Of a DNA stretch of 64,000 nt, positions 1-64,000 are shown piece after piece. The stretch spans positions 1,372,586-1,436,585 of the forward strand of contig NW_003314261.1 in NCBI RefSeq assembly GCF_000143415.4, given 5' to 3'. The first letter of the stretch is position 1. Every line of letters begins with the position of its first letter. This DNA comes from Selaginella moellendorffii. Its lineage: Eukaryota; Plantae; Lycopodiophyta. The notes under the pieces are model-generated. The model saw only the letters and a program-made list of their open reading frames with translations. It was not told the origin of the DNA and ran no database searches. Made by a program: the position numbers and the translations under genes.

Positions 1-1080
1 TTCGCAACGTCGGCTCCGCCGGCTAGAACTTCAGAAGAAGAAGAAATCCTCGCAGCTTGACGCAGACCTTTTAGAATGCGCGAAAGAATGAAAGCATTCT
101 AGTAGAAGATGGAGAACTCACCACGCATATCCTTGCTTGGGCGATCTTCTACAAACCAATTAGCTTCAGTGTTGGCTTTCGCTTCCACTAGATTGTATTG
201 GGCTCTTTCGGCATCCCATTTGCACTCCAGGGAGGCCGGGAGCTCTCGCTAGAAAATGGAGAACGCGTTATCAATACAATCCGAGTCTAGATCATATGCT
301 ACATACTTGGAGCTTGTTGAAAGTCACGAGAGAGTTGCCAGTACGAAGCTCGGCTGCTAAGAGGTTGTAGAGCGAAACGCAATCGAGCAAAAGCTACAAA
401 GAAGATGAGCAGGAGTTTTGATTTTGCTTGTGACATGAGAAAGTTCTACCTGGAAGGAGAGAACTCGAATTCTTGCCAGGATCGACAAAACCGTCAGTGT
501 GTAAGACATGAAACGTCCCTGCTCCAGCAATCCGGCCATTTGCCTGGTGAAGAAAAGATGGCGTTGAAAGAAAAACATGAGGGTCACGGAACTTACTTGC
601 TCGCACCGAGGATGGGCGCATTTAGCTGAAGATGAAGAAACCATTTTCAGAGATTCTTAAGTTTCTTGCCAAAGAAGTACCTCGTGTAGGATCCTCGAGA
701 CTCCCCAGAGAATGTTTAAAACAGCTTCTTTTGATTCGGAAGCTACATTTTTGTTCCTTCTGCTTGTAAAGAACAAGTAAAATAGATCAAAAGAAGGGAT
801 TCCAGATCGCTACCTGCGTTTCACAGCAGGCTCGAGATGGAAATCGAGTGCCGAGAGGAAGGTATCGGAGGCAGCAACGCGAAGCAATTTGAGGCTCCTT
901 CGTGCCTGGAAGAATGAAGAGTGAAATTTACAAACACCATGGCTGTGGATGATATACCTGGTGGAGCTTTCGGAAGTGGAGTGTGCCGCGATGCTGGCTC
1001 TTGCTCCTGTAGATGAGGCGCTCCAAGAGGGCGTCCTCCCTTTGCAGCGAAGATATGTGCTGCCTCACATCACTTACCAT
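1..1080 (-). CDS. NEPRO/DUF4477-like (nucleolus and neural progenitor protein N-terminal domain), multi-exon, 3' end probably outside window
   Basis: ATG at 1080. Spliced translation MVSDVRQHISSLQREDALLERLIYRSKSQHRGTLHFRKLHQ/ARRSLKLL.../...QMAGLLEQGRFMSYTLTVLSILARIRVLSFQ matches the family pattern (ERLIY-K-QHR, F-L-L-RLRVL). GT-AG introns; telo-box AAACCCTA at 1088. Confidence 0.6.
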
Positions 1081-1369
1081 TCTCTTTAAACCCTAAAGTT
1101 TATTAGTAAAAACTTTATGGTTAATTAGTTTTTATTAAAGATATGATTTTAGAAAAGCCATGCCATTAATTGTAAGCCATAAATTTATCCGAAGCACCCA
1201 TGTTAATAAAGATCTAATAAAGTTACTTTGGAGGTTCCCTCAATAATAATAATAATAAGTTATTATTATTATTTAAATTTAATTTTTTGTTTGCTTAAGC
1301 AAACCTATAGGAGAACTAAGATGATAATGTATGTTATTAAATAGTACTTGAATATTAACGTTACTTGAA

Positions 1370-1600
1370 TATTTTAGAATATTTTACCATTTAACGGTTG
1401 TTATGGATTAATTTTGTATTTATAATTTATAAGCTTCCTTAAACACTTTTTAGTATATTCTTTTTTATTCTACTATCTAATAGTTGATATATAATAAGAT
1501 TAATCTTGTGTTTATAAATTATAAACATGTTTATAATTATAAACTTTTATTTGATCAATTGGATTAATAAGTAAAAATAACATTACTATTAAGCAAAATT
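1370..1600. repeat. AT-rich dispersed repeat (inverted copy at 13806-14060)
   Basis: Reverse complement of 1551-1600 (aattttgcttaatagtaatgttatttttacttattaatccaattgatcaa) aligns to 13805-13853 (agttttcttaatagtagtgttattcttacttattaatccaattaatcaa); similarity continues for about 230 bp. Confidence 0.75.
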
Positions 1601-1965
1601 ACATGCAGAATTCTACTTTATGCGTAATTTGTAAAAGTTTTGTAAATTAAAATTGAAATATGACAAGTACATGCAAGAATATACCAGGCATGTTGTTGTT
1701 TAGCCCTAAACATTCAGGAAGCTTCGTAAACCCGAGCATAAACCCTAAAGTCAGAGAGGGGAGGACCATCTGCGCTCGATAGACGCTAGGGTATGGATTG
1801 ACGAGGCGCAGGCTGCGAGGAGCAGCTGCCAATTCCCAGAGTTTGCAAAGCAATTGTATGAGGGATGAGGGATTGATTGGGGAATCCTGCATCGCATTCC
1901 TGAGGTAAGATAGGGTTGTGTAGAGGCGAATTGAGCGATTCTTCTGGGCCTGGATTTAGGTCGGT

Positions 1966-4900
1966 ATGCATCGAGTCGCGAGCACTGGCAACGCTGCAAA
2001 TCCATCCCGGCCTCGGAAGGAACGTAGACTGACATATGTTTTTACCGATGCTGACGATTCTACGGTAAGCCAAAACTTTCCTTCTTTCTATTTGATTTTT
2101 TGTGCTCTAGCTAAGACTTCGTTCGTTCAGCACTCTTCTGGTGTCAATTGTGTGAAAGTCTCGTCTTCCAGCGATTTGTCCGATGGAAAAAGATCTCTTT
2201 TCAGTGGCAGTCGTGATGGAACGCTCAAAAGATGGGAGGTTGATGAAGAGGTCGCGACTTGCTGTGCTACTTTTGAGTCGCATGTCGACTGGGTATGTGT
2301 GGATTTCCATTTTTTCTTGTGATGTTAAAATTCTTTCACAGGTGAACGATCTTGTTCTCACAGGAGAAGACACTCTCGTGTCTTGCTCTTCTGATACCAC
2401 GCTCAAGGTACTTCTAGTTTTTTCTCCAAGGCGTCTCTTAGTTTTCCTGATGCCACCAGACTTGGAACGCATTTTCGAATGGAGCTTGTACTAGGACATT
2501 TCGGCAGCACTCGGATTATGTCACGTCATTGGCTGCTGCTCGGCATGTAAGGAATTCGATTCACATCTTTTTACTGTTGATGATGTCTATATTGTTTTGA
2601 TGGAAGACCGACACTGTGGCTTCGGGGGGCCTCGGTTGCGAAGTTTTCATCTGGGACCTTGAAGCTGCGACGGCTCCTGTGTCGAAAGCACGAAGTGATG
2701 GTTTGGAGGAAACCAGATATGACGGAATGCATAAGACCTCTGGAAATCTACTACATTCCGAGAGATCGACTGCTGCAATTACTCCTGCACAAACCTACGC
2801 TCCAATACCAGCAAAGGGACATAAACAATCTGTGTATGCCCTTGCCATCAACGATGCTGGAACCGTGCTTGTCTCCGGAGGCACGGAAAAGGTACGTTCT
2901 TGCTCGCCTTCGAACATTGGAAAGTTAACCTTTTCAATAGGCTGTAAGAGTATGGGATCCAAGAAGTGGTGCAAAGCAAATGAAGTTGAAGGGCCATACT
3001 GATAACGTTCGAAGCTTGCTCTTGGATCCGTCGGGAAGGTAACACACTCGAAGCGTATTCTTCATGCATTTTCTCATTGTCTTTTTAACAGATTATGTTT
3101 GTCAGGGTCTTCAGATTCAATTATCAGGTAGCTATACATCATACATGTTTATTTCCGACTGATAACTAGCGTCAATGCCAGGCTTTGGGATCTTGGGCAG
3201 CAACGTTGTGTTCATTCATATGCTGTGCACACTGACTCAGTGTGGACAATGGCGAGCACATCCTCTTTTAGTCACGTTTACAGTGGCGGCAAAGACTTGT
3301 CGGTATGTTTTAAAATCTTTTTGTAATTCATGGAGGTTATTTGACAGACTTTGTACAGGTTTATTTGACAGATCTTTCTTCTCGCGAGAGCATACTGCTG
3401 TTTACAGAACAGCATCCTATTCTTCAGATGGCGTTGCAAGATGACGATTGGCTCTGGGTAGCGTCGACAGATTCCTCAATTCGTAAATGGCCTGCACGGG
3501 AGAGAATATCCGCCAAAGCACTCCAAAAAGCAAATTCCTTTGTGGCTGGATCGCTTCCTTTCTCTCGTGCAAGAGCGTGGATTGATGGGTCCGCTCCGGT
3601 ACGATTACGTTCGATGACTTTTAGTTTTTATAGCGTTGATTGCAGGCACCCCTGTACACGGAACCATCTTCTATTATTCCAGGCACACCTGGAATCGTGA
3701 AACATGCACTGCTGAATGACAAACGACATGTGCTTACAAAGGTACAGTTAACTTTTAAAGTTCAAACCAAACTGGTGTCTTTCCCTTGCAGGATACGGAG
3801 GACAATGTGAAGCTCTGGGAGATCACTCGCGGAGCTGTAGTCGAGAACTATGGAAAAGTATTTCTGCCCTGCAAAGTTTCTCTTACGCTTCATGCTCAAG
3901 GTTTGTTTGTAGGTCTCGTTCGATGACAAAGAAAAGGAGCTCTTTGAGATGGTAAGCAAGTTTGTCTTTCATTAACTTTTTATCAACTCAACCCTTGTGA
4001 AGGTGAGCGTGCCGACGTGGTTTACCATGGATACGCGGTTGGGGAGCATTTCTATACATCTAGATACGCCTCAATGCTTCTCGGCAGAGATGTATGCCGT
4101 GGATTTGCATGTTCCTGGGGCGTCTGAAGAGACCAAGGTAACCAAGCAGATATACAAGTGAAACTTACAAGTTGTGTTTGCAGTTAAATCTTGGACAAGA
4201 GACGTTGCGTGGTCTCTTTGCGCACTGGCTTTCTCGACGAAAGCAGAAGACGTCGACGCATCTAGCTAATGGGGACGCCTTGTCAAGTCTAAGGACATTG
4301 TCGGACAACGCTCATGACAACACAGACAGTCAAGTTGTGTTCGATTTTTCTACGTCCATCCCTCCCTCAATTATCACGGAGGGCTCACAGGGTGGACCAT
4401 GGAGGAAGAAAGTGTCCGACTTGGAAGGCGTTGAAGACGAGAAGGAGCTACCGAGATGGTGCATCGACTGTGTAGCACACGCACAAATCCCTCCTCGTGA
4501 GCAGTCCAAGTAAGTACTTAATTGTTGCGTGAAAGTTCCTCTCCTCATTCCCTGCAATCGCAGGTGTAGCTTCTTTCTACATCCATACGAAGGAACTGCT
4601 CTGCAAGTTCTCACGCAAGGAAAACTGAGCGCACCGAAGATCCTAAGAATACAGAAGGTTACAAAGTTCGTGTTCCCTCGATCAAATCTCTTCATGATTT
4701 TTCATTCCAGGTGATTAACTACGTGCTCGAGAAGCTAGTTCTGGACAGACCTCTAGACGATCACGCCTCCGGTCCACAAATGCCTGGTAACGTTTACGAT
4801 TACAGGCCCAGCTCAAGGCCGTGGCAATCTAACCCGAAGCCAGCGATCGAGATACTGTGTAACCAGCAGGTAAGCTCCCAGTTCTTAGCATTTTTTCCAA

Positions 4901-5030
4901 GATCTGGAGCTAAAACTACGCGCAGGTTTTGTCTCCCGATATGAGCCTGGCAACTGTGAGAACATACATCTGGAAAAAACCGGAAGATCTTTGCTTGTAT
5001 TATCGAAACATCCAGACGCAAAGCCGGTGA
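1966..5030 (+). CDS. WDR48: WD40 + DUF3337 protein, WDR48/UAF1 deubiquitinase activator (Arabidopsis LRS1-like), many short introns
   Basis: [20 protein letters not shown] start; WD repeats ([39 protein letters not shown]); C-terminal [41 protein letters not shown]; stop TGA at 5028-5030. Confidence 0.93.
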
Positions 5031-5590
5031 TAAGGAACGAAAGGAAGCGTCGGTCCAAACTAATCGGCACAAAGTTTGTACAGACACAAGAAAGGTTTTT
5101 TAAAGTGGCCTACCATTTTTTTTTTTTTGTTTCTCCACAAGGTGTACGGAAGTTCTTCCCCTTGCTAAGCCCGTACTAAGCTGAACGTACGGTTGCGATG
5201 GTGCCAACGTGGAAAGTCGATCGGACGGTGGGACAAGGGGAATCATAATTTGTGACCTGGATGGAGAGCAGAGCTATGGCGGGCGAGGAGCACGACGATG
5301 AAGGCGCTGCCCTGCGATCCCCATGGCGCTCGATTCCAGGTTCCTAGCCCCCATTTTCCAGGCCACGGATGGATCGATTGACCCGGAATCGCGGCGGGAA
5401 ATCGTCGATGGAGCAGTGTATGGTAATAGGTTCTCCCTAGTTCTTGGCGCCACCGGCATTGGATCATCGCTGGCCCGTGCTTATGACTTTTGATCTGGGC
5501 GAGCTACGAAATCATAGGTCGAGATGGATGGATGCGACCGGGAAATGGTACGATTTCTATGAGGTGCTGGGGGCGCTTGTGAGTAGGATT

Positions 5591-7344
5591 ATGGGGTGCT
5601 TTGGCTGCTGCTTTGGGCTGAGTAGGAAATCTACCAAAGCTTCGAAGCAAGCGAGCTATTATCCGGCAGGAGCTTCGCAAGAGCAGCTGCTCAAGTTTCC
5701 AGGGAGTGATACCGCGTCCAGTGGCAAGAGGAGTTCTTCGGCAAGGTTTTCGAGCAGTGGTCGGGAATTGGTGGGAGTTAGACTAGGAAAATCGAGCCAG
5801 GAAAATGGATGGTCTGTGGAAAACGCTGCTAATCCGGTGACCGATGTGAAGATCACTCGACGAGCGAATACTTCCCAGGTAAGTGCGCATTGTGTGCCTA
5901 CAGAATCACGGTTAGAAAAAAAATTCTTGTGTTTTTTTTTTTTTTTTTGTAGAGCTACGATGGGAGTAAAATGATCAATCAATACGTCCGTCACGAAAGA
6001 ATTGGGAAAGGGAGCTATGGGAAAGTGGTGAGTGGAAGTCTTTCAACTTTCTGTAGAAACATTTTATTCCCTTTCAGGTACTGCACCGTAGCTTGTTTGA
6101 TCAAAAGTTTTATGCCATCAAGGTACTGAATTGTCTCGCACCATGTGCTAGATCTAACCGCTGTTTTTGAAGGTGTTTGATAAGTCGCGACTAGGGAAAA
6201 TTCGGGTAGCCCCGTCTGAAACTGCAATGATGGACGTTCGTAGAGAAGTAAGTCTCTTGTTTTCTATGAAATTTTTCTACGAAGCATTATGAGATGTTCT
6301 TTCACTCTCATTTTCTGCAATGTTTTTATTTTTAATTTTTTCAGGTAGAGGTAATGAAGCACTTGAGACATCCTAACATTGTTAGATTGATTGAGGTCAT
6401 AGATGATCCAGAGTGTGACCAGCTCTATATGGGTAAGATTGTGATTATTATGTTGTTGCTACTTATGTATACTTGTCTTTCAGTTCTGGAGTACATAGAA
6501 GGGCAACGAATGTTTAAACAATCTGGACCACCTGGTGGCCTTGGCGAGTCCACAGCGAGACGCTACTTCAGAGACATCGTGGCGGGTTTGATGTATCTTC
6601 ACAACAATGTAGGGTCTACCTTTTCTTTGCTTTTTTGCTTGAGTTGATCGCGCATTCTATCAATCGACAGAAAGTTATCCATGGAGATATCAAGCCCGAG
6701 AACCTGATGATCACTGCCGAAGGCAGGATCAAAATTGGAGATTTTGGTATCAGTCGAACTTTCGAGGTACCACAGAGTTTGTGGTGTGGTGGTGAGATGA
6801 AAGTTTTTCTTTCTTTCTTTTGCCGCAGGGCGATGATGATCTTTTACGTCGATCTCCTGGCACTCCTGTCTTCACAGCACCAGAATGCTGTAAAGGTGTT
6901 TCTCGTGATTGGAGCTCTTCCGACATGACTCATGTGTGTTTGTTTTGTTCTTTTTATTCTCGGAAAGGCATGGCATATCACGGAAAGGCCGCGGACGTCT
7001 GGGCTCTCGGAGTGACTTTGTACTGCATGGTCACAGGACAGTATCCATTTGTTGGGGAAAACTTTCAGGACACTTATGACAAGGTAAGCACCCCGATGGA
7101 TGGGTATCTAATCATTTGACACGCTAGCGCTTTGCAGATTGTCCAGCAAGAGCTCTCGATGCCTCCTGGCCTGGATCCCGATCTTCAAAACCTGTTGGAA
7201 GGACTTCTCTGTAAAGGTGCGAAGGTTTCATTGATGCCCAACTTGAGTTTATATGTAACTTTTTCCTTTTTCTTAGATCCCGACCAACGAATGACACTAG
7301 ATGCTGTTTTGTGCCATCCTTGGCTCCTTAAAGCAAGCTCCTAG
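5591..7344 (+). CDS. GRIK1: SnRK1-activating kinase (GRIK/SnAK, CaMKK-like Ser/Thr kinase)
   Basis: MGCFGCC N-terminus; INQYVRHERIGKGSYGKV, HPNIVRLIEVIDDPECD, HGDIKPENL, DFG, RRSPGTPVFTAPECC, YHGKAADVWALGVTLY across spliced exons. Confidence 0.9.
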
Positions 7345-8048
7345 AAAGGTCCGTGGATGTAACGTGTCTAAAGTCGTTTGGTAACACTTGGAAATCAAAT
7401 CCACAGGGGGCGTGATCTGTGCTTTTGCTTCATGGCATGGCACCAATCTCGACTTCATGTGGTTAAGAAACTGGTAAGAATTCCGTGTTTGTTTACTCGC
7501 TCTCAACTCGCAATCGTTGAATTTTCCTCCAGGAAGGAAGTTTTGGTAGACTACACTTCAGAATGTTAGCATTCCGGTCAAGAAGAAGTGGCGAATCACT
7601 TTCTCGGTAGCTTGTTTGTTGGAATCAAAACACCCAAACACAGGAAAAAGGCAAAGCTGATGATGATCGTCACGTACAATAAACACTCGCCACCATCGAG
7701 GAAGTTTTGTTCCAATCTAAGAAAACCTCATAAAAAAAAACAAGTTTGAGCCCAAAAGTCCGTGTTTGTTTTGTCTGTGCTCTCATAAATTGGAAGAATT
7801 AAAATCTCTTCGTTCCATTGATCATCGAGTGAACAAAAACAACGAAGTAAAGTTATCAGAGAGGAAAAGACTTCGTCTCTGTCTGTCAATCCAACCAGGA
7901 CATCGCAGAAAGAAAGAAATCAAGACAAAAAAAAAAACGAAGAAAAAGAAGAGCCACAAACCTCCCCCAAGAACCAGTAGAGATGTTTGCTGCCGCTGTG
8001 TTCCAGCTCCAATCCTCCATAGCTCAGCTTCCAGTTCTTTCCTCTTCT

Positions 8049-9551
8049 CTAGATGTGAGCCAGCGAGACCGGGAACTCGTCGATAAAGTCCGACCACGCG
8101 TTCTTCACTTGATCCGGCTTGAGCGACTTTCGAGCTCTCCACACCGCGCTGTTGCACTTAAACCCGGATCCAAAAGCAATCTGCCAGATCCGGTCCCCGC
8201 GAGCAATCCTCCCCTTGGCCTCGCAGTAGGCGAGCTCGTACCACAGCGAGCTCGAGGAAGTGTTCCCCCAGCGGTAGAGCGTCATCCTCGACGGCTCCAT
8301 ATGCCACGGCGAGAGCTGGAGGTTCTTCTCCAGCTCGTCCAGCACGGCCCTCCCCCCGGCGTGGATGCAAAAGTGCTCGAACGCCAGCTTGAAGTCGGGG
8401 ATGTAAGGCCGGACTTTCATCTTGAGCACCTTCCTCGCGAAGAGCGTGAAGAAGAACATGATCTGCTCGGACAGCGGCAGCACCAGCGGACCCAGCGTCG
8501 TGATGTTGGTCTTGAGCGCGTCGCCGGCCACCGCCATGAGATCCCGCGACAGTGAAACTCCCACCGTCCCCTTGTCGTCCTCCTGCTGGTAGACGCACTG
8601 GAAGCACTTCTCGTCGGCCCCCTTGTGAGTTCTCACCGTGTGGACGAGCTCGTACTTGGCGCGGCGTCGCGCGGACCGCTTGTTGGAGAGGAGGATGGCC
8701 GCTCCACCCATCCGGAAGAGGCAGTTTGGCACCAGCATGGAGCGCTCGTTGCCAAAGTACCAGTTGAGCGTGATGTTCTCCATGCTCACCACCAGCGCGT
8801 ACGTGTTGGTGTGGACCTGGAGCAGATCCTTGGCGAGGTCGATGGAGATCACCCCGGCGCTGCAGCCCATCCCGCCGAGATTCAAGCTCGTGATGTTGCC
8901 GCGCATCCGGTAGTGATTGACGATCATGGCCGAGAGCGATGGAGTGGGATTGAAGAGGCTGCAGTTGACGACCAGCACGCCGATGTCCTTGGGCTTCACT
9001 CCGGTCTTGGCCAGGAGCTCGTCGATGGCTCCAAACATGACGATCTCGGCCTCCTTCCTCGCCTCCCTCATGCATGGATTGGGCGGAACGTTCATCACTG
9101 CCTCGGGGAGATAAGTGTCCTCGCCCAGCCCGGATCTCTCCAAGATCTTCTTCTGGAACTCGAGAGTGGTGTCGTTGAAAGCCCCCGAGAGCGTGGATCG
9201 CTCCATGAAAGTGGCCTTGGAGCACTTCCTCTCGTCGTCGGGCTTGTAGCACGCGAAATCCACGAGATAGACCGGGCGGGGCCGCGACATGAAGTAGAGC
9301 GTCGCCGCGAAGACGAGCGCCCCGGAGCACGCCAGCACGCTCACCAGATTGAACTGCAAGTGCTCCCACAGCTTCCAGATGTCGTCGATCCCCAGCCTGC
9401 CGATCTCCGCGGCCACCAGGAGCATCAGCGGCACCAGCAGGAAGATGAGCGCCCGCGACACCACATAGAGGTAGCCCAGCTTCACGTACTTGAGCCGCAC
9501 GGACTGGAGGAAATCCGGGAGCCTCGATCTTACCCGCGGGGGACGATCCAT
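8049..9551 (-). CDS. KCS: 3-ketoacyl-CoA synthase (VLCFA elongase, FAE1/CUT1 family), intronless
   Basis: [27 protein letters not shown] (catalytic Cys), [31 protein letters not shown]. Likely start MDRPP at 9551. Confidence 0.97.
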
Positions 9552-9989
9552 TGCTGGACAAATGCGGCGCGCGGCTTGGCTTCTTCTTCTGTCAGATCCG
9601 AGCTTGGCGCATGAAACCAAAGATTTCCCTCTCTCCCACTCCTCCTTTTCTCCCTTCTCGCGAGCCAAGAACCCTAAAATCTGGAAGAATGGGCGGCATA
9701 GCATGGGCGGCATTTATATCACCGCTGGCGGTCCATTACGTACCACGCGGAACGCCAAAAGACCAGCCGGACATATCGCTATCGATTTTTACTCCTGGCC
9801 ATAAAGAGCTAGCCCTAATGTTTGAAAAAATAAAAGACTGGGGATATGCTCGTTAGCTCGAGCTAGCCCTAAGTTTTGAAAAAATAGAAAAAGGGGATAT
9901 GCCGCGCATCCGGTTAGCTAACAAACGCCCTTTAACTAACCCAGGGGGGTTAGGCCAAGAACTTAGGTTTTGGGCCACCTCTCTCATCG

Positions 9990-11365
9990 ATGGCGACGAT
10001 GACCAGCGCGATTCTTGTCCCTCCCGCGCGCTGCTGCTCCAGGTACTCCCCCCAATCGAGTAGATTACTCCCTCGCGACGCGATTTGGAGCGTCAGCTCC
10101 CGGGATTTCGCGCTGCGACGGGATGTCTCGGCTCGGGCATGGTGGTCTTCGAAGAAGAAGGATCAAGAACAGGCGGAGGTGACCGCTGCTACCTCAGAGA
10201 CGGAGGTTTCGAAAGGAAGTGGGAGGAAGAATGCTGGGAAGAATGCGGTGGCAGCAGCGCCGGTTGTGAAAGAAGAGGTGGAAGAGGTGGAGATGAGCTG
10301 GGTGGAGGAGAAGACCGGGGAGCTTGTCCAGATGACCGGGAATGCCATTCAAGCGATTCCAGGGCCCAGGGTGGGACAGAGCTCCGTTCCATGGCTGCTG
10401 GTTTTGCCCGTGGCGTATTTCAGCGTGACTTTCGTGATCGCTGTGTACAGGACTGTGAAGAAGTATAGCTCTCCAAAGGCGAAGAAGAGAAGGATGGTAA
10501 AGCTCTCGGAACTCTTTCGTTTTGTTCTTTCGCTTTTTACGTGGAGATGGATGATGGATGGACTCATCTTTTTGTTTCAGATTGGAAAGAATGCCTTTTT
10601 GGTGACTTCCTTGGACAAGTATTTTCCACAGCGCCGTGAAGAATTTGACAGCAAAGTGCTCAAAGAGCTGGAAAGGAAGGTAGGCTGTGATTCCTTTTTT
10701 TGTTTCTGCTCTCCTTTTCACTGCGTGTCCTTTCCAGTGCTCTTTTGACTCAAAAGAAGTGCTCCGGAAGTATATTCGATACGCCATGAACGAGCGAGCT
10801 TTCACGCCGGAGACTGTCGCAGATCTTATCCATCTCCGAAGGATCACCAAGCTGACCGACAATGAGATTGCCGACGTCTTGAACGAAACCTCGAGGCGCG
10901 TGGTGAATGAGAATGGTCTGTGAAGATTTCGGCTTGAATCACGTCGTGACCGGGCTTTGCATGTAGGAACCGTGATGATGGATTTACGGGGACTCACGGA
11001 GAGGGGTGTCAAGCGGAAGGCTGCTGTTCGTTCTCTCTTTAGCAAGCTCCTATACTTATCTGAGGTGAAGATCTCTATACTCTGTGCTGTTTCTCACCAC
11101 AGTTTCTTGTTCTCCAGTTGGACGAGTTCTGTTCGACGTCAAGAGACGCTCTGAAAATCAAAGAGCTTTTTGGAGTCACAGAGTACGTACTGCCCTTGTA
11201 GCTGTCTTGTATTAAAACATTCTCGGTTTTCCGTGCAGCGAGGATGCAAACAGCCTGCGCATTGAGACCCTGACCCAGCTTTCGGATATTGATTCACTAG
11301 ACAAGATGGTGAATCCAGAAGACACGGCTATGGATGAAGGCACACCAGATTCAAAGGCGTCGTGA
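9990..11365 (+). CDS. Conserved plastid-targeted single-TM membrane protein with helical stromal domain (function unknown)
   Basis: Ser/Arg-rich transit-peptide-like N-terminus; WVEEK..QAIPGPRVGQS.PWLL TM segment; EVLRKYIRYAMNER.F, RKAAV..LF.KLLYLSE; six GT-AG exons ending TGA at 11365. Confidence 0.75.
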
Positions 11366-12574
11366 CCCATGCCTTCTCGGGGTAACTTTCCACAGTTTTG
11401 GTAGCAATCATGTATCCGGGAATCTCGTCTTTTCCGTGTAGTATACTGTAAGTGTGATTTGAGTTTCAGGTCGTGCGCTTGGACTTTTTTCGTTCTGACC
11501 ATAGTAAGTCCATTTCTTTCTCCGACGTGCTCAAGTCCCATGCAGTGAATTATTTGTAAACGCTGTGCCAATGTTTCAGGCTCGCGATATCCTTCAAAAG
11601 TTCAAGAGAACATTTTCGAGCTTGCGAAGCCATCAACGATTTCAAGCCCGCAAAGAAACCATCGCTTGTTTTCTCGATTGCTCTAGCAGCTCCATTGTAG
11701 CGCATGAGTGATGCGAGAGATGGTGTCACTTATTGAAAGCTCTTGGGCTCCAAATCACCTGGAGACATCAACTTTGGAATCAAAGTTCGAAAGTGATGGA
11801 GAAAATATTCATTCCACCGAACCGGAAGATTTTGAAGGACATTTTTCACCAACCTTGGTGTTGATCCTTTGATAAAAATCGAATCTTCTTCTGGTCAAAA
11901 AGTACGTACGTAAGCAAGCACCAAGATCTTTCGCTCTATAGGAAGATCAGGGCGAGTCCCAACTGGACAGTATGGGAACTTCTTATCCTTATCCTCCTCA
12001 AGGTAAGAGAAGAGTTTGAAGTTAATGATCTATGGATGAATCTTTCCTTCTCCAATTCAAGGCTATCCTCCTCCAGTGGCGCCCCCGCCGCAATACTATT
12101 ACCAGGGGCCTTCTCACCGCGAGAAAGGATTTGCAGAAGGATGGTAAGCTCAGCGAGCACAGATTTTCTACCGGTTTTTATCACTCTTTTGGTCGTCTTG
12201 CAGTTTAGCTGGTCTGTGCTGCTGCTGGCTGCTAGAGATTTGTTGCTGCTGTGGCCCGCATATGTTTCTGGGCTGTTAGTATCAGTACTTTCTTAGTCTA
12301 TGATAATCATATATTGACACCATGTATCTATCAGTGCCTGAAACATTTGCAATTATATGTGTTCTGAGAGACAATAGTTAATCATGTCTAGGAGCCAAAA
12401 CTTGCTACCGGCACAACCACTTTCATAAAAAGGAGAATTTTAGTCGTAAAGATCCCTTTCTCGCTCTTCCCATCCTTGGTGATCAGGCTCCCAGTGGACG
12501 ATAAAATGCTCAAAAGCATGCCACTGCCACTGTTCGCACCAGTGTGTGGCAATGAATGAACGCGTTGTAACATT

Positions 12575-12715
12575 TCACGCTGGTGAGATCCATCTATACC
12601 GGCGTGCTGGACGAAATCTGGGGCTTACGGACTGGCATATGGAGCCGTCGAGGATGGGGAAATACTTTGTCAAGCTCGCTGTCGCTCCGGGGTTTAAATG
12701 CAACAGCCCGGTCAG
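12575..12715 (+). pseudogene. Collapsed KCS C-terminal gene fragment
   Basis: Contains ..VLDE../[28 protein letters not shown] motifs with internal deletions and frameshifts; no upstream KCS sequence. Confidence 0.7.
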
Positions 12716-12881
12716 GTCTGCTCTCTTTTCTTAAAAAAAGATCTCTTTTTTTTTAAAAAGAAAAAGCCAAAAAAAAAAGCTTACTGCTTTAAAACAATAT
12801 GACAAGTTTAACATTGCTTTCAAAGCTTCAACCTTCACAAGCTTCTAATTTTTTTTTCCATATATGTTAAGGCCAGAGAAT

Positions 12882-13806
12882 ATGAGACTCAAATTTCTCA
12901 TAATTTTCTCTTTGTTTCGTTACCTTGAGGGCAAGCTTGAGGATGGTGGGACTGCAAATGTTATACCAGTTGGAGATCCACGGGATGTTATTTTGTTTAC
13001 ACTAGATCAAGTGATAGATTCTATTAGTCATGATTATAGTTACTCATATGGACAGGCATTCGCATATTTTAACATGATTGGGTCATTCCGTGTGCTTGTA
13101 GCTGCATGGTTTCTCAACCCTGTTAATGATGAAGGATATTGTAGTGGTCAATTTAACAGAAATGGTGGTGCTAGTGGAGATGACATAACAACTGGTTTAT
13201 ACCCAATTTATCATGTTTTGAAGGATAAAACTCAATGGCAAGGTTTTGATAGTTGTTAATGCGAATTTTATGGTTCTTTATTTTCTAGAGTATGGATAAA
13301 AAATACCTAAGATGTCAATAGAACAACTTACAAACAAAACTCAGATGGTAGAAAAAATTCCTCAAGACTTATATGATTGTTGGATTATGTACTCAAGCCT
13401 TATTTCTGGAGAGGATTATAATAAATTTTCTTTTATGAATCCTGGCACTTTGAAACTTTCACCAAATAAAAAGTATGAGTTAGTATTGCTTAGTAATTGT
13501 GAAATTCAATTATTAGATGTGCAAAATAAATTTGCATATTGGAATAGTAATACTGGTAATTATGGACAATATGGTTGTATATTAAGGCTTCAAACAGATG
13601 GTAATTTGGTATTGTATAAAAGAAATGGAGATCCACTATATACAATTAATAAATATTGCTCACCTTCACCATGTGAACTACCATCTATTCTTACTATACA
13701 AGATGATGGAAATTTAGTGTTGTATCGTAGTTTATCAGGGATTGTAGACTTTGTTATCTACTATAAAAAAAATAAATTGCTATGCATTCTATGTAGCAAA
13801 GTTTAG
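12882..13806 (+). pseudogene. Secreted protein with unknown N-terminal domain and bulb-type (GNA/B-) mannose-binding lectin domain, disrupted
   Basis: Signal-peptide-like MRLKFLIIFSLF; QTDGNLVLY and QDDGNLVLY (QxDxNxVxY). The two ORFs join through one in-frame TAA (13257-13259) and a +1 A in the run at 13297-13303. Confidence 0.72.
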
Positions 13807-14450
13807 TTTTCTTAATAGTAGTGTTATTCTTACTTATTAATCCAATTAATCAAATAAATTTTATAAATATAATCATGTTTATAATTTATAATCACAAGAT
13901 TAATCTTATTACATTTCAACCATTAGATGATAGAATAAAAAATAATATACTAGAAAGGGTTTCAGAAATTTTATAAATTATGAATATGTTTATAAATTAT
14001 AAATACAAAATTAATCTAAATGAATAACAACCATTAGATGGTAGAATATTCTAGAATATCCTATACTAAGCAAACTTAATATATAAGATAAAATTACATT
14101 TAGATTTTTCTTTAATTTATGAATGTTAAATAGATATATTTTACAGTCCTAATAAAATAGATGATTTATTTTTTGAATTTAAAGTAGAATTGTTTTGTAT
14201 GCTTAAAAATATGTGGAGGAGGTAAAAAAGTTTTATTTCTATTTTTGGTTTAAAACAATATGCTTTGATATTCTGATATATTCTACTATTTAATTATTGA
14301 TATTTAGATTAATCCTATTTAGAAGCTATAAGATTATAATTTTTAAACTTTCTTAAACATCTTTTATACTTTATATACAGTTATATTATTTTGTAATTAT
14401 AGATTATAAATATTTTTGTAGTTTATGAACTTTCTTAAACATCAATACTT
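13806..14450. repeat. AT-rich foldback-like repeat with internal direct and inverted sub-repeats
   Basis: 13806-14060 is an inverted copy of 1370-1600; 14270-14370 resembles the same unit in the opposite orientation. Confidence 0.55.
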
Positions 14451-16178
14451 TATTACAGCCCACAAAATGCTCAGGAAAAAGATGATGTGAATTCCTCTTC
14501 TTTGGATGAGGATCATTAAATATGATTTCTCTAACCTAGAGTTATTTTTCTTTTTGGATAGTTATACCACTTAGCAGCCATTAGCAAGGAAACTCTTTTT
14601 GAATCTTCCCTAGTTTTTCTATCGAAAACATTTTTGTGTTAAGAGTATGAACTCCTCATTGTTTTCTTTTATTTTTATTTTTTCTGTTCTTTCTTAGCTA
14701 TGGGTTTACCAATTTAAAGGTGACAATTAAAGTGCAAAGAGAATTAAATAAAAACCTTAGCAAGTATTTCATTTTCTTTCATTAAAAAAGAGGTTCTAAT
14801 GACCTCATCAATATGGAAAACAGTAACAAACTTCCACTCGAAAGTTAAGTTTGATTTTTAAAAGGTGCAAGTGTTTTAGAAGCAATGTGAGAAACAGAAA
14901 CCAACTTTCTCTTTATCAAATTAAAATGATCTAGAACCTGCTGTATTATAATAATATACATTTAAAATACATAAACAAACTAAGTGTTGCTACAATGTAA
15001 AGTGCAACAGATTTTTATTTTGTTTCTTAGATTCTCCTCAGTTTTACTGGTGTGTTTTTTTGTAACAATTATTCTAAATATGCTAATATGATTTTGGTTT
15101 TTGGTTTATTATATTATGTCTACTGGTGCCTCTTAAGTTTCAAGTTCTTCTAGTTCTTCAATATTACAATGAAAGCTCTAGATGTTTCACCAGATTTACC
15201 ATCATCTTTGAGAGAGGAGAATAATATGAATTTTGTGAATATCTTAATGTATAAAAGTGTGATTGGAATGAATTTTCTTATATATAAAAGGTCTACAAGT
15301 TCTTGTGGTGGTGTTAACAACCTAATTGAAGTTTCAGATGCTCTTCAAGAAAATCATATAATTATATGCAAATGTAAGTGGTAAGTGTTCGGGAAAAAAT
15401 TATCACTAAAAAGTTATAAAGGTAAAATTAATACTGTTACATTTTAGACATAGTTTATTGCAAATGATGAATTCAAATATTAACAGACATTAGTGTTAAA
15501 ACAGCAAACATAAGTTGTAATATTAGTATAAGAATTACAAAATCACTATTCCCACCTTAGTAAAAAGGCTTTTAGAGTTGATCAAAGGGCTTGGGACTCA
15601 AATGTAGCAGCACTGGGCATTTTGTGCCAAGTTGAGATGGGACTCCATTCAGTGTCACTCCTTTGACATTGAACAAACTAGCTGCATTATTTAAAGCACT
15701 TTCTATAGTGTTAAAAAAAACACACCATCAAAGTTACAGTTGCAGACGTCAGCGATTACCATGCTCTGTTGAGCTGTCGTTGTGCTGGCAGTCCAGGCTG
15801 GACAGGCCCAACTACCAATCTCGTCAGCAAGACTCCACATGCCCTGCAGCAAACAAAAGATAAGAAAACCATTGACCGCCAAAATATCGCCGAGGCATAT
15901 CCCTCCCCCATTCAAACCCGTTCCCTCTGGTCAAGGAGGACCAAAGCAAAGGACCCAATGTAGGTCCTATTTCTTATATCACAAGGAAAGTGGACATTAC
16001 AGTGGTGCCTAGTAGTACCCCTCTAAAACCAACCAACAAATCAATAGCCAGAGGCTGACATGCCACCCCGGACTCCATCTCCAACGCCACCTCGGGCCCC
16101 CATCTCGGGCACCTGATGCCACGCAATGAGTTCTCCGGCAACCAACCTGTGTTGTGGAAAAAAATGGGAAACCTTCCT

Positions 16179-17762
16179 CTAGCTCTCTGTACTCGTCTCC
16201 TCAATCTCTCGTTCTTCCCGTCCTCGTCGATCATCATCGCCGCGGCGGGGCTTGAGAGTGACCAGGCATCCATCCCTGGGGACAATGGTGGGCACGTAGA
16301 GGATCTCGTCGCAGCCGGGCGTCCGGACCCTCTCCCACTCGACCATGCTGGAGAAGAGCGCGGTGAAGAGCACGAGATGGTTGATGGCGTACCTCTGGCC
16401 GAGACACTGGTGCGATCCCGCGCCGAACAGCAGCCAGTTCCGCTTGAACGCCACGTCCTCGAGCCGCGCCGCCGAGAATCTATCCGGATCGAACGCGTAC
16501 GGCTCCCTAAACCCCTGGAACGACGACTCCAACAGCGACGGGAAGACGATGGCCCCCTTGGGAACAGTGTACGAGTCCGTGATGGGGAAATCCACGCTCG
16601 CAATGTGTGGCACCATGGTCGCCGGCGGCCTGTAGCGAAGCACCTCCTTCACCACCATTTCCGTGTACTTCATCTCGCGCAGGAGCTCTGACCCCACCGG
16701 GGTGGCGGGGTCAAAGTTTGATCCAAATTCTCCTTCTCCTCCTCTGCGAAGAGATCTTTGCTCGTCGAGGATCTTGCCGAGCACTTGCGGGTTTGATTCG
16801 AGCAGCGCGCAAACCCACACGAGGGACGAGGTGGAAGCGTCCTGTGCCGCGAAGAGGAAGTCAAATATGTGCTGCCCGACCTGGCGGTCCGAGCTGTGCG
16901 GCGGCGGCGGCGAGCCCGACTCCCGGGCGGCGCGGATCTCCGCCAGCGTCTCCGCCATCCAAAAGTCCATGAGGCACGCCGGCTGCTCGCCCGGGGTGCT
17001 CATCCGCCGCTTGCTCCGCGCCGCGCACTCCCCCAGCGTCGCCACCAGCCGCTCCACCGCCTGCTTGGCGCGGCGGAAGGCGAAGCCCGGGAGATCGATC
17101 GGCAGCGCCAGGAGGCCGAGGTTGAAGAGGTTGTAATCCCGCGTGAAGTGCTCGCGCGCTCGCGGATCCAGGTATGGTCCCACGAACACCTCCTGGGACG
17201 TCTCGAGATTCATGTCGCGGCAGAGGCTCCTCATCGCCACTGGGCGCTGGTGGATCGAGCTCGAGGAATTGGCGAGCCAGCGATGGATGTGCTTGCGGAT
17301 GGTGCGCTCCTGGATGGCGACGTAGACGCCCAGCGCCTTCCAGGTGAAGAGCGGCGCGAGACGGCGCCGGAGATCCTTGTGCTCCTCCCCAAACATGAAG
17401 ATGAGATTCTCCTCGCCAAAGAGCTTCTTCCCGAATGGGTGACCCACGAGATGGAATGCCTCGGGCCGGACATTCGCGAAGATCTTGTGTGAGAGCTCCG
17501 CGTCGCGGACAAAGAGGATGAATCGCCCCAGGATCACGTCCCAGGACAGGCCCCAGGGGCTGCTCCTGGCCCGGATCGCCTGGCGCTCCCAGAAGCCCGT
17601 GGGATCGGCCACCATGGCCGCCACATTGCCCAGGAACGGGATCACCAGCCGCGGCCCGGGCAAATGCGCGCCCTTGCGGATGTAGCCCAGCTGCTCCCAC
17701 GCCAGCGCGCACAGCACCAAGCTCGACGCCACAAGCAGGCAACTCCACGCCCAATCCTCCAT
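16179..17762 (-). CDS. CYP710A: Cytochrome P450 CYP710, sterol C-22 desaturase, intronless
   Basis: GHPFGKKLFGE.NLI, DFLFAAQDASTSS (I-helix typical of CYP710/CYP61), EVLR, FDPDRF, heme motif FGAGSHQCLG. Confidence 0.96.
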   Translation of the reverse strand: MEDWAWSCLLVASSLVLCALAWEQLGYIRKGAHLPGPRLVIPFLGNVAAMVADPTGFWERQAIRARSSPWGLSWDVILGRFILFVRDAELSHKIFANVRPEAFHLVGHPFGKKLFGEENLIFMFGEEHKDLRRRLAPLFTWKALGVYVAIQERTIRKHIHRWLANSSSSIHQRPVAMRSLCRDMNLETSQEVFVGPYLDPRAREHFTRDYNLFNLGLLALPIDLPGFAFRRAKQAVERLVATLGECAARSKRRMSTPGEQPACLMDFWMAETLAEIRAARESGSPPPPHSSDRQVGQHIFDFLFAAQDASTSSLVWVCALLESNPQVLGKILDEQRSLRRGGEGEFGSNFDPATPVGSELLREMKYTEMVVKEVLRYRPPATMVPHIASVDFPITDSYTVPKGAIVFPSLLESSFQGFREPYAFDPDRFSAARLEDVAFKRNWLLFGAGSHQCLGQRYAINHLVLFTALFSSMVEWERVRTPGCDEILYVPTIVPRDGCLVTLKPRRGDDDRRGREEREIEETSTES

Positions 17763-18894
17763 CCGCTGCCGCCCCGCCGCCGCCGCGCTGTCGTCCTCGA
17801 TCGCCGCGGATCAACCCCGGCCGCCCGCCGCGCCCACGAGGAAGAACCCTAATCACCATCCCTGCCAATATATCGGCGCCATCCCCTCCGCCTCGGCCCC
17901 GCCGCCCACCCGCCCGGCCCCCATAGCCGCCCGGAAGACGGAAGATTCCAACCACCACGGAACATTCCGTCGAGCTAGCAGAATATTCTGTCAGCCCGGC
18001 GGAATATCCCGCAGACATTCTGCCGGGAATATTCGCCGCAAGCATGGGTGACAGGGGGATTTTACCCTCTCCCCTCCCCTGCTGCCGCGCAGAGCCACAC
18101 GGTGGTGCGGGCACGCAGAGTAAGTGAGTACGTGCATTTTCTCTCCTTTGTCGGGATGTTCGGGGCTCGATTCCCGTGCGGGGCAGTCTGGGCTGGATGG
18201 CGACACCAAGAACCCTAAAAATAAAATGATGGTGGGCCAAAAGAAAGCTCTTGTGTGAGGATCTTAGTTGGATTGGTTGGATTCTCTGGTATTCGAGGCC
18301 ATATCACATGTGGATGGCCACCCACGCCCCCACATTTATATGGGGCTTGAATGATTGTTGGGTCCCCGCCATCCTCCAAAAGCTAAAGGGGTATGTTATA
18401 GTTTTTTGTGATCTTGGCTGGAGCTTTCCATGAACAAGGAAGGGGGGGGAATCTTCGGATAGAGAGAAATCATGGAAATCATTTAGCCCAGCATCTGGTT
18501 GTTTCTCTTGGAACGAGAGAGATTCCAAACTTTCTCCGGATAGAGAGGCGGGGAAGGCGATGTGGATGGATGGATGGATGGATAGACAAAGGCCACTTCA
18601 CTTGACGCTCTGTCTCGTAATGTACAAGAGGAAGGAAAGATAAAACGAAAAAACACAGCTACGTGAGAAACAAACAAAAGAGAGAAGAAGAAGAAAAAAG
18701 CGAGAAAATCCCAAACCCGAACGAGTCCAAGGAAGGACCCCGTGTGCTGCTGCTGCTGCTATTGCTGTTGCTACTGCTGCCTGTGCCAATTGTACACTTG
18801 CCATCGATCAAGCAACCCTTGTTCTTCGTGATTCGTGACCAAGTTGAGCTTCCACCACTCCGCAAAAGCAAAAGTATCGCCAGATGATCTCTCG

Positions 18895-21384
18895 TCAGTG
18901 ATCCCACCCGTCTCGTCGAGTGCCAAACTCCCACTTCCGCACGGGCACCCTCCCGAACAACTTGGCGAACCTCGCCAGGCACTGGCTGCGCTTGTCGTAG
19001 TGTGTCTTTGTATCCTTGCTGATGGCTGCGCCTGAGAACCTCGACGTGTCGACCGCCCAGGAGGGGTGGACATACTCCACTGTCCGGGACGTGGTGCCAT
19101 TCGCCAGCAGAAAGTTGAGCAGGATGTCTTCGCAGTTGAATAGCTCGTCCACCACGGCACGGGCCTGCTCCACATCCGGACTCCAGTATCTTTCAAATGC
19201 CGTCTGCCCGTCCATAAAGCCTGCCCCTGTGAGAATCATGTTGTAGCCTTTGCCCCGCCGAGCGTGCCTCTCGTTTCTGTACTCGAGCGGATCACCATCA
19301 ATAAGCCGGGGGTAAAAGCCGACGATGCGCCCCGGCTTCTCCCTCCACGACCTGAATGCCCTCTCAACGTCATCGCAAGTCACCATAATGTCGTCATCCA
19401 GCTCGAACACCCCCCTCGTCTTGATGAGCGGGTCTGGCTTAAACCTGTTGTTCAGCGAGTTCGTTGGCTCCACCCGGATCCTGACGGGAACAGCCGAGTC
19501 GAAGTCACTGGGGTCTGGCGGCGTCCCGTGGTTCCAGACCACCACGATCTCTTGCACCGACGGGCACCGCGAGTAGTGCTTGATATACATCTTCAGGTTC
19601 CATATCCTGGCGTCGTACGTCATCGTAAGCATGGTAAACTGCGAGTAGACGCCTTGCACTGGATAAGGCTCGTCGGCACCGCTACCGCCGAAGAAGCACC
19701 TGACCGCCACACAGATGGAGGCCACGCACATTGTAGTTACCAGGAAGCACAGCCAGAGCCGGAAGCAGAGGTTGGAACGCAAGCGATTGCGGAACGGAAG
19801 ACTGTCCCTGTTGATTCTCAACACTGTCCTGTGCAACCTTGAGGAGAGTGGAACCCTTATCCACGACGTCAGCGAAGCATCCCCTCTCTTTCCAAGGCTC
19901 ATATACTTTGGAGAAGTCACGCAGAATCCCAGGAGCCAGCCTACCGCCACGTTCAAGAGCACCAAAAACAGCAGGGCCGCAGCACCAAAATAAATCCGCA
20001 CCGACAAGTCGCCTGACGGCACCCTGTCTCCGTCCATCACTGCAATCCAGTTCCCGGATGGCAGCTTCTGTGCGTCCAGATGGTGGTGCCTCACCCCATT
20101 CCATGCATACCTCCCTTTATGAGACTCTTCAAAACTGAAGCTAACCTCTACTTCCCTGAACTTGTCCTTCGTGAGGGTCTCCACGCGAAACAGCTTCACC
20201 CGGCTACCATACGTGGAGCCACAGTCTTGACCCGGCCTGTAGATGTGACCGTTGTATATAAACGGCCTCCCAGCATTGCGAGCACCTAAGCTCTTGTCAC
20301 CATTCCGAACTGGATTCCCCCTGTGCTGCTTCCACGTACCCAGGGGACTTGAAGAGTACCACACCTCGAGCTCACCATTTTTGCGGGAGCCAAAACGCTG
20401 GAAGTTCGACGCAAAGATCCAGAACAGGCCGTTGTACTCCACCATAGCCGCGTCAACCAGTGGTTTGCGAATGAGAACTTTTTCGAGGGTCCACTGCAGC
20501 GGGAACTGGACGGCTCGATAAAGCCTTAGATCGCCTTGGGAGCTGCCTTCTGGCATCATGTAAACCTGGCATGCAAACCCTGCCGAAAGTGAGTTCCGCA
20601 CTTAAGAGCATGGCCACATAGCCTCTTACCTGGCCATCATGATCGAAAACAAAGGGATACGACAAATGCCACGGCTCGTCCAATGCGATGCCAAGTGTTT
20701 TCCATGTAGCTCCCTGATCAAGGCTTTCGGCAACCCCAATATCTCCTTGCATCGTGACGGAATTCTTCGTCTCATAAAATATGTACATGCTCTCGTCCTT
20801 AAGAAAACGGGAATCAACACCATAAAAAAATAACGGAGAGAATCTGATAGCGACGACTTACGCGGAGATAGAGGAAGGGGTCCGCCACAAAGTTGCTTGC
20901 GTGGTTCCCATCAGATGCGGATGCGCAAGTGAGCACGGGGTTTGCCACTGGCCAGGCTGACCCGGCATCATTGTTCACGCTTAGCTGTTCAAAGAAAAGC
21001 AAGGTTAAAGTCGTCTATAAGAAAAGAAGGAACTAAGCAAACCTTTTCCAGGGGTTCTAGGCTGAACGGGCTAGCTCCTTGAAAGACTCCAATGGCCCAG
21101 GAACCCTCATTATCAGGCTGACACCCGCTCCCAGCCACGGCTAGCCTCTGGTACTGATACGGCGAGAAAGTGAGCCACGCGAAGAGCATGCCCACGCCAC
21201 CAAACACCGCAAAGGAGCACAGGAAGAAGAGGAATGGCGACGACAAAAGGCAATCTCCATGGCGAAGCTTGTCATGGCACTTGGAGCAGCAGCCTGGATT
21301 CGTCCATCGCCACTTGCAGCGACACCTGGTTCCCGGGACATCGCAGCAGTCTGGCGAGGAGAAATTACCCCTCATCCCTCCCAT
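18895..21384 (-). CDS. GINT1: Glucosamine inositolphosphorylceramide transferase (GT64 family with N-terminal beta-propeller), 4 exons
   Basis: GCQPDNEGSWAIG, NFVADPFL, IALDEPWHLSYPFVF, RNAGRPF; GT64 domain SLNNRFKPD, ELDDD, FNCEDILLN. Confidence 0.9.
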
Positions 21385-22062
21385 CTCCTGGCCGGTGACC
21401 AAAACAGAGGGGAATCAGACCATAAAGGGGGCGGCAGCGATCTAAAAGGGGAAGATCTCTCACTCACCGATATTGCGGCATCGATTTTCATCGTCGTCGC
21501 GATCCTGACAGCATAATGGAATATTTCGGGCTCTTCGTGCTACATTGACGTGATCCACTGATCGCTCGGCGCTATCGATCGATCGATCGTCGCTGCCGCC
21601 GATGCGCGATAATCCTAATCCCCCCGCTACCTATCCCCCTAGCGCTTGCGCGACGCGGCCACAGAATGCGCGATGACGATCGCCTGCGCTAGAAGAGGAT
21701 CAGGATCATCACATTCCTCCGCGGTCGCCTTGTCCAAAAATGTCAAAACCCTAGAGACTCTATTCAAGCGCTCCTTCGGTTGTTCCCTCCCCCATCTTTT
21801 TCTTTTTCGCGAGAGGAACAGGAAAGAAATCTGGCAGCGCCGAGGATCGAACCGGGACCGCCTGTGGACCGCCACGTCAGGATAACGGTCATGTTTCTTC
21901 GAGTTTTGTTACAACTGGTCGCGTCGCGCGCGTCGCTATTTCAACCGATCCAGCTGGTTTACCACTACCTCACTGGGATCTTTCCTGCCATGTGCAGCGT
22001 ACATTCTCTGCTCAAAGCATCTATGAGAATATGCAAATTTATTTTAGGGCAGGGCGAGCGAG

Positions 22063-23239
22063 ATGGAGCACGAAGGAGTGGCGCCATCGCCAGCGCCAGC
22101 ATTGTCCGTGAGGGCGCTGCAATTCAGCTACCCAGGTCAGGCTCCCTTCGTCGCGGATCTGTCGCTGGCGCTGCTTCCTGGGACGCGATGCCTGCTCGTC
22201 GGAGCGAATGGAGCGGGTGCGTGATCGATGTGAGCTACATTTTGACTGGAAATCTGTGCAGGCAAGACGACTCTGCTGCGGATTTTCGCTGGTAAGCACC
22301 TCGTCGGTGGGAAAGACGTCGTCCAGGTGCTCGGAAGATCGGCATTCCATGATACCGCGCTTACTTGCGATGGAGACCTTGCATACCTCGGAGAGTCTTG
22401 GAATCGTCCTATCGGCTCAGCGGTATTTTCTTTTCTCCTTTGTAAGCCTATAAGCTTGTGGCCTTGCTGAGAAGCTCTTTTTTTTTTTTTTTCTCCAAGG
22501 GTGATGTGCCATTGCAAGGGGATTTTACAGCAGAACACATGATCTTTGGTGGTAAGTTCTATCGTTTCTTTTGGGATTCTTTTTTGTTCGATGCCTCGAT
22601 CCAAAACTCTTCCTGTTTTGTACGCAGTCGAAGGAATCGATCCGGATAGACGACAAAGATTGATAGATCTTTTGGATATCAACCTGCAGTGGAAAATGCA
22701 TAAAGTTTCCGATGGTCAGCGTCGCCGCGTACAAATTTGCATGGGGCTTCTGCGACCTTATAAGGTGCGGATGTTTTCCATAGATTCGGCTCGCAAATGA
22801 TTGATAATCAAGGATGTAGGTTCTCTTGCTGGACGAGATCACTGTGGATTTAGACGTGGTTGGAAGGATGGACTTGCTGAGCTTTTTTATAGAGGAATGC
22901 ACAGAGGTATGCAACACAAAATCTTGATGATATTTTTTTGGAGGCTGAGAGGCTGCTTGGATGCCGTAGAGAGGGTGCACCATTGTTTATGCAACACACA
23001 TTTTTGATGGATTGGAGGCCTGGGCAACACACCTGGCCTATGTGGTTGATGGAAAACTTGAGCGGTTTACCATGGCTTCTGACCTTCTTAGTACTGGCGA
23101 TTCCGTTAAGAGCCTTCTAAATATTATCGAGCCATGGCTCAGAGACGAGAGGAAGGTTAGAGAGTCTCGGCCGAAATCCTCCCTGCCAGTGCAAGCCTCA
23201 CCTTGGGCTTCTAGTCGTCATATGGCTTATTATCGCTGA
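22063..23239 (+). CDS. Soluble ABC ATPase, ABCI19/20/21 (NAP/Caf16-like) subfamily, 6 exons
   Basis: Walker A GANGAG/KTT, signature [11 protein letters not shown], Walker [22 protein letters not shown]-terminal RHMAYYR. Confidence 0.9.
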
Positions 23240-23452
23240 ACCTTGAATCTAATGAGCTCTTCTGTTTTAACACTTACTATAGATGATACGAATGTGGAAG
23301 AACTCGTAACAGAAAGCAAGCTGACTTTGCATTATGATCAAAAACTGGTGAGGAAAAACACAAAGAAAGAAAGGCAAAGATTTTTCACTAAGCTTTTGCT
23401 ATATCTCCCCGACTGAGACTGTGAATCGGTGCTTGCAGACACAAGCTGGGCC

Positions 23453-24007
23453 TCAAAAGGAAAATCTTGGCAAGCCTTCGTCGTTGATCTCCATACCACC
23501 GAGAGATGGCAGCATCCTGCTCAAGTCCATGACGGGCTCTTGAAAGCTGGACATTATGTCGATGTCGCTGAAAGTGCCGAGCCTCTCTGGGATGTAGATG
23601 GGATTTCTTCTTGGGGGCGTATTCATGGACAACTTGAGAATATGAGGCGGCACCAGGATTCTGTTGGACTCTGGCTCGGGGACGGAAGCACAGCTCTGCC
23701 GGGACTTCGATCGAACAGTGCCGACTTTGGTATCGTTGCTGCAACTTCTGCCAGTGAGCTCCTGAACCAGAGATCGAAAATTGGCGGCGTCCGTCTTTAT
23801 GACAGTGGGATTGAAGATGTGAACTACTCTAATGACCGGCACGCGGTGCCTTGGGGGACGCTCAGAATGACCATCACTGCCATCGCTACTACTAGTGCTG
23901 CTGCTGCTACTGCTGCTGCTGCTAGAAGGCGAAGAAGAAGGAGAGATCGACTTGAGGATGGTGTGAGAGCCTTTGCTGGTCCTATGAAGATTTCTTCCGT
24001 ACTCCAT
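23453..24007 (-). CDS. VQ-motif protein, intronless
   Basis: VVHIFNPTVIKTDAANFRSLVQELTG (FxxxVQxLTG); poly-Ser encoded by (AGC)n. Confidence 0.88.
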   Translation of the reverse strand: MEYGRNLHRTSKGSHTILKSISPSSSPSSSSSSSSSSTSSSDGSDGHSERPPRHRVPVIRVVHIFNPTVIKTDAANFRSLVQELTGRSCSNDTKVGTVRSKSRQSCASVPEPESNRILVPPHILKLSMNTPPRRNPIYIPERLGTFSDIDIMSSFQEPVMDLSRMLPSLGGMEINDEGLPRFSF

Positions 24008-25691
24008 ACCGTCAGACGGGGAAACAACGTGAAAATGCAGGAGGCTTAAGAGCATTCCAGGTTCTCCCGAAGCACAAACAAGGCAAACGAACAAGAACAA
24101 GAACAAGAGCTTCTCTCTAGCGATTGGCGCGGGGAATTTCAAGAGTGTTCTTGGAAAGAGTAGCAGCAGACAGGGTGCTCGAAAGCAGGAGACGATAAAT
24201 ATATAAGCTTGTGGAGGTGGGAACAAGGGAGCTCACAAGAAAAGAGCGTGCCTATATCCTGGCCTTTGCTCATAAAAGCAGAGCCAATCGTGGCACAGGG
24301 ACGAGGGAGAGATCAAGCAGGAAATCGGGGGCCTCAGACAGGGGGTGATGGCGAATCTAGGTCCCACAAGACACGCAAAACATTCAAGGAGATGATTAAG
24401 TTGGCTGCCTCCTTCCAGGTGGATCATCTTACAGACAAAGGCAAAGTTGCAGCAGGGGGGATATCAAGCAAGCAAGCAATCAAACAAGCAAACATACGCG
24501 AGCAGGGACAAAAGCAAAAAGAGGGAAATGGTGGAAAAAAGGGGTGAAAAATCTCACTTTCAGGTTGGTTGCGATAAAGCGAAAAGCATGGTTTCGAATG
24601 CGACCAGTCCAACGAAGTAGGTGTGGAAATTCTTTCTATCATTTGGCTGATCATCTACTAATCATACGTTTTCCCACAGAGAAGTTTTCGAGTTTTCCGA
24701 TCGGTCCCGGATTACCATCCTGTGATCTCATTCGATAGTGAGAGAGCCGACAGCGACAAAGGTGATTAGGTGCTAAGACAACAAACCGACGGGGCGACAC
24801 AAGCGGTAACTTGTGTTTTCCTGCTCTACGAGATAACAAAAGACTTGTGTTTGATGTGCGTGCTGCAGGTTGGTAACCTGCGCTGAACGACTAAACATTG
24901 AGTGAGTGAGCTCTGTTTTTTCTTTGTCTTTACGGGCGCTCATTCATTGCTTGCTGTGTTGATCGTGGTGCTAGTTAAACGTTGAAAAAACCACACTGGC
25001 TAGCTGGCTGGATGCATGCATTGGTGCTCTCAAACAAGGAACGACGAGCTAGAAGCAAGACAGAAACCACAGAGGCGCGACAGAGAAAGGTACCCCGCTA
25101 TTGCAACAGGTACCAGAATTAGAACGGTGTGGGGTCTTCTCTCACAAATGGCGTTGCGTGCGGCCGATTCTTCAATTTTTTACCTTCGCAGCAGAGCTCC
25201 TAGTGCCGACAAACGACCATGGTGGTGGTGGTTTCGATCTCGAGTAAGATTCTCCCAGTTTGATGCTTAAAAATCTCTCTTTTACTGACTAGCTGTGTTC
25301 CAGATCTTGGTACTACGACCTCAGATAATCTGCCATGGCACACAAGAGCACACAAGAGCGAATAATAGGAAGATAAGCACAACAAACACGTACGGAAGGG
25401 GCCGGGGAAGGAGTACGACACGCCGCGTCGGGTTTTGTTTTGTCGCCGAATGTGGGGGCATCCGTTAGACCTGCCGGGACTGACGCCCACAGCCATGTCA
25501 TTCGTCTTCCTCGTAACCGGCAGCACAGCCGCCAGCTAGCGAGCAGCCGTTACAGATAGAAGATTTACTCAAGGTCCCACATCGTGCGCGCAGCGATCGC
25601 TCTGAGTAAATCACGCAACGCAAAGTTTTGCTGATAAACGCAAAGAAGCAAGTAAGTACCTCTCTCTCTCTATCTCCGTTTTCTCACGCTT

Positions 25692-26645
25692 TTAATCCGA
25701 GTCTGAATCGTGTCGCTGCCTCTTTGAGTGCTGCTGCTCGTCCTCGTCTCGATCCTCGTCTTTCCCCGATGATCTTCGCTTGAGCTCCTTTTGTTGCCGC
25801 CTTTCTTCCTTGCGTGCGAGTTTAGCCGCTTTTCTCTCCTCTTTGCGAGCGTTCTTCTCCTGCCTCCTCCGCTCCTTGGTTTCTTCTTTGCTGCTCCTCT
25901 TGCCACCATCTGTAGAGGTTGCAGCTGGTTCACTGGTTGCGAGCTTCTCCGGTTGTATCCCCGCCAATTGTTCTCCCCGTTCGTAGCCTCGTTGTTTCTT
26001 ACTTGCTGCTGTACTGCGCAGGGAAACCGACAGTGAGCGCGCGACACGAGAAGGGAAGGGAGCAAACTTACGGTCCAAACCCAAGTCCTTGGATTCGTTC
26101 CGCGGCAGTGTAAGTCTCGGAGAGCTCCTCGGCAGTTTTTCCAGGCTTCAAAAGCTCCTCCAGCTCGTGTTTGTCGAGACGATTGACTTGGTTGCGTTTG
26201 TCTCGAGTAGGAGCCAAGCCCAAGGCCTCGCGCATTGCTTGATCTTCCTCGGCTTTGATTCTCTCGATCTCTGCCTTCGCGGCAGCGTCGGCCGATCCTC
26301 CTCCCTTTGCGTACCATGTCAAATCTTTGCCTGGAAGAAGCAAAAAAAACCAAGAGAGAAGAGTTAGGAAACAATGAAAGAATGAGTTCGCCAAAGGAAA
26401 CAATGGGAATGGAATGGAAGAGTCTGATTGCCAAAGGAAGAGTGGAATGGAATAGATACCTCTTTGCCAGCGTCCCACTGGAGCTTTGACGCTGTGGCCC
26501 AGGTAATTCTCTCGATGCTTATCGACCTTGACATCGTCCCAATTAAACTCTGCGCCACCGCCAATTCAGAGATTGATGATCGATCAAACATAGACTACTT
26601 ACGATCGCGGCCTCCCCGGACGCCTCCGCGCGATGGATGATACAT
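25692..26645 (-). CDS. MMTAG2/C1orf35 homolog (kinase phosphorylation domain protein)
   Basis: [53 protein letters not shown]; charged C-terminus ending RHDSDSD. Confidence 0.88.
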
Positions 26646-26851
26646 TTCCTCCCTGCCCAGAAGCCCTAGAAAGTGGAATTAGGGCACAAAACTAGATGAA
26701 CACGTGGCGCGTTGTGGTTGGCTGAGTTCTTAAAGGGTAAAACACGAGAGCTAGGGTTTGTGCAGCGCACCGTCTTCTTCGAGGTACGCAACTCCATCGC
26801 CTTGGCATCGTTTGTGATCTTTGGCCTCTCCCTCTCAACGCAGCGGCAGCT
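26646..26851. promoter_or_regulatory. Short bidirectional promoter (MMTAG2-like / NDUFS7)
   Basis: 206 bp between divergent ATGs; G-box CACGTG at 26701 and telo-box TAGGGTTT at about 26752. Confidence 0.45.
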
Positions 26852-27629
26852 ATGGCGCTTCTTCCCAGGGCAGCTCGAATGGCGGTGTCCAGCACCGCGG
26901 CGAGGTCAAATCTTCTCAAGAGCAGCTTGCCGGCGATCAGCAGGGCGGATTATGCCACATCCAGCAGCAGCGGGGAATCCTCCGGCCTGGCGAATTTCGT
27001 CATCTCCAAGCTCGATTCCGTGATCAATTATGTGCGAGCGGGATCGATCTGGCCCATGACTTTCGGCCTGGCGTGCTGCGCCGTGGAGATGATGCACACT
27101 GGAGCCGCGCGCTACGACTTGGATAGGTTTGGAATGATCTTCCGTCCCAGCCCCAGGCAGTCGGATTGCATGATCGTGGCTGGGACTCTCACCAACAAGA
27201 TGGCTCCAGCTCTTCGCAGGTACTTGGTTTTTCTCTCTTCCTTTTAGTTTCCTTCTCTTTGCCTTGAGTCGGTGTGAAGATCTTCGTTGTTCTTTGTTGT
27301 GAAGATCTCCATTGTTCTTTGTGTCGGTGTGGAGTTCTTTCCAAAGTTCTTGAGCGTTCTTTCCTTGCGTCAACTGATAGTTTTCTACGTGCAGGGTCTA
27401 CGATCAAATGCCCGAGCCGCGCTGGGTGGTCTCGATGGGAAGCTGTGCGAATGGCGGTGGCTACTACCATTACTCGTACGCTGTGGTTCGCGGTTGTGAC
27501 CGGATTGTCCCAGTGGATATCTACGTCCCGGGGTGTCCGCCCACCGCCGAGGCGCTTCTCTACGGTCTCCTCCAGCTCCAGAAGAAGATCAAGCGCCGCA
27601 AGCAGATCGCCCTCTGGTGGGCCGAGTAA
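26852..27629 (+). CDS. NDUFS7: Mitochondrial complex I PSST / 20 kDa Fe-S subunit, 2 exons
   Basis: [61 protein letters not shown]; N-terminal presequence. Confidence 0.97.
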
Positions 27630-28039
27630 GTTTGCGGTATGGACTTTTTGTGATTCTCTTGTTGTTTTAGTGGTATATTGTCTACGTATCATGCCTGGCT
27701 TGTCTGGAAAAGAAATGTTTGCCTGGTAAATAAATGCCTTTTCATTGACACTCGTGTTTTCGAGAGAGTTCTTTTTCTTTTTTTCCAGTAGCAGCGTCTT
27801 CGGGAGAGTTCTTGCACCCTCTTCGGGAGAGTTCAAGCAAAAGTGACTGTAAGATTCGCTAACGTGCGTCTTTTTTATCCTTACTGTGGTTGGCACCACG
27901 TTTTCGAATGCATGCGTTTTTACAAATCACTGCGGGACAAATGTCGACGAGAATCGGATAAGATTTATAGCCAGGTTAACAGTTCTTTTGTTTCTTGTTT
28001 TCGTAAGGACCGGAGCTTGCCTTGCTTTGTTCTCGAGAG

Positions 28040-28708
28040 ATGATGCAGGCTTTCGCGAGTGTAAGTTAGTATCATCTATCAAGCCTTTGGTTTTTCTAAC
28101 TTAGTGTGCGCTTGTTTGTGATGCAGCGTTTGATCCGTGGTGTTGCCAAGAAGAGTGCAGCAGCAGCGGGGGCTCCGAGCTGGAGAAATGCTGCTACCAG
28201 TACGAGGATCAAGCGCCCTGAAGACGTTGTTCCAAATCCTTATACCGGCGACGCTGGTGTGATGAAGAGGCAGACAGCATCCGAGTACTTGCATCAGCGC
28301 GGAAGGTAGTTTTCTTTCTTCCTTCTTTTCGATTTCCCTAAGGTGGATCCACTGCACAGAGTGTACCAGGTACCGTGTAGGAAAAACGGGATGAAGATGG
28401 TAACGACCGACATCCTCCGTAGAGAGCTCCTTCCAGTGCTTCCTCTGGCGGGAATGGTGTTGCTCGCCATTGGGCTGGGGGTGTGGACGTTCTGGTGGGA
28501 GCACGTAGCCCATCCCAACGTGAGCATCACTCGCGACCTCCGGGAGAGGCTGTTCGAGATCGAGCACCCCGAGTGGGTCAAGCGCAAAGCCGCCGTCTAC
28601 CTCCAGAGCCCGCTGCGGAAGATGTCACTCGAGTGGCCAACCGCTCGCATCGCTCACATCCAGCAGGAGCCTCCGCCCCCGATCGGCCATGGCGGCCCCT
28701 TGAGCTGA
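28040..28708 (+). CDS. B12D/NDUFA4(MLRQ)-like small mitochondrial membrane protein, 3 exons
   Basis: Presequence-like MMQAFAS/RLIRGVAKK; TM LLPVLPLAGMVLLAIGLG followed by HPNVSI.R..RE...E.EHPE...A..Y...PLRK. Confidence 0.68.
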
Positions 28709-28849
28709 AGAGCTTCTTCTTCTTCTTCGTGGTAGTGTAAGTGTTTCAAGTTTTTCTTTCTGTTCTAAAGCAAAGCTCTTGTTTTGTGTGCGAAAGTATG
28801 TATATAAAAAGACGAGTTTTGGAGATCTGAAGGAGTCCGAGGAATAAGA

Positions 28850-31015
28850 TTACAAGTTTTGTTTCAGAGGAGATCTCGTTGGTTGCAACCAGTCCGGTTC
28901 TTGAGGTTGGTTATTATCGCTTTCAGTTGGCGATTTGCGGCACTTGCGACACAAAAACACGACGGAAACGAAGATGGCACAAGCGGCGACAACTCCGCCC
29001 GCAGCGATACCAGCGATTACTTTGCTCGTTCCCTTCTTTGCGGAACGAGGAGGAGGAGAAGCACTGGCTGTAGCGGCACAAGTTTCACAACATATAAAAT
29101 CCCTGATGGGCGTGGTAAAGTCGCCTCTTGGACAGATTGGAGCCAGGCTCCCACGGAAGTCACAGCTGATGGTCGCATTGGAGAGCTGCAAAATCAAAGT
29201 TCTCTCAATCTAAAAAGCAAAATCGAAGTTCCACGTAACTGTTCGAGCGAGAGGAAGAGGCTTTTGCTGTGAAGGAGGAAAGGATCGTTGAGATAAAGCT
29301 TTCTCAACCGTAGGCTGGCCAAGCTTTGCGATAAGCCCATCAGCAAGAACATCTATCGATGCAACTCCAATCAACTGTTGATTTGCATCAAAAGCTGCAT
29401 GAAGTTAAAATAATTACTAAGAAGAAGCAGACTAATAAATAATAGTTCTATACAAACCTGGAAAGATGGAAGTTGTCACATTGCCAAGGCCAGCAGAATC
29501 AGCATACAAGCTCGCCCAAACTGGTTTCTTGTTGACGGCGACAAAGCGAAGCCATGCAATGTAGTCGAAGTAGCTGTGGATCTTGAGCAGCGGGTTTTTG
29601 TCGTCACTGATGAACTCGTAGCTCATGTTGAGGCTGCTCTGCATTTGCTGGAAAGCGGCACTGTCGTTGGACGTGAAGGACCCAATTCTGTAGACGAACA
29701 CCACAACGTTTCTCGCGTTCAGCTGTGCCAAAACTGGGCTCAGTTGGGTGAAGTTGAAATTGCCAGGGGTGACAAACTGTCCATCTGTGAAGAGGATTAT
29801 GACCTGGGATTTGCCAAGTTGAAGAAACCAATGTGATTTCTTGTGATTATCACACGAAAAGCATCTTACATTCAAGTTGGAGCTGGTGTTGAAGAAATGA
29901 AGTGCTCCTTGCAGCCCATTCTTTATGTTACTGGCTGAGTTTGTAACACTTGTGTTGCTTATGGAATCTTTGAGGGATGAGATTCCAGTCAGATTCAAAG
30001 AGGTTTCCTGGACGTCAAGAACTACGGAAACCTGGAATTCAGAACCTCATGATCAGAAGTTATCCCAGTTTCTGCTGAAAAACTTAACTGGAGCTCCGAT
30101 TTTCTCACCACCGATCGTTGACACAGCCACTTGATCTCCATTAGTGAGGGTGTTTAGCAGCTGCTTAATGATGTTACTTGCAACATTAAAGCGGCTTTGG
30201 GAGGATAAAACTCCAGTGGGATTGCTCATGGAAGTGGAGGTGTCCAAGAGAATGTAGAGCGATTTTTGGATCGCCAAAGTATTGAGAAACCATGGCCTGA
30301 GCCTTGGATCGTAAAGATCACACTGCCCACTGTCGACATAGTCCTGTCAATATAAAGACATAAACTCTCGCTTGCAGGGAAGAAATGCTTATTGTGCACT
30401 TACCCGGCCCGGGTAAACATACAAGTATCCTTCAATCCCTCCAAAGAAAGCCCAGCCAACGGAAAACTTATTCGTGTTATTCCAGGCCTGTTGTAGCTTC
30501 TTGTCTAGAGATTTTTGAGCACACAAGACCGTCTGAAAATCTCGATCTTTCTCCGGGTCTTGATCGGCTGGGACTCTAGATGATCATAGCAACATCTCAA
30601 GTCAAAGCTGTACATTGACAAACTAGATACCTGAGGTATGTTTTTTGAGTTGAAACGCTTAAGCTCTGGCAAGTTCCATTTGCCGGAGACGTGCAGTCTC
30701 CATTGCGGAATACTGAAATGCAAGAGAGCTTTTGGATCTCATCCTTGGACTGCGGCCAGCAAGGGCGCCTTTTGCAAGTGTCGAGTGAGCAATCCGATAG
30801 ACTTCCTGGAGTGACAATACTCTACAAAGTTGTTTGAGATTGAGGTTCAAGAGCTTACCACAAGTATTGGCTCGATTTAAGATTGCTTGATTTGCGATTT
30901 GCTGGACCTGGAAGTCGGTCTCGTTCAGCACTGTTTCGATGTTATCTTGAGCGTTTGCTAGCAGCAAAGACAAGACTCCTAAAAAGGCGGATCTAAGCAA
31001 GAGGGAGCTCTCCAT
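28850..31015 (-). CDS. alpha2delta/CACHD1-like vWA-Cache type-I membrane protein, copy A1 (8 exons, about 590 aa, apparently intact)
   Basis: Signal peptide; RVPAD..SLDKKLQQAW..WAFFGGIEGYLYVYPG; DLYDPRLRPWF; vWA MIDAS DTSTS..IILFTDG..VFVYRIG; WASLYADSAGLG; LIGVASIDV; Cys-rich stalk, TM, short tail. All introns GT-AG and in phase. Confidence 0.85.
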
Positions 31016-31269
31016 TCGCTCAAACCTGCAAAAGTGGTGGCGTTGATTTTATCAAGCCCTCGTTGGTTCCTACCATTCCAGAAGTTACAGAAGCTGTCTT
31101 GCCTTTCGTGTTGATTTTTAGGAACCATATCCTAAACCGTGTGGAAACATCGCCCAAAGGCTGATGATGACATCTACGACATTTCTACATGTTTTTGGAC
31201 ACCGGTCATTCACTTCCATTGACTTTTTAAGGGACGAAGTCCATTGTTGCTGATGAGTTTTGAGTTTCA

Positions 31270-33454
31270 GTTGTAACCTCTGCGGGCCAGTCACCCACAC
31301 TTCTTGTTCAGCCCCGATGGGAGTTTCACTCGTGGTAGGCAAGGGGGATTTGCAGCACTTACAGTAGAAAACTACAGCAGCGGCAGCCAGAACAAGAACT
31401 GCCGCTCCCACGCAAATACCAGCAATGGCACCAACCGCCATGAAGTCTTCGAAGAATTGGTGCTGGCAACAGCACAATCGCCACAGCACATCAGCTCTGT
31501 GATCGGTGTCTGAAAATCTCTTTGCGGGCACATGGGAGTCAGCTTCCCAGTAAAACCACAGTTGATAATAGTTGCATTCGAGACCTACTGGTAATGTCAG
31601 CGATAAGTTGAAAAGCTGGGGGTTTTGTGAGTGAGAGGGAAAGGCGTCACATTCTCTGAAGAATGGAAGCTCCGTTTAGACACTGCTTCTTGAACAGCAG
31701 CGCTGCCGTGCCTGCTGATAAGCTTCTCGGCAATAATGTCAATGCATGCAACTCCGATCAAACGCTGATTTGCATCGAACGCTACAGCAGTAATCAGATG
31801 ATCAAAGGACCAAGACAAGAAAAGGAGAGCCGGTTTACCTAGGAATATTGAGCTCGTCACGTTTCCAAGCTCCGCGGCATCAACGTAAACAGGCACCCAC
31901 GTAGCACAGCAACAAAGCGAAGCCAAGCGATGTAATCAAAGTAGCTCCGAATGTTGAGCAGGGGATTTTTCTCTTCTTTCACAGCCTCGTAAGTCATGTT
32001 GAGGTTACCTTGCATCTCCTGGAAAGTGGCATCGTTGGAGGTGAAGAATCCTATCCTGTAGACGAAAACCACAACACCTTTGTCGTTGAGTTGTGCAAAG
32101 AGTGGATTCAAATCTGCAAAGTTGAAATTGCTGGCAAACTGTCCATCCGTGAAGAGAAGTATTACCTTACATTACGAGCACTGTTAGTGACAGACAAAGA
32201 AAGAGGATGATCTTTACGTTTAAGTTAGAGCTGGAATTGAAGAGATCAAGGGCCGCAGCAAGACCTTTCTTGATATCCTTGGGTGAATTGTCGACTTTGA
32301 CCTTGGCTATGGCATCCTTGAGGGACGAAATGCCAGAAGCATTGGATGATGTTTCAAGGTTTTCAAGCACGACTGAAACCTGCAAAACCAAAGCCTTAAG
32401 ATGAATCATAACTTAGACCATCGTTTAAATTACTCCAATCCCAGGACACCGCCGCCGTGCTTCTCGGAAGAATGCGAGCACATATCCGCCGATTTGGACA
32501 GCTCCCCGTGGTTGCCATAGCTCTTGGTGGCGGCCGCGGCGGCGGCCTTGCACTTGCGGTAGTATCTCGCGGGAGCGACAATAGGTCCACCACTAGTCGT
32601 TGACACTGCTATTTGGTCTCCATGTCCAGGAGTGCCTTAAGAACGCTTCTGGCAGCGGCCAGACGGCTTTGGATGACAAAGGTCCAACAAGATTTCTCAT
32701 GGACAACGATGTGTCCAAAACAATGTAGAGTGATTTCTGAACTGCCAAGGCATTCAAGTACCACGGCCTGCGTCTCGGATCATATGTGTTACAGTTTTCG
32801 TTGTCTGCATAGTCCAGTAGATTATCTATGCCTTTCATGAATTAAAAAGACGAAAACCTCGTACCCAGCTTGGATAAACGTATAAATAGCCTTCAATGCC
32901 GCCTCCGAAAAGTGCCTTTCCTGTTGCAGGCCTGTTGTAATTTGTGGTCAAGAGGTTTCTGAGCGCACAAGACCGCAGCAGTATCAGTCTCCGAAGCCAG
33001 CTCAGGTGAGACCCTGGACGTTTTAAGAAATCTCAAAAGAAAATACTAGCAAAAATGTGAGACAACCAACCTGATGTATGATCTCTCGCTAGACACGCTA
33101 ACGTAGCGACATGTTCCATTCCCGAAGCTGTGCAAGCTAGATTCTGATGTACCCCAATTCATGAGAGCTTCTGGACCCTGCGGCCTGCAGGGTTGCCTGA
33201 TGCAAGTCTCTGGCAAGCAAATCGATAGACTCCCTGCACAGCAATCATTCTTAGACTTCATGACACACGTTTGCATAGACGTGATCTAGAATGTGACCCT
33301 CACCACAAACATTCGATGGCCTGCTTTGCAATCTCTTGCACTTGCAAGTCGGTCACATCCAGCAGCTCCTCAATGTTGGTGTTCTGAGCACGGACTAGTA
33401 CACGATGTGTCCTAACAAGACGGATCCTAGAAACATCAAAAACTTGGCCTCCAT
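31270..33454 (-). pseudogene. vWA-Cache paralog B1, pseudogene
   Basis: YDPRRRPWY, DTSLS, VYVDAAELG, GVACID. Frameshifts, a 10-bp deletion near 31900, a mutated splice acceptor near 32815 and a foreign insert at 32435-32596. Confidence 0.82.
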
Positions 33455-33570
33455 GTCTAGATCTAAAGCAAATGTTGTTATAGCACGACACAGGTAGATT
33501 GAACTGGACCTTCCTGGAAACAATCCGCACCCAAGTTGGCTTGAGACCCGGTCATTGGAACCCATCGTTT

Positions 33571-33922
33571 AGTTAGGGTTGCCCAATGCCAAAAAAAGAA
33601 GCTACCTTCTATTTTCCTCATGGCAAAACACTTGAAGAAGTTCATGCTGCCAACCTCTTGCCTTTCTGGTACAGAGAAACAGCATCAAAGATGGATGCTG
33701 GAGAAGGAGGAGGCGGAGCAAGCTGATACATCACAGCCGGGATCTTGTCTTCAATCTCTAGCACTTTCCCGTAATGCCCCTTCTGGGCATATGCGTCAGC
33801 AAGGAGCTTCCAGCTGAGGAAGTTCCTAGCTGGACACTGCAGAAATGCCTCTCGAGCGCACTCGATTGGGCCAAGCATGCCGTAGCCTCTGATGACGCAG
33901 TTCCACACCCACGTCTTCTCGT
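33571..33922 (-). pseudogene. PLS-class PPR gene fragment
   Basis: TWVWNCVIRGYGMLG.IECAREAF..CPARNFLSWKLLADAYAQKGH; absent at the matching position of unit 2 (about 44820). Confidence 0.7.
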
Positions 33923-34669
33923 CTTCTCCTAGGCTTTTTTTTTTTTTTTTTGCCATGGCTGCGGCTAGACCAATCCGGGCTTGAATGCGGGACATAGGAT
34001 GCTACTTTACAGATTTCTGGACAACAAGCCGGGTTCTGAGAGAAGAAAGACGCACTTAGGAGATTTATTCAGCAACCGGGATCTCTTGTACAGTTGCTCG
34101 TAGTAAATCATAGCGATAGAAGAACTGTAAAGAGTTCCATGGCTTGCAGGGAGTTGACAATGCACGACTATTTTGGTTTTGTGTTGTCAATCCAGGTCTA
34201 ATCGAGTGCTACTACTTTGGAGGAGAAAGGGATTGCTTATAACTCCAAATTTGTCTAGAGAACAAGCCGATCTTTCTTATGAATGGAAGTTCCAGGTGAA
34301 ATCCAGATGTTGTTAAAGCAGCTATTTGAGACAAAGTTCTGTCTCGGGACGATGTTAGACACTGTTGTTTTTAACACACCCAAGAACATATCCTTACTGT
34401 GGTTGGCACCAGTTTCCGAATGCATGCGTTTTTACAAATCACAGCGGCACAAATGTCGACGAGAATGGAATACGATTGAGCTTGCCTTGCTTTGTTCTCG
34501 AGAGATGATGCAAGCTTTCGCGAGTGTAAGTTTCTACCAAGCCTTTTTAGTATGCGTGTTTGTGATGCAGCGTTTGATCCGTGGTGTTGCCAAGAAGAGT
34601 CCAGCAGCAGCGGGGGCTCCGAGCTGGAGAAATGCTGCTACCACTACGAGGATCAAGCGCCCTGAAGAC

Positions 34670-34808
34670 TGATAAGGATGAACAGGGTCTTGTTCATCAC
34701 AAGAGGCTACAAAGGAAAAACACACCCTACTCTCTCTAGTGTCCCCTAACTGCCTACCGCGCCTCTAGAGAGCTCTGGAGAAGATGCTATGCCAGCATAT
34801 TCGTATCA
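34670..34808 (-). repeat. copia 3' LTR (139 bp)
   Basis: TGATA...TATCA termini; matches 38970-39204. Confidence 0.92.
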
Positions 34809-37800
34809 CTCCCACTCGAGCACTAAGGTGCTCGCTCAAGGCTCACGCCAAGTGCGTGTACGTGTCGCTGGAACAAAGCTGGAGGTAACGCCTTGGTAAA
34901 AATATCTGCAACCTGCTCTGTTGTTCCACAATGGATGAGCTCCAAAACACACTTGATCTCGAATATAATGGAACTGCACCTGGATATGTTTGGCGCGCCC
35001 ATGAGTGCGATAGCACCCTGGTTATCGCAAAAGATAACTGTTGGCGCTAGCTGAGAATAGCCGATGCCGTCCAAGAGCTGTCGTAGCCAGCAACATTCCT
35101 TAGCTGCTTGGGTAGCTGCAACATACTCTGCTTCGGTCGACGATAACGCTATAATTCATGTGAGAGCGCCGCTGCCGAGACCAAAGATATAACCTGAGGT
35201 GGATCTCGGCTGCTCAACCTCGCCTGCAAAGTCAGCATCCGTGAAGCCAAACAGTCCCATACCTGCTGGGACTTTGGAGTACGTGAGTGCAAAATGTCTG
35301 GTCCGCTTTAAGTAGCGAAAGATACGTTTGACTGCTAACCAATGAGGAAGTCTTGGAGTCTCGAGAAACTGGGACACTGCTCCCACTGCAAGAGCTAAAT
35401 CTGGCCGTGTACAGACCATTAGGTAGACTAAGCTGCCAACCATCTGACGGTACGGTATCTGCATCTTCTCGCATTCCTCGACTGTTTGTCGAACTTGATC
35501 TTTGCTGAGATGGAGGCCGGCTTCCATAGGAGTTGACGCTTCATTCAGCTCAGCAAGATGAAACCTCTCCAAGATATCGTCAACATACTTCTGCTGAGAT
35601 AATTGTATGATGCCAGCTTGCCTGTCGCGTATAATCTCGATCCCCAAACAGTATTTCACTGGTCCAAGATCCACCATCTTAAATCGTGCTTGTAGCTCAC
35701 GCTTGAGCTGCTGCAAAGCTATGCGAGTTGGACCGACTAGTAGACAATCGTCTACATAGAGTGCAAGATAAATATATGTTGTACCTGACTTGCGAAGATA
35801 AACGTTAGAATCTGCTGAAATACTCACAAAACCGATGGAGAGTAGATAGCTGTTCATCTTCGCATACCACTGCCATATAAAGCCTTCTTAAGCTTGCACA
35901 CCTTGTGTTCCTGGTCTTTGATGACATATCCTTCTGGCTGAAGGACATAAACCTCCTCGTCAAGATCGCCATAGAGAAACGCTGTGGTGACGTCGAGCTG
36001 CTCCACTTCTAAAGTCTGCTGGGCTGCAAGATTGAGTAACAAGCGGATAGAGGCCATCTTCACCACTGGAGAAAACGTTTCATTGTAGTCCACGCCCTCA
36101 ACCTGTGAGTATCCTTTGCTACAAGTCTTGCCTTGTACTTGAGAAGTTTCTTATCAGCTCCAGTCTTGATTCGAAAAAGCCACATAATTTTGATCGGTTT
36201 CCTTCCAGGAGGTAGATCGACCAGGTCCCATGTCTCATTCTCCGTGAGAGACGAATACTCAGAATTTGCTGCTGCTTGCCACTGCTCACGCTCAGGACTG
36301 GAGAGTGCCTCACGCAAATTCTTGGGAACCAAGATATCTTGGCCTTGACAAAATAACAACTGGAAAACTGGAGAAAACGCCTGTTGCACTTCTGGAGGAG
36401 CTGCTGCATAGTAGAACGTGTTGGAACCACTTGGAGCTGTCTGGGCACGCTCCCTAGCTTGAGCTTGCTGCCGAGAAGCTCGGCGGGCAGTCTGAAAGTC
36501 AAGCCGTTCTTGAAATTGTGCCCCTGCTTCTGTGAGTGTGCGGATCCGAGTAGACCGTCTAAGCACTGGCTGTGGTGAAGGCTGAGTGCTCCCACTTAAG
36601 CCAATCTCTCCGCCGACTGGAGGAGACGTCCCGTTCTGGCCTGAAGTGTCGCTCCCACCCGTGCCAAAAATACCGGGTTGAGAGCTCCCACTCGCTTCAG
36701 CATCACTTGCCGCTGCGTCTATAGGGACGGGCTGATTGGATCCTGCTGCTGGAGCTGCAGTTGCGCTAGGGTCTTCTTCCTAAACCGTTGACGGTTGACT
36801 GGAGGATCAAGAGCGCACGGGAGATTTCTGGTTGCATACGTCCTGTTTCATCGAAGATCACATCACGACTGTGTAAGATCTTGGATGAGGACAAACTGAA
36901 GAGCTTGTAGGCCTTCATGTGATCACTGTAGCCGACTAGAACTGCCTTCACGCTGCAATCTTCAAGATTGGTGCGATGCTTCCTTGGCACAAATGCATAC
37001 GCTATGCATCCAAAAATTCGAAGATGACTGAGATCCGGTTTTCTGCCATACCAAAGCTCAAATGGTGTCTCGTCGCTCACTGCTGATGTGATCTGACGGT
37101 TTCGCAGATAAGCTGCGACTGCAACAGCTTCACACCAAAAGGACTTGGGCAAACCAGCATCTCGTAATAAGGAGCGAGCTGCTTCCTGGAGCGTTCGGTT
37201 GGCTCGTTCAGCTGTGCCATTTTGTTGCTGTGTATCTGGAACTGAATACTACCTCTCAATCCCATCTTCTTCACAATATTTGATAAAATCTTTAGAGACA
37301 TATTCTCCACCACCATCACTTCGAAATTTCCTCAGTTTCTTGCCTGTCTGCAACTCTGCTCGAGTTCTAAAAAACTGGAACTCATTGATCACCTCAGATT
37401 TGCGAGCTAGAAACTTTGCTGCGATCATCCTGCAATAATCGTCTATAAAGGTCACAAAATAGACCTTCTTGTCTCGAGAAAGTACTGGCATCGTACACAC
37501 GTCAGAGTGGACTAGCTCTAAAATCTCGGTAGCTCTTGTAGCAGCACCAGCCTTGAAAGGAAATCTGTGCTGCTTTGCGAGAACGCACGGCTCACAAAAC
37601 TTCATCTTCTGAGAAGTGATGTGAAGACCGTCAACCATGCCTGAACTCGCAAGTTGTTTAATATCCTGGTAATTCGTGTGACCAAGCCGGCGATGCCATG
37701 TCTGGAGGTCAACCGCATGCTGAGGACCTGCAAAAAGAAGCTGCTCGCTAGGCTTGACTGGATACTCCACCTCTGCATTCAGCATAACGCCTCCCACTGG

Positions 37801-39021
37801 CTATAACTGACTCGCCTCACATTATAGTGCACTGCGTCTTGGAAAAGAGAAGTTCACAATCTGTGATTTTTCCAACGGAGAAGAGTGTCATCTTGACACC
37901 AGGAACGTAGTAGACTCCACTGACTGCTACAACCTGTCCTGTGGCAAGTCGAACCTTGAACTCCACACACACTGTGTGAGTAGTCATCGCCGAGGTAAAT
38001 TCGCTTCCCGTCTGGAACGTCTTCTAAATGCGAGAAAAGGCTTTGGAGATGAGTCATATGCTGATTGGCTCCACTGTCAATCCAGATCACCTCTGTTCTT
38101 GGAGTGTTGGGTGCAAGGGAATTTGACTCTGCTACAGCTTGACCCATGAACAAGCTACCATCTGTGCTCGTGCGTAATTGGCAACTTGCTTCCCCTTCCT
38201 GATTTCCTTCCGGAACTTGGCCGCTTCATCTGTACAGTCCCGGGCGAAGTGTCCTGGCTTTTTACAGATATTACAGAGACCGTTATTTTTGTGCTTCTTG
38301 TTTCTCTTTGGCTCGTTTTGACCTTCTTGTTTGCGTTCTTTGGCAGCATCCTCCTGGCGCGGCCCTAGCCTGTCCCAGATTGAGACCTTGGCCTTAGAAC
38401 CAGCAAACATAGCCAAATCGCGAGGGATTTCTTCCAGAAACTGAGATCCTCCTAGCAAGGTTTCCAGTGCTAACATCTCGTTAACGACCTCATCAAAGGT
38501 TTTGGTGGCCACATGTCCAGCGGCAGCAAGTTGAAACGCTGTTGGAATGCCCTTGAGAAACACTGTGACAAGCTCACTGTCGTCCACTTTGGTGGGAGAT
38601 TGAAGGGTGTCGATCTGCTTGGCTGTATCCTTCAAACGACTTGCATAATCTTGAATGGACTCATCCTTCTTCTTGACCATGCTGCCGAACTTGGTTTTCA
38701 TCTCAATTAGATTGGTCTCGTTGGTTCGGCCAAGCACTGTCTTTTCCAAGGATTCCAAGTGTTCGAGTGTTTTGTCTGTTCCACTCTTTCTCGGGTGCAA
38801 CCTCTGTCGCTGCCGGACATGCCTCTGTCCTAGAGACTATATCCCAAAGGTTCTTCTCCATGAAGAAAAACTGCATCTGAGTTCGCCATCCATGGAAATC
38901 TCTGCCATCAAAAACTTCCAAAACGTCTTTGTCTGAAGCCATCTCAGAAAAACTAGTGCTCCGATACCATGACCAGGGTCTTGTTCATCACAAGAGGCTA
39001 CAAAGGAAAAACACATCTAGT

Positions 39022-39141
39022 TGTTAGAACTAAGCTGAACATGCACACAACCAGGGCAGCTAGCTCAGTGGTAGAGCACCTGGCACCGGTGTAGGAGGTC
39101 CTGGGTTCAATCCCCGGCCTGTCCAGATCCATTTTCCAACA
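39022..39141 (+). mobile_element. 120-bp solo-LTR-like element carrying a tRNA-derived Pol III unit
   Basis: TGTTAGAA...TTCCAACA imperfect inverted termini; flanks CTAGT/CTAGC (TSD-like); absent from the sister LTR. Confidence 0.6.
39054..39125 (+). tRNA. tRNA-like pseudogene, probably Ala-derived
   Basis: A-box TAGCTCAGTGGTAGAGC, B-box GGTTCAATCCC; cloverleaf with G3-U70 and A73; defective anticodon arm; TTTT at 39132-39135. Confidence 0.7.
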
Positions 39142-39486
39142 CTAGCTGCCTACCGCGCCTCTAGAGAGCTCTGGAGAATATGCTATGCCAGCATATTCGT
39201 ATCAAAGACGTTGTTCCAAATCCTTACACCAGCGATGCTGGTGTGATGAAGAGGGAGACAGCATCCGAGTACTTGCATCAGCGCGGAAGGTAGTTTTCTT
39301 TCTTCCTTGTTTTCGTTTTCCTCTAAGGTGGATCCACTGCACAGAGTGTACCAGGTATCGTGCAGGAAAAACGGGATGAAGATGGTAACGACCGACATCC
39401 TTCGCGGAGAACTCCTTCCGGTGCTTCCTCTGGCGGGAATGGTGTTGCTCGCCATTGAGCTGGGGGTGTGGACGTTCTGGTGGGAG

Positions 39487-39823
39487 AAAATTTGCATCCT
39501 GGATTTAAGGTGCGAGAGATGACTTCACTCGTAGCACAGTCGCGGTACTAACGTCGCACAGAGCTCTGTAGGATCTAACGTTCGTCTTGCGTACCAGGTT
39601 GAAATGCAGGCAAGCTTTCCTCGTCTCACTGGCTGGATTTCATGCTCGCAGTCGGCAAAGAAGACGGTGTCCTTGAAGCCGGGGTCAAAGTGACGTTGCC
39701 ATGCTGAACCACGAGAGCACCTCCCTGGCAACCATGCAGGGAGCTGGAGTATGAGAGTGGCAAACATGCTAGGCTCCTTCTTGATGTCTCGGTATAGCTT
39801 GAAGTGTCCATCTTGTGAAAGAA
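39487..39823 (-). pseudogene. Inserted fragment of a 2OG-Fe(II) oxygenase gene
   Basis: DGHFKLYRDIKKEPSMFATLILQLPA / GCQGGALVVQHG / FFADCEHEIQPVRRG in shifting frames; no TSD. Confidence 0.72.
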
Positions 39824-40160
39824 CACGTAGCCCATCCCAACGTGAGCATCACTCGCGACCTCCGGGAGAGGCTGTTCGAGATCGAGCACCCCGAGTGGTC
39901 AAGCGCAAAGCCGCCGTCTACCTCCAGAGCCCGCTGCGGAAGATGTCACTCGAGTGGCCAACCGCTCGCATCGCTCACATCCAGCAGGAGCCTCCGCCCC
40001 CGATCGGCCATGGCGGCCCCTTGAGCTGAAGAGCTTCTTCTTCTTCTTCGTGGTAGTGTAAGTCTTTCAAGTTTTTCTTTCTGTTCTAAAGCAAAGCTCT
40101 TGTTTTGTGTGCGAAAGTATGTATATAAAAAGACGAGTTTTGGAGATCTGAAGGAGTCGA

Positions 40161-42331
40161 TTACAAGTTTTGTTTCAGAGGAGATCTCGTTGGTTCCAAC
40201 CAGTCCGGTTCTTGAGGTTGGTCATTATCGCTTTCAGTTGGAGATTTGCGGCACTTACGACACAAAAACACGGCGGAAACGAAGATGGCACAAACGGCGA
40301 CCACTCCGCCCGCAGCGATACCAGCGATTACTTTACCCGTTGGCTTCTTTGGGGAACGATGAGGAGGAGGAGGAGGAGGAGCACTGGCTGTAGCGGCACA
40401 AGCTCCACAACATATAAAATCCCTGATGGGCGTGGAAAGGTTGCCTCTTGGACAGATTGGAACCAGGCTACCACGGAAGTCACAGCTGATGGTCGCATTG
40501 GAGAGCTGCAAAATCAAAGTTCTCTCAATCTAAAAAGCAAAATAGAAGTTCCAAAAGTTTGTACGTAACTGTTTGAGCGAGAGGAAGTGGCTTTTGCAGT
40601 GAAGGAACAAAGTGTGATCGTTCAGATATAGCTGTCTCAACTGCAGGCTGGCCAAACTCCGCGACAAGCCCATCAGTAAGAACATCTATCGATGCAACTC
40701 CAATTAGCTGTTGATTTGCATCAAAAGCTGCATGCAATTAAAATAAGCAGAGGAATAAATAATAGTACTATACAAACCTGGAAAGATGGAAGTTGTGACA
40801 TTGCCAAGGCCAGCAGAATCGGCATACAGACTCGCCCAAATCGGTTTCTTGTTGACAGCGACAAAGCGAAGCCATGCAATGTAGTCGAAGTAGCTGTGGA
40901 TCTTGAGCAGCGGGTTTTTGTCGTCACTGATGACCTCGTAGCTCATGTTGAGGCTGCTCTGCATTTGCTGGAAAGTGGCATCGTTGGACGTGAAGGACCC
41001 GATTCTGTAGACGAACACCACAACGTTTCTCGCGTTCAGCTGTGCTAAAACTGGGCTCAGTTGGGTGAAGTTGAAATTGCCAGGGATGACAAGCTGTCCA
41101 TCTGTGAAGAGGGTTATGACCTGGGATTTGCCAAGTTGAAGAAACCAATGTGATTTCTTGTGATTATCACACGAAAAGCATCTTACATTCAAGTTGGAGC
41201 TGGTGTTGAAGAAATCAAGTGCCGCTTGCAGCCCATTCTTTATGTTACTGGCTGAGTTTGTAACACTTGTGTTGCTTATGGAATCTTTGAGGGATGAGAT
41301 TCCAGCCAGATACAAAGAGGTTTCCTGGACGTCAAGAACTACGGAAACCTGGAATTCAGAACCTCATAATCAGAAATTATCCTAGTTTCTGATGAAAACT
41401 TAACTGGAGCTCCGATTTTCTCACCACCGATCGTTGACACAGCCACTTGATCTCCATTAGTGAGAGTGTTTAGCAGCTGGTTAATGATGTTATTTGCAAC
41501 ATTAAAGCGGGTTTGGGAGGATAAAACACCAGTGGGATTGCTCATGGAAGTGGAGGTGTCCAAGAGAATGTAGAGCGATTTTTGGACCGCCAAAGTATTG
41601 AGAAACCATGGCCTGAGCCTTGGATCATAAAGATCACACTGCCCACTGTCGACATAGTCCTGTCAATATAAAGACATAAACTCTCGCTTGCAGGGAAGAA
41701 ATGCTTATTGTACACTTACCCGGCCCGGGTAAACATACAAGTATCCTTCAATCCCTCCAAAGAAAGCCCAGCCAAGGGAAAACTTCTTCGTGTTATTCCA
41801 GGCCTGTTGTAGCTTCTTGTCTAGAGATTTTTGAGCACACAAGACCGTCTGAAAATCTCGATCTTTCTCCGGGTCTTGATCGGGTGGGACTCTAGATGAT
41901 CATAGCAACATCTCAAGTCAAAGCTGTACATTGACAAGCCAGATACCTGAGGTATGTTTTTTGAGTTGAAACGCTTAAGCTCTGGCAAGTTCCATTTGCC
42001 GGAGACGTGCAGTCTCCATTGCGGAATACTTGAACGCAAGAGAGCTTTTGGATCTCATCCTTGGACTGCGGCCAGCAAGGGCGCCTTTTGCAAGTGTCTA
42101 GTGAGCAATCCGATAGACTTCCTGGAGTGACAATACTCTACAAAGTTGTTTGAGCTTGAGGTTCAAGAGCTTACCACAAGTATTGGCTCGATTTAAGATT
42201 GCTTGATTCGCGATTTGCTGGACCTGGAAGTCGGTCTCGTTCAGCACTGTTTCGATGTTATCTTGAGCGTTTGCTAGCAGCAAAGACAAGACTCCTAAAA
42301 AGGCGGATCTAAGCAAGAGGGAGCTCTCCAT
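40161..42331 (-). CDS. alpha2delta/CACHD1-like vWA-Cache type-I membrane protein, copy A2 (apparently intact)
   Basis: Same 8-exon structure and motifs as A1 (YDPRLRPWF, DTSTS, TDG, LYADS, GVASIDV, TM). Confidence 0.85.
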
Positions 42332-42630
42332 TCGCTCAAACCTGCAAAAGTGGTGGCGTTGATTTTATCAAGCCCTCGTTGGTTCCTGGAAGCACGAACC
42401 ACTATCGTGTTGATTTTTATCTGATATTTAGCTATCCTAAACCGTGTGGACTTCTACGTATTGCCAACCACCGCCCAAAGGCTGATGATGACATCTCCTG
42501 ACTACATTTCTACATTTTTTTGGACACCGGGCTAGACTGTTCATTCACTTGTCCATTGTTGCTGATGAGTTTAATCGCAGGCTGGGCCAAGTTTCAGTTG
42601 TAAATGAAGTAAACGAAGCAAGGCTCTCTT

Positions 42631-44727
42631 TCAATCAGTTATGTTATTAGGCGACCTCTGCGGCGATGGGCCTGTCACCCACACTTCTTGTTCAGCCCCG
42701 ATGGGAGTTTCACTCGTGGTAGGCGAGGGGGATTTGCAGCACTTACAGTAGAGAACTACAGCAGCGGCAGCCAGAACAAGAACTGCCGCTCCCACGCAAA
42801 TACCAGCAATGGCACCAACCGCCAATGAAGTCTTCGAAGAATTGGTGCTGGCAACAGCACAATCGCCACAGCACATGAACTCTGTGATCGGTGTCGAAAA
42901 ATCTCTTTGCGGGCAAATGGGAGTCAGCTTCCCAGTAAAACCACATTTGATAATAGTTGCATTCGAGACCTACTGGTAATGTCAGCGATAAGTTGAAAAG
43001 CTGGGGGTTTTGTGGACTTAACTGGTTGAGTGAGAGGGAGAGGCTTCACATTCTCTGAAGAATGGAAGCTCCGTTTAGACACTGCTTCTTGAACAGCAGC
43101 GCTGCCGAGCCTGCTGATAAGTTTCTCGGCAATAAGGTCAATGCATGCAACTCCGATCAAACGCTGATTTGCATCGAACGCTACAGCAGTAATCAGATTA
43201 TCAAGGAACCAAGACAAGAAAAGGAGCGCCGGTTTACCTGGGAATATTGAGCTCGTCACGTTTCCAAGTTCGGCGGCCTCAACGTAAACAGGCACCCACG
43301 TAGGCTTTTTGTTCACGGCAACAAAGCGAAGCCAAGCGATGTAATCAAGTAGCTCCGAATGTTGAGCAGGGGATTTTTCTCTTCTTTCACAGCCTCGTAA
43401 GTCATGTTGAGGTTATCTTGCATCTCCTGGAAAGTGGCATCGTTGGAGGTGAAGAATCCTATCCTGTAGACGAAAACCACAACACCTTTGTCGTTGAGTT
43501 GTGCAAAGAGTGGATTCAAATCTGTGAAGTTGAAATTGCTGGCAAACTGTCCATCCGTGAAGAGAAGTATTACCTTACATTACAAGCACTGTGAGTGACA
43601 GACAAAGAAAGAGGATGATCTTTACGTTTAAGTTAGAGCTGGAATTGAAGAAATCAAGGGCCGCAGCAAGACCTTTCTTGATATCCGTGGGTAAATTGTC
43701 GACTTTGACCTTGGCTATGGCATCCTTGAGGGACGAAATGCCAGAAGCATTGGATGATGTTTCAAGGTTTTCAAGCACGACTGAAACCTGCAAAACCAAA
43801 GCTCTAAGATGAATCATAACTTGGAAAATTATCTTTTAAATTACTGGAGCAGCAATATGTCGATCATTAATCATTGACACTATTCGTGAGAGTGTCCAGG
43901 AGTGCCTTAAGAACGTTTTTGGCACCGGCCAGACGGCTTTGAGATGACAAAGGCTCTCATGGACAACGATGTGTCCAAAACAATGTAGAGTGATTTCTGA
44001 ACTGCCAAGGCATTCAAGTACCACGGCCTGCGTCTCGGATCATACGTGTTACATTTTTCGTTGTCTGCATAGTCCTGTAGATTATCTATGCCTTTCATGA
44101 ATTAAAATCAAATGAAAGACGAAAACCTCGTACCCGGCTTGGATAAACGTATAAATAGCCTTCAATGCCGCCTCCGAAAAGTGCCTTTCCTTCATAGATG
44201 CTGTTGCAGGCCTGTTGTAATTTGTGGTCAAGAGGTTTCTGAGCGCACAAGACCGCAGCAGTATCAGTCTCTGAAGCCAGCTCGGGTGAGACCCTGGACG
44301 TTTTAAGAAATCTCAAAAGAAAATACTAGCAAAAATGTGAGACAACCAACCTGATGTATGATCTCTCGCTAGACACGCTAACGTAGCGACATGTTCCATT
44401 CCCGAAGCTGTGCAAGCTAGATTCTGATGTACCCCAATGCATGAGAGCTTCTGGATCTCATCCCGGGACTGCGGCCTGCAGGGTTGCCTGATGCAAGTCT
44501 CTGGCAAGCAAGTCGATAGACTCCCTGCACAGCAATCATTCTTAGACTTCATGACAGAAGTTTGTATAGACATGATCTAGAATGTGACCCTCACCACAAA
44601 CATTCGATGGCCTGCTTTGCAATCTCTTGCACTTGCAAGTCGGTCACATCCAGCAGCTCCTCAATGTTGGTGTTCTGAGCACGGACTAGTAGCACGAAGT
44701 GTCCTACATAAAAAACTTGGCCTCCAT
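42631..44727 (-). pseudogene. vWA-Cache paralog B2, pseudogene
   Basis: YDPRRRPWY, DTSLS, VYVEAAELG, GVACID. Deletion in the signal-peptide exon, deletion after the MIDAS, 1-nt deletion near 43347. Confidence 0.82.
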
Positions 44728-45219
44728 GTCTAGGACACAGGTAGATTGAACTGGACCTTCCTGGAAACAATCCGCACCCAAGCTGACTTGAGACCCAATG
44801 ATCTTCCAACTCATCGTTTTTGCAGTTCCTCCTAGGCTTTTTTTTTTTTTTTTTTTGCCATGGCTGCGGCTAGACCAATCCCGGCTTGAATGCGGGACAT
44901 TGGATGCTATTTTACAGATTTCTGGACAACAAGCCGGGTTCTGGGAGAACCTAGGAGATTTATTCAGCAACCGGGAATTGCTCGTGGATTGAAAGTAGTA
45001 AATCATAGCGATAGAAGAGCTGTAAAGAGTTCCATGGCTTGCAGGGAGTTGACAATACATCATCAATGAGCGACTGTTTTGGTTTTGTGTTGTCAATCCA
45101 GGTCTAATCGAGTGCTACTACTTTGGAGGAGAAAGGGATTGCTTATAACTACAAATTTGTCTAGAGAACAAGCCGGTGTGGCATGATCTTTCTTATGAAT
45201 GGAAGTTCCTGGTGAAAAT

Positions 45220-46756
45220 TCAGATGTTGATTAAAGCAGCTATTTGAGACGAAGTTCTGTCAGTTAATTCGGTGAATGTTATAGACTGTTTAGACATTTG
45301 CAAGCTCCTGTTCATGTTGTGGAGCTTGGTGAGATTGATGTTGTGAAGCTGGAGCTGGACCTGCGTCAATACTAGAGTCGTTTTGAGGCAGTTCTTGCTG
45401 CTGCACAAGACCAACAGTAAGCATTCATGAATTCTGATGTTCCACACCTGTCTGGCTTGTTCTGCTTCTAACTTCTTCTTAGTAGCTCTTCCATTGGCGT
45501 AATTCACCACCAGAGTCCCAAATATCAGAAGCGCTCCTCCAACGCAAGTAAACACACTGGTAAGACACATACCTGCTGTGTGAATTAAGAGAACTTTGCA
45601 TTGAATTAATTTTGCTTGTACCCGGGTGCTGAGGAGACGTGAATCCCCCAGCCGATGAGAGATCCAATCACAGGTTCCAGCGTGACAGCCATGGAAATAA
45701 TCAAAGGCCCTGTGTACTTGACAACATAGTTCAAACCCGTGTGACCGATTAGACCAGGGCCGATTGCCAAAAAAAGCGTTGGAGCCCAGAAACCTGCAAA
45801 TAACTCATAAGCAACTATATCTTTTGATTGAGTTCTCCAAACCTCGCCTCGTCCATGCAAAAGGTCCACCAATCTTCCACGATCTGGAATGGTAGTTCTC
45901 CATAAACTCACAAGCGATGCCCAGAATGAGAGCTCCTCCAGCCGTTACAGGGAAGGCATAGAGATAGAGCGGCATCCAACCTGGTGAAATGACAAACAAT
46001 ACCCACAGAAAGAATGAAATCCAACACTTGTAAAGATCATCCAAGTTTTGCAAAGAAGAAGAGAAAGATAAGTCTAGAGCTTCACTTCTGAGATTGTTCC
46101 CAGCAAACATGTAGCCTACAAACGCAACAGCCGCCAGGAAAGCCATCAAATCCCCCAGGAAAGTGATGCCTTTGTCACCATCGGACTTGCTAGCAAATGC
46201 GATGATCAAAACCCCAGCAAAACCCAAGAACACCCCGGCGTTCTCTCCTTTGCTCAGGGGCTTACAGCGCAGCCAGGATAGAACAGCGATGATGAGCGGA
46301 GGCATCGAAACAAAGAGGAGGCTATGTGGAAGGGATGTGTGATCCAGTGACCATACCTGGATATCGAATTGTAAGCGTGAACCCCCTTCTCGATCTAAGC
46401 AATACAATTCTATACCCATAGGCCGAAGTGCAAGGCTATTGCAAGAGCACTGATTCCAAGCACGCAAAGAGGTCGCCATGTGAAGAACATACATCGCTTC
46501 TGGGGAGAGAGGCGGCACCAGTCCCAAATGAATCCAGGCAGAAGGATCATTGCCGTGACTTGCAATCTCCATGCTGCATTGGAGATTGGAGCGGCACGCT
46601 TCATCAGTTTGGTCACCTAGATAGAAACATCGCGTGATCAAGAGAAAAGTTTTCAGTGAATTGACTGATTAGAAAACTCACTGCCCCGGCGGATGATACA
46701 GCCACAACCGCACAGACCAGCACCAGCCACACGTACCATGGAGTCCGGGCAGCCAT
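45220..46756 (-). CDS. EamA/DMT-superfamily transporter (two EamA repeats), multi-exon
   Basis: MAARTPWYVWLVLVCAVVAVSSAG; AAWRL; HFGLW/VWSLDHTSL.HSLL; GDLMAFLAA; GHTGLNYVVKY..PL.IS...LEPVIGSLIGW. Confidence 0.85.
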
Positions 46757-47574
46757 GGCTGGTACTTACGCTTTCCTGGCACACCATATATAATTTCAGC
46801 TATCACGAGAAGATTCATTTGGGGCTTCTTCGCGCCTTCCTGGTAGCTCGTATTCTTTCGAGATTACTTTGGAATTCGAATACACAAAGATTTTTCTAGT
46901 TATTCCTAGACATAGATTTTATGATGTGAAGAAATAAGTTTGGTCCAGCTACCTATCCTTGACACAAATACGTGTGATGCTTCCATCCGGCTTACACAGA
47001 AACTACATGTAATATGGAGGTCCTCAAGTTAGAATTTAACTACGCTTGTTGTGTTGACTTTGAATTGGACTGGAGTGAAGACGTGTTGTCAGGCAGAAAA
47101 AATATTTCTGTTCTATTGAAGATTGTCTTTGAAAATGAGAGGTTTTATATTTCTTTTTTAAGTGATTCCAAAAACAAGAGTATCATGTTGAAGAAATAAC
47201 CTGAATCTGAAGTTTCATATATCTTGAATAGAAAGGTTTAACATTTCATTTTCTTACAGAGGTTTTGAAAACAAGAGTACAATGCTGAAGAAATAACTTC
47301 ATATGAAATTTCATAGAAAATGTTATATAAGATTGGGCTAGGTCTTTCATAAATATATCTTGGAGCAAGAGAGAAAGAGAACAAGAAATATAAGTTTGAA
47401 AATATATTTATAGCTTTTAGTGAATTTTAAAGATTTTAATTGTTTTTAAGACAATGATCTAACTTTTCCATTCAAAGATGTAAAAGTTAGCTAATCATAA
47501 TTACATCTCTCTTTAGTGTATATATAAAATCATTTGAAAAATGACATAATCTATAAGAGGTTTTTGAAAGAATT

Positions 47575-48578
47575 TATAAGACATAAATCCAAAAGGGTGC
47601 CATATTATAATGGTTAAAGCAAAAGTCTAATAAGTATAACACATTTGGACCAAAAGTTTCGATTCAGAAAGTTGAGAGTGGGAGTGGAACTCTTAAAGAA
47701 GTGCTCAAAGTACGAAATGAGTATCTAGAAAAGGACATAAAAGGGACTGGCACATAATAAATGTCATAACACATGGGAGTGTTAGGATTGACTCCGAGAA
47801 GAAGTTTAAGATGGAGTTAGAGAACGAATCAGAGAAAGAGTCCAAGGTAAGATTGAGATGAACCTAAGATGGACCTAAGATGGAATCTAAGATGGAGTCC
47901 AAGGTTGAGTCTGAAATGGAGACGAAGATTGGGTAGTAAATTGAGGTTAAAGCCAAAACTGAGACCGAGTCCAAGTCCGAATACTAATACAGGTCAAAGG
48001 GTGAAAGCCCAAAACAATTTTTCCCTTGGGGGGGGGGGGGGAGGAGGGGGGAGGGGGTGTTGGTTCTAAAAAGTGTAGTAGGGAGAGTGTGGGGGTTAGA
48101 CTTCAGTGGAATTAGTTTGGCCAAGAAAGGTTAGTGTCAGCCAATGAGGCTATACCCATATGTTGGGTGATGATATAACTATTGAGGAGTCCAAGGCTAG
48201 AGTGAATATGGACAAACAAGCAAGGTAGTTTAGCGAAGTGTTCAAGAGCTAACTCTAACTCTCTTATAAGATCGAAATAGTTGATGCGCCCAATCCAAAT
48301 ATAGGTGGCACTACTTATTTGGATATCTGACATGACTCATCGAAACCTTGCTCTAGCCACATGGCTAGGGCACCCAAAGGCATAAGGTGGGGAGAATACC
48401 TATGAGGCTTGCTAAAGGCCACAGTGTTTCGAAATATCATCCTAAAATCCCAAACTATGGAAAAGAAGAAGAGTAATCCTTTTGTATAGTGACCAAGCAT
48501 GGTCATGTGGTGAGGAAGTCTTAGAGGTCAATGGGATTTAATAGTCGGGCTTTTTGGCCTTGACTCAGTGGTAGTGTT
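47575..48578. mobile_element. Old degenerate copy of the LTR family seen at 54899-56565 (continues at 54284-54365)
   Basis: Collinear with 54899-56120, with many C>T/G>A changes; split by the 48579-54283 element. Confidence 0.75.
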
Positions 48579-49017
48579 TGTCAAGACCCCCAACAAGATG
48601 AAGATTGGAAAATGCTAAAGACAAAGAGAAAAAGCTAGTGAAAACAAAGAAGAGGCCTTAGACTAGTGTTGATTCAGATTGTGGAGAAATGGAACAAGGC
48701 TAACTTATATATACTATAGGTTAATGAAGCTTCACCACTCTTGGATCGAGGACGGCCTAAATATAGCTGAGGTCGAGGAGGCGCCACATCATCATCAGGA
48801 ATGTGGCTCGAGACTCAGGAATCGGGAAGTGTCTCGAGACTCAGGAATCGGGAAGTGTCTCGAGAGTCAGGAATAGGGAAGTGTCTCGAGACTCAGGAAT
48901 CGGGAAGTGTCTCGAGAGTCAGGAATAGGGAAGTGTCTCGAGACTCAGGAATGTGGTCTGCAGGTCAGGAATCCGGCGAGAGTCAGGAATGTGGCAAGAA
49001 TTGGGGGATTCCTGACA
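48579..49017 (-). repeat. Chromovirus 3' LTR with 26-bp tandem array
   Basis: TGTCA...TGACA termini; ctcgagactcaggaatcgggaagtgt repeated about 5.5 times (48807-48952). Confidence 0.95.
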
Positions 49018-49151
49018 GCACCCCCTCCTCAAGAACGAGTGGAACGAGGATGTGAACGACAACGAAGAGGAGGATGAGATGAGCGGCGAGGGATGGGAGA
49101 GGGAGAAAAAAAATGAGGACTGGGACGAGAAGGATAGCGGTGGTGGAAGTC

Positions 49152-52100
49152 CTAAACAAGGTCAGGAGAATGAATCAGGTTGTCCGCAGGTTCCCAAGTG
49201 CGTTCCTCAGGTCCGTAACCCTTCCAGTCCACCAGATAGTAGAGTTTAGACCGTGAAATCTTGGAATCAAGGATGTCCTGAACCTCATACTTAGACCCAT
49301 CCTCGAGTTGCACTGGTGGAGGCGGAGGAATGACCCGATTTGGAATAGGACTGGGAATATAAGGCTCAAGGAGAGAGGAGTGAAAAACGGGGTGAATTTG
49401 ATATGAGGAGGGAAGTGCAAGGCGATAAGTGACAGGATTAATGATGGCAGTGATAGGGAAAGGACCAAGGCGTTTGAAATCGAGTTTTGGACAGGGCCTG
49501 GTGGTGGAGATATTTCGCCTGAGGAGCCAAACTTTATCCCCGATATTGTAAGGGGGACAATCCTGACGATGGACATTGGCAAATGTTTTATGAGATTCCT
49601 GAGCACGATGGAGGTGGAAGGAGATGGAGTTGTGGATTTCCTGGAGGTTGGAGATAAATGCCTCAGAGCGGGGATTTGAACGAAAGGATTCAGATGGAGA
49701 AGGAAGTGAGAGATTGAATCGGGGATTTCGGCCAGAGTTTGCAAAGAAGGGGGAAACTCGAAGAGAGGAGTGAACAGAGTTGTTATAGGAAAACTCAGCA
49801 AGGGGAAGGATATCGAACCAGTTATCCTGATGATAGTTGATGAAGCACCTCAAGAATTGTTCCAACGTCTGAATCGTTCGCTCGGATCGCCCATCAGTTT
49901 GAGGATGATATGCCGAAGAGAGGTTGGCCTTCACTCCAAGCAACTGCAAAAACCGTTGCCAGAAATGAGAGATGAACTGAGGCCCCCGATCCGAAACCAC
50001 ATCTGTAGGAATCCCATGAAGTCGGAAAATTTCCCTGAATACCAGTTTTGCCACGTCCTCGCCCAAAAACTCCTTGGTACATGGCAAGAAGTGCGCCATC
50101 TTTGTGAAGCGATCCACCACGACTAAAATGTTGTTGAAGCCTCCAGAACTCGGAAGATCACTCAAGAAATCCATGGAGATGGATTCCCAAGGACCTGAAG
50201 GGACCGGAAGGGAACGAAGCAAACCTGAAGGAAGGTGGCGAGGTACCTTATTCCGAGCACAAGTGTCACAGGAGGTAACAAAAGCTTTGATGTAGTCGTC
50301 CATGTGAGGCCACCAAAAGTCCCGTGCAACTAGCTCATAGGTTTTCGCAATGCCGAAGTGACTAGCAGTCGGGCTATCGTGGCACGCCATCAGGACCAAC
50401 CTTCGAGCATCACCTTCAGGAACGTAAAGCTGCTCCCCACGATACAATAAGCCATCTAAGAACTCGAACTCGTCAAATCGCCGGCAGTCGGGAGTCACTG
50501 GGTGTCTAGCCTGAAGATGGGGGAAAATGTCGCTAGCGAGATCATCGGATTGAAGATCGTTTCTGATTGCATCCATCAAGGAGGAGTCCTGAGGGGCCAA
50601 GGAAATTGCCATAACTTGAAGCCGATCAGGACCGAGGATAACTTGATCCTGTTGATCGAAGGCAGGATTACCAGGCCTGAGACTGAGATAGGAGCGCCTT
50701 GAAAGAGCATCAGGAAGGCCTTGAAACTTTCCAGGTCTGTACTTGATAACAAAGTCAAACCGACTCAGGAATTGTGCCCACCTTGCTTGACGACGGCTTA
50801 AAACTCGGGAAGTGGCAAAGTACTCGAGATTTTTGTGATCCGTCCAGACTGTTGTTTGATGGCTCGCCCCCTCCAAGAAACGGCGCCACTCTCCAAAGGA
50901 ATCCACGATGGCAAGGAGCTCCTTGTCGTGGATTTCGTAATTGATCTCCGCAGGGTGGAATTTCCGAGAATGGAAAGCGACCGGATGAAGTTCGTGATCC
51001 GCTCCGAGTTGAGACAGCACAACACCAATGGCAAAGTCGGAGGCATCAGCCTCGATGAAGAAAGGTTGTGAGGAATCAGCATGGATCAAGACAGGAGCAG
51101 AACTGAAGGCCGCCTTGAGTGTGTCGAAAGCCTGCTGGGCAGCAGCAGACCAAGAGAAGGGAACATCCTTGCGAGTGAGATGTGTGAGAGGAAGGACAAT
51201 GTCAGAGTATTGATCAATGAATTTGCGGTAGAAGTTGGCGAAGCCAAGGAAAACCTGAACGTCTGACATTGATTGTGGAGGCTCCCATTCGAGAATAGTC
51301 TTGACTTTAGCAGGATCCATCGTGATACCCTCAGGAGTGACAATGTACCCAAGGAACTCCACAGACTGCTGATCAAAGGAACATTTCTCAAGCTTCGCGT
51401 ATAGGCCGTGTTCTCGTAGCTTCGCTAGCACCTTGCAAACATGTTCGTCATGCTCCTCCTGAGTTTTTGAGTAGATGAGGATGTCATCGAGGTAGACGAT
51501 CACCATCTGATCAAGAAACTCCCAAAAAACGTCGTTCGCCATGTGTTGGAAAACCGCTGGAGCATTTGTCAAGCCAAATGGCATGACAGTGTACTCGAAG
51601 TGGCCATAGCGGGTTCGGAACGCAGTCTTCCATTCATCACCAGGCCGGATCCGGATCAGGTTGTATGCTCCACGGAGGTTGATCTTGGTGAAGAAGCGGG
51701 CACCACCAAGGCGTTCCAACAGGTCCGAGATCAGGGGCAGCGGATAACGGTTCCGAACAGTCACCTTGTTCAAACCTCGGTAGTCGATGACTAGCCGCAA
51801 GCTCCCATCCTTCTTCTTGACAAAGAAGACAAGCGCTCCAGCCGGGGATTGTGAATGCTGAATGTAGCCCGAGGCAAGGTTCTCATCCACGTACTCTTTG
51901 AGGGCCTTAAGCTCGGATGGGGATAACCCGTAGATAGGCCCCCACGGAGGTGACGCTCCTTCCTGTAAATCAATGGGACAATCATAAGGCCGATGAACAG
52001 GCAGTACACTAGCTTTTTTCTTGTCAAACACATCCCCAAAATCATGATACTTCTCAGGAAGACTGACAGGAGAAACATGCAAAGCAAAAAGAAAAAGAGG

Positions 52101-52802
52101 TTCTTCATGAAGGAGTTCTTTCATAGTGATTGTGGAGATAGGAGAAGGGGTACGACTAAATGGAATGATGAGACAAGGATACTGTCCAGTGTAAGATGGA
52201 AGAGAGGAAAAAGAAGAGGATGAAAACTTCGTAGAGTCAGGAACAGAACCCCAACTTGAGTTTAGGGAACTGTTCCTGATTCGGACTCGATGAACACTAG
52301 GGGAAGCCGTGGGAGATGGTGATGTGGGAGAGATGAGCTGTAAGTCCTTCCAACAAATCAGAGGCTGATGTAGTTGGAACCAAGGAAGACCGAGCACCAC
52401 AGAGGAGGACTTGCTGTTGATGATGTTGAAGGCGATATCGGTGACGGTGGACCCGATATGTACTCGAACGGGCAACGTTTCCCTAAGTCCAGAAGATGGA
52501 GACACAAAATGCCCGCCGATGCCTTCAACCCTCAGAGCCCGTATGGTAGGAGAAAGAGGAACATGATATCGGGCAGCAAAGTCCGTGTCCATGAAGCAGG
52601 AAGTTGCACCCGAGTCCAGTAGCGCCAAAGCCTTGAGTCCTGATTGTCCGGTGAAAGGAAGGAGACATGGGACGCGGAAGTTGCGGGAATTGGTGGTGGC
52701 TTTGATGAAAGGTGGTGAGGAGCTTGATAAGGAAGAAAAGTGATTTTTATTTGGGGAGTCCAAACAGACAGCTCCTATTCTGTTTGGACAGGGTAGTTTC
52801 CC
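49152..52802 (-). CDS. pol: Retrotransposon pol (PR-RT-RH-IN-chromodomain), expressed by -1 frameshift
   Basis: LLDSGA, YLDD, EADASD, HHCC/DDE integrase, GPF, YEV..ILD....YLVDWKGY...TWEP. Confidence 0.93.
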   Translation of the reverse strand, partial: GKLPCPNRIGAVCLDSPNKNHFSSLSSSSPPFIKATTNSRNFRVPCLLPFTGQSGLKALALLDSGATSCFMDTDFAARYHVPLSPTIRALRVEGIGGHFVSPSSGLRETLPVRVHIGSTVTDIAFNIINSKSSSVVLGLPWFQLHQPLICWKDLQLISPTSPSPTASPSVHRVRIRNSSLNSSWGSVPDSTKFSSSSFSSLPSYTGQYPCLIIPFSRTPSPISTITMKELLHEEPLFLFALHVSPVSLPEKYHDFGDVFDKKKASVLPVHRPYDCPIDLQEGASPPWGPIYGLSPSELKALKEYVDENLASGYIQHSQSPAGALVFFVKKKDGSLRLVIDYRGLNKVTVRNRYPLPLISDLLERLGGARFFTKINLRGAYNLIRIRPGDEWKTAFRTRYGHFEYTVMPFGLTNAPAVFQHMANDVFWEFLDQMVIVYLDDILIYSKTQEEHDEHVCKVLAKLREHGLYAKLEKCSFDQQSVEFLGYIVTPEGITMDPAKVKTILEWEPPQSMSDVQVFLGFANFYRKFIDQYSDIVLPLTHLTRKDVPFSWSAAAQQAFDTLKAAFSSAPVLIHADSSQPFFIEADASDFAIGVVLSQLGADHELHPVAFHSRKFHPAEINYEIHDKELLAIVDSFGEWRRFLEGASHQTTVWTDHKNLEYFATSRVLSRRQARWAQFLSRFDFVIKYRPGKFQGLPDALSRRSYLSLRPGNPAFDQQDQVILGPDRLQVMAISLAPQDSSLMDAIRNDLQSDDLASDIFPHLQARHPVTPDCRRFDEFEFLDGLLYRGEQLYVPEGDARRLVLMACHDSPTASHFGIAKTYELVARDFWWPHMDDYIKAFVTSCDTCARNKVPRHLPSGLLRSLPVPSGPWESISMDFLSDLPSSGGFNNILVVVDRFTKMAHFLPCTKEFLGEDVAKLVFREIFRLHGIPTDVVSDRGPQFISHFWQRFLQLLGVKANLSSAYHPQTDGRSERTIQTLEQFLRCFINYHQDNWFDILPLAEFSYNNSVHSSLRVSPFFANSGRNPRFNLSLPSPSESFRSNPRSEAFISNLQEIHNSISFHLHRAQESHKTFANVHRQDCPPYNIGDKVWLLRRNISTTRPCPKLDFKRLGPFPITAIINPVTYRLALPSSYQIHPVFHSSLLEPYIPSPIPNRVIPPPPPVQLEDGSKYEVQDILDSKISRSKLYYLVDWKGYGPEERTWEPADNLIHSPDLV

Positions 52803-53746
52803 GACTGCAACAGAAGTGGACTTTGAGGCAGAGTGAACTCGAGCAATCGGGGAGGCTTCCTGGGACACATAGCTGCTTTGTGATTAGGATCAGCACAGTA
52901 GAGGCAAAGATTATGAGATATTCGACGTTGCCTCTCAGCAGGACTCAACTTCCCTCTAATGAGTCGGGGAGTACCAGAAATATCCATCGGGACCGGAGCA
53001 GTAGGTTCAGGACTATGCCCCGAAGACTCAAGCTGGGATTCCTGAGTCTGGGATGGAAAAACAGCGGCGCGGCGACTTTCCTGACGACGTTCAAAGAGAC
53101 GATTGTCACATCGAACAGCTTTGTTGATGGCGTCCGACAGGTCCTTAGGATCCTCCATGGTGAGCAACAAATCCTTGACATCGTTGTTGAGGCCGAAACG
53201 AAATTGGTCAATCAGGGCCCGCTCATCCCACTGAGTGTCCAAGGCAAGGAGTTGGAACTCTGCAGCATAGATCGAGGCAGGACGAGACCCCTGAGAGAGA
53301 CGTCTCATCTTTGTGGTAGCAGCCCGAACCCGATCCGTCTCGCCAAAACATGCTTCGAGCTTCTCTTTGAACAATTGAAGATCCATCAGCTCCGGAACCA
53401 CGACCCCTTTCATGCTCTTCTCCAAAAGAAGAGAAAACCATGACAAAGCTGCACCCTCGAGCAACGTCCCAATCGTGCTGATTTGAGACTCGGGAGTGGG
53501 GTACCGCCGATGTTGAAGTGCAAAGATCAGCTCCATTTGGTTCAAAAATCCACGAAGCTCCGAACGCTTGCCTGAAAATTTCGCCGGGAAACTCACCTTC
53601 GGTTCAGGAACTTTGTTGGATCCTTGAGCCGAAAGTGAAGCAAGCTCCTGCTGCATGCGAAGAAGGGTTGCCTTCAGCTCGGTATTCTCAGACTGGATTT
53701 TTGCAAGGACTTCAGCAAAGAAATCAGGATGGCTTGGAGACTCCAT
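52775..53746 (-). CDS. gag: Retrotransposon gag with CCHC knuckle
   Basis: PAKFSG, L.Q......YAAEF, F..GL..DVKD, PVPMDI, CLYCADPNHKAAMC. Confidence 0.92.
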   Translation of the reverse strand: MESPSHPDFFAEVLAKIQSENTELKATLLRMQQELASLSAQGSNKVPEPKVSFPAKFSGKRSELRGFLNQMELIFALQHRRYPTPESQISTIGTLLEGAALSWFSLLLEKSMKGVVVPELMDLQLFKEKLEACFGETDRVRAATTKMRRLSQGSRPASIYAAEFQLLALDTQWDERALIDQFRFGLNNDVKDLLLTMEDPKDLSDAINKAVRCDNRLFERRQESRRAAVFPSQTQESQLESSGHSPEPTAPVPMDISGTPRLIRGKLSPAERQRRISHNLCLYCADPNHKAAMCPRKPPRLLEFTLPQSPLLLQSGNYPVQTE

Positions 53747-53844
53747 TGGCAAGAAGAAAGAAAAGAAAAGGGGGAAAAAGACAAAGGCAATCAAATAATC
53801 AAAACGAGCTAAAAGAAAAGCAAAAAACACAATCTGAATCAAAC

Positions 53845-54283
53845 TGTCAAGACCCCCAACAAGATCAAGATTGGAAAATGCTAAAGACAAAGAGAAAAAG
53901 CTAGTGAAAACAAAGAAGAGGCCTTAGACTGGTGTTGATTCAGATTGTGGAGAAATGGAACAAGGCTAACCTATATATACTATAGGTTGATGAAGCTCCA
54001 CCACTCTTGGATCAAGGACGGCCTAAATATAGCTGAGGTCGAGGAGGTGCCACATCATCATCAGGAATGTGGCTCGAGACTCAGGAATCGGGAAATGTCT
54101 CGAGACTCAGGAATCGGGAAGTGTCTCGAGAGTCAGGAATAGGGAAGTGTCTCGAGACTCAGGAATCGGGAAGTGTCTCGAGAGTCAGGAATAGGGAAGT
54201 GTCTCGAGACTCAGGAATGTGGTCTACAGATCAGGAATCCGACGAGAGTCAGGAATGTGGCAAGAATTGGGGGATTCCTGACA
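53845..54283 (-). repeat. Chromovirus 5' LTR
   Basis: About 11 substitutions relative to the 3' LTR, counted by eye; TATA at 53972-53979. Confidence 0.95.
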
Positions 54284-54365
54284 GTGTTGACAAGCACTAC
54301 CATGGATGGAATGGGATTTGGTGGGGTTAGAGGGATATTAGAAGGGTGTTTCTTATATCCCTAAG

Positions 54366-57300
54366 TGTTATGATCCGACGCAAAAAAACAGAAATCTAAT
54401 TGCCCTAGACTATGCTATACCACCTCTTGAGGTTCCTCACCACCCAACCACCCCGAAACTACTTCAAAAGCTCCACTGTACTGTCGCCCACTGTGAGCCC
54501 TAGGGTAGGGTTGAGTCCCTTACCCTAACATGCCTTAATATACACTTAAGCCTCCTTTTGACCAACATTGACCATGTGGTCAAAGATGGCACCTAACAAT
54601 TATTCCCCCCAAACAAAGTCCTTGTCCCAAGGATGAGTTGTATCGGTGATCACCTTTTCTAGGGAACCTTGCTCAAGCTCTTGGTCCATCTTCCACAGCC
54701 GTATACATCAAGGAGGCATTAGGCCCATCACTCCGAGATAGTACACCTTTCAACTGGCTAACATAAAATACCAGATGAATTTTCACCCCAGCTGGCAGCC
54801 ACACCTGATAAGCCACTTTACCAATGCACTCTAACACTTCATATGGACTAGCATATTAATGGGAAAGTTTATCACTCTTCCCTATCTGTAAAGGCACCTG
54901 TGAGACACAAAATCCCTAGGCCCCAAAGTGGAGCCAGAAGGGCGCCATATGGTGGTGGCCGAAGCGAAAGCCAAACGAGTGTAACACGTTTGGACTAAAA
55001 GCTTTGACTTGAAAGGTCGAGAGCAGGAGTGGAACTCCCAACAAGGTGCTCAAGGAGCAAGCACGAAGCGAGCAATAAGCGAAGCTCCAAAAAGGGACCC
55101 AAAAGGACCAACACATGACACGTGGAAGTGTCTGAGATGGAGTCCGAGATGGACCCAAGGTGGAGTCTGAGGTGGAGTCCGAGATGGAGTCCGAGATGGA
55201 CCAAGATGGAGTCCGAGATGGAGTCCAAGATGGACTGGGATGGAGTCTGAGATGGAGTCCGAGATGGACTGAGACGGAGTCTGAGATGGAGTCTGAGATG
55301 GAGTCCGAGATGGACCAAGACGGAGTCTGAGATGGACCGAGACGAAGTCCAAGATGGAGTCCGTGATGGGCTCGAGATGGAATCCAAGATGGAGTCTGAG
55401 AAGGACCCAAGATGGAGTCCGAGGTCGAGACCGAGACCAGGACCGAGACCAAGACCGAGACCAAGACCGAGATCAGAACCAAGACCGAGACCGAGGCCGA
55501 GGCCGAGATCGAGCCCGAGTCTGAGTCCAAGTCCAAGTCCGAGTCCGAGTCCGAGTTCGAGTCTGAGAGGGTGAAAGCCCAAAGCGTTCGTCTCCCAAAC
55601 CCTGGGGGGTTTGGTGAGCTCCAAAAGTATAGTAAGGGGGGAGGACTACAGTGGAGCCAGTTTGGCCAGGAAACGCCAGTTTGGCCTAGGAAGGCCAAAC
55701 CCAGTGTTGGGTGATGAATTGACCACTGGGAAGTCCAAGACTAGAGTGAATATGGACCGACAAGTGGGGTAGCTTGGTGAAGTGTTCAAGAGCCAGCTCT
55801 AGTTCCCCCGGGAGATTGACTGGCCGATGCTCCCAGTCCAAGTGTGGGTGGCATTACCTGCTTGGATACCTGGTGTGGCTCAACGGAACCTCACTCTAAG
55901 CTCATGGCTAGAGCACCTAAAGGTGGAAGGTGGGAAGAGTACCCATGGGGCTCGCGTAGGGCTACGGTGTTCCGAAATATTGTCTCGAAGTCCCAAATAG
56001 GGGAAAGGAGGAGGAGCAGTCCTCTAGTGTAGTGATTACGGATACGGTCACAGGGTGAGGAAGTCCCAGAGGACAATGGGACTTAGTGGTCGGGCTTGTG
56101 GGCCTTGATCTAGTGGCAGTGTCGGCGAACATGGCTATGGACAGAAAAGGGACTTGGTAGGAACTGACAAAGGGATATTGGGGAAGGCTATTCCCCATGT
56201 CTGTAGGCATCCTAAGGATGCTAAGGAGTGGATCTAGGTTGACCACTCGTGGATGGATGGCTCAGTCTTGGAAAGACGGGATTGTGATGCAAGTGGTATT
56301 GGACCACTAGTGCGGCAAAGGTGATGGGCATGGCCTTAGCGTAATGGGCTGATATGTCAGTGGTACCTTTGGGGTGTCAGTCTTGGGACTAGACACGTGG
56401 AGCACTTGGACCAAGTGCAAGGGATGAGTGGCATGGATGCCATTCTCGGGACTAGCAAGTCCCAAGTCCTGAATTGGATATAAGGAGGTTGTGAATGAGA
56501 CTCCTCCAAGTGGTCAGAGGTGTGGTTAAGTGACTAAAGTAGAATGGAAAATTTAGTCGCTTACAGCACCATGGTGTTCTGCTGCTCACTTGACAGAAAG
56601 ATCACTCGCACAAAGACGAAATCACCCACCTTATATTCCCAAAATTGGCGATGCTTATTGGCAAACTTCTCCACTCTATCCTGAGCTACTTGCAAATTCC
56701 GTTTGCACACCACCAGAACCTCATTAAGTTCTGTGGCCAGATCAGTTGCCTAGGAATCAAGCTTATTTTAAACATCCTTACTCAAATGCAATCCCAACTC
56801 CACTGTTGTTTGGGGATGCTTTCCAAATATGGCAAAGTAAAGACTTAGCTTGGTTCCACTATGTTGGCTATTATTGTAAGGAAATTGCACCAATGGAAGA
56901 TATAGATCTCACTATCCTTGCCTTTGACCAATGCTACAATGTAGTATATCCTCCACCACTTGATTCACATGCTTAGTTTGCCCATCCAATTGAGGATGAT
57001 CTCCACTCGAGAGTTTCAAAATCACTTGCATAGCCTTTGCAAAGCTTTTCCAAAACCCACTAGTGAACTTTAAATCTCAATCACTAATGATGTCCTCCGG
57101 CAAACCAAAATCAGGAAAAACCTTCTCCAAGTAAACTGCAGCCAAGTCAGAGGCAGTGACAATTTTCCGAAGAGCCAACAACCGCACATACTTCGTCAAC
57201 CGATCCACTATGACCCATACTTGCTCCTTTTGCCTCTGTGTTCGTGGCAAATAAGTGATGAAGTCCATAGAGATATTACACTAACAGCTCTAAGGAATAG

Positions 57301-59145
57301 GTAAAGGTGCAAAAGTCCCCCCAGTTTCTCTCGTGGCACTTTAACCCACTGATAGAGGTCGCATGATTTACAATACTTGAGGATATCAACCTTCATATTC
57401 CACTAATAAAAATTGTGCTTAATCAAGTCATACGTCTTCTCCCCCCCAAAATAATTGGCCTCTGGACGATCATGATAGTGGAATAAAACTTGAGTAATTA
57501 ACGCATCCACCTATGGCAAATATACATGATCATTGTAGTAGAGAATCCCATCCACTAATGAGAAAGGGGCTTTTATCTGGTCTCGCAAAGAGGCCATCTT
57601 AGCATCTTGAGTTTGAGCATGCTCAACCAACTGCCCAAACTTGCTGACCACCTTACTCAAATGATGACAAAATTGTGTTTGTAACATCATCACATAACAA
57701 ACACGCGATAAAGCATCTACCACCACATTTGATTTTCCTGGACGATGCTCAATAGGAAACTCCCCAAATTCCATGAGTTTGACCATCTAGCAAGCTTGCC
57801 TAGTGTTCAACTCCTTTTGTGTGAAAAGATACACAAGTGGTTTGTGATCTGTCAACACCACGAACACTGCACCATAAAGATAGTGTCGCCACGTCCACAA
57901 AGCATGAACAATCGAAAGTAACTCTTGCTCATATGTGGAATAGCATTGCTCCGTGGAATTCAAAGTCGACTCTCATATGCAATAGGTTGTCCCTCTTGCA
58001 TGAGAACTCCTCCCAGTGCATAACCACTCACATTGCATGTCACCTTGTAAGGTTTCGATAGATCAGCAATACGAAGCACTGGAGTCTTGCTCAACAATCA
58101 TTTTAGCGCCACAAAACTCTCCTTTTGTGGCTTCTTCCATTGAATGGCACATTCTTGCGTAACAACCATGTCAAAAGAATAGCCACCTCTGCAAACTTAT
58201 GTTGGAAACATTAGTAGTAACTACCTATACCAAGAAAATTGCACAACTCAGCCATTGTAGTCGGTGTAGGCCAGTTTTCCACCACAGCCACATTCCTTGG
58301 ATCCGTCTTGACACCCTTAGATGTCACAATATAACCTAGATATTCCACCTCCAACTTTGCAAACTCACATTTGCTCTTCTTCGCATAAAGCTTGTTGTCT
58401 CGGAGTAACAAAAGAATCTTGTGTAAATGCACCTTATGCTCCTTCATATTCTTGCTAAAAACAGGAATATCGTCCAAGAAAATCTCCATAAACTCATGAA
58501 GATAATGCCTAAATACCTCCATCATCAACTGAGTAAATGTGGCTGGTGCATTCGTTAAACCAAACGGTATAACTGTAAACTCAAAATGTCTGAAGCTTGT
58601 GTTGAATGCCATCTTGGAGATAAATGCATCATCTATTGCAATCTGATGATATCCACTCCTCAAATCAATCTTGGTAAACACTCGTGCTTCACCAAACTTG
58701 TCTAGGATATCATCCACATGTGGCATTGGCATCTTATCCTTCATTGTTTTCTTGTTCAAAGTGCAGTAGTCAATACACATCTACATTGAACCGTCCTTCT
58801 TTTTCACAAACAAGACTGGAGCACCAAACAAAGACTTACTTGGCTGAATAAATCCAAACTCAAGTAATTCCTTGACTTGTTGTTGAACTTCTTGCTCCTC
58901 CGCATAATTTAACCGAAATGGATGCTGGTAAATTAGCCGCGTCCCCGGCTCCAATGTAATCCCATGCTCCACACCTCATAATGGAGGCAACCCATGAGGA
59001 AGTTCAGATGGAAAAACATCAGAAAACTCGTCAAGTACATCCCATACTACTGCTTCTCCCCCATACGTGCCTTGGTCCCCCAAGTCACGAATAAATAGCA
59101 AGTAACTCAAAAGTGTTTTTCCATTACGACAAGTCCACTTCAAAG
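54366..59145 (-). mobile_element. Second, decayed and 5'-truncated Ty3/gypsy element
   Basis: 3' LTR TGTTA...TAACA (54366-54598) and PPT ggggggaataat; integrase GPY-type end; RT (KIDLRSGYHQ, FLDD), DVFPSELPHGLPP; many stops; no gag or 5' LTR seen. Confidence 0.88.
54899..56565. mobile_element. 1667-bp solo LTR with 12-bp and 6-bp tandem repeats, inserted in the integrase of the second gypsy element
   Basis: TGTGAG...CTTACA termini, TSD GCACC (54894-54898 / 56566-56570); (gagatggagtcy)n at 55133-55420. The integrase frame NTMV/PLQIGK rejoins when it is removed. Confidence 0.88.
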
Positions 59146-59504
59146 ATGGGGGATGGTCCAAAATTGAGTTGAGCTCATGAGTTGAGCTCAATTCAACACA
59201 AGTCAACTCAAGTCAACATAGTCAATAAGAAATATTACAAAGGAGATCTAAATTGAACAAATGAAGGTTCTAGCAAACTTTAAAATATTAAAATACGTAA
59301 ATATCTAAGTTAAAAGTTTCTATAAGATTGAATTGTTTAAAAAAGACAAAGTTCATGAGAACCTATCTTTTATAAAACTATATTATTTTATTATGACAAC
59401 TGTTACAGCTGTCATATTTGATTTGACTACTTAATATTTTGAATACTTTTACAGCTGTAGATACTATTCCTTCATTCAAAAGAGTTTTTAGGGTTCTTGA
59501 GAAG

Positions 59505-59753
59505 ATGGGAAGCAAGGAAAATACAAGATCTGTGAGTAAGAGTTGTAGTGCAAAGGAATGTGAGAATGTTAATTTTATTTCACTACCACAATCTCCATAT
59601 TACACTCCTGGTCCTTATTACCCATCTGGGAATGTGGAGACCACTATCACGATTGATAAAAATGCTCCTGTTATTTCTGAAACAACAGTCCAGAGCAAGA
59701 GAAATGAAGAAATGAACAGCACAGCGGAAAGCGCCAAGAAATCTACTCCATAA
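59505..59753 (+). CDS. Short hypothetical ORF
   Basis: 82-codon ORF in AT-rich DNA; no recognisable motif. Confidence 0.25.
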   Translation: MGSKENTRSVSKSCSAKECENVNFISLPQSPYYTPGPYYPSGNVETTITIDKNAPVISETTVQSKRNEEMNSTAESAKKSTP

Positions 59754-60218
59754 AACTTTCCATGACATTTGTAATTTACATATTAATTCATATTAAAAAC
59801 TCTATTGCTTGCCTATATTGCAATCCTCTCATATGATAAGACCAAGGTATATTTTGCAGTGAATCCTCATTAAAAGTTTTTGGGAATTGTTTGTAAATAA
59901 TGATAAAAGAAATCAAAATCTTTCGAAAGACTCAAAAGTAATATGACATCAAAGAATCAACTTTATCTACATTTCCAAGACTAAAAGGCAATCTCACATG
60001 AGAGAATGGTAGCGTGCCAACGTGCTCTACCACTATAATGTGGTCTATATTTCCTTGCAATTTATTTCCGTAGACATTTGGCATGTGTATATGTGTAGCA
60101 AAGTAGGATTCATCATAATGATAGAGCATGTGTATACACGATAATCTAAAATTCTAGAAGCTCTTATGTTTACAAGAAAGCTATGATTATGAAGCCCCAT
60201 TTCCAAGACTGACATTTA

Positions 60219-60360
60219 AAGAATCTGAGTATTGTCAGTGTCATAATAAATAAACCTCATTCCCAAGAATCTGAGTATTGTCAGTGTCATAATAAATAAA
60301 CCTCGTTCCCAAGAATCTGAGTATTGTCAGTGTCATAATAAATAAACCGCATTCCCAAGA
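60219..60360. repeat. 46-bp tandem repeat x3 upstream of a TATA box
   Basis: aagaatctgagtattgtcagtgtcataataaataaacctcattccc x3; TATATAAA at about 60373. Confidence 0.9.
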
Positions 60361-60448
60361 CTAAAACTTAGTATATAAACTATCTAGAAAAGTTATAGTC
60401 ATTGTAGGTTTTTTGTTCTCCTTGAGCTCCTTAGAAGTTTATATTGAA

Positions 60449-60994
60449 ATGGCTCAAAGGAGACCCATTGCTAATCGTACTTGGCCCCCTAGCATTTCAT
60501 ATCAATCTCCACCTCCATCCCCAAGTTCTACCAACATTCCACCTTCACCTCTACATAACAATCCTTTTTCTGCTGAGGGCTCTAGTGAAGCTGAATTAGA
60601 GCTCCCTATATGTGAAATTCCGGATCTTGCTACTAGAGAGGGATTGCCTTTAGCGCTTCAAGAGCAATGCCATATGTTTTTGCAAGATCTTGCTCCTGAC
60701 ATGGCAGGACTACTTGAAAGCACAGAACGCTATTACATTCGGTGTCCAATATGCTACTTTTTCTTGGACAAGACAAATGGCTCTATGGGTTTACAAACTT
60801 TTCTTGAGCACTGTAAGAATTGCCCAACGGCAGGTCTGGAAAATGTGCACATGTGGATGTACAATAGATTCAAGAATGAGTTACAGACACATACCCACTA
60901 TCGCTTCATGGTGAGGAACAACATCCCCTTGGGAAACACTGCATTGGCTAGTGCAAAATATGGGGTTTTTAGGCCACCCTATAGTGGAATGTAA
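60449..60994 (+). CDS. Intronless Pro/Ser-rich protein with a zinc finger (zf-XS-like CxxC..H..H)
   Basis: 181-codon ORF in AT-rich context; CPIC-x18-HC-x11-H; TATA box upstream. Confidence 0.55.
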   Translation: MAQRRPIANRTWPPSISYQSPPPSPSSTNIPPSPLHNNPFSAEGSSEAELELPICEIPDLATREGLPLALQEQCHMFLQDLAPDMAGLLESTERYYIRCPICYFFLDKTNGSMGLQTFLEHCKNCPTAGLENVHMWMYNRFKNELQTHTHYRFMVRNNIPLGNTALASAKYGVFRPPYSGM

Positions 60995-61206
60995 GATCTA
61001 GAATTACTTTACTATACTATAGTATTGTCACTATTAAAAGAAAAAATATAATAAAATGATATTAGTTGTAGGTAACATACCTTGTTCTAGAAGGTGCTAT
61101 CATATCACATACAATTGTTTACAAAATGTTGAAGGAGGAGATGGCAACACACAAACGCTACAAAGTGATGGTGACAGGTGAGAATGATAATCTATAATTA
61201 TGGTAT

Positions 61207-61308
61207 CTGACACTGACACTGACATCTGACAATTTTACTGACATCTGACAATTTTACTAACATCTGACAATTTTACTGACATCTGACACTTTCACTGACA
61301 TCTAACAT
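61207..61308. repeat. 19-bp tandem repeat (about 5 copies)
   Basis: gacatctgacaattttact units between the convergent 3' ends. Confidence 0.85.
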
Positions 61309-61341
61309 ATAACAAGCTTTCCATTTTATGTAAGGATGCAA

Positions 61342-64000
61342 TTAACTTTCTTCTGCCTCATCATCAACATAATGATTTCTTTTATACTTCCTCCTATAGT
61401 GGTATTGTGGGGAAGATTCACCTTGCATATGTTGAGCCATGGCTTCTGCATAGTCAGGGAGACTTTGAAAGCCTCCAATTCTAGAAACTCCAGGTGACTG
61501 TGATCTATAAAATAGAATGAAATATATATTGAAATTTTAATAAACATAATTTACCTCCTTGAGGTTGAAGGCAACTCACGAAATCCTCTGAGCCGGCGTT
61601 TGAAGAAATGATGTTCTTCAATAGCAAACACCGACCTACCAGAGTCACGTGCTGCCTCCACCATAGAACCACTACCTGCTGTGCAATCAATCACAATACC
61701 ATCTGGTGGGCAATAGAGCTCAAGCAAGACTTGCATTGCTGATGGAGTTCGGAATCGGTACCCTGGAAACGTGTTGCGGATCTGCTCATCCACAAGGTTG
61801 GGTATGATGTTAGTGGAACTGTCGTACCCAGGCAAAACACGTGCTGCACGTTCACTATCACGAAACCCATCATGTGTGTTTCTGCAGAAGGCATGATAGG
61901 TCCACATCATAACCTGGAAAATAAAAATGTTTAGAAATTAGATAAAAATATAAAATACATACCTTTTCAGGCTTCCCTTGGACGCCCCTCGCATCAACGC
62001 CAATAGGATCCATAATGCACCCGGAAGAGAATGACTTGAAATGAACTTCTGCTGCACACGTCATAAGCTCATACATCCAGTTGGGGTCGTTCGGTAGGAT
62101 GAAGACGACATGGCCAGCTTCGAGCATAAGTGCTTCGGACAATAGGAATGCATCGCGCAAGTGGTCAGGTGTGAGAAAGTTCCAATCCTCAACTTTCCCA
62201 TCGATATCTGAAAGACCATCTGGAAAGTCGAAGAGAATGAAGTCCGCAACTGGGAGCATGGGCCTTTGTATCTTTCGGCACCAACGGTTGAACTGGCGGC
62301 GTATATCCATATTGATGTCGTCTTCCGTGAAAGATGTCAATAATCTACTGTAAGAGCCAATGAAGATACCCACAATGCCTCGTTGTGTTATTGGGGACAC
62401 AGGACGGACCTATAAAAGAGCTAAGTGAATGAAAAAAGTAATAAATAGTATGATACCGTCATATGGCGTGTTGTCGATGAGAGTTCCTCCAACTCCTCTT
62501 CACGAGCATCTCGTCGAGCTGGAATGAAATTACTACCAACAGTCATTGCTGCAAAAAACATGTATTACCACCTTTAGTTTGTAAAATTCACTTTTGCTTA
62601 CCTCGAGGTCGACGTGATATTCGGTGAACCACTTGATCATCGTTATTTACTGGTAAAACCTGATCTGGATCTTGGTTGTTTGATGGTTGAATTGGAGCCT
62701 GTTCCTGACTGTCTGGTGGTGGAACATGAACTTGATCTGGAGCTTCCTCATCCTCGTCTCTATCGTCACTTGCATTGCCATCGTTGCTAGCATTGATAAT
62801 TTCCTCGCAATCTAGTGTAGAGGTCTCCTTCCCTAGGAGTTCCAACTCCCAAGGGCATTCTATCTTCCGTGCCTTCGGAACTCTCGCAAACATTGTTGGA
62901 TACATTCCTCCATCTCTTACACCCTTTGCAACAAGTCGAGTGCAAACTGGTGCCTCAAATGGCATGCCTCTATATCGAAGATACCTGTAAACAATATATA
63001 TTAAAAAACAGTCTTAGAAATCATATTATACCTATAAGCTGCACGTCGCATGAAATAAGGTTGACCATGTTGGCAATCATAAGTTGTTGTGCTTGTAGAC
63101 TTCTCTGGCAGCCACCCCTCTTCGATCCCTTCCAATGACGTGTTGATGTAGGTGTCGAAAGACATAAATGTGCCATCTGGATCGTCACCAATGTGTGGTG
63201 CCAAGAACTTCTCACCTTCACTTATAGTTTGCGTGATGTAGACAGCCCTTCTCATCATGTTCTCAAATAGTTCTGGCAGTCCTTTCTCTCTGTTCATCAA
63301 GCAGACATTGAGGAACTCCAGAGTCTCTATCTGTTGCTTATATGGAAGCTTCGATTTTGCGATATTGTAAATCATGTCATCTGGAGTTTTGTTCACTGCA
63401 AAAGTAACATATGCATAATTAAGAAAAATGAAGTGTGATAAAAAACTTACATTCATGAGAAGAAATTTCGGCTATAGTCTCTAGCCACTCCTTCGGCCTG
63501 CGATTGTCTGCAATGCATACTAGTTTCTTCAACTTTGAGGACTTTGCATGCTGAATTTTGTGCTCAATTTGTACAAACTCAGCTGAGAGCTCTTCCCGAC
63601 TCTTCTCCGGATATGCAAGTTCGTAAGCATCCTGCTTGACCTTCACCAAAGGCTAAAAACAAAAATAATTAAAAGAGGCTTTTATAAAATAAAAGGGAAA
63701 GACATACCTTACACCACACAGCGAGCATAAAACTGATTGGGTTGTTGAACCAAGTTGTACCGTCATTTCGAGTGCGTGAGTGCCGAACAAGTGTTGCGAG
63801 ATCATCACCATAATGTTGGCGGATGTCATCCTCACTCAAGTCTGCCAAAAATCGAAGTTGCTCGATGTCATGGACAAGATTTTGTTTTTGAACAGCGAAC
63901 TGCCCAAGCCTACATTTAAACACAACAAAACAAGTTAAAGTGGAGTTAGAGGTAAAATTATAAAACTTACGCATTGATCTTTTGGCAGGCCAAGATAAGT
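61342..64000 (-). CDS. Multi-exon protein with a C-terminal beta-class N4C/N6A DNA methyltransferase-like domain (5' end outside window)
   Basis: Nine exons separated by GT-AG introns, the downstream eight checked in frame. Motif IV-like ADFILFDFPDG precedes motif X/I RTPSAMQVLLELYCPPDGIVIDCTAGSGSMVEAARDSGRSVFAIE. Last exon 61504-61342 ends YVDDEAEES*. Confidence 0.72.

Follow-up and report, generated by a model that had tools for sequence, protein, structure and literature searches.

Two Expressed Genes of a Tandem Array in Selaginella moellendorffii Encode Cache-VWA Membrane Proteins, Candidate Amino-Acid Receptors

Introduction

Gumerov et al. (2022, PNAS, PMC8915833) reported proteins with a single dCache_1AA domain and an inserted VWA domain in Archaeplastida/Streptophyta; such proteins are absent from angiosperms, and some of the streptophyte members are fused to a Ser/Thr kinase. 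No plant species is named in the text consulted, and plants go unmentioned in the preprint version. Animal proteins with a related module include the alpha2delta subunits of Cav channels and CACHD1. Cav channels are reported to be absent from land plants (PMC11085791), in agreement with the original prediction made for this locus, and in a lineage without such channels the plant proteins described here could not act as Cav subunits. Extracellular amino-acid sensing in plants beyond the GLR channels is a largely open question, and a literature search for work on plant Cache or dCache receptors found nothing relevant.

Here we describe four minus-strand paralogues at positions 28850-44727 of a 64,000-nucleotide stretch of the S. 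moellendorffii genome (the window, whose numbering is used throughout). The two intact genes, A1 and A2, belong to the land-plant branch of the single dCache_1AA-VWA family of non-vertebrate eukaryotes and are plant members of the one module for binding amino acids that is known in organisms from bacteria to humans. The novelty implied by the original prediction was overstated, and the value of the finding is tempered accordingly: presence of the family in non-angiosperm plants is already published in PMC8915833, and automatic annotation had already caught the similarity, a Selaginella C paralogue being named "voltage-dependent calcium channel subunit alpha-2/delta-4" at NCBI.

Results

Organization and Expression of the Array

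The array consists of an A-B unit present twice, with a Copia element between the units, and is set amid retroelements; it comprises two intact, expressed genes and two pseudogenes, B1 and B2 (Table 1). The copies fall in a clade specific to Selaginella, and with two live and two dead members the predicted tandem birth-and-death history holds; the array in itself represents ordinary birth-and-death evolution. The C-type Selaginella paralogue lies at a locus that does not overlap the window.

Table 1. Features of the Cache-VWA array, in window coordinates
Feature	Position	Strand	Description
A1 gene, LOC9633548	28850..31015	-	8 exons, 585 aa, intact and expressed
A1 exon 1	31015-30859	-	gene model
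A1 exon 2	30805-30631	-	gene model
A1 exon 3	30575-30404	-	gene model
A1 exon 4	30343-30089	-	YDPRLRPWF (Y179, R184, W186) and MIDAS DTSTS (D202, S204, S206)
A1 exon 5	30031-29870	-	gene model
A1 exon 6	29803-29458	-	VWA end (TDG, D314) and first post-VWA Cache strand (WASLYAD: Y407, D409)
A1 exon 7	29394-29240	-	LIGVASIDV, D437
A1 exon 8	29185-28850	-	Cys-rich stalk (C482-C510), transmembrane helix (~530-553), 32-aa cytoplasmic tail
B1 pseudogene	31118..33454	-	B type, DNA identity to A ~64%
GC-rich foreign fragment	32435..32575	.	inside B1 intron 4, missing from B2 (B1/B2 alignment gap)
Degenerate Ty1/copia retroelement	34678..39204	-	between both A-B units; gag, zf-CCHC, integrase, RVT_2
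A2 gene, LOC9663133	40161..42331	-	588-aa product, 8 exons, intact and expressed
B2 pseudogene	42631..44727	-	disabling lesions

A1 and A2 are intact, spliced and transcribed, and each encodes a type-I membrane glycoprotein. Both proteins are letter-for-letter identical to the RefSeq products of their loci in S. moellendorffii, and A2 has the same exon structure as A1. The seven A1 introns are all GT-AG, and contigs from four studies skip every one of them at exactly the junctions of the predicted eight-exon model. In four transcriptome-like runs, contigs of the A copies reach assembly depths of 20-118, and one spliced contig (X3) carries the A2 base at 21 of the 24 listed sites that differ between A1 and A2, indicating A2-type transcripts.

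The B copies are dead and make no functional contribution. They have an exon-2 frameshift in common, so that B must have died before it was duplicated, and each has acquired four to six additional private lesions. B1 has lost 1 nt from exon 1, which leads to an early stop, 11 nt from each of exons 2 and 3, 1 nt from each of exons 4 and 8, and the donor site of intron 7; in B2, a 19-nt deletion in exon 1 brings a stop after MEAKFFM, and exon 4 has 11-nt and 4-nt indels and exon 6 a 1-nt deletion. Transcript cover of B1 is restricted to thin, mostly unspliced contigs, which reproduce the lesions of exons 1-3 with no gaps. The original prediction had described two kinds of receptor gene, with YDPRLRPWF in the A copies and YDPRRRPWY in the B copies; the first stands for the intact A genes, but the copies bearing the second motif are pseudogenes. 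The foreign fragment in B1 has no match in Rfam or Pfam, and high-depth contigs match that piece alone, with loose ends on both sides. The open reading frames of the Ty1/copia element are fragmented, and short direct repeats flank it (34678-34808 and 38969-39204).

Could the A genes, open and transcribed as they are, be drifting toward the fate of B, as members of a dispensable lineage-specific family in decay? Two of the four copies are dead, B having been lost even before its duplication, the array sits amid retroelements, and dN/dS between A1 and A2 is 0.54; this ratio, together with the death of the B lineage, shows that the family is not tightly constrained in this genome. Against decay, neither A copy has lost any of its eight exons, a splice site or a motif residue, both are assembled at the depths given above, and conservation of the family extends from liverworts to a conifer. 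We regard decay as very unlikely.

Domain Architecture and Fold

The sequence features listed in the original prediction were all found at the positions it gave. The N terminus of A1 is hydrophobic and signal peptide-like and is followed by a region with seven Cys within residues 52-98, by the motifs WAFFGG..YPGR (152-168), YDPRLRPWF (179-187), DTSTS (202-206), TDG (313-315), WASLYAD (403-409) and GVASIDV (432-438), and by a conserved stalk that has five Cys within residues 482-510. A single transmembrane segment (located by hydropathy; helix 533-555 in the AF2 model) precedes a tail that contains a conserved W-x-x-P motif, and there is no kinase match, as expected for the receptor-like-protein topology that had been proposed.

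The ectodomain is one Cache (PAS-like) module broken by a VWA domain. The first dCache_1-VWA module in animal alpha2delta and CACHD1 is arranged in the same way, and the two are homologous. Pfam calls the VWA domain on A1 (residues 197-375) but not VWA_N, dCache_1 or MCP-like_PDC_1, and single exons likewise yield only VWA. Against the PDB, the family profile matches alpha2delta-1 with E 1.5e-46 over profile positions 101-452, an alignment that covers only residues ~132-476 of alpha2delta-1, and CACHD1 with E 8.7e-26, and its pre-VWA and post-VWA halves separately match the bacterial dCache_1 amino-acid sensors PctA and Tlp3 with E ~1e-6. A1 alone matches alpha2delta-1 with E 7e-14. The top PDB match of exon 4 alone, which encodes the N-terminal half of the amino-acid motif, is also alpha2delta-1 (E 7e-4), with DLYDPRLRPWF..DTSTS lying over DLYDVRRRPWY..DVSGS; exon 6 alone and exon 7 alone matched nothing relevant in the PDB. 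The alignment of the exon 6 region with alpha2delta-1 is as follows: WTNVYLDALELG. In exon 7, the profile string LiGVaaId lies over ILGVMGVD, and the counterparts of D437 are D493 of alpha2delta-1 and D173 of PctA.

The AF2 model of A1 has a pTM of 0.70 and a well predicted core at residues 100-460, and comparisons made with it agree with the predicted fold. Foldseek matches it to alpha2delta-1 with E 2e-19. In VIA-align, the top 11 alpha2delta-1 entries give Z 27.5-29.2 with 406-423 residues aligned, CACHD1 gives Z 24, and plain VWA domains do not exceed Z 20.8 over ~180 residues; the ESM Atlas matches A1 to an alpha2delta cluster (TM 0.60). The VWA domain is inserted within the Cache/dCache_1 module, its flanks aligning to VWA_N and Cache in alpha2delta and to the bacterial dCache_1 halves. 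The model contains a single PAS-like sheet (strands 153-169 and 402-439) and stalk helices, and the regions where a membrane-proximal module would lie (61-101 and 467-537) are Cys-rich with pLDDT <50. Neither a second dCache nor VGCC_alpha2 was found in A1, by Pfam or as profile alignment beyond position 452, in keeping with the minimal, half-length architecture that had been proposed (585 aa). We rejected the reading of the A proteins as true alpha2delta subunits, as in the NCBI name of the C paralogue: such a subunit would have the order VWA_N-VWA-Cache-VGCC_alpha2 and two nested dCache domains in ~1,000-1,100 aa. CACHD1 likewise differs in architecture, having two dCache domains and CACHD1_C (absent from A1 by Pfam), with Atlas clusters of 1,100-1,300 aa.

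These relationships also bear on whether the A proteins might be auxiliary or trafficking subunits of a non-Cav plant channel (for example GLR, CNGC or OSCA), with an alpha2delta-like chaperone role and a new pore partner. Both alpha2delta and CACHD1 are modulators of channel surface expression, and the similarity-based NCBI name points the same way. The A proteins, however, are without the second dCache and the delta region, the Cav channels themselves are reported to be absent from land plants, no channel gene was found next to the array within the window, and the Ser/Thr kinase-fused relatives favor receptor-kinase signaling over association with a channel. A channel-subunit role is, in our judgment, highly improbable.

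Ligand Motif, Pocket and MIDAS

At the sequence level, the amino-acid motif is kept, though split by the VWA domain, and so is the MIDAS, both as predicted. Y179, R184, W186, Y407 and D437 of A1 align with Y238, R243, W245, Y452 and D493 of alpha2delta-1, and the 29-residue spacing from the Tyr to the Asp falls within the published range of 27-34. Eight of the 13 residues of the putative gabapentin/leucine pocket are identical to alpha2delta-1; the other five differ (alpha2delta-1 to A1: V209 to F, Y219 to V, W225 to Y, A455 to S and L456 to A). F154 may partly fill the pocket, by analogy with V209Y, which the gabapentin-structure preprint describes as doing so in gabapentin-insensitive alpha2delta-3/4. 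Residue 187 of A1 is Phe, whereas PctA has Tyr (Y129), which has been proposed as an extra binding determinant (ref. 14 of PMC8915833).

Relatives were found in liverworts, mosses (some of them kinase-fused), a fern and a conifer, and in Physcomitrium and Riccia an RLK-type kinase is joined to the same ectodomain. The sole addition from a homologue search with the family alignment was a nematode alpha2delta-like protein; known members were not recovered, and the search is unfit as a taxonomic survey. R184, W186 and Y407 are invariant in every plant relative compared (Y407 in 18 relatives), and of the 15 relatives with a residue at the D437 column, 12 have Asp.

The predicted MIDAS of A1 is intact (D202, S204, S206 and D314, with S287 where the Thr would stand), and the A and C copies of Selaginella have it in perfect form (DxSxS...S...D). 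This raises the alternative of a protein-binding receptor or adhesion protein, in which the MIDAS engages an acidic residue on a partner, either a protein or the cell wall, in the manner of alpha2delta with Cav alpha1, or the ectodomain bridges other receptors, like CACHD1 with FZD5 and LRP6, the Cache being only a scaffold with its pocket empty or constitutively filled. The CACHD1-FZD5-LRP6 complexes are the closest solved structures after alpha2delta, and CACHD1 forms them yet is without most of the key gabapentin-binding residues (gabapentin-structure preprint). In most bryophyte relatives, however, the MIDAS is degenerate (DxGxS/T/P/Q), whereas R184, W186 and Y407 are invariant across the plant family, so that the pocket rather than the MIDAS appears to be the constrained site. 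We consider a purely protein-binding role unlikely.

Discussion

On balance, and judging from sequence, we lean toward the A proteins being extracellular receptors for amino acids, or amine-carboxylates, that signal through a partner. In the apoplast, the Cache pocket would bind a free alpha-amino acid, or an amine-carboxylate compound closely analogous to one, with R184, Y179 and W186 holding the ligand carboxylate and D437 and Y407 the amine; because five of the lining residues differ, side-chain specificity should be unlike that of alpha2delta-1. With no kinase in the A proteins and no Cav channel reported in land plants, the signal would be relayed to a partner; a receptor kinase or co-receptor is the most plausible candidate, and it could be engaged via the MIDAS face, via the stalk and transmembrane helix, or via the conserved W-x-x-P tail.

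Along with the homology to alpha2delta and the fold and motif matches given above, the kinase-fused relatives, the conservation of R184, W186 and Y407, and the dN/dS value support an amino-acid receptor. The same value also weighs against it when taken with the death of the B lineage, as do (i) the missing Pfam calls for VWA_N, dCache_1 and MCP-like_PDC_1, (ii) Phe at position 187 and F154 as a residue that may fill part of the pocket, (iii) the precedent of CACHD1 that a Cache-VWA ectodomain can act by protein-protein contacts alone, and (iv) the finding of no kinase-fused Selaginella member among 39 matches.

A wider proposal is tentative, and we rate it as possible but doubtful: that in non-flowering land plants alpha2delta-type Cache-VWA receptors, as kinase-fused RLKs and kinase-less RLPs, perceive amino acids of the apoplast or a related amine-carboxylate signal. 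This system would be distinct from the GLR channels and would descend from early eukaryotes, with loss in the angiosperms. The Selaginella A proteins would then be the ligand-binding RLP arm, docking a kinase via the W-x-x-P tail or the MIDAS face. The family points to genetically tractable, kinase-fused orthologues in Marchantia and Physcomitrium, among them XP_024368104 and XP_024373479 of P. patens.

Comparison with Known Systems

With the single dCache_1AA-VWA family of Gumerov et al., the A proteins share the VWA-split single Cache, the complete amino-acid motif, the extracellular location, and presence in Archaeplastida with absence from angiosperms. The Selaginella genes differ in being the kinase-less, receptor-like-protein form, in forming a tandem array with pseudogenes, and in having a Cys-rich stalk in the membrane-proximal region, not a confidently predicted second PAS-like module. 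With alpha2delta-1 (CACNA2D1; PDB 7VFS, 8FD7 and 9VLG) they share the order of VWA_N-like half, VWA and Cache half, the five motif residues and a DxSxS MIDAS, but they are half its length, lack the second dCache, VGCC_alpha2 and delta peptide, have a transmembrane helix and tail, differ at 5 of 13 pocket-lining residues, and would have no Cav alpha1 partner in land plants.

CACHD1 (PDB 8S7C and 9EQ6) has a similar Cache-VWA ectodomain with a single transmembrane helix and a cytoplasmic tail, and its receptor role independent of channels would be a further likeness; its own features are the two dCache domains and CACHD1_C, with the amino-acid motif in the second dCache. PctA and Tlp3 (PDB 5LTX and 4XMQ) have the same Y-x4-R-x-W...Y...D ligand anchors as the plant Cache, but have no VWA insertion, a membrane-proximal PAS module and a chemoreceptor output. 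Finally, plant RLPs, which signal via co-receptor kinases, resemble the A proteins in their signal peptide, ectodomain, one transmembrane helix and short tail and likewise have paralogous or orthologous RLK forms; the A proteins differ in having a Cache-VWA ectodomain in place of an LRR, LysM or malectin one.

Gene Models, Transcripts, and Pseudogenes

Four paralogues lie on the minus strand within positions 28850-44727 of the window and comprise two intact genes, A1 and A2, and two B-type copies, B1 and B2. The 8-exon model of A1 was built by hand with GT-AG at every intron and translates into an unbroken 585-residue protein; the A2 model was obtained by projecting that of A1 onto the second copy. 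The two products are identical at every letter to database proteins P0001 (A1) and P0040 (A2), which are entered at NCBI as the uncharacterized proteins LOC9633548 and LOC9663133 of Selaginella moellendorffii. Every sequence motif quoted in the original prediction is found in A1, and its positions are listed in the table with those of the other features.

Contigs from four runs, one from each of four studies, were aligned to positions 28700-33700. The RNA label of these runs is a guess; the contigs are read as cDNA and not as genomic DNA because seven introns are precisely removed in four independent data sets. All seven A1 introns are skipped exactly at the modelled junctions, in agreement with the 8-exon structure, and a single 2,682-nt contig covers all eight exons. 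A1 is an expressed type-I surface protein. Of the 24 listed sites where the spliced contig X3 departs from A1, 21 carry the A2 base, so A2-type transcripts are also made; the remaining contigs look like further alleles.

Coordinates of features in the window (nucleotides), in the A1 protein (residues), and at the C-type locus
Feature	Position	Strand	Remarks
A1 exons 1 to 8	31015-30859, 30805-30631, 30575-30404, 30343-30089, 30031-29870, 29803-29458, 29394-29240, 29185-28850	minus	hand-built model
A1 junctions in contigs	29185/29240, 29394/29458, 29803/29870, 30031/30089, 30343/30404, 30575/30631, 30805/30859		CT..AC on plus strand at all
A2	42331-40161	minus	intact, 588 aa
B1	31118-33454	minus	pseudogene
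B2	42631-44727	minus	pseudogene
GC-rich fragment	32435-32575		141 nt, inside B1 intron 4, missing from B2
A-B unit	28013-34343		about 6.3 kb
A-B unit, second copy	39205-45261		88-95% identity (self-comparison)
Border repeat	28013-28501, 34478-34669, 39205-39486		few hundred bases
Degenerate Ty1/copia element	34678-39204	minus	broken ORFs: gag, zf-CCHC, integrase, RVT_2
LTR-like repeats of Ty1/copia	34678-34808, 38969-39204		very short, flanking
tRNA-Arg(CCG)	39054-39125		ARAGORN; within right-hand Copia repeat
Ty3/gypsy element	48579-54284		chromovirus type
Direct repeats of Ty3/gypsy	48579-49018, 53845-54284		440 nt, 97.5% identity
Ty3/gypsy polyprotein ORF	49152-52868	minus	open, 1,238 aa: protease, RT, RNase H, integrase, chromodomain
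FAE1/KCS-type 3-ketoacyl-CoA synthase	8049-9713		single-ORF match
Cytochrome P450	16179-17762		single-ORF match
GINT1/GT64 glycosyltransferase	18895-20601		single-ORF match
C-type paralogue P0065	10001-12135 of locus L001 (GL377565.1, about 1.46 Mb)		589 aa, 53% identity to A1
A1 WAFFGG..YPGR	152-168
A1 YDPRLRPWF	179-187
A1 DTSTS	202-206
A1 TDG	313-315
A1 WASLYAD	403-409
A1 GVASIDV	432-438
A1 Cys clusters	52-98, 482-510
A1 transmembrane segment	about 530-553
A1 cytoplasmic tail	554-585		32 aa; window 28850-28948
A1 N-x-S/T sequons			11
A1 model element 1			long N-terminal helix
A1 model element 2	61-101		Cys-rich, low-confidence
A1 model element 3	122-169		two helices and three strands
A1 model element 4			motif loop
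A1 model element 5	195-396		VWA domain
A1 model element 6	402-439		three further strands
A1 model element 7			two helices
A1 model element 8	467-537		Cys-rich, low-confidence; then transmembrane helix

B1 and B2 share 93% identity, against about 64% with the A copies; both are dead. Exon 2 of both is frameshifted between ..NLACT and NGTCRYVSVSS.., and therefore the B lineage was broken before the A-B unit was duplicated. In B1 alone, the loss of 1 nt from exon 1 brings a stop after 19 codons, exons 2 and 3 each lack 11 nt, exons 4 and 8 each lack 1 nt, and the intron-7 donor is gone through a deletion of 14 nt. B2 has its own stop after MEAKFFM, caused by a 19-nt deletion, together with indels of 11 nt and 4 nt in exon 4 and the loss of 1 nt from exon 6. 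The exon 1-3 lesions of B1 are confirmed, gap-free, by independent contigs; contig coverage of B1 is thin and mainly unspliced. The perfect YDPRRRPWY motif described for the B copies in the original prediction is that of pseudogenes. The GC-rich fragment in B1 intron 4 is matched by high-depth contigs in all four runs; because the flanks of these contigs are unmatched in the window, it looks like part of an abundant transcript of other origin that has been captured here. Rfam and Pfam gave it no identity.

Fold and Domain Architecture

In a Pfam search with the whole A1 protein, VWA alone is called (E 1e-11). The VWA_N and dCache_1 domains also expected in the original prediction, and MCP-like_PDC_1, are matched weakly and in relatives only. 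A profile of 18 family members matches alpha2delta-1 chains in the PDB with E 1.5e-46 over profile positions 101-452, which span the VWA_N region, the VWA domain, and the post-VWA Cache strands; CACHD1 is next (E 8.7e-26). The pre-VWA and post-VWA halves of the profile each match bacterial amino-acid-sensing dCache_1 proteins (PctA, Tlp3) at about 1e-6. The single A1 sequence matches alpha2delta-1 with E 7e-14, and exon 4 by itself with 7e-4.

The AlphaFold2 model of A1 (pTM 0.70) is confident in its core, residues 100-460. In Foldseek, alpha2delta-1 is the top match (E 2e-19), followed by CACHD1 (1e-11) and generic VWA domains (1e-7 or weaker). In VIA-align, the best eleven alpha2delta-1 entries align over 406-423 residues with Z 27.5-29.2 and CACHD1 has Z 24, whereas plain VWA domains reach Z 20.8 at most over about 180 residues; roughly 240 non-VWA residues therefore superpose on alpha2delta-1. 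ESM Atlas agrees with this likeness and adds diatom proteins of the same shape (699 aa). The ectodomain is a VWA-split Cache homologous to the first module of alpha2delta, as had been proposed. The one confident PAS-like module in the model is predicted to be the ligand-binding one; the two Cys-rich stretches of low confidence are conserved and may jointly stand in for the membrane-proximal module.

Ligand Pocket and MIDAS

In PctA, the amino-acid motif binds the carboxylate through Tyr121, Arg126, and Trp128 and the amine through Tyr144 and Asp173 (Gumerov et al., PMC8915833); the equivalents in alpha2delta-1 are Tyr238, Arg243, Trp245, Tyr452, and Asp493, within a gabapentin/leucine pocket lined by 13 residues (Chen et al.). 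These 13 residues were mapped onto A1 by profile and pairwise sequence alignments. Eight are identical, all polar anchors among them (alpha2delta-1/A1: W207/W152, Y238/Y179, R243/R184, W245/W186, Y452/Y407, D454/D409, T463/T418, and D493/D437), and the five that differ are side-chain-lining positions (V209/F154, Y219/V164, W225/Y170, A455/S410, and L456/A411). Tyr407 and Asp437 are 29 residues apart, within the published range of 27-34. Among 18 plant and protist relatives, Arg184, Trp186, and Tyr407 are invariant and residue 179 is Tyr or Phe; residue 437 is Asp in 12 of the 15 relatives with a residue at that column. The A and C copies of Selaginella keep every MIDAS residue (Asp202, Ser204, Ser206, Ser287, and Asp314), and most bryophyte members have a degenerate site (DxGxS and similar). 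At the level of sequence, the ligand anchors and MIDAS of A1 are intact, as originally claimed, and homology and the global fold match predict that the five motif residues form one cavity.

The Cache pocket would bind an amino acid or close analogue and would prefer other side chains than alpha2delta-1 does. By analogy with CACHD1, the complete MIDAS could instead drive protein binding, which we consider unlikely beside the conserved pocket anchors. Since the protein has no kinase and land plants are reported to lack Cav channels (PMC11085791), signalling would pass through a partner. An auxiliary role for another channel is improbable; no channel or kinase is present among the three upstream neighbours. 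The last block of the 18-member alignment contains a tail motif in which W-hydrophobic-x-P or G comes after an acidic residue. It occurs in lycophyte A, C, and read-through B copies and in one kinase-less form each from the moss Ceratodon and the liverwort Marchantia paleacea (instances DWLQP, DWVIP, VWVTGP, HWLANLQP, and SWAAP); it could be a docking site or sorting signal.

Duplication of the Array

The Ty1/copia element divides the two A-B units. The border repeat, which flanks each unit and also adjoins Copia, may have mediated the segmental duplication; its ORF has no Pfam match. The Ty3/gypsy element is probably a young insertion. The C-type paralogue P0065 carries YDPRKRPWY and DTSSS and has fasciclin/amidase and OHCU-decarboxylase/transthyretin genes as neighbours, with no further family member within 10 kb on either side.

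The maximum-likelihood tree kept every row; its Selaginella entries are A1 and A2, a third A-like gene at another place on the scaffold, the C-type paralogue, and the B pseudogenes, whose sequences were read through with breaks written as X. All Selaginella copies form one clade with support of 100/100, split into A and (B + C), which makes the expansion lineage-specific and birth and death an apt term for it. The alpha2delta-like array is confirmed overall. Between A1 and A2, dS is 0.067 and dN 0.036 (dN/dS 0.54). Drift toward loss, the fate of the B copies, has little probability for the intact A1 and A2, for which a putative amino-acid-sensing function is a reasonable inference.

Relationship to Known Families

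When one 204-aa segment was run exhaustively with HMMER against 1.84 billion representatives, no more than 39 clusters reached E <=0.001. Named members come from liverworts (Marchantia polymorpha, M. paleacea, Riccia), mosses (Ceratodon, Physcomitrium), the fern ally Psilotum, and the conifer Cryptomeria. This ectodomain is joined to an RLK-type kinase in both Physcomitrium and Riccia fluitans, and these kinase-fused bryophyte relatives would indicate the type of pathway. The C paralogue of Selaginella is named "voltage-dependent calcium channel subunit alpha-2/delta-4" at NCBI, and literature searches found no study of any plant member of the family. Proteins in which a VWA domain is inserted into dCache_1AA, some of them with a single dCache, have been reported from Archaeplastida, with none found in angiosperms and with kinase fusions in Streptophyta (Gumerov et al. 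2022, PMC8915833). The plant relatives found here match that family in distribution and kinase fusions and, because the kind is already known, A1 and A2 represent a well-documented addition to a known class and not a new one.
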